The notes: a model not told the origin generated them from the letters alone. DNA of 32,000 nt from Methanosphaera stadtmanae DSM 3091 (GCF_000012545.1 NC_007681.1:570001-602000); one strand, 5' to 3'. Counted from the stretch's first letter, positions 1 through 32,000 are shown. Program-made: numbers and translations.

Positions 1-633
1 CATCATTGCAAATCCAAAGAGGTTTTGACCTATTAATTTACCATCATCAATAGTTACACCCCATTCTAGGTTGTCACTTTTAAAGACAATACATCTATCT
101 TTTGTTTTTATAAGTTCCTTTGTAAAGTTTATATCTGTAACAATCTTATAGTAGAGTGCATTAAGATATAATGTGTATTTTAATTCATTCCAAAGCTCTG
201 GAGATTTACTTTTTAAGTCATTTTCTATTAATGATATGATTTCTTTTGCTGAATCATATGTTTTTGTACCAATATGGATGTGATGTGTAGTGTCCTTATA
301 GATTGTATCATACATTTGAATGTAGTTTTTATCTTCATTAAAATCAATATTATATTTAGGTTTTCCATCCCTTGTCCATAACTTAATAAAGAGTGGTTTA
401 AGGGTACTTTTAATTAATTCTTGTGCATCTTCACTTAATGAAGTTGAAGGTTCTAATTCTTGTGTAAATGTTGGGGCTTTTGGAAAGATTTTATAGTATT
501 TGTCTTTATCTGTTATATTTTTATTAAATTTAATAAGATATTCTGCACCACTACCATTTCTCCAGAAATCAGATTTTTCAGGGGCTGTAGGGTATTTAAT
601 CCATGGGGGAGCAATATATTTGTCATCTGTCAT
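1..633 (-). CDS. Hypothetical protein, 3' end cut by the window edge; C-terminal part weakly NADAR-like
   Basis: Missing from the ORF track because it runs off the left edge. The ATG at 633-631 (minus) opens an uninterrupted 211-codon frame down to position 1 (MTDDKYIAPPWIKYPTAPEKSDFWRNGSGAEY...DNLEWGVTIDDGKLIGQNLFGFAMM). The tail (ELIKTKDRCIVFKSDNLEWG...GQNLFGFAMM) resembles the C-terminal half of NADAR/YbiA-type domains. The N-terminal NADAR motifs are not seen. The plus-strand ORFs 460..660 and 500..703 are its antisense shadows. Confidence 0.5.
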   Translation of the reverse strand, partial: MTDDKYIAPPWIKYPTAPEKSDFWRNGSGAEYLIKFNKNITDKDKYYKIFPKAPTFTQELEPSTSLSEDAQELIKSTLKPLFIKLWTRDGKPKYNIDFNEDKNYIQMYDTIYKDTTHHIHIGTKTYDSAKEIISLIENDLKSKSPELWNELKYTLYLNALYYKIVTDINFTKELIKTKDRCIVFKSDNLEWGVTIDDGKLIGQNLFGFAMM

Positions 634-746
634 TATTATCACCAAAAAATATTTTTTTAAAAGAAGTGTTTTTTACATAAAATATGTAAAAAATAGTTTT
701 TAAAGATTTTACTTTAAAAAAAGGTTAAGAAGCAGAAAAATAATAT

Positions 747-1778
747 TTAATTGTTATTATTTTTTCCTATACTAATTATATCACTTAAAATTGCAGAAGC
801 TGTTTCTATTGAACCAGCACCTACTCCAACTACTGTCACATCTTCAGATAAATCAGTTTTTAAAGTAATTACATTTAAAGTACCATTCACTGCAAATGGT
901 GAGCCTTGTTTAACTAGCATTGGAGCAACTCTAAGTTTACCATCGTTTGCTTCAGCAACTAATTTTATTAAATAACCATCTTTTAGAGCTAATTTAACAG
1001 CATTGGATGATATTCCAGAAATTCCTTCTCTTGAAACATCATCTAGTGTTACATCCCAACCCATTAATGAATTTGCAATAATAACTATTTTACATGCAGC
1101 ATCTAATCCTTCAACATCTTGGTATGGATTTGTTTCGGCTATTCCTAATTCTTGGGCTTCTTTTAATGTTGGTTCATATTCTGTTCCTTCATTTGCCATG
1201 CGTGATAATATGTAGTTTGTTGTACCATTTAATATTCCTTGTACTGAATGAATATTATTTCCTGCTAATGATTCTCTTGCTAAGTTAATAACAGGCATAG
1301 TTCCACCAACAGATGCTTCAAATCTAAATTTAACATTATTTTCACGTGCTGTTTCAATTAATGTTTTAAAGTTAAGTGCAAGTGGTCCTTTATTTGATGT
1401 AACAACATCTTTTTTATCATTCATTGCTTTTAATATATGTGTTTGTGTTGGTTGTCCATCATCAATATTTGTTGGTGTTGCTTCAACTAAACAATCATAT
1501 TCTGCCTTGTCAAGAACTTCCACACCATCAACACCACTAACACCATATTCTGGATAGTCCTTTATTTTTCCAGTTTTTTCTTTAGTATCTAGTGCTTGTT
1601 GTAAATCTAAACCATTAGGATTAATAGCAGCACCTGATCTATCACTTATTGCTGTTATTTCCAAGTCAATACCATATTTTTCTATTAATTCTTCATGTTT
1701 CATTAAAACAACTTTAGCTAATCCTTGTCCTACTGCTCCAAAACCAAGAACACATAGTCTCATCTTATTTGATGTCAT
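747..1778 (-). CDS. hom: Homoserine dehydrogenase (short form without a fused ACT domain)
   Basis: 343 aa. N-terminal Rossmann motif LGFGAVGQG. Central catalytic region (VEATPTN...[10 protein letters not shown]...[12 protein letters not shown]...[11 protein letters not shown]) is typical of Hom. Confidence 0.9.
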
Positions 1779-1792
1779 TGATATAATCTCTC

Positions 1793-2290
1793 CTAGATTT
1801 CTTTAATTAATACTAAGTTATCATTGTCTGCAATTTCTTGTAGGCGACGTGTTGTTTCTAGACGTTTGTTATTTCTTGTCTCAAGAACAACTTTACATAC
1901 AGATTCCTTTAGATCATTTCCAATATTCAAATCTATACTGGAAATTTTAATATCATCTAATTCATCAATTTTATGTACTGTGTCCATGATGTTATTTGTA
2001 GAAATATTACCTAGTAATAGGAAAGTTTGTGTTTCTTTTTGCAGTACATCATCAATTTCTACAATATCTATATTTTCTTCGCGTATAATTTCAATACCCT
2101 TTTTAAGTATACTACGATCACCTTCAAGTGTGAAATGTACAGGTATTTTTCCATCTGATGTTTTATTATCATGTTCATGGATTATTGTAGATACATTAGC
2201 ACCTAATCCTGATAATGGTCGTAATATATTAACTAATTGCCCAGGTGTATCTGGTAATTCTATTAATAATTTTAATCTCATTTTGTCCAT
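1793..2290 (-). CDS. Stand-alone ACT-domain protein (two ACT-like halves), directly upstream of hom
   Basis: 165 aa. [30 protein letters not shown] is a typical ACT beta1-loop-alpha1 with a glycine turn. Only a 14-nt gap separates it from hom. The likely true start is the second ATG at 2281, which forms an ATGA overlap with the stop of the upstream 71-aa ORF. Confidence 0.75.
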
Positions 2291-2493
2291 TTCCCTTTTT
2301 CAGCTACTATACTTCCCTGTTTATCAACATGTGCATTACGTAATATTTTTTCTGGATTTTTACTTTCTTTAAGATCTTCTCTTGTTCTATTTAAGTTGTC
2401 AACAATATAACGTGTTTCTTCTAAATCTGGTATTTGTTCTAAAACTTCTGAGAATTTATTTAATATATGTTCTGCTTCTTTTTGTATTTCCAT
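2278..2493 (-). CDS. Small acidic protein, GatC-like (tentative)
   Basis: 71 aa. The pattern F..VL..IPDLEET.Y......R.D......PEKILRNA resembles the GatC amidotransferase subunit family. Its stop overlaps the ACT gene start. Function assignment is weak. Confidence 0.4.
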   Translation of the reverse strand: MEIQKEAEHILNKFSEVLEQIPDLEETRYIVDNLNRTREDLKESKNPEKILRNAHVDKQGSIVAEKGKWTK

Positions 2494-2607
2494 TATTTAA
2501 TGCTCCTTAGTTTTAAATTTTTTTTTATATAATTACAGTTTTATGTTATTTAATATGTTTAATATAATTTAAATATATTTAGAAATTTATTAAAAACTTT
2601 TTCATAG

Positions 2608-4032
2608 CTACTGGAGTATCTTATTGTATTGTTGTTTTTTAATAATTTTTTTCTTTATTATTTTATCTATTCCTGTTCCATACTGTGCTGCTTTTTTAGG
2701 TCTATATGCAGCTTCTTTAGAAAGACCTAATTCATATGCAACATCACGTAGTATATGTTTTCTTATTTTATCATCACATGAATCTAATAGATAATCAATA
2801 GGCATGTGACTTGCCACATCTATCACATCTTTATCAAGAAATGGAACTCTTAATTCAACAGAATTACTCATAGTAGCCTTATCATCTCTTTCTAAGTTTA
2901 CATCATAGATGTTGTTAAGATCATGTGTTAATTCTTCATTAAGTAAGTCATGGTTTGTGTATTTCTTTTTGTATCTGTTGTATCCTGCAAATAATTCATC
3001 TGCTCCTTGTCCTGATAATATAACTTTATGATTATCCATATGTGCAAGATGAGATGTTAATTTAATTGTCATTCCCACACCTATTTTCATAAGATTTGTA
3101 TCTTCAATAGTATTTACAGTAGGATAAAAAGATTTTTCTATAATCTCCTGGTTAATTATTTGAATTGTAAGTGGTATATCTATATCATGTGCTATCTTTT
3201 TAGCATATTTTAAGTCTTGACTTGTTTCAACTCCCACACTATACAATGTAGTTTTAATACCTAATTTTTTAAGTATCAATGCAATTAGAGTACTGTCCAC
3301 TCCACCAGAAAAAAGTAGGGCAACTTCATCTAAATCTTGCACACGTTTTCTAACAGACCTAACAATAGCATTTTTAAGTTTCTCCTTAGCAACATCATAA
3401 TCATTATAAAAATCACATCTTTTATAACAATCCCTAATTTGTATAACATCACCATTATAAATCATGAATCTGGGATTTAGGTTATAAATATCATTGATAC
3501 CTATTTTTTGCAGTGCTTTTTGTTCTGATGCAAATGCAAATTTATCACAATTACTTCCATAGTATAATGGTTTAACACCTACATTATCACGTACAACAAC
3601 ATAGTCTTTTCCATCACTTACACAAAAAGCATAATCTCCATCAAGTAAATCAATACTCTTTAAAATGGCTTCTTTTAAGTTATCATGATAATTATGTTCA
3701 ATGAGTTTTAAAATAACTTCACAATCAGAATTACTACTTAAATCAAAATCATATTTACTTATTAATTCTTTATAATTATATATTTCAGCATTAGATACTA
3801 AAACAAGATTTTCTGACATGAAAGGTTGTAATTCATCACAACCAACAATAGATAATAAATTATGAGCAATTATAAAACTTGAATCTTCACAATCTAAAAT
3901 ATCATTATTTAAATAAATTTTACCCCTACTATATACACCACATCCATCTGGACCTCTATGCTTTAGTGTATGTAGCATATTAATTATATCTGACTTAACA
4001 TTTTCTCCAACAACACCAATTATAGAACACAT
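2608..4032 (-). CDS. asnB: Asparagine synthase (glutamine-hydrolysing) family amidotransferase
   Basis: 474 aa. MCSIIGVVG gives the N-terminal nucleophile Cys2 of class-II glutamine amidotransferases. LFSGGVDSTLIA is the PP-loop ATP pyrophosphatase motif. Confidence 0.85.
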   Translation of the reverse strand: MCSIIGVVGENVKSDIINMLHTLKHRGPDGCGVYSRGKIYLNNDILDCEDSSFIIAHNLLSIVGCDELQPFMSENLVLVSNAEIYNYKELISKYDFDLSSNSDCEVILKLIEHNYHDNLKEAILKSIDLLDGDYAFCVSDGKDYVVVRDNVGVKPLYYGSNCDKFAFASEQKALQKIGINDIYNLNPRFMIYNGDVIQIRDCYKRCDFYNDYDVAKEKLKNAIVRSVRKRVQDLDEVALLFSGGVDSTLIALILKKLGIKTTLYSVGVETSQDLKYAKKIAHDIDIPLTIQIINQEIIEKSFYPTVNTIEDTNLMKIGVGMTIKLTSHLAHMDNHKVILSGQGADELFAGYNRYKKKYTNHDLLNEELTHDLNNIYDVNLERDDKATMSNSVELRVPFLDKDVIDVASHMPIDYLLDSCDDKIRKHILRDVAYELGLSKEAAYRPKKAAQYGTGIDKIIKKKIIKKQQYNKILQ

Positions 4033-4098
4033 AAATAATCAAACCTAGAAAAATATTTAATTAAAAAAAAAGAATTGGGTGGTTAAATAGTTTAATAA

Positions 4099-4380
4099 TT
4101 AAATTACAACGTAGTTGAGTAAGAAAATCCATACAGTCATCCATACAAGGTAATATAGAAGAACTCCATTTGAAATCCATGAACTTAATGATATTTTTTC
4201 CCTACCATATCTACTTTCAGCATATTTTCCAAGACCATATACTATTACAACAGAGATTATAACTCCGAGAAACTCATTAGTTATTGGTAAAATACCTTTC
4301 ACAGTAAATAAGTATGATATTATTCCAGCAAATACTCCACCTATAAGATGTTCATAAGACATTATTGTTATTTCATCCAT
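4099..4380 (-). CDS. Small integral membrane protein, unknown function
   Basis: 93 aa with three hydrophobic stretches: LIGGVFAGIISYLFTV, FLGVIISVVIVYGLG, VLLYYLVWMTVWIFLLNYVVI. I recognise no family. Confidence 0.55.
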   Translation of the reverse strand: MDEITIMSYEHLIGGVFAGIISYLFTVKGILPITNEFLGVIISVVIVYGLGKYAESRYGREKISLSSWISNGVLLYYLVWMTVWIFLLNYVVI

Positions 4381-4465
4381 TTTATCAACTATTTTAAAAA
4401 TTTTTCCCTTAAATTAATATTGTTATAAATTATGTATATCATATCTAATATAGTTTTGTTATTTA

Positions 4466-7400
4466 TTATAGAAATTTTTTATAAATATCCATATATTCAT
4501 CAGCCATTTCCTTAGTAGTTTTAAAAGTAATGTCTTTTACTTCATTTGCAACACGCAAATACCTTTCTTCATCATCAAATATGCTGATAATCTCATCATA
4601 TGCCTCTTTAGGATTATTTGATAGTAAAAATCCTCCACCATTCCTATGAATTCGCTCACCTGGAGCACCAATATCAATACTAATAACAGGTAATCCACAA
4701 CTCCATGATTCACTTAGTGTATGACAGTATGTTTCAGGCCATATTGAAAATATTGCCATTGCATGTGGATTAATATCATGTACTAACTTACAAAATTCAC
4801 TTCTTTTATATGTTCCATGAAGGACACATACCTCATCTAAGCCTAATCTACCATCAACATCACCTAGAATATGTAGTTCAAGACGATTATTAACATCATA
4901 CTTCTTAAGATTTTTAATAAATACTCCGCCCTTACTAGGTCCAATATTACCTGGAATTACTATTTTAATTGGCTTATTTTTAACTATTTTTGGAACATTT
5001 ATAGTATCTGGTGTTTTTAGATCACGTCCATGTTCAATAATATTAATGTTGTCCTTTATTTCTGGATAAAACTCACCATATATATCTACAGCTGAGGGAG
5101 ATGTTGTTATAAATGTATCACAGTAGTTAAACATGTCACCCATAGCAGCTCTCCATGTTCCCACATATTTCTTAAGTAATGGAATACCATAATTTGTTGA
5201 AATACTACACTGTCTATTTTTAGCACTCATATCAATAGGACTACAGTGTCCTCCACAATACTCTTTAGAATTATCAATAAGATTATGTGATGGACATACA
5301 TAGTAGAAGTCATGGAATGAGAATATAACTGGAAGTCCTAACTTCTTAGCAGTATATACAATATCAAGTGAATGTTTTATAAGATGTCTAACATGTATAA
5401 TATCAATATGTAACATTTTTAGAATATTGAAGTAGAACTTATTAAACTCTGGTATGAATGGAGTTTTAATAGTATACTCTGTTTCAATATCAAATGAATA
5501 TAATGGTTTAAAATGGGATAAAAACTCATAATCTTCTTTAACATCATCATTTGCTTCAAATGAACTGTATTTATATACTTTTAATTCTTTAGAGTTTGAT
5601 GTTAACATGTAAACATCCATATACTTACTTATATGTTTCATTAAATCAGTACTAGTGTATAATGTACCACCTTTACCCTCATGTATCACATACAATATAC
5701 GTTTTCTATTAAATTGAATGTTATTTTCATGTTCAAGATATAATTTAATATTATCACGTATCTTCTTATACTCATTTAATTCAATGAAATTATCTATTCT
5801 GGCCTTATATTCTGGAAATTTACGTCCTAAATGTTCTCTGTTTATCTTTAATAATTCATTTTTTTCATCACCAAATGAAACATTATGATTATGGAAGATA
5901 TATGTGGACATATCAATTACATTTTGCCACCCATTTTCTATTAAACGCATACAAAAATCATTCTCTTCACAATAACCTCTACCATAACTTAAATCAAACT
6001 CTCCAACATCATCTATTGCTTCATGTTTAATAAACATACAAAAACCATTACCAGTAGGTGTTGTTATGATTTTATTCTCACTTTTCTTTTCAATAATATT
6101 GGCAGTTCCACTAATACCTAATCTTTCATCAATGGAATTATTCTCATTTAAGGTAGGTACTGAAAATGCTCCAGCATTATTTGATACAGGAGTTACTGTT
6201 GCAATATTTGAATTTGTATATGCTACAGATTTCATTTTTTCAAGCCAGTTATTACTAACAATAGTATCACTATTTAGTAGTACAACATCATTACTTGTTT
6301 TACTAAATCCAATATTCACATTCTTAACAAATCCCATATTATGTTTATTGTAAATAACAGTGATATTTTCTTCATCTTCCAGTGATTTAAGTAACTTTTC
6401 TATACGCCTATCACTACTACAATCATCTATTAATAACAATTCATATGGAGTTTTAGTATATTTTTTTACAGATTCAATACATTCTCGCAACTGGTCATAT
6501 GCATTGTATATTGGAATGATTATTGTAGTTGTTTGAGTTATAGCCTCAACTATGTTATCTACTTGTTTTTGTGTGTATATTGGATTTATTTTAACAATAG
6601 AACTATGTTCTAATCTTTGAAAATATTCATTTTTAAAGTAGAATATGTCACTTTCATCATACACGAAGTTATTCTTCCAACAAACATAGTTAAAACTTAA
6701 CTGATCTCTGAAACTATAATTTACAACTTCACTATACCAGTCTTCCATTACTTTAATAACATCCTTATCATGATGATTTCTAAAGAGAATTCCACTAGCA
6801 ACAAGCCCATTATGTTTAGGATAGCCTTCTTTTTGATATTTATCCATTTGTTTGTTAATGATTTCTGGTAAGTCCTTCTGAATTTCTATACATTTTTCTG
6901 CTTCATCATAGATACAATCTCTTTGTTCATGTGCAATTGCAAGAAGTTTATGATTTTTTGAATACTTATTAACATAATCCTTTAGACTATCATGTATATC
7001 GAAGTTTGTATCTATCCATATAGAATAATCATATTCATCTAAATATTTATGTGGAAGTATTTTATATCGTCTGGCCTTACGAACTTCATTAAGATTAAGT
7101 TCTTCCATATATCTGATTTCCCAGAAATTAGATTTTAAATTAGGATTATCTGTAAAACAGATATAATCAAAGTCATCCTCCACTACCTCTGGAGTCACAA
7201 GATCATCATAATGTCCTGTAAGAGCAGTGTAGACTACAACTTTCTTATTATCAAAGTTAATATAGTTAGATTTTTCATTAATTAATTCATTAAGTGAAGT
7301 ATCTGGATTGAATTTCTCCTCACACATATCAATTATCTTCTCTTTATCTAGAAATATACAGTCATTTAGTACATTAACTTCCATGGATTTGAAAAACTTA

Positions 7401-8998
7401 ATAAACAAAGTTAAATTAACAGTTCTAGGATGATGTAGTGCTGTGAAGTTTTTCATGTAAACTAGATCAATCTTATAATTCATAAACATATTGAAATATA
7501 ATCTAATGAAATATTCCTCATCATCAATATGTTTTGTAGACCATTTTTTTATGGTTATAAAATTTCCAATACCATCATATAAGTGTATTGAGACTTCTTT
7601 TAATGTTATTGCTAAGATGTAACATTCATAATTTCTAGCTAATTCATAAAATACATCATCAATATCTAAAGTACCATCAGAGTTATATGTTGTAACATAC
7701 AATATACGTTGTGATTTCTTATATGGTTTTATTAGTAAATCACATTCTTTTAGTTGATTTATAATCTTTGGAGATTTTACAAACTCATCCCAATCAGAAT
7801 ATATTTGAGGATATCTCTTAGATAATATCTTCTTGTTTTTCTTTTTTAATTCATTTGCAGTTTCAGATGTAAATGATGCATGTCTTCTATGATATACAAA
7901 TACTGTTTGATTTCTAAGATTTATCCATCCATTTTTTCTGGCTCTTGCTGTAAAATCAGTTTCTTCACCATAACCCTTATCAAATATTTCATCAAAGTAT
8001 CCTAAATCATCAATTGCACTTCTTTTAATAAATAAACAAAATCCATTACCTGTAGGAGCTTGAATGTATGTTGTATCACTTAACTTATTTAGTTGATAAG
8101 CATTTGAATTAAGAAACAATCTATCTGTACTTGTCCCTAATTTTTCAATGGAGATATCTGATGAATTAGAAAATGGTGTTACAGTAGCTATTTTATCATT
8201 AAGATATGCTGAGAAAACTAGTTGTGATAACCATTTAGGTGTTACTATTGTATCACTATTAAGAAGTACAACATCACCCTCTGCTAGTTTCATACCCATA
8301 TTCACATTTTTTATAAATCCTTGATTTTCCTTGTTATGAATTATCTTAACAAAATCAATTGACTCCATTGAATCTAGAAGATGTTTTATTCTATTATCAC
8401 TACTAGCATCATTAATTAGTATTAATTCATAATTAATATGAGTATTTAAAAGTACACTCTCTATACAATTACGTGTTTCATCATATGCATTGTATATTGG
8501 TATTATAATTGAAATCTTTTGTTTTAGAGTTTTTAGTATGTTTTTACAACTTCTTACATTGTATTTATTGTATGCATTTAGAAGTATGTGTTTCTTATTC
8601 AAGTATTCTGTAGTTGTGGTTGTTGCATATTTAATGTAGTGATATAGGGGATTGGTTGTTAATTTATTATATGGAATATTTTTAATGTATTCTCTTGTAT
8701 TAAATATATTACTTGGATTATATCCTAGGTAAACTCCATATACAATATAGTGAATAATAGGATCAAGATTATTCAATGAAGTTATATTATTTTCATTTAT
8801 ATAATAGTCAATATCAAATTCTATAGAATCATATATTACATCATAATAATCCATTATACGTGCTTTATTATCTAGTCCTACTAAATCATCATAATCTATT
8901 CTAGCATATCTATACAATCTTTTTTCCTTAATACCAAATCTTAAAAAATGAATCAATGGATTCATATTAGAAAGTTGTACATCCTTATATAAATCCAT
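4466..8998 (-). CDS. Giant five-module glycosyltransferase: N-terminal repeats, GT2, partial GT4-like lobe, DUF616-like, GT2, complete GT4-like
   Basis: 1510 aa. GT2-A at about 7875..8515 (ISIIIPIYNAYD...LILINDASSD...VVLLNSDT...GYGEETDF). Partial GT4-like lobe at about 7274..7712 (RILYVTTYNSDGTL...). DUF616-like module at about 6660..7247 (VVVYTALTGHYDDL...DYICFTDN...RRYKILPHKYL...SIWIDTNFDI). GT2-B at about 5875..6535 (TTIIIPIYNAYD...LLLIDDCSSD...VVLLNSDT...GYCEENDF). GT4-like at about 4466..5705 (RILYVIHEGKGGTL...PVIFSFHDFYYVC...ETYCHTLSESWSCGLPVISIDIGAPGERI). No TM segment seen. The annotated ATG is probably not the true N-terminus (see the 8999..9217 feature). Confidence 0.9.
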   Translation of the reverse strand: MDLYKDVQLSNMNPLIHFLRFGIKEKRLYRYARIDYDDLVGLDNKARIMDYYDVIYDSIEFDIDYYINENNITSLNNLDPIIHYIVYGVYLGYNPSNIFNTREYIKNIPYNKLTTNPLYHYIKYATTTTTEYLNKKHILLNAYNKYNVRSCKNILKTLKQKISIIIPIYNAYDETRNCIESVLLNTHINYELILINDASSDNRIKHLLDSMESIDFVKIIHNKENQGFIKNVNMGMKLAEGDVVLLNSDTIVTPKWLSQLVFSAYLNDKIATVTPFSNSSDISIEKLGTSTDRLFLNSNAYQLNKLSDTTYIQAPTGNGFCLFIKRSAIDDLGYFDEIFDKGYGEETDFTARARKNGWINLRNQTVFVYHRRHASFTSETANELKKKNKKILSKRYPQIYSDWDEFVKSPKIINQLKECDLLIKPYKKSQRILYVTTYNSDGTLDIDDVFYELARNYECYILAITLKEVSIHLYDGIGNFITIKKWSTKHIDDEEYFIRLYFNMFMNYKIDLVYMKNFTALHHPRTVNLTLFIKFFKSMEVNVLNDCIFLDKEKIIDMCEEKFNPDTSLNELINEKSNYINFDNKKVVVYTALTGHYDDLVTPEVVEDDFDYICFTDNPNLKSNFWEIRYMEELNLNEVRKARRYKILPHKYLDEYDYSIWIDTNFDIHDSLKDYVNKYSKNHKLLAIAHEQRDCIYDEAEKCIEIQKDLPEIINKQMDKYQKEGYPKHNGLVASGILFRNHHDKDVIKVMEDWYSEVVNYSFRDQLSFNYVCWKNNFVYDESDIFYFKNEYFQRLEHSSIVKINPIYTQKQVDNIVEAITQTTTIIIPIYNAYDQLRECIESVKKYTKTPYELLLIDDCSSDRRIEKLLKSLEDEENITVIYNKHNMGFVKNVNIGFSKTSNDVVLLNSDTIVSNNWLEKMKSVAYTNSNIATVTPVSNNAGAFSVPTLNENNSIDERLGISGTANIIEKKSENKIITTPTGNGFCMFIKHEAIDDVGEFDLSYGRGYCEENDFCMRLIENGWQNVIDMSTYIFHNHNVSFGDEKNELLKINREHLGRKFPEYKARIDNFIELNEYKKIRDNIKLYLEHENNIQFNRKRILYVIHEGKGGTLYTSTDLMKHISKYMDVYMLTSNSKELKVYKYSSFEANDDVKEDYEFLSHFKPLYSFDIETEYTIKTPFIPEFNKFYFNILKMLHIDIIHVRHLIKHSLDIVYTAKKLGLPVIFSFHDFYYVCPSHNLIDNSKEYCGGHCSPIDMSAKNRQCSISTNYGIPLLKKYVGTWRAAMGDMFNYCDTFITTSPSAVDIYGEFYPEIKDNINIIEHGRDLKTPDTINVPKIVKNKPIKIVIPGNIGPSKGGVFIKNLKKYDVNNRLELHILGDVDGRLGLDEVCVLHGTYKRSEFCKLVHDINPHAMAIFSIWPETYCHTLSESWSCGLPVISIDIGAPGERIHRNGGGFLLSNNPKEAYDEIISIFDDEERYLRVANEVKDITFKTTKEMADEYMDIYKKFL

Positions 8999-9217
8999 GT
9001 ACCATTTTGGATTAAAATATTTACTGGTAGGATATTCTTCTTTTCTTCCATTTTTTAAGAAATAATCAATAGGATCATCATCCTCTTTTATATTAGGATT
9101 ATGTTTTCTGTAGAATGTTTCATTGAAATATTTTGACTGTTCAATTAATTTATAATTAGATTCATAGCTAAATGTCTTATTATTTTTAGAATTATTTATA
9201 GTATCACATCCTATTGA
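8999..9217 (-). other. In-frame 73-codon extension upstream of the giant GT ATG, with no start codon, encoding further copies of the N-terminal repeat
   Basis: Hand translation of the minus strand upstream of the ATG at 8998 gives SIGCDTINNSKNNKTFSYESNYKLIEQSKYFNETFYRKHNPNIKEDDDPIDYFLKNGRKEEYPTSKYFNPKWY, continuing directly into MDLYKDVQLSNMNPLIHFLRFG. The nearest upstream stop is TAA at 9218-9220. There is no ATG, GTG or TTG in the extension. Confidence 0.6.
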
Positions 9218-9230
9218 TTAAAAATTCCTA

Positions 9231-9241
9231 TTTTTTATATA
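9231..9241 (-). promoter_or_regulatory. TATA-box-like element (TATATAAAAAA on the minus strand)
   Basis: An archaeal TATA-like A/T block. It is centred about 26 nt upstream of about 9211, which is the 5' end of the extended open frame. A second copy, ATATATAAAT, lies just upstream. Background AT-richness makes this weak. Confidence 0.3.
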
Positions 9242-9668
9242 TTATTTATATATCTTTTAATTAATTTAAAAGTAACTTTAAGAAAGTAGGTATAAAATAA
9301 GCACAAGTTTTTAAAAAGAGATTCTTTCACTAAAGAAAAATAGTAACTGAAGGAGTTCCTTCAATTATATCTTTCTCTAAAAAAACATAAGAAATTAAAA
9401 TTCACAAAAAAATAAAAACAACATAAAAAAATATTAAATAACCTTAAAAAAAGGTTCAATATTATTTTGGCTGCTAATATTATTTTTTCATAGTATTAAC
9501 TTAAATTAATACAATTTCTACTCTCTTATCTAGATTATTTAAATGTTTAGTATTTTTTTTAAAAAAATAGTACTAAAAAAATCCATGATAACATAGTTTT
9601 TTTTCTGTTGTATGATAAAATAGGTCTTTTTTCAAATATTCTAAAAAAATAAGTGAAAATACATGAAT

Positions 9669-12179
9669 TTAGTATTTTCCACTTTCAATTTCATCCCTTG
9701 TTAAATCCCATATTGCTTGTTTATAACCGAATTTCTCACGTTCAGAAGAACTCCATCTATTTTTAACAAACATTAAATCATGATGTTTATCAGATTTTTC
9801 TTGAAGTTGTGTTGTTGCTTTTTGTAGTTTATGATATACAATAGCATTAGAAACATGATAAATCTTATAATTTAATACATTTCTTATGAAATTAGAGTAA
9901 ATCACATCAGATCTATAATGTCTTCCATTTTCAGCATCAAGTCCTAATGATTTATCATATACATCACGTCGTATATATACACAGAAAAATGCTACAAAGG
10001 AAACCTCTGTATAAATACCATTATGATATAATGGTAGGTTAATTACATTTTTATGATGGGCTGATAAATTCACATCACACATGTATTGAGGATTTGCATA
10101 GGGAACATGAACATCTATTGTTTTTGTATTGGCAGGAAGTACTTGTTGTGGAACTGTAATTCCACAATTTTCCAGAGTATATGCAGCTTCTTGTAAGTAT
10201 TCCATTGCACCTTCAGTAAATACTGCATCATTATTTAGAAGAACAATATCATTATCCTTTTTAGCTATTTCTATTGCCTGATTAACAGCGTATGTGAATC
10301 CATAATTTTCATGGTTTAAGATTAGTTTTATCTTATTTTCCAGTTTAAGTTTTCTTAGATAATTTTTAACATCATATGATGAATTATTATCAACAACCAC
10401 CACTTCAACATATTTAGAATCTAATTTAAATAAACTCTCAAGACATATTTTAAGATCATCCAATGCTTCATAACTAGGAATTATTACAGAAACACCCCTT
10501 GTTAGTTTAGGAGCTCTTTTACCAATTTTTTCTAAACGTTTTTCTTGTTTTTCATGAACTTGTTTTATTGTATAACTTAATTCAGGATTACTTGTAATAG
10601 TATTATCAGCTAAATCAAAGTAATAATTTGATAATATAACAGGTACGGAATATGTTTTTGCAAAGGTGGAATATTTAAGTATTAAATCCCAGTCAACACA
10701 TTTAACTAATGATTCATCAAATCCACCATATTTAAGATAAACATCTCTTGTATGAGCATAGGCATTTAAATCAATATAATTTCTATTAGAAAGAAGTCCC
10801 TTATTTAAGGATGCAAATCTCACATATTTAAGATTAGTTTTACTTTCCTCAAATACATATTGACCACAATACAATGCACTTGCATCTTTATTTACTCTAA
10901 AAGCACCTACCATGGCTGAAATATATCTATTATCCCAATCATTATCAGAATCAAGATACATGATATATTTACCTTTACTTATATTAAGTCCCTTATTTCT
11001 TGAAGCAGATATTCCCAGATTTTCCTTATTACGTATGAGTTTAATTCTTTTATCCTTAATCTTTAAAATATTCTCACATGTTTTATCACTACTTCCATCA
11101 TCAATAATTATTAATTCAAAGTTCTTATATGTTTGATTTAGTACTGATTTAATAGCATTTGTTATTAAGCCTTCCCTATTATATACAGGCATTATAATAG
11201 ATACTAGTGGTTTTTCTTCAGGTACTTGTTTTATAAGATAATTTGCAATATTTTCCATTGTTGCAAAGATTTTCTTATCAGATTCATTAAAGGGGAATGC
11301 TACTATTGGATTTGTTATAGAATATGATGTGTATCTTGAAAATTTATTTTCAAAGTCAGGTTTTTGCCATTTAAATGTTAATTTATCTAGTATAAATCCA
11401 TCAGTATCTTTTAATAAAATCTCATGTTCAATACCATCAAGAAAATCCATTGGAATTGTAAATTTAAATGCATGTTTTCCTTCATTAATACCATTTCTTT
11501 TTAAGTCTGCCCTATAATTTGAAGGTTTTATTGTGAATTTTATATTATCTATTGATATTATAACGTTTATTGGATGATTGTTTCCAATTTCTGCAGCCCA
11601 ACCTGAAAGCTTATCCTTTGAAGGCTTATTAAACAATCCTTTTATTTTTCTATTTTTAGTTTTATTTCTTTTTGGTTTCGTTGTTATATTTTTATTTTCA
11701 AATTGAGGTATGTTTTCATGGTGTGGAAGGGATATTTTTCTATTTTCACTTTTTCCATATAATAGATAGTGGATTAATGGATTTATTTTTAATGATTTTA
11801 AATCAGGATTTAATTTAATATATTCTTCTGAATTAAATAATGGTGATGGATTGTATCCTTTTTTACTTCCATAGTATATGTAGTGTAATAATACATCCAT
11901 TCCATCTTTTCTTACTGATTCATGCTTATTTAAATAATAACCTACATTAAATAAGTCACTTTTTTTCATTGCATTATAACCTTTAACAGTTAATAACATG
12001 TTTTTAAATCCACCACAACGACTCTGATTTAAAAATAATGATAATGGATATAATTTTGATGTTAATCTTTGTTTAATTGATCTGTTATTGTTATTGTTGT
12101 ATGATTCTTCATATATTGCAGATAAAAGTTTATTATAATCTGCAGTGTTATCTATATTGTTATTAACTATTTTTACCAC
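9669..12179 (-). CDS. Dual-GT2 glycosyltransferase with N-terminal repeat module and a beta-rich SGWA domain
   Basis: 836 aa, GTG start in the ORF track. Repeat module aa 36-148 (11736..12074). Domain SGWAAEIGNN...RADLKRNGINEGKHAFKFTIP. GT2-A at about 10600..11205 (VSIIMPVYN...LIIIDDGSSD...YLDSDN). GT2-B at about 9800..10495 (VSVIIPSYE...VVVVDNNSS...VLLNNDA). No TM segment seen. Confidence 0.9.
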   Translation of the reverse strand: MVKIVNNNIDNTADYNKLLSAIYEESYNNNNNRSIKQRLTSKLYPLSLFLNQSRCGGFKNMLLTVKGYNAMKKSDLFNVGYYLNKHESVRKDGMDVLLHYIYYGSKKGYNPSPLFNSEEYIKLNPDLKSLKINPLIHYLLYGKSENRKISLPHHENIPQFENKNITTKPKRNKTKNRKIKGLFNKPSKDKLSGWAAEIGNNHPINVIISIDNIKFTIKPSNYRADLKRNGINEGKHAFKFTIPMDFLDGIEHEILLKDTDGFILDKLTFKWQKPDFENKFSRYTSYSITNPIVAFPFNESDKKIFATMENIANYLIKQVPEEKPLVSIIMPVYNREGLITNAIKSVLNQTYKNFELIIIDDGSSDKTCENILKIKDKRIKLIRNKENLGISASRNKGLNISKGKYIMYLDSDNDWDNRYISAMVGAFRVNKDASALYCGQYVFEESKTNLKYVRFASLNKGLLSNRNYIDLNAYAHTRDVYLKYGGFDESLVKCVDWDLILKYSTFAKTYSVPVILSNYYFDLADNTITSNPELSYTIKQVHEKQEKRLEKIGKRAPKLTRGVSVIIPSYEALDDLKICLESLFKLDSKYVEVVVVDNNSSYDVKNYLRKLKLENKIKLILNHENYGFTYAVNQAIEIAKKDNDIVLLNNDAVFTEGAMEYLQEAAYTLENCGITVPQQVLPANTKTIDVHVPYANPQYMCDVNLSAHHKNVINLPLYHNGIYTEVSFVAFFCVYIRRDVYDKSLGLDAENGRHYRSDVIYSNFIRNVLNYKIYHVSNAIVYHKLQKATTQLQEKSDKHHDLMFVKNRWSSSEREKFGYKQAIWDLTRDEIESGKY
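11844..11924 (-). repeat. 81-nt inverted-repeat arm (partner at 23548..23628), 80/81 identical
   Basis: The reverse complement of 11844..11924 reads catgaatcagtaagaaaagatggaatggatgTattattacactacatatactatggaagtaaaaaaggatacaatccatca. It differs from 23548..23628 at one base (T versus C at 23579). It encodes HESVRKDGMD(V/A)LLHYIYYGSKKGYNPS in both genes. Confidence 0.9.
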
Positions 12180-12516
12180 CTCATATATTCAACTTTAATT
12201 AATTATTTAATTGAAATATAGAAATACATACCCTTAATATCTTTCTGTATGATGCTTTTAAAAATAAAACTTTTAGAAACTAAGCATTCATCTATATTTA
12301 TGTTTAGATTATTATATTAAAGTATTTTTTTATTTTATTAAATAATTATAGAAACTTATTTAATTTTAATAAAACTAAAATAGTTATTAAGAGTAGCACA
12401 TATAATAAATCAAAAAATAATTATTTCATGATTCTTTAAGTTATTCTATAAATACTAGAAAAACAATCTAAGATATGATTTAATTAATTAAGGGACAAAA
12501 AAAGGGATAAGATAAC

Positions 12517-13197
12517 ATGTCATTTATATCTAAAATAGAACAAAAATTGTTGAATTTAAGTGATAGTTATATTTTTTATAAAAATAATTATGAAAAATTA
12601 ACTACACTAAATAACAACAAAAATGAAACAATAAAGGCACTTAAACAAGAAAATGATTTATTAACTAAGAAAAATGAAACTGATCTAAGAAATAACACAC
12701 ATCTAACTGATGTGAATGAAAAACTCATCAAAGAACATAAATCATTAAACAAGGATATAGTACGGCTTGAAGAGGAAAAAAAATCTTTATTAAATGAAAA
12801 TATACAAAAAGATAAAACTCAAGCAGTGTATAAAAGTAACTTTGAAAAATTATCTCTTTTAAATGAAAATAAGAATGAAACTATTTCAACACTTAAACAA
12901 GAGAATGAAATGTTACTTGAAGAAAATGCAAGATTATCCCAAGAAAATAACAATCTTCTAAGAATAAATAGAGACATGGCAGAATTAAATAAAAAATATG
13001 CTATTATTAGTGAAAATATAAAGTCAATAAATGAGAATATAGCTTCAAAATTCAATGAAGTAAATAAACAATACTCTGCACTTGTTAATAAGATAGACTT
13101 TAACTTCGTTAATACATATAACAATATTAAAGAAATTAAAGATGTTAGTACTATAATGAATGATAACATAGATGAAATTAAAAAAATAGAAAAATAA
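12517..13197 (+). CDS. Coiled-coil protein with an internal duplication, unknown function
   Basis: 226 aa, rich in N/K/E/L, with heptad-like spacing throughout. No TM segment, signal peptide or catalytic motif. Two 34-aa segments are about 62% identical: aa 21-54 (12577..12678, YKNNYEKLTTLNNNKNETIKALKQENDLLTKKNE) and aa 105-138 (12829..12930, YKSNFEKLSLLNENKNETISTLKQENEMLLEENA). GGGAT lies upstream of the ATG. Confidence 0.7.
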   Translation: MSFISKIEQKLLNLSDSYIFYKNNYEKLTTLNNNKNETIKALKQENDLLTKKNETDLRNNTHLTDVNEKLIKEHKSLNKDIVRLEEEKKSLLNENIQKDKTQAVYKSNFEKLSLLNENKNETISTLKQENEMLLEENARLSQENNNLLRINRDMAELNKKYAIISENIKSINENIASKFNEVNKQYSALVNKIDFNFVNTYNNIKEIKDVSTIMNDNIDEIKKIEK

Positions 13198-13207
13198 GAA
13201 AAATTCC

Positions 13208-13233
13208 TTTTTTTTAGTTCTTTCTCTTTTTTT
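13208..13233 (+). terminator. Oligo-T tracts (T8 and T7) downstream of the coiled-coil gene
   Basis: T8 at 13208..13215 and T7 at 13227..13233 follow the TAA at 13195-13197. Archaeal intrinsic termination uses oligo-T runs. The AT-rich background lowers confidence. Confidence 0.3.
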
Positions 13234-13235
13234 AC

Positions 13236-15872
13236 TTATTCTGATTTTATTATGGGAATATTTGTATTAATAATGCCCTTTTTATCATTGATATTATATT
13301 CTACATTTATCATATGATTTTTATCTTCATAGAAATTAACATTATCATCTAAATACTTTGTTTTAAAGAGCTTTGTCCAAAGAAGTGTGTTGTAAATAGT
13401 ATCACTTTTTTCAACAATACCTGAAATCATATTCATATTATCCTTACGTATAGATCTAAACATGTTTTTTATAGCAGTGTTAACATAGAATAATTCTGGA
13501 TTTAAAAACATAACATATGGTGTTGTAATATAGTTTGGAATTATATTATATAGTTGTGTTTCATCATAATCTCTATTTGTTCTAATATATTCTATATTAG
13601 GAAATATCTTTGAGTACTTCTTAATATTCATTGTATCAGTAATTTTTGAATTATTATCAATAAATACAAGTCTTAATAAAGGAAATTCAAAGGTTTGTTC
13701 TGCTATATTATGAATAACTTCAAATATTTCCTTCTCTAACATATTTCTAGCATATATTACTATGGATATTGGTATGGTTATCCTACTTTTATCAGGTTTA
13801 TCAATTGATTCTTTAATATATGTGTAGTAGAGTAGGTTATTCTTATTAAGTGACTGTATAATATCCTTATCAAGATGATTTTTTCCAATACATTCTCCTA
13901 TAAACTCTTGTGTAGATTTAAAATATTCTAGCATATATTGTGAATCTATTTTATATAATGTTTTTCTTAAAATATCCATCATATAATTATAGAATTTTTC
14001 ATGATATGCTTCATATAATGGTGTTACTTGTCTAAATATATTTAACATATCCTTAAGCATGGAAATATTATCACACATTGTATTATCTCTACATGCATCA
14101 TATGTTTTTTCATGTATTCTTTGATTATAATAACTGTTCACTGTTATTTTCACATTTTTAGCTTTTAAAAATGTGATTATTGAAAATAAATTATCACAGT
14201 AAGTTCTTCTTGGATTAAATCTAATACTGTTATTTTTAATAAATGATGTTAAGTATAGTTTACCTGTAGCACTAGAATAATTTTTAAATAAAACTGATAA
14301 ATCAATATTAGTATTTTTAATAAGTTTATTTTCATATTCTTTTAGATAATCATAGATAGTATCATTTTTATTCTCAATTTTTGACTCTTTTTTAGTGTAT
14401 AATGTTCTATTAAAGAAGAAAATGTCGAGATTATTTTCTTGGGATATTTTTGTAGCAGTATCTAATGCCATACTATCTAGCCAGTCATCACAGTCAACAA
14501 AAGTAAGGTACTTACCTTTTGCATATTTTATTCCAATATTTCTTGTTGCACTAACTCCATGATTTTCCTTTATATGAATAACACGCATACGTTTATCAAT
14601 TTTAGAATGTTGTTTTAATATGTTAAGAGAGTTATCTGTTGAATTGTCATCAATACAAATAATTTCCATATTTTTAAGACTCTGATCATGTATACTATTT
14701 AAACAACTGTTAAGATATCTTTCACCATTATACACTGGAATTATTACAGATACAAGAATATCATCAAAATCTTTACTATATATGTCTTTTCTAGGTTTTT
14801 CTATTGGATTTGTCTTAAATATGAGTTTTTCATTTCTAAAATCAATATATTCATAGTATGCATTAGTATAATCATTATTTGCAATGTGTTTTATTATTTT
14901 ATGATATTTATGATTTTTTCGTGTTTTATTATTTGAGACATACTCTTTAAAGAATACATGTAAATCTTCTACAAAATTCTTAAATTCATCCCTATCAAGT
15001 GTGGTATTTAATACATATTTAGTAATATAATTAACATCATCTAATAAAATATGACAAGCTTCGGGTAATTCTTTCTTAAATAACTCATAACAATAAGTAT
15101 AAACTTTTATTAATATTTTGAGTTTATCATAAGAATAATCTAAGCTTTTTGAGAAACCATTTGTTGTATCTCTGTTATATATAACAATTGGTTCATTAAC
15201 AAATATAATTCCATTAGCCTTAAATAAGATTTTGAAATTAAATATTTTATCAGAACTTATTTTTAAACCTTCTTCAAATTCCAAATTATTTTCAATAAGA
15301 AAACTTCTTCTATATATTTTAGTACAGAGGTATGGAGAAATTCCTAGAAGATTAGGATTTTCATCTATGGTTCTAATCTTTGTTTTATAATGAATTATAT
15401 TTTGGTTTTCCCAGTTAACTTTTTTATTTGTGTATGTGTCAATGTAATTACCATTAACAACATCCACATCTTCTGCTTCAATTATATTGTATAGAAATTC
15501 ACAAGCATTACTAAGATATTTATCATCATCATCTAAAAACATCACATACTTACCAGTTGCATGTTTTAGACCGTTATTACGTGTTGGACCATCATATTTT
15601 TTTTGTTTATTATTAAATAATAATACATTAGAATATTTATTTTTATATTCTTTAATTAAATCAACACCACTTGTTTTTGTTGACTTATCATTTACAAATA
15701 TAATTTCTAGTTTTTCAAAACCTATTGTTTGATTTAATAAAGAATCAAATGCTTCTTTAATATCATCTTTTGTAGTATTATATACAGGTATTATAATTGA
15801 AATTAAAGGTATTTCTTTAGGTTTTTTCTGAATAATGTCACTTATTTTAGAAAATAATGCCATGGTAATCAC
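13236..15872 (-). CDS. Three-module GT2-type glycosyltransferase (two intact modules, one motif-degenerate)
   Basis: 878 aa. Module 1 at about 15168..15809 (ISIIIPVYN...NQTIGF...IIFVNDKS...MFLDDDDKY). Module 2 at about 14103..14759 (VSVIIPVYNGERYL...IICIDDNSTD...FVDCDDW). Module 3 at about 13236..13790 (ISIVIYARN...EQTFEF...VFIDNNS...MFLNPELFY). The track start is GTG at 15872, overlapping the upstream stop as GTGA. An alternative ATG at 15863 is preceded by GAGTGAT. Confidence 0.85.
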   Translation of the reverse strand: MITMALFSKISDIIQKKPKEIPLISIIIPVYNTTKDDIKEAFDSLLNQTIGFEKLEIIFVNDKSTKTSGVDLIKEYKNKYSNVLLFNNKQKKYDGPTRNNGLKHATGKYVMFLDDDDKYLSNACEFLYNIIEAEDVDVVNGNYIDTYTNKKVNWENQNIIHYKTKIRTIDENPNLLGISPYLCTKIYRRSFLIENNLEFEEGLKISSDKIFNFKILFKANGIIFVNEPIVIYNRDTTNGFSKSLDYSYDKLKILIKVYTYCYELFKKELPEACHILLDDVNYITKYVLNTTLDRDEFKNFVEDLHVFFKEYVSNNKTRKNHKYHKIIKHIANNDYTNAYYEYIDFRNEKLIFKTNPIEKPRKDIYSKDFDDILVSVIIPVYNGERYLNSCLNSIHDQSLKNMEIICIDDNSTDNSLNILKQHSKIDKRMRVIHIKENHGVSATRNIGIKYAKGKYLTFVDCDDWLDSMALDTATKISQENNLDIFFFNRTLYTKKESKIENKNDTIYDYLKEYENKLIKNTNIDLSVLFKNYSSATGKLYLTSFIKNNSIRFNPRRTYCDNLFSIITFLKAKNVKITVNSYYNQRIHEKTYDACRDNTMCDNISMLKDMLNIFRQVTPLYEAYHEKFYNYMMDILRKTLYKIDSQYMLEYFKSTQEFIGECIGKNHLDKDIIQSLNKNNLLYYTYIKESIDKPDKSRITIPISIVIYARNMLEKEIFEVIHNIAEQTFEFPLLRLVFIDNNSKITDTMNIKKYSKIFPNIEYIRTNRDYDETQLYNIIPNYITTPYVMFLNPELFYVNTAIKNMFRSIRKDNMNMISGIVEKSDTIYNTLLWTKLFKTKYLDDNVNFYEDKNHMINVEYNINDKKGIINTNIPIIKSE

Positions 15873-18322
15873 TCTTTTTTAAGTATTATAATTGGAACAT
15901 TCACTATTCCCTTTCTATTATACATCCTCTTTTCAACAAAAATATCATTTTCTTTCATATAAAACTTAATATTTGCTTCTTTTAAGAATTTAATCTTAAA
16001 TATCTTTGTCCATATTAACTCATTAGAACCATCATCACCACTATCTTCAATAATACCTGATGCAACATGCATATTACCCTTACGTACAGTTCTGAAAATA
16101 TATTTTATGGTATTTGGTATGTATGAATATTTTTTATTATAAAACATCACAAACTGTGTGTCAATATCATCTATTAATTTATTATATAGTTTATCTTCAT
16201 CTAAATTATTATCAACTACCATGTACTCAATATTTGGATATATCTTTGTATAATTCTTAATAACATGTTCTACATCACTATTCTTCGATGCATACTCAAT
16301 AACAAACAACACTTCAATAAAAGAAAATCCAAAACTTTGATTTATTAAATTAGAAACTACTCTATTTATTTTATCAATACTATATTTATCACATTTAACA
16401 ACAACAGTCACAGGCCTATTTGGAATAATATTCTTTTGTAGTTTAGTTATAGGATAATTCTTACTTTTAAGAGAGGAGATAACATAATTATAGAATTCCC
16501 TGTGTTCTTTACTAATATTTTTAATTATAATATCATTGAGTTCATATTTAATAATACAACATTCAACAATAGCTTGTATCTGAATAAAGCATGAATTCTT
16601 ATATGTGTGTTCAATCTTTTTAAAGTTAGATTGTAGTATGTCCATCATAAAATCTATTTGTTTTATAAATTCATTTTTATTTGTTTCACAATACTTAAGC
16701 ATATCATATACTAGAGCCATTTGATTTAAATTCTCAGGTTCCATAATACCTTTTTTAAGATATACTAGTGGATTAATTAGATAGGTGTTTTTTTCTGTTT
16801 TAAAGAAAATATTCTGATTATCTACTAGGAATTTTTTTGTAAACATCTTATTCCATATTTCAAGATCCATATATTTCTTATTATAATCATTTATATTAGT
16901 ATGGGCCATGTTGTATTCATTTTCTTTCATGTTTCTAAATAAATTCTTTAAAACATGATCCTTATATACATGATTTTTATCAAGTAATGTAATATATGAA
17001 CAATCTGTCATATTAATACCAATAGAATAAATATCCAATAATGACATATCCTCTTCTAGTTGAATATAATGGATGTTGTAGTATGTTTTATCATATATTT
17101 TAAGTAACTTTTGAACATCCTTTAATCTTTTAGTGGATGATATGAAAATAATATCTAAATATGAAAATCCCATTGTCTGATTAATAAATGAATTTAAAAT
17201 TTCATTTAATCTACTAACTGTAATATCATCACAGTAAACAATTGAAGCAATTGGAGTATTTAGGGAAATGTTCTCCTGTATGTCTTTAATAATATTATTT
17301 TCTGAATTCATAGATTTAACTATTAAATTATATGTTCTTAGATTATTTTTACTTAAATTATATTTAATATCATCATTTAAATCATATTCAACTATGTATT
17401 TTTCAATAAGACTCTTTGTTTTATTAAAGAAATCATTCTTAAATTCATTATCAATTTTCTGAAATCTATTTAGAAGAGTATGAATCATAAAATCATAGAA
17501 GGATAACTTGTATTTCATATAATAGGAATCATTACTTTTTAAAATTGAAAAAATTTCATCTAAAACATTATGAATATCCATCATGTCTTTTTTTGTATTG
17601 CTTGTTAATGAATCTGAATGTACACGTCTTTTATAGAAATATTCATCAACAACAGATACACGTCTTGCTTTTAAAAATGTTTTAATAAAAAAAGGATTAT
17701 CTTCATACATTGTAGTTTCATTGAATTTAATATTATTTTCCAATAAAAAAGATCTTAAATATAACTTACCTGGAGCAGTTACAGGTATTTTAAAAAGTAT
17801 ATTTGCAGAGATATCATCATGATTAAAAACTCTATTATAATATTTTTCCAAGAAATTCATAGAATAAGTTTCTGTTTTATATAATAACTTTGTAATATTG
17901 TTCATGTTAATAAGTTTAAATAATAATAAGTCAAGATTATTCTCTTCAGATTTTTTCAATACACATTCCAATGTATTTTCATCTAGCCAGTCATCAGCAT
18001 CAAGAAATGTAATGTATTTTCCTCTTGCATGTTTTATTCCAATATTTCTAGAAGCTCCAGGACCAAGATTGGTAGTATTGGTAAATACACATACACGTTT
18101 ATCAAAACGTACATGATTGTTAATTATTTCCAAGGTCTTATCTGTAGATGCATCATCAATACATATAATTTCTATATTTTTCAGTGTTTGTTTTCGTGCA
18201 GTATTTAAACATTTTTCAATGTATTTATCACTATTATATGCAGGAATAATTATTGAAACATCAATAGAATCATTTTTTGGTGGATTATCTTCTGTTTTAG
18301 TATTAGAATTCATATGAATCAA
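15869..18322 (-). CDS. GT2 glycosyltransferase with two further degenerate GT2-like modules; tandem paralog of the downstream gene
   Basis: 817 aa. Module 1 at about 17618..18265 (VSIIIPAYNSDKYI...IICIDDASTD...FLDADDW). Module 2 at about 16763..17260 (ASIVYCDD...NQTMGF...IIFISSTKR...TLLDKNHVY). Module 3 at about 15869..16425 (VTVVVKCDK...NQSFGF...VLFVIEYAS...MFYNKKYSY). The C-terminus matches the 878-aa protein (IWTKIFKIKFL versus LWTKLFKTKYL). The track start is TTG at 18322; ATG at 18313 (MNSNTKTED) is more likely. Confidence 0.85.
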   Translation of the reverse strand: MIHMNSNTKTEDNPPKNDSIDVSIIIPAYNSDKYIEKCLNTARKQTLKNIEIICIDDASTDKTLEIINNHVRFDKRVCVFTNTTNLGPGASRNIGIKHARGKYITFLDADDWLDENTLECVLKKSEENNLDLLLFKLINMNNITKLLYKTETYSMNFLEKYYNRVFNHDDISANILFKIPVTAPGKLYLRSFLLENNIKFNETTMYEDNPFFIKTFLKARRVSVVDEYFYKRRVHSDSLTSNTKKDMMDIHNVLDEIFSILKSNDSYYMKYKLSFYDFMIHTLLNRFQKIDNEFKNDFFNKTKSLIEKYIVEYDLNDDIKYNLSKNNLRTYNLIVKSMNSENNIIKDIQENISLNTPIASIVYCDDITVSRLNEILNSFINQTMGFSYLDIIFISSTKRLKDVQKLLKIYDKTYYNIHYIQLEEDMSLLDIYSIGINMTDCSYITLLDKNHVYKDHVLKNLFRNMKENEYNMAHTNINDYNKKYMDLEIWNKMFTKKFLVDNQNIFFKTEKNTYLINPLVYLKKGIMEPENLNQMALVYDMLKYCETNKNEFIKQIDFMMDILQSNFKKIEHTYKNSCFIQIQAIVECCIIKYELNDIIIKNISKEHREFYNYVISSLKSKNYPITKLQKNIIPNRPVTVVVKCDKYSIDKINRVVSNLINQSFGFSFIEVLFVIEYASKNSDVEHVIKNYTKIYPNIEYMVVDNNLDEDKLYNKLIDDIDTQFVMFYNKKYSYIPNTIKYIFRTVRKGNMHVASGIIEDSGDDGSNELIWTKIFKIKFLKEANIKFYMKENDIFVEKRMYNRKGIVNVPIIILKKE

Positions 18323-18509
18323 TTTTAATAAATTAATTAATCAATGTATCTTTTTTTTAAAAATCATTTTTTTGTTATAATACATTAATACTACTGTTAT
18401 ATATGTTTATAATTTAATAAATACTTTAATTTAATTAAAATTATAAATAATAATGGTATTAAAACATATTTTTTTTACATTTATACAAAAATATTTAAAA
18501 AAAATAAAA

Positions 18510-19169
18510 TTAAATATCCAATTCAGATTTATATAACTGGCATAAATCTGTGAAAGGACATTCAATATGTTGGGGATTAATAGGCTTACAAATATTTTGA
18601 CCAAACTGAACCATTAAATCATTAATTGGAAGCCAATATTCCTGTGGAACAATCTCTCTTAAAACCTCTTCTGTATCTTCTGGTTTATCTGTATGAACAA
18701 GACCGAGTCTATTGGATATTCTATGAACATGAACATCAACAGGAATAGCATCCTTCTGAAAACCAAATACTAAAACACAGTTAGCAGTTTTACGTCCAAC
18801 ACCAGGTAATTTAAGTAATTCTTCAAGAGTATCTGGAACAACACCATCATATTCCTCTAATAAAATATTAGATACTTCCTTGATACGTGCAGCTTTAACA
18901 TTATAAAATCCTGCCTGTCTTACAAGATTAGCAATATCATCAACAGGAGCATCTGCTATTTCTTCCATGGTATGATACACATTGAATAAATTTTCTGTAG
19001 CTTTATCAGTATTTTCATCCCTTGTTCTCTGGGATAAAATAGTTCTTATGAGAACTTCATATGGTGTTTGTTCAAGAAAAGTTCTGCGAGTAAATATTTC
19101 CTCAAGTTTATCAACAATAAATTTAATTTCATCAACAGTATAATTACCCTTCATATTTTCTTTAATCAC
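18510..19169 (-). CDS. nth: Endonuclease III (HhH-GPD DNA glycosylase/AP lyase)
   Basis: 219 aa. ILSQRTRDE, helix-hairpin-helix [26 protein letters not shown], and a C-terminal Fe-S motif region. GTG start preceded by AGGGTGA. Confidence 0.9.
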
Positions 19170-19189
19170 AAACTCACCCTCTTATATTC

Positions 19190-20470
19190 TTATTCTTCTG
19201 AAATTGTATGCATTACTTCTAAAAAGTTTGGGAATGAAATATCATAGCAACTTGCATCTTTAATAATAATATTTCCAATTTTAAGTCCAAGAACATAAAA
19301 TGCCATTACCATTCTATGATCCATGTGGGAGTCAACATAACCACCAGTAGGATTACCTTTTATAATAAGTCCATCCTGTAGTTCTTCAACATCCACACCA
19401 ACATTTTCAAGTTCAACAGCACAGTTATGAACTCTATCTGTTTCTTTAAATCGTGCATGTTCAACTCCAGTTATTTTAGATACACCTTCAGCTTGTGCCA
19501 TGAGAATAGATATTGTAGGAAGTAAATCTGGCGCATCTTCTAGATTAATATCAAATGCTTTAAGATTACCATCACTTTCAATATGTATTTGATCATCATC
19601 CACTGTAACTTCAGCTCCCATTTTCTTAATAATATCTATGATTATCTTATCTCCCTGCATAGAATCCTTATAAAGATTTTTAACAGTTAGATTTGATGGA
19701 AGCATTGCAGCTGCTGCTAATATGTATGATGCAGAGGAATAATCTCCCTCAATAGTATAATCAGTAGCTTCATATTTCTGTGGTTCAATATAGTATGATG
19801 AATACTCTGGAATATTGGTTGTATCATATTCAAAATCTATACCAAACTTACTTATAACAGACAGTGTCATGTTAACATATGGTTTAGATACAAATGTTCC
19901 CTTTACATTAAGGGTTACAGGCTTTTTAGAATATGGTGCAGCCATAATAATTGATGATATAAATTGACTACTAACATCACCCTTAATATCTGTCTGACCA
20001 CCTTCAAATCCACCTTTAACAATGATTGGAGGAGTTCCATTACTTTGTGATGATGATATTTGAACTCCAAGATTTTCTAGTGCATCAATTAAGTCTTGCA
20101 TTGGTCTTTTTCTTAGTGATTCATCACCAGTAAATATTGTGTAATTTGCTCTGGGTGCTATTGCTGCAACACTACTTAGTATTCTAACACTAGTACCAGA
20201 ATTTTTAACATCAATTATATTTTCTGGTGTTCTTATATATCCTGCAGTACCTTGTACAATACATTTATCAGGATATCTTTGAAATAATGCTCCTAATTGT
20301 TCACATGCTTCTAATGTAGCTATAGTATCTGCTGAATATAGGGGATCTCTTAGTATTGATTGACCTTCTGCTAGTGCAGCTGCTATAAATGCTCTGTGTG
20401 AATAACTTTTTGAAGCTGGAGCCTTTATAACTCCAGAAATTTTATTTATTTTTTCAACTTGTAAATCCAT
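19190..20470 (-). CDS. aroA: 3-phosphoshikimate 1-carboxyvinyltransferase (EPSP synthase)
   Basis: 426 aa. KSYSHRAFIAAALA, KNSGTSVRIL, LRKRPM and ETDRV-type motifs. GAGGTAAT Shine-Dalgarno sequence before the ATG. Confidence 0.92.
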   Translation of the reverse strand: MDLQVEKINKISGVIKAPASKSYSHRAFIAAALAEGQSILRDPLYSADTIATLEACEQLGALFQRYPDKCIVQGTAGYIRTPENIIDVKNSGTSVRILSSVAAIAPRANYTIFTGDESLRKRPMQDLIDALENLGVQISSSQSNGTPPIIVKGGFEGGQTDIKGDVSSQFISSIIMAAPYSKKPVTLNVKGTFVSKPYVNMTLSVISKFGIDFEYDTTNIPEYSSYYIEPQKYEATDYTIEGDYSSASYILAAAAMLPSNLTVKNLYKDSMQGDKIIIDIIKKMGAEVTVDDDQIHIESDGNLKAFDINLEDAPDLLPTISILMAQAEGVSKITGVEHARFKETDRVHNCAVELENVGVDVEELQDGLIIKGNPTGGYVDSHMDHRMVMAFYVLGLKIGNIIIKDASCYDISFPNFLEVMHTISEE

Positions 20471-20525
20471 AATTATTACCTCGGAAATTCATTTAAAAAA
20501 AGAGATAAAAGGTGGGGGAGTTTAG

Positions 20526-23165
20526 TTATTGTTGAACTTCAAGGAGAATATTATATTTCTCAGTTTTTAGTATATCAACAACTTCTCCTGTTTTACTAAC
20601 AAGTTCAGAATCTACTACTGTAATGTGTTCATTTGTAAATGCAACATTATCAACTTGAACTTCACCTTTTTCATCTAATGTTTTTGCTATTTCTTCTGGA
20701 TTATTGTTTGATATATAATCTATGATTTTCTTAGCATCCTGTTTAAATTCTGGTCCAACTTTACTCATAACAGGTTCAATTGCAAGTACTTTTTCATGTA
20801 AATCAGGTTTACCATTAACAACTGTGATATTATCCACCTTATTTGTGTTTTTAATATCTTCAATTGTAAGTTCTACCTTTTCAACATCAGTAGTGTATAT
20901 GTTAACAGTATTTAATGGTTGATTTAATGGTATTCCTTTTGATGACTTGTATCTTCTAAGTTCATCAATAATATCAATAGCATAACTACCTACAATTTCA
21001 ACATCATCATTAATTAATTCATCATTGAGTTCTGGCCATCCACCTTGATGTAGGGCCATGGAATCATTACCCAGGTATTGATTTACAGTATCAGCAAAGA
21101 ATGGAGTTATTGGAGCCATAAGTGCAAGTGTAGTTTCAATAACTGTTTTAAGAGTATATTTAGCATCATTTGTAGAGTCAATATCTTCATATAATCTGTA
21201 TTTTACAGCTTCAATATATTCATCACAGAAATCATGCCATACAAAGTCATATATTGCCTGTTCAGCTGTAGCAAAATTATATTCCTCAAATGCTTGTGTA
21301 ACTGTCTGATTTAATCTGTTAAGTTTTGATAAAATCCATTTATCAATAATATTATTTTCAGATAAATTATCAGACACATTTTCATCTAAATGCATACTAA
21401 TAAATCTAAATGCATTCCAGAATTTACGGAGGAATTTATATGCATGCTTAATATCCTTCCAACCAAATGGAACATCTGCACCAGGAACACTATTAGCAGA
21501 CCATAATCTAAGAGCATCTGCACCATATTCCTCAATAACTTCCTCTGGAGCAATAACATTTCCAAGAGATTTACTCATTTTATGACCATCTTCACCAAAT
21601 ACCATACCATTAACTACGATTTCATCAAATGGTTTTTCTCCAGTAAGAGCATAACATCTAAGAATAGTGTAAAATGCCCAAGTTCTAATAATATCATGAC
21701 CTTGTGGTCTTAAAGTTGCAGGATAAACATTTTCCCAACCTTCATTTGGCCAATTGGCTATTGTAAGAGGTGTTATGGAACTATCCATCCATGTATCAAG
21801 AACATCTTCTTCTGGTGTGAAACTATTACAACCACAACTACAAGAGTGGTCTGGTTTATCTATTGTAGGATCTACTGGTAATTGTTCAACACTTGGAAGT
21901 ACAACCTTATGACAATCATCACAATACCATACAGGTATAGGTGTTGCAAAGATTCTTTGTCTTGAAATACACCAATCCCAATCCATGGAATGAGCCCAGT
22001 TTTCAAGTCTTTGATACATATGACCTGGTACCCATCTCATACTTTTTGCTTGTTCAACAATATCCTCATTCATCTTATTTGCTGCAACAAACCATTGTTT
22101 TTTAGTCATTATTTCAATAGGTGTTTTACATCTCCAACATAAACCAACATTCTGGTCCACATCTTCTTGTTTTATAAGATAACTTTCTTCTTTTAAATCT
22201 TCAATAATACTGCTACGACATTCCTTAATAGTCATTCCAGCATATTTACCAGCTACAGGTAACATTTCACCTTTTTCATCAATAGCATTGATTATGTCAA
22301 GATTATAACGTGTAACCCATTCAACATCAGTTTTATCCCCAAAGGTACAAATCATTACCACACCAGTACCATACTCTAAATCTACAGTGGCATCGGTAAT
22401 AATTTTAACTTCTCTTCCATATATAGGAAGTTTCACAGTTTTTCCATGAAGATTTTTGTATCGTTCATCATCAGGATGTACAACTACAGCAACACATGCA
22501 CATAATAATTCCGGTCTTGTAGTAGCAATTGTAGCATTACCTGAACCATCAGCAGCTGGGAAATTAATATAATTTAATTTAGTAGTATTATCAGAGTATT
22601 CTACCTCTGCAAATGCAATAGCTGTTTCACAACGAGGACACCAATTAATAGGATGAATATCTTGATAAATCATATCTTGATTATATAATTTAAGAAATGA
22701 TAACTGTGTTCTTTTCTTGTTTTCTGGAAGCATTGTAATATATTCATGATCCCAGTCTTGAGAATATCCCATTTTACGCATTTGAAGTCTCATTTTCTCA
22801 ATATTTTCATGTGTTAAATCTATACAGTAATCCCTAAATGTTTCACGAGAAACATCATTCTTCTTAATATTATGAATTTCTTCAACTTTAACTTCTGTAG
22901 GAAGACCATGACAATCCCATCCCTGTGGGAATAACACATCAAAATTATTCATACGTTTATACCTTGCAATAATATCCATGTAAACCCAGTTTAAGACGTG
23001 TCCCATGTGAAGTTTACCTGTTGGATATGGTGGTGGTGTATCAATAATATATGTTGGTTTAGTACCATCACCTATAAAACGATAAGTGTTATCCTTTTGC
23101 CATAAATCTTGTAATTCTTCTTCTTTAGTATGATCATAATCCTTTGGAATGTCATTACTTTTCAT
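20526..23165 (-). CDS. valS: Valine--tRNA ligase
   Basis: 879 aa. [13 protein letters not shown] (HIGH-type), [23 protein letters not shown] (ValRS editing-domain signature), [12 protein letters not shown] (KMSKS). AGGAGA Shine-Dalgarno sequence upstream. Confidence 0.92.
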
Positions 23166-23370
23166 TTAATGTGTATCTCCTAAATCATGTTGATGTAAAT
23201 AAAAATAAATTCAAAATACTTAAATTGAAAATCATTGTAATATAATACAATGAAATTTTACATTATAATATAATATATGTAAAAAATAGAATATATTCTT
23301 TATTCAAAAATTACAATAACTATTAAAGAATAAAAATATTAACATATACAAAAGAAAGGAAACAATCCAT

Positions 23371-25581
23371 ATGCAAAAAAGACAACTTCATTCATTAAAA
23401 CAAAAACTAGCATCAAAACTATATCCTCTAGCACTTCTAAAAAATAAAAACAAAATAGGAAACCTAAAAAACCTATTCATAACAATAAAAGGATACAGAC
23501 AAATAAGAAAAAACAATCTATTTGACACAGAATACTATCTAGAAAATCATGAATCAGTAAGAAAAGATGGAATGGATGCATTATTACACTACATATACTA
23601 TGGAAGTAAAAAAGGATACAATCCATCAATTGAATTTAACACAAACAAATACCTAAAAGAAAACAAAGATGTAGAAAAATCTAATATAAACCCACTGATA
23701 CACTATGCAGTATATGGAATAAGTGAAAATAGAAAAAATACTTCATTAACAAAAAAACAAATAGAAAAACTTAGGGAAAAAATAAATAATGACAACAAAA
23801 ACAAGTTACCTCTAATAAAAAAACCATTAGTATCAATAATAATCATAACACACAATGGTGAAAATCATATAAAAAGACTACTAACAAAATTTACCAAACT
23901 AAAACAATATAATAACTATGAACTAATAATATGGGACAATGCATCAGAAGATAATACAAAAGACACAATAAAAAAATTCACAAATCTAAACATAACATTA
24001 ATAGAAAATAAAACAAATGAAACATTCTCCAAGGCAAATAATGAAGCTGTAAAAAAAGCAAAAGGAAACTACCTACTATTTTTAAACAATGATATAGAAC
24101 CACTAGATGGATTTATAAATCATTTGATGAATGTAATATTAAATAAAGAAAATGTGGGGTGTGTAGGGGCAAGACTAATCTATCCAGACTGTTCAAACTC
24201 AAAAATAAATCAGGAAAAATCATACACCATACAACATGAAGGAATAATATTTAAAGCCTGTGACTATATAAAACCAGTAAATAAAAACAATGGACAAAAA
24301 TACTATACAAACACAAACATACAAGTCCAACAAATAATAGCCATAACAGCAGCATGTATGCTAATTAAGAAATCAGTATTTAATAAGGTGGGTGGTTTTC
24401 AAGAAGAGTATGTATATGGTTATGAAGATGTAGATCTATGTCTAAAACTACACAAGAGTGGATATAAAAACTACTACACACCACAAGCAATGTTATATCA
24501 CTATGAATTTGGAACACAGGAAATGGAAGAAAATAAAGTAGTAACACAAAGAAGAGAAAAAAATCATGAAATATTCATAAAAAAATGGAACACATACCTT
24601 AAAAAACAACTAAAAGAGGATTTAATAAACAACAACCAAATCATAACAGATAAAAGCTTAACAATAGCCTTTGTAGTAACACAAGCCCAGAAAAACACAA
24701 CAGCTGGAGATTATTTTACAGCACAAACATTAGCAAGTAGTCTTAAAAGAGAATATGGATGGAATATAAAGTACTTGGAAAAAGGTAAAGACTGGTATAA
24801 CATACCAGAATATGTGGATGTAATAATAAGTATGCTAGATAATTACAACATAGAAAAAATCAAAACAAACAACAAATACATAATAAAAATAGCATGGCCA
24901 CGTAACTGGTTTGACAGATGGATGAATAAAGATTATTTCAAAGACTACAACATAATTCTATCAAGCTCTAAAAAAGCATGTGCTAGTATAACACAAAAAA
25001 CAGGAAAAAAAGCAATATTCTATCCAATAGCCACAGACACAGACATGTTCAATGAAAATATATCACCACAAAAAAAATATGAAAGTGATTATTGTTTTAC
25101 AGGAAGTTACTGGATGGCAAAACGTGAAATAATTGATTTTCTAGATCCAACACAAATAAAACACACATTTAAATTATATGGTGCAAACTGGGATAAAATA
25201 GAAAAATTCAAACCATACTATCAGGGATTTATAAACTACAAAGAAATACCACAAATCTATGCCTCAACAAAAATAGTAATAGATGATGCAAACCATGTAA
25301 CAAAAGAATGGGGCTCAGTAAATAGTAGGGTATTTGATACAATAGCATCTGGAAAACTAGTAATAACAAATGGAAATCGGGGAAATCAGGACTTATTTAA
25401 TGGAAAAATACCAGAATATCATTCAAAAGAAGAACTAAAAGATGTAATAAATTATTATATGGAACATAGTGATAAAAGAAATGAAAAAATAAAAGAATTA
25501 CAAAAAATAGTGCTAAATAAACATACCTATACTATAAGAGCTAAGAAACTTAAAAGAATTATAGAAGAGTATGAATTTTAA
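23371..25581 (+). CDS. Glycosyltransferase: N-terminal repeat module, GT2, and a C-terminal GT1-like (CgeB/Glyco_trans_1_2-like) domain
   Basis: 736 aa. Repeat module aa 10-122 (23398..23736) is about 62% identical by hand alignment to aa 36-148 of the 836-aa GT. GT2 at about 23824..24570 (VSIIIITHNG...LIIWDNASEDNT...LFLNNDIEP...GYEDVDLCLK). C-terminal region at about 24660..25578 with YASTKIVIDDANH...NSRVFDTIASGKLVITNG. Confidence 0.85.
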   Translation: MQKRQLHSLKQKLASKLYPLALLKNKNKIGNLKNLFITIKGYRQIRKNNLFDTEYYLENHESVRKDGMDALLHYIYYGSKKGYNPSIEFNTNKYLKENKDVEKSNINPLIHYAVYGISENRKNTSLTKKQIEKLREKINNDNKNKLPLIKKPLVSIIIITHNGENHIKRLLTKFTKLKQYNNYELIIWDNASEDNTKDTIKKFTNLNITLIENKTNETFSKANNEAVKKAKGNYLLFLNNDIEPLDGFINHLMNVILNKENVGCVGARLIYPDCSNSKINQEKSYTIQHEGIIFKACDYIKPVNKNNGQKYYTNTNIQVQQIIAITAACMLIKKSVFNKVGGFQEEYVYGYEDVDLCLKLHKSGYKNYYTPQAMLYHYEFGTQEMEENKVVTQRREKNHEIFIKKWNTYLKKQLKEDLINNNQIITDKSLTIAFVVTQAQKNTTAGDYFTAQTLASSLKREYGWNIKYLEKGKDWYNIPEYVDVIISMLDNYNIEKIKTNNKYIIKIAWPRNWFDRWMNKDYFKDYNIILSSSKKACASITQKTGKKAIFYPIATDTDMFNENISPQKKYESDYCFTGSYWMAKREIIDFLDPTQIKHTFKLYGANWDKIEKFKPYYQGFINYKEIPQIYASTKIVIDDANHVTKEWGSVNSRVFDTIASGKLVITNGNRGNQDLFNGKIPEYHSKEELKDVINYYMEHSDKRNEKIKELQKIVLNKHTYTIRAKKLKRIIEEYEF
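23548..23628 (+). repeat. 81-nt inverted-repeat arm (partner at 11844..11924)
   Basis: 80/81 identity to the reverse complement of 11844..11924, with the single mismatch at 23579. Flanking sequence drops to much lower identity. Confidence 0.9.
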
Positions 25582-26261
25582 TCTACTATAATTTATTTTG
25601 AAGAATTGCTATGAATAGTGATAGTATTAACTTCTTTTTCTTTTTGAATATTTAACTTTTGAAGGTATATCATCAGTAATTTGGAAGTTTCTTATTGTAG
25701 TTTTATTTCTTGGTTTATCAGTTATCTCTTTTGGAGGCATATAATAGTCAGCTTTTCCCTGCTGTATACTTCTATGAACAGAGGAATATTCATCTTTATT
25801 TTGTATTTTATTATTTTTTAAATATTTATTTTTACTGAATTTTTTCTAAAAATAAAAATTTTTCATGAAAAAAATAGTCTTTTTTTAATTCTAATTAATT
25901 ATTATTACTTTCTTAATAAAAAGTATATTTATATTGAATATTAAATTGTTTTAATAGATGTATATATTTTTATTAACATGTTTTAGTAATCTAATATTCA
26001 TGTCGTGAAAACTGTTTTGTTTTATACTATTTTTTTTATTCGTTATATCAGGGTATAGCGAAGTAATAAAAAAATAAGTAAAAATGGAGAAAAATACACC
26101 CTAAATTTTAGAAAAAATAAAAAAATAGAAAAAAAATATTAACTGTAAAAATAAACCATGCAAAAACATTAAAAATACATCATGACATATACATGAATTA
26201 TAGTCAAAATTGTATTTTATGTAAAAATAAAAAAGTTAGAAAAAAATTTCCAAATTTAAAT

Positions 26262-26591
26262 TTAATAATAATAATGAATAGGTATTCCAACAAGTAGTGT
26301 CATGATTAATAAGACAATTATTATAAGAAGCAACACTACTATTAATTGTAAATTCTTATTTATATAATTTATTGAACTTTTCTTTAGAAATTCTTCTTCA
26401 TTATAATTATAATTGTCATAAGTTCCATGAATATGTTGATTTTTGAATTCTTGAGTAGTATATTGATTATAATTATGAGTTTGTTGATTATATGTATTTT
26501 CATCTGTTTTTAATGTTTGTAAAGTATTTCCACAGATTTTACACATATTCTGATTTTCATCATTTTCAGTTCCACAATTAGAACATTTCAT
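26262..26591 (-). CDS. Zinc-ribbon protein with an N/Q/Y-rich linker and a C-terminal TM anchor
   Basis: 109 aa. MKCSNCGTENDENQNMCKICGN gives a CxxC...CxxC motif. C-terminal LQLIVVLLLIIIVLLIMTLLVGIPI. Strong AAGGAGAA Shine-Dalgarno sequence upstream of the ATG. Confidence 0.7.
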   Translation of the reverse strand: MKCSNCGTENDENQNMCKICGNTLQTLKTDENTYNQQTHNYNQYTTQEFKNQHIHGTYDNYNYNEEEFLKKSSINYINKNLQLIVVLLLIIIVLLIMTLLVGIPIHYYY

Positions 26592-26621
26592 ATTGTTTAA
26601 TTCTCCTTTGAATTTTATAAT

Positions 26622-26925
26622 TTATTTTTGAGGATAATACTGGTTTGGGTTTTGTGGCTGATTTGATTGTTGTGAATACATTGCCTGTAATCTAAGACTT
26701 ATTGATTTTGCAAAATTTTGGAACTGATTTATTTCTATTTTTGTAAATCCTTCCTCGACTAATTTATAATATTTTTTTCACAATTCCATCGGGATTTTGA
26801 ACATAATATGTTATATTACCATAGTCATCTTCAGTATAATCATATGTAGCATATGCTGGTTCATTAACAACAGATGTTTCATCATTTGAAATAGTATCAT
26901 TATTAGTAGATATTGGTGTTGTCAT
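26622..26925 (-). pseudogene. Small ORF split by a single-base frameshift at an A7 run (T7 on the plus strand, 26772..26778)
   Basis: The ATG at 26925 reads MTTPISTNNDTISNDETSVVNEPAYATYDYTEDDYGNITYYVQNPDGIVKKIL and stops at 26764-26766. Removing one A from the run gives a continuous 100-aa ORF, ...GIVKKYYKLVEEGFTKIEINQFQNFAKSISLRLQAMYSQQSNQPQNPNQYYPQK, with its stop at 26622-26624. Confidence 0.5.
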
Positions 26926-26946
26926 AGAATCATCATTTAATATGTC

Positions 26947-27294
26947 TCAAGTTCCTTTGGCCATTAGGATGGGAATACCAATTCCAAGACCAACTGTTGC
27001 AAGACCTGCTCTATATAATCCTAATCTTTTAATATTTTCTTGTTTTCTTTTTTCACGTTTGTATTCTTCTTTTTCATGTTCATTTAAATTATCATAATGT
27101 TCTTTTTCCATTTTTTGTTTTTCAATTTCATCTATTGCATGTTCATCAATAGATTTATTAATATTATTTTTAATATTTTTTAAAGAATCATATTCATTTA
27201 TTTTATCATTGATATCCTTTATTGATTCATCAGTAGATAATTTATCACGAATATTTTTAATATTATTAAAGAATGCCATGAAATATTCCTCCAT
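26947..27294 (-). CDS. Charged coiled-coil protein with a glycine-zipper-like C-terminal membrane anchor
   Basis: 115 aa, K/E/N/D-rich helical region, then LGLYRAGLATVGLGIGIPILMA. The first ATG is followed by GGAGGAAT, and a second ATG lies at 27278 (MAFFNNIK). The second ATG may therefore be the real start, with GGAGG as its Shine-Dalgarno sequence. Confidence 0.6.
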   Translation of the reverse strand: MEEYFMAFFNNIKNIRDKLSTDESIKDINDKINEYDSLKNIKNNINKSIDEHAIDEIEKQKMEKEHYDNLNEHEKEEYKREKRKQENIKRLGLYRAGLATVGLGIGIPILMAKGT

Positions 27295-27396
27295 AATCTT
27301 ATGGTTTGAAGAAAAATAAAAGGATATTAAGGAATCTTTTTTTTTAAATTCAATTTTACAATAAAATTATTAATAATACCAAATATATCTTTCTAT

Positions 27397-28014
27397 ATGA
27401 AGAAAAAAACTATTGGAATTATATTATTACTAATTATTTTAATAATAGGGTCTTTTTTTCTATATATGGAATATATGAACTACTGTGATAGGGAAAATTT
27501 TAATAAAACAATAAAAACTGTTAGTGATTTTGAAAATAGAACTGATATAAACAGTATTGCTTTTGTTGATACTAGTCCTGTAACTTTAGATGAAGCAGTA
27601 TCCTTTGAAAAGAGTTTTAATGAAAATATTACTATTGAAATCAACATATTAAATCAATATAAAAATCAGACAAGTAATAAAACCTATCAAGAGTATGTTG
27701 ATATAGAAGTTAATCGTTTAATATATGAAAAAAGATCTGCTGAATTGACTCTTGAAATATGTGATTTGTGGAAAAAGGCAAAAACTGGTGAATTAAATCC
27801 ATATGATGCATTAAGTAAAGTTAAAGAGATAAACAATCAAAGTACAGAAGTAAATAATAAAGTTAATACAGAAAAGATAAATGCAATTAATTACTTGGAA
27901 AAACATCCAAATCTTAATAAAACATTAACAGATTTAGGAATTGATGAAGACTTTAATACATATGAGTTAGATGGAGGAGGTCCTAATATTTCCAAATTTA
28001 ATATTTATTATTAA
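27397..28014 (+). CDS. N-terminally membrane-anchored protein, unknown function
   Basis: 205 aa. MKKKTIGIILLLIILIIGSFFLY is a signal/anchor segment. The remainder is hydrophilic with eight N-x-S/T sequons. Confidence 0.55.
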   Translation: MKKKTIGIILLLIILIIGSFFLYMEYMNYCDRENFNKTIKTVSDFENRTDINSIAFVDTSPVTLDEAVSFEKSFNENITIEINILNQYKNQTSNKTYQEYVDIEVNRLIYEKRSAELTLEICDLWKKAKTGELNPYDALSKVKEINNQSTEVNNKVNTEKINAINYLEKHPNLNKTLTDLGIDEDFNTYELDGGGPNISKFNIYY

Positions 28015-28136
28015 AAGTAATATCTATTAATCTTTTTATACTTTTTTTTAAACTAAATCAACTACTCTTATAATTAAACTAATATATCTTTAAATATATA
28101 GATTATATTGTCTAATTAAAAGAAAAAAATGGATTT

Positions 28137-28787
28137 TTGATTAACATGGATTTAAATTTTGATTTTACAGAAAAAAGAATAATAATTACGTCCTTTTTCT
28201 GTGTAGCATTCATAATTGCAAATCTTATCACAGTTAAAATAATTGATGTTAACTTTTTAGGTATGCAAACTCCTGCTGGAGTACTTATATATCCATTAAT
28301 TTATATTTTAACCAATGTGATTACGAATGTTTACGGAGAAAAGGCAGCACAGAGAACATTAATTTTAGGTATTGCAACAAATGTTTTATTTGTATTTATG
28401 ACAACATTAATACTAGTATTACCATCACCTAGTTTTTATACTGGTGATTCAAGTCTAGCATTTGTATTTACACAAACTCCTAGAATACTTATAGCATCAT
28501 ACTTCAGTTATCTTATGGGTAACTTAACAACTGCAAAACTCACAACTATTGTAAATAAGGGTAATTCTTTATTACGTGTGAAAAACCTTGGTGCTATTTT
28601 CACTGGTGAATTAGTTGATAACATAATATTCATTGGTCTATCATTTATTGGAACTGTGGCTATTGTGGATGTTGTAATAATGATATTCAGTCACTGGATT
28701 ATTAGTATTGTATGGAACATAATTGCTCAACCATTTACTGAAAAAGTAACATCTTGGGCAAAGAAAGGAAAAGTTGAAGAAATATAA
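28137..28787 (+). CDS. YhhQ/VUT (DUF165) family queuosine/archaeosine-precursor transporter
   Basis: 216 aa, polytopic. VLIYPLIYILTNVITNVYGEKAAQRTLILG matches the conserved YhhQ-family motif (FP..F...D...E.YG...A). The track start is TTG at 28137; ATG at 28146 (MDLNFDF) is the alternative. Confidence 0.75.
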   Translation: MINMDLNFDFTEKRIIITSFFCVAFIIANLITVKIIDVNFLGMQTPAGVLIYPLIYILTNVITNVYGEKAAQRTLILGIATNVLFVFMTTLILVLPSPSFYTGDSSLAFVFTQTPRILIASYFSYLMGNLTTAKLTTIVNKGNSLLRVKNLGAIFTGELVDNIIFIGLSFIGTVAIVDVVIMIFSHWIISIVWNIIAQPFTEKVTSWAKKGKVEEI

Positions 28788-28827
28788 AACTTTTTCCTTC
28801 TTTTTTTTAATAAAAAAAATAGTTTTT

Positions 28828-29289
28828 TTAATTTAAGGTTACATTACCTACATATATTGCATTTTCTGGATTAGATGAAAAGGCACTGTCAAATATGTAA
28901 ATTTCAGCTCTTGTAGGAGTTGTACTTGAACTACTTGTTGTAGCAGTACCAGAAACTTTAATTAACTGGTCTTTTGTAGGATTATTTATATTCCATACAA
29001 GAGGACTTTTACCTATAACAGCATTATTAGAATCATAGAATATAACCTGCATCTCTAAATAATCATAATCTATTTTTGGTGTTAAATCACATGAAACTGT
29101 ATACATGGAATAACCTTCACTAACAATAGAAATATCAGATACTTCTAAATTATTAGATATGTTATTACTATTATTTTGATTAGAAGTATTAACAGTGTTG
29201 GTTGAACTTATCAATGAAAATAAACCTACAACAGCAACACATATTACTATTAATCCAATAGTTAATGCAAATACATTTTTTTCTCGCAT
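28828..29289 (-). CDS. MREKN-anchored secreted/surface protein with an N/S-rich linker and an FxLYD-like beta domain
   Basis: 153 aa. MREKNVFALTIGLIVICVAVVGLF anchor, then STNTVNTSNQNNSNNISNN, then a beta-rich domain with MQVIFYDSNNAVIG (FxLYD-like; tentative). Confidence 0.6.
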   Translation of the reverse strand: MREKNVFALTIGLIVICVAVVGLFSLISSTNTVNTSNQNNSNNISNNLEVSDISIVSEGYSMYTVSCDLTPKIDYDYLEMQVIFYDSNNAVIGKSPLVWNINNPTKDQLIKVSGTATTSSSSTTPTRAEIYIFDSAFSSNPENAIYVGNVTLN

Positions 29290-29626
29290 ATAACAAACCT
29301 CCTTTTAAATAAAAAGAAAAAAAATTCTTTTAATATGTATATTATATTATGTTGTTACGTATTAATTAATTTTATTAGATTAAATTCATTTTATAACAAA
29401 CAATATAAAAAAAGAAAGATATTTCTCACTAAAAATAAATCAAGATATTACAAATCATTTTAATGGGTTTTACATCAAACAAGTATATAATCAAGATATT
29501 TCTATAAATAGCAATAATTTTAAATACTTATTTTAATACAATAAAATTAAATAATACTACTTAATAAACTATAAATTATAATATAAAGTTATTAAAACTT
29601 TTATAAAAAATAGTAAGGAGAAAATT

Positions 29627-30037
29627 ATGAGAGAAAAGAATATTTTAATTATAGTTATAGGAATTATAGTTGTATGTAGTTTAGTAGTAGGTGTGGGCAT
29701 GTTATTAACTAATAATACAACACAAGAGAATAATACCACAGTAAATAATACTACTTCTAATATAACAATGAATAATACTACTAGTAATCAAACACCAAAC
29801 ACGACAGATACCAAAGTAACATCACAACAAGATAATACTCAAAAACAACAAACTACCTCTAAAAAGTCCACATCAAATAAAGACAGCACGCCTACAAAAG
29901 GAACATATAAAGGAGTAGAATATGAATTACCTGATAAATATCCATACTACAGTCCACAGGCAGGAAAAACATATCATAATAAAAAAGAAGCATATAAAGA
30001 TATGAAAGATGCAATAGATGGCGGAATTGCAGATTAA
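29627..30037 (+). CDS. MREKN-anchored Asn/Thr-rich protein
   Basis: 136 aa. MREKNILIIVIGIIVVCSLVVGVGMLL anchor, paralogous to the divergent neighbour. Then NNTTQENNTTVNNTTSNITMNNTTSNQTPNTTD. AAGGAG Shine-Dalgarno sequence at about 29613-29618. Confidence 0.65.
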   Translation: MREKNILIIVIGIIVVCSLVVGVGMLLTNNTTQENNTTVNNTTSNITMNNTTSNQTPNTTDTKVTSQQDNTQKQQTTSKKSTSNKDSTPTKGTYKGVEYELPDKYPYYSPQAGKTYHNKKEAYKDMKDAIDGGIAD

Positions 30038-30186
30038 ATGTATATGATGGATTAATATTCCATCTTATTAAGTATTTTTTACTACTTAAAATATTAAGTC
30101 TCAATAATCAACATATTTAAGTTTATATTAATAGAAAATAAGTATTTTTTTTTAAAAAGAGAAAATTTAGTTAAGGAGGTTATGAT

Positions 30187-32000
30187 TTATCTTTTAAGAT
30201 TTTTAACCTCTTGTGTAAATAGTGCTAGAACTTCTTCTTCTAATCCTTCTACGAATTTTAAAGATCCAGCTACTTCATGGCCTCCACCATCTGCTCCAGC
30301 TTGTGGAATTTCTTCTTGTATTTTAGTAATTACATCGTTTAAGTTAAATTCAAACTCATTTTTAATTACTTCTGTTGCTCTTAGAACAGCAAAGTCTGGA
30401 CCATTTGCAAGGGTCATTATTGGTTTGTCTTCTCCTTTTTCTTGTACTAATTTATCATGTACATATCCTGTTGTTTTTCCAGGTGCAGGATATGTGAATT
30501 TATGTGCATATTTTTCAACATCTAATCTGTTGAATTGTATACCATTATCAAAGTATTCTGTTTCAACATTTGGTAGGGCTGCTTTAAGTTGTGTTTCAAC
30601 TCTTTTATCTGATTCTGTTATTAGTACATCTAGTAATTCTTCTTGACGTTGTTTATCTTCAAGACCTAATATTGTGTTCATTACACCTCTTCCATTCATG
30701 AATCTTAGGAAATATGCTTCAAAGTCTACACATGTAGCTACTTTATCAAGATCATCTCTTGTGTATCCTTCTTCTTCAGCTATTTTAAGGTATTGATCTA
30801 CTTCCATACATTCTGCATGGTCTCCTACTGCTGCAATTCCAGGGAAGTGTCTTATTTTATCTCTTACATCAGGGTTTATCATTCCTGCTAGTTCTACAGC
30901 TAGTGCTCCTGCTGTAAGTTGTGAATCTCCACCTACAAGGTATGGGTTTACATGTATATCTACATAGTTATCTATTAGTGCTCGTCCATTTTCTACTTCT
31001 CCTGGGTAGTGATGGTCTACTACTACAGATTCTATTCCATATACTTTTGAATGTCTAAGTGCTGCTACATCTTCTTCTGTTGATCCATTATCTAGTAATA
31101 CTAGTAATGGTAGTTTTTGTCCATGTCTTTCCATATCTTCTAGTGCATAGGATAGATCTTTTACTACATCTTCTAGTTCATAGAATGGTGCTTTACTAGG
31201 GGATCGTTTGAAAAAGTGCCATTCTGCATCTGCATCATTACTTTCCTCTCTTAGTATTGGTAGTACTGCTTGTTCTACTGCTATTCCTGCACATATTCCA
31301 TCTGCATCTGCATGATGTCTTACTAGTATTGATCTTCCATCAAGTATTGCTCTTCTTATTGCTTTTGCTGCTTCTGCAAGTTTTGGTCTTAGTTTGTTTA
31401 AAACTTCACTGTTTTCTATCATTACTGATGTATCTGTAGGTTGTGCTTTTTGGTCTATTGATTTATCTATTAGTTCTTTGAGTTTTTCTTCTTCTGTTTT
31501 GTCTAGTTTTTCAATGGTTTCTGATTCTATTTGTATTTTTCCACCATGTATTGATACTTCTCCAAGTATTTCTACTACATCATCTACTTCTAGTTCTGGA
31601 TACATTCGAACTCCAGGTTCATTGAATGCTGCAGACCATGTTATATCTGTTTCATCTCTTATTGTGAATATTGTTGGTCCACTTGTTTGTTGTATTTGTA
31701 TGATTTCTCCTTGTATTGCTACGTTTCTTCCTAGGTTGTCCTCTGATAAGTCGCCTATTTTTGTTCTTTTAACATTTCTTTTTACTGTTTTTGTTTCGTA
31801 GTCATTACCGTATTTTATTTTTGAGTAGCTTAAATCAACATCCATTTTTCCTTTATGTGGTTTTATTTCTGCTATTTTAACTACTATCTTGTTTCCTACT
31901 TTTTCTTTAGGATTTCGTGTTCTTAGAAGTCCATAAACACTTTTACTTAGACTTACAAAGAATCCGTATTTTTCTACTCTGGTAATAACACCTTCATAGT
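30187..32000 (-). CDS. RecJ-like DHH-family phosphoesterase/nuclease with N-terminal S1 and OB-fold domains; 5' end lies beyond the window
   Basis: DHH motifs are present: VRHHADADGICAG, VLLDNGS, VVVDHHYPG, and the DHHA1-type GGGHEVAGS. An OB-like segment reads NVAIQGEIIQIQQTSGPTIFTIRDE...VEILGEV. The frame stays open upstream of the track ATG (31845) to the window end, encoding an S1-like fold (YEGVITRVEKYGFFVSLSKSVYGLLRTRNPKEKVGNKIVVKIAEIKPHKGK). Confidence 0.85.
   Translation of the reverse strand, partial: YEGVITRVEKYGFFVSLSKSVYGLLRTRNPKEKVGNKIVVKIAEIKPHKGKMDVDLSYSKIKYGNDYETKTVKRNVKRTKIGDLSEDNLGRNVAIQGEIIQIQQTSGPTIFTIRDETDITWSAAFNEPGVRMYPELEVDDVVEILGEVSIHGGKIQIESETIEKLDKTEEEKLKELIDKSIDQKAQPTDTSVMIENSEVLNKLRPKLAEAAKAIRRAILDGRSILVRHHADADGICAGIAVEQAVLPILREESNDADAEWHFFKRSPSKAPFYELEDVVKDLSYALEDMERHGQKLPLLVLLDNGSTEEDVAALRHSKVYGIESVVVDHHYPGEVENGRALIDNYVDIHVNPYLVGGDSQLTAGALAVELAGMINPDVRDKIRHFPGIAAVGDHAECMEVDQYLKIAEEEGYTRDDLDKVATCVDFEAYFLRFMNGRGVMNTILGLEDKQRQEELLDVLITESDKRVETQLKAALPNVETEYFDNGIQFNRLDVEKYAHKFTYPAPGKTTGYVHDKLVQEKGEDKPIMTLANGPDFAVLRATEVIKNEFEFNLNDVITKIQEEIPQAGADGGGHEVAGSLKFVEGLEEEVLALFTQEVKNLKR

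Follow-up and report, generated by a model that had tools for sequence, protein, structure and literature searches.

The genes Msp_0492-0496 and Msp_0500 of Methanosphaera stadtmanae DSM 3091, a human gut archaeon with pseudomurein and without an outer membrane, probably encode part of a split, ABC-transporter-dependent pathway for a cell-surface glycopolymer. On this reading they form a mosaic, species-variable glycan-biosynthesis island with multi-module glycosyltransferases (GTs) of bacterial type. The original prediction that these enzymes build a surface polymer is supported for this pseudomurein archaeon. Bacteria offer well-known examples of this layout; what is unusual here is the conservation of catalytically dead modules and a small, putative partner protein, predicted to be rod-shaped, of strain-variable length.

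Soluble multi-module glycosyltransferases

ORF calls in the window (the whole 32-kb stretch of DNA that was analysed) reproduced exactly the coordinates of the five GT ORFs and of the 226-aa ORF (Table 1), and Pfam identified both expected flanks of the island, an asnB-like gene at one end and nth-aroA-valS at the opposite end. When whole proteins and cut-out segments were run against Pfam, GT families were recovered with E-values of 1e-20 to 1e-71, far beyond chance. Together with a motif alignment, this confirmed the predicted inventory of about 15 GT-like modules and their types: eight motif-intact GT2, three degenerate GT2, one TOD1/DUF616, one full and one partial GT4 and one CgeB-like module, distributed as two to five per protein. 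Eight of the 11 aligned GT2 modules keep PxYN, the (D/N)D-x-S Asp and DxD/LNxD. As predicted, no transmembrane (TM) helix was found in any of the five GTs, the highest Kyte-Doolittle 19-residue mean being 1.39; the enzymes thus resemble the cytoplasmic, TM-less, multi-module GTs of ABC-transporter-dependent (Wzm/Wzt-type) glycan assembly.

Table 1. Features of the island and its flank, in window coordinates.
Feature	Residues	Position	Strand	Basis
A1510 (Msp_0492)	1510 aa	4466-8998	-	ORF
HY-repeat N-terminal module	1-150	8549-8998	-	
GT2	161-373	7880-8518	-	Pfam
Truncated GT4, N-part	427-518	7445-7720	-	Match to N-terminal part of relative's GT4 domain
TOD1_MUCI70/DUF616	623-796	6611-7132	-	Pfam
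Second GT2	825-~1030	5909-6526	-	Pfam
Full GT4 (Glyco_transf_4 + Glycos_transf_1)	1184-1486 (Pfam)	4469-5710	-	Pfam
B836 (Msp_0493)	836 aa	9669-12179	-	ORF
HY-repeat module		11736-12080	-	
Domain without family assignment	175-320		-	
Motif-intact GT2, two		10650-11201 and 9825-10490	-	Pfam
CC226 (probably Msp_0494, by numbering)	226 aa	12517-13197	+	ORF
C878 (Msp_0495)	878 aa	13236-15872	-	ORF
GT2 + helical unit a		14823-15818	-	Pfam
GT2 + helical unit b		13803-14768	-	Pfam
Pseudo-GT2 module c		13239-13784	-	Pfam, weak (37.5 bits)
D817 (Msp_0496)	817 aa	15869-18322	-	ORF
GT2 + helical unit		17303-18274	-	Pfam, strong
Pseudo-GT2		16763-17260	-	Pfam, weak
Helical linker		16433-16762	-	
Second pseudo-GT2		15872-16423	-	Pfam, weak
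nth-aroA-valS block		18510-23165	-	Pfam
E736 (Msp_0500)	736 aa	23371-25581	+	ORF
HY-repeat module		23392-23736	+	
GT2		23833-24549	+	Pfam
CgeB-like Glyco_trans_1_2		24628-25578	+	Pfam

The shared N-terminal repeats that had been noticed correspond to an HY module common to A1510, B836 and E736, which is also present in a 1242-aa GT at a related locus (L022). Judged from its sequence, A1510 is a GT2+GT4 unit duplicated internally: residues 808-1510 are 47% identical, and residues 145-518 44% identical, to one and the same 1101-aa GT, which adjoins an ABC exporter (locus L023). Full-length relatives of A1510 occur throughout Methanosphaera; Methyltransf_24 domains are confined to these relatives, none being present in the M. 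stadtmanae island. Residues 9-826 of B836 are 49% identical to a 1024-aa GT next to an A-like gene in Methanosphaera sp. ISO3-F5.

Candidate exporter and priming genes at a second locus

The island had been described as having no export machinery. This holds within the 32-kb window, where we found no ABC exporter, Wzx/Wzy, polyprenyl-phosphate transferase or AglB among the other ORFs; it does not hold for the genome. Relatives of E736 (45-60% identity) directly adjoin ABC2_membrane+ABC_tran, small GT2 and Bac_transf genes at three loci (L022, L023 and L025). These clusters hold two small GT2s, a UDP-sugar dehydrogenase, RmlA/RmlC and a GT4+GT2 protein of 1101-1242 aa, with CoA_binding_3+Bac_transf in L022 and L025. 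M. stadtmanae itself encodes an ABC permease and ATPase (Msp_0204/0205), GTs (Msp_0206/0207), a sugar transferase (Msp_0208) and a UDP-glucose dehydrogenase (Msp_0210) (table of PMC3445992). The gene order of Msp_0204-0210, taken from that table, is the same as that of the block beside relatives of E736 and of the A1510 core in other Methanobacteriaceae. The polysaccharide ABC transporter Msp_0204-0205 has been noted as laterally acquired, and the M. smithii homologues Msm_1312/1313 share a GT region with the ABC genes Msm_1325/1326 (PMC3445992). Because relatives adjoin the ABC pair and Bac_transf, and because M. stadtmanae has Msp_0204-0210, the missing exporter is probably an artefact of the window limits. 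The exporter and priming genes lie about 290 genes from the island, and their use by the island GTs is suggested by guilt by association in other genomes. Since the L025 cluster also contains an EpsG-family membrane protein, there may be a Wzy-type step.

We therefore propose the following pathway. The island GTs, soluble and probably peripheral to the membrane, would work at the cytoplasmic membrane face on a polyprenyl-phosphate-linked glycan, which the Bac_transf enzyme of the second locus (Msp_0204-0208) would start and its Wzm/Wzt- or TagGH-like ABC transporter would export. A first sub-set would comprise A1510, B836 and E736, which carry the HY module and have relatives beside exporter, priming-enzyme and dTDP-rhamnose/UDP-sugar genes; each of their catalytic modules would form one of the linkages in the repeat unit. 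The putative second sub-set is the probable D817-C878 operon, made up of TarP/TarS/RmlT-like GT2+helical units and three pseudo-GT-A modules, with CC226 as its predicted partner. Both complex formation and the glycan product are predictions.

The combination of TM-less multi-module GTs and a coiled-coil protein has been described as the mark of ABC-transporter-dependent glycan assembly in bacteria, with E. coli O9a/K. pneumoniae O3 WbdA-WbdD, K. pneumoniae O12 WbbB and O7 ORF6 as prototypes (PMC11231755). Like the island, these O-polysaccharide systems have TM-less GTs that each carry two to three catalytic modules, with splits and fusions of modules differing from protein to protein, and an extended coiled-coil protein. 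They also possess a Wzm/Wzt-type exporter and a polyprenyl-phosphate priming enzyme, the same gene block that adjoins the relatives of E736 and the A1510 core. The island differs in its archaeal, pseudomurein-bearing host without an outer membrane and in having its exporter and priming genes at a distant locus.

The original prediction was that the products of the six genes form one multi-enzyme complex, a candidate cytoplasmic glycan assembly line, in an architecture not known to have been described in archaea. Taken to the full, this would be a dedicated complex that makes the glycan wholly in the cytoplasm, without lipid carrier, exporter or priming enzyme. The exporter-free window, the modules common to several proteins, the coiled-coil protein and the conserved pseudo-modules would all fit such a complex, but we now consider it highly improbable. 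The architecture is already known in bacteria (PMC11231755), and the exporter and priming genes adjoin homologues of E736 and the A1510 core in relatives and exist in the M. stadtmanae genome. Synteny largely refutes a single complex: A1510 relatives stay beside EMC6-asnB in three other species without CC226, C878 or D817 counterparts (a B836 relative being found in just one of the three), and D/C-like pairs adjoin TGT-pyrI without A1510, B836 or E736. Because A-like and D/C-like genes occur apart, their orthologues are for the most part independently scattered, and the six genes have not been inherited as a single unit.

A variable island at a conserved position

An opposite view is that there is no system at all, and that a hot spot for recombination and lateral gene transfer (LGT) beside valS-aroA-nth and asnB has collected unrelated GT genes for several glycans. 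The coiled-coil ORF would then be a bystander that evolves fast, and the degenerate modules would be relics. Msp_0492, 0493, 0495, 0496 and 0500, which encode all five GTs, have been listed as GTs and LGT candidates (Lurie-Weinberger et al. 2012, PMC3445992), and GC content drops over 12-18 kb of the window. Either side of nth-aroA-valS, GT islands of differing content are found across Methanosphaera species: at L016 the nth-aroA-valS order is the same as in M. stadtmanae, while L029 carries a different GT2/GLF/CC cluster on the opposite side of valS. C878, moreover, has just three full-length relatives. Nevertheless, the pseudo-modules are conserved like active ones (overall orthologue identity 47-55%), the D-C pair is a tight operon in three lineages, the CC family always neighbours GT2 genes, with one case of fusion, and the HY module is common to A1510, B836 and E736; we regard a mere hot spot as unlikely. 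The published clusters contain the same genes as here, analysed as a gene-by-gene phylogeny, without module architecture, pseudo-GT modules, the coiled-coil family or a link from the GTs to the exporter block (PMC3445992).

Conserved pseudo-GT modules in C878 and D817

C878 and D817 probably form one operon, since the end of D817 overlaps or abuts the start of C878; the orthologous pair is retained at L014 and L016. The two proteins are related (34.5% identity between D817 18-517 and C878 370-856), and between them they contain the three GT2 modules without the motifs of catalytic competence that the other eight possess. In C878 module 3 and D817 modules 2 and 3, the 11-module alignment shows NPE, DKN and NKK in place of DxD, and PxYN and N.G..RN.G are gone; both degenerate D817 modules also lack the nucleotide-binding Asp. 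These two score 34.7 and 20.1 bits, and the last, although under the Pfam cut-off of 23.3 bits, is 35% identical to C878 module 3. Orthologues likewise lack the motifs, yet identity between orthologues is 52-60% for degenerate modules versus 60-62% for active ones. The degenerate modules that had been predicted are accordingly real and kept rather than decaying, and their conservation, much like that of active modules at the sequence level, is a new point. To our knowledge, the bacterial prototypes have not been described as carrying conserved pseudo-GT-A modules. We predict that the three serve as non-catalytic domains for acceptor binding or scaffolding.

An AF2 model of C878 (pLDDT 82.9), in which the third module is of alternating beta/alpha type, gave Foldseek matches to TarP, TarS, RmlT and K4CP; the nearest solved sequences and folds are those of TarS, TarP, RmlT, K4 chondroitin polymerase, heparosan synthase and the TagF N-terminal region, all from soluble enzymes of wall or capsule synthesis that act ahead of ABC export, in line with the pathway proposed above. 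TarS/TarP of S. aureus and RmlT of L. monocytogenes consist of a GT-A domain and a helical acceptor-binding region of about 330 aa, matching each C878 unit; the same arrangement with an intact DxD is present in C878 units 1 and 2 and D817 unit 1. Matches of this type had E-values of about 1e-16 to 1e-17. TarP and truncated TarS (1-349) gave target-normalised TM-scores of 0.70-0.76; against full-length TarS and RmlT the scores were about 0.4. These soluble enzymes act in the cytoplasm, decorating a lipid-linked polymer that the TarGH ABC transporter then exports. They are single-module proteins that oligomerise via their own C-terminal domains, whereas C878 and D817 chain two to three units, dead modules included. 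K4CP and Pasteurella PmHS2, which like island proteins combine two active GT-A domains in a single chain without TM helices, were the top Foldseek matches over about 600 columns (E 7e-22) and sequence matches too, but the superposition is loose (TM-score about 0.3), identity is 14-17%, and they have no third, inactive domain. By analogy with them, it is plausible that B836 and C878 modules 1-2 build an alternating disaccharide.

The best sequence match of C878 module 2 among solved structures is GalT1/CgT of the Fap1 pathway (5hea, E 7.5e-29; Foldseek rank 7). This raises the alternative that soluble GTs, above all D817/C878, sequentially O-glycosylate large Asn/Thr-rich surface proteins in the cytoplasm before secretion, as in the streptococcal serine-rich-repeat adhesin (SRRP) pathway (GtfA with its inactive partner GtfB, and dGT1/GalT1). 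A lipid carrier and exporter would then be unneeded, and the role of the pseudo-GT modules would be to bind the protein substrate, for which the pseudo-GT partner of the SRRP pathway is a precedent. In keeping with this, no exporter was found near any C/D-type locus examined. The neighbourhoods at L014, L015, L026 and L029 showed none for C878, D817 or CC226, which counts against exporter use by these three. However, nearest GT2 neighbours do not predict the acceptor, and TarP, TarS and RmlT are equally good structural matches. Firmicutes relatives of C878/D817 lie in Bac_transf or LicD/cytidylyltransferase glycopolymer loci (L004 adjoins LicD and a cytidylyltransferase-oxidoreductase, an indirect hint that a poly(ribitol/glycerol-phosphate) acceptor may be used), and L029 ties the family to UDP-galactopyranose mutase, typical of polysaccharides. 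The adhesin gene, accessory Sec and GtfA/GtfB core of the Fap1/GspB systems are absent from the window and related loci, so that the GT2 domain match to GalT1 is the sole link to this pathway. Protein O-glycosylation seems to us unlikely, and we retain the exported-glycopolymer pathway as the more probable reading.

A predicted rod-shaped partner of variable length

The coiled-coil protein expected in the island is CC226, which AF2 predicts as one unbroken helix over residues 3-225 (pLDDT 92). A 30-aa motif at the N-terminus, MSFISKI..KL.N.S.SY.FYK.NYEKL, is conserved, as are about 45 aa at the C-terminus; the coiled coil between them varies. Pfam revealed no catalytic domain in CC226, which also has no homology to WbdD or WbbB. 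Every known bacterial ruler protein has a terminator domain (methyltransferase, kinase or Kdo-transferase); CC226, a bare predicted rod, has no chain-terminating enzyme at its distal end and in this differs from a molecular ruler. We predict instead that it is a partner of D817-C878, serving oligomerisation or spacing. Its association with GTs, also anticipated, is borne out: family members lie beside GT2 genes in all five contexts seen, and in one species the CC domain is fused to GT2 (gt512 of L029), the layout found in O7, whose coiled coil is followed on its C-terminal side by fused GT2 modules. The family is tiny, with only 13 matches, all in Methanosphaera, and is a second new point. Between strains, a 384-bp in-frame indel at 12858/12859 gives a CC226 of 226 or 354 aa.

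Module content of the glycosyltransferases

D817, valS and E736 are identical in sequence to ABC56896, ABC56899 and ABC56900 of M. stadtmanae DSM 3091, and numbering from these accessions gives the locus tags of the five glycosyltransferases (GTs) listed in the table. The island is flanked by hom-ACT-asnB-EMC6 on one side and by nth-aroA-valS on the other. ORF positions in the original prediction were exactly reproduced, as was its module count, using Pfam searches of whole proteins and cut-out segments, all-against-all BLAST and an alignment of the 11 GT2 modules. In this alignment, eight modules are motif-intact and three are degenerate (C878 module 3, D817 modules 2 and 3). DxD is replaced by NPE, DKN and NKK in the degenerate modules, PxYN and N.G..RN.G are gone, and D817 modules 2 and 3 also lack the nucleotide-binding Asp. 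The further modules comprise one TOD1_MUCI70/DUF616, one complete GT4/GT1 and one CgeB-like domain, while the predicted ‘partial GT4’ is real, A1510 residues 427–518 matching a GT4 domain start. Because one GT2+GT4 unit of a relative aligns twice with A1510, at 145–518 (44%) and 808–1510 (47%), this protein carries an internal duplication in which the first GT4 is truncated.

None of the five GTs has a transmembrane helix (top Kyte–Doolittle 19-residue mean, 1.39), and the other window ORFs include no exporter, flippase, priming transferase or AglB. The N-terminal HY-repeat modules, A1510 420–585 and B836 175–320 matched no Pfam family. Matches in NCBIfam to named GT equivalogs (TuaG, PgaC, WcaA) were all sub-threshold and do not allow a particular sugar or linkage to be named. 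Neither Rfam nor a tRNA scan found anything in the window.

Coordinates of features in the window and in related loci (L-numbers)
Feature	Locus	Position	Strand	Remark
A1510	window	4466-8998	-	Msp_0492
A1510–B836 gap	window	8999-9668		670 bp, 22% GC
18-bp tandem repeat	window	9378-9430		A-rich
B836	window	9669-12179	-	Msp_0493
HY module of B836	window	11736-12080		aa 34-148
CC226 (coiled-coil rod)	window	12517-13197	+	226 aa
CC226 indel breakpoint	window	12858/12859		384 bp, in frame
C878	window	13236-15872	-	Msp_0495
D817	window	15869-18322	-	Msp_0496
E736	window	23371-25581	+	Msp_0500
HY module of E736	window	23392-23736		aa 8-122
Small ORF	window	26262-26591		109 aa
Small ORF	window	26947-27294		115 aa
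Small ORF	window	27397-28014		205 aa
OB-fold + DHH protein	window	30187-31845		552 aa
OB-fold + DHH counterpart	L029	15408-17315		635 aa
CC226 counterpart	L016	10381-11445		354 aa
GT2 paralogue pair	L029	3742-5256 and 5469-7007		512 and 504 aa
Second coiled-coil protein	L026	6316-7755		479 aa
Second coiled-coil protein	L027	3247-4686		479 aa
Second coiled-coil protein	L028	1785-3224		479 aa
Additional ABC-cluster genes	L025	550-2073 and 17947-19527		see text
Additional ABC-cluster genes	L023	5770-7609		see text

Exporter and priming genes

The GT2+CgeB core of E736 has relatives at 45–60% identity across Methanosphaera, Methanobacterium and Clostridia. In Methanobacterium sp. CWC-01, a second Methanobacteriaceae genome and another Methanosphaera species, the relative lies in an exporter cluster containing ABC2_membrane and ABC_tran, two small GT2s, CoA_binding_3 with Bac_transf, a UDP-sugar dehydrogenase, RmlA/RmlC and a GT4+GT2 protein of 1101–1242 aa, itself homologous to the A1510 core (47% identity across 700 aa). 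The same block, in the same order, is reported for M. stadtmanae itself: Msp_0204/0205 are a polysaccharide/polyol-phosphate ABC permease and ATPase, Msp_0206/0207 GTs, Msp_0208 a sugar transferase and Msp_0210 a UDP-glucose dehydrogenase (Lurie-Weinberger et al., 2012, PMC3445992). That study places all five window GTs among its lateral-transfer candidates and lists Msm_1313 and Msm_1312 as M. smithii homologues of Msp_0492 and Msp_0500, respectively (PMC3445992); the ABC genes Msm_1325/1326 share a GT region with both.

Since the exporter block adjoins homologues of E736 and of the A1510 core and is listed for M. stadtmanae, the glycan pathway of this organism is most likely split over two loci, its exporter half falling outside the window; we infer that the distant exporter is used. 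The ‘absence’ of export machinery would then be an effect of the window, and the main lesson for genome scanning is that claims of a missing exporter made from 32 kb need whole-genome context. Some ABC-exporter clusters (L025, L023) also encode a PMT_2-like GT-C protein, an EpsG-family membrane protein, DUF1616 and DUF4012 proteins, which are candidates for the transfer step outside the membrane.

The island is a mosaic

The six genes had been proposed to form one unit, which their distribution contradicts. A1510-type genes (45–58% identity, up to 2484 aa) are likewise located next to EMC6-asnB-ACT-hom in Methanosphaera sp. ISO3-F5, M. cuniculi and WGK6, with no CC-, C- or D-like gene at these loci; among the three, only ISO3-F5 has a B836 orthologue (49%). 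Conversely, just three full-length relatives of C878 were found, at 99, 55 and 47% identity. The first has the same synteny as the window; the other two adjoin TGT-pyrI, accompanied by either a D-like gene or two GT2 genes with one module each, and lack A, B and E genes beside them. In another species (L029), a different GT2/UDP-galactopyranose mutase cluster abuts valS-aroA-nth on the opposite side. GC content is 20–24% over CC226, C878 and D817 (window 12001–18000) as compared with 30–34% in aroA/valS and 25–28% in A1510, consistent with separate origins of the parts. The island is thus a mosaic at a variable site.

The gap between A1510 and B836 contains no ORF of at least 40 aa and carries a tandem repeat; it is presumably a promoter region, which would make A1510 and B836 separate transcription units. 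The HY motif [ND]P[LI].H[YF] is repeated three times in A1510 and twice each in B836 and E736, and the module common to these proteins recurs within the Methanobacterium 1242-aa protein. B836 and E736 share 62% identity in this module and 25–36% in the remainder, which suggests a recent within-genome exchange of this sequence.

A coiled-coil family associated with GT2 enzymes

CC226 is predicted as a single helix (residues 3–225, pLDDT 92) and would be ∼33 nm long when straight. Searched exhaustively, 1.84 billion representatives yielded only 13 matches, all fragments of the same protein or a few relatives of 100–150 aa, and the exact 226-aa sequence is absent from a collection of 15 billion proteins. 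In every context seen, the family lies beside GT2 genes: in the window and the 99%-identical strain (L016); in L015, 19 bp ahead of a GT2 and codirectional with it; divergent from a GT2 pair at TGT-pyrI in L026–L028; and inside the GT2/GLF cluster of L029.

Two adjacent GT2 paralogues in L029, 42% identical, both start with the CC-family N-terminal motif followed by ∼150 aa of coiled coil. Shuffles score 14.7 ± 2.4 bits and the CC–L029 alignment 42 bits, and a profile built from stand-alone CC members only matches the pair at E 3e-7 and 2e-8. Their GT2 part is of the C878-module-1 type, motif-intact in one and degenerate in the other, an active/pseudo pair. The strongest indication that the rod works with these enzymes comes from this Rosetta-stone fusion. 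In L026–L028, a second coiled-coil protein directly follows the 152-aa CC-family gene and opens with the same motif (profile E 2.8e-12); next comes a protein of 793 aa that begins with a GT2 of the C878-module-1 type.

Rod length differs between the two M. stadtmanae strains by a single clean indel, which is located at a 15-bp direct repeat and has TTAAATGAAAATAAG at the start of both its ends; the remaining 681 bp of the gene are identical. The N-termini of the C878 orthologues (FSKIKNVISNLSN) were dropped as carriers of the CC motif, the stand-alone profile giving no match at E<10, and a 276-aa coiled-coil ORF near the L025 ABC cluster is unrelated to CC226 (16.5 bits).

Pseudo-GT modules of C878 and D817

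Between orthologues that are ∼55% identical overall, the dead module 2 of D817 shows 60% identity as compared with 61% for the active module, and the third modules of C878 and D817 show 52–53% as compared with 60–62%. The motifs are missing from the orthologues' pseudo-modules too, and these modules are maintained. All three dead modules retain the NQT.GF insert of C878 module 1. D817 18–517 aligns with C878 370–856 by BLAST, making ‘active GT2–helical–pseudo GT2’ a conserved block.

The AF2 model of C878 (mean pLDDT 82.9) has three alternating beta/alpha domains with helical regions between them. Its nearest neighbours by Foldseek, which are also hits by sequence, are several soluble enzymes that work on polymers ahead of ABC export: K4 chondroitin polymerase (both domains), TarP (per unit, TM-score normalised to target 0.70–0.76), TarS, RmlT, CgT/GalT1 and heparosan synthase. 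A scan of species-representative genomes with C878 found no archaeal locus, only Firmicutes GT2 matches; Firmicutes relatives are located in Bac_transf/amino-sugar or LicD/cytidylyltransferase loci. Chained GT2 proteins are common, 52 of the best 120 C878 relatives having three or four motif-intact modules; dead modules are what distinguishes the archaeal proteins.

Relation to known systems

Overall, the original observation was confirmed and its interpretation supported in part. The architecture had not been matched to any described archaeal system; its three clues, shared modules, multi-module GTs without membrane helices and a coiled coil, are together the signature of a known strategy, because they match bacterial ABC-dependent glycan assembly, where an extended coiled-coil protein, at times fused to GT2 modules, is ‘a characteristic marker’ (PMC11231755). 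The present case differs in its archaeal host, split loci, a rod without a terminator domain and conserved pseudo-GT-A modules.

One possible reading, which we regard as improbable, is that the CC226 family is an archaeal, terminator-less molecular ruler or scaffold of ABC-dependent glycan assembly, a bare rod docking on active and pseudo GT2s, with strain-specific rod length setting surface-glycan length or spacing. The conserved motif at the N-terminus of the rod, together with its C-terminal region, would dock onto GT2 enzymes in which an active GT-A is combined with a conserved pseudo-GT-A. The active and pseudo parts are fused in C878/D817 and divided between the L029 paralogues, there fused to the rod. 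The repeat-mediated 226/354-aa polymorphism would then alter surface glycan length or spacing between strains.

The human gut has two main methanogens, of which the immunostimulatory M. stadtmanae is one; to our knowledge, the chemistry of its surface is largely uncharacterised. Assigning the mega-GTs to a split ABC-dependent pathway of bacterial type yields concrete hypotheses about the exporter and priming partner and about which modules are catalytic. The pseudo-GT modules, active/pseudo pairing and strain-variable, Methanosphaera-specific coiled coil could inform how chain length or acceptors are handled without a terminator enzyme, and may be a source of surface differences between strains in the gut.

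Other ORFs

Downstream of E736 lie three small ORFs, encoding in order a zinc-ribbon protein, a protein without a family and one whose sole match, of coiled-coil type, is weak (CENP-H, E 0.008). The OB-fold + DHH protein and its L029 counterpart, both a few genes from nth/valS, look like RecJ-like nucleases unrelated to the GT island.
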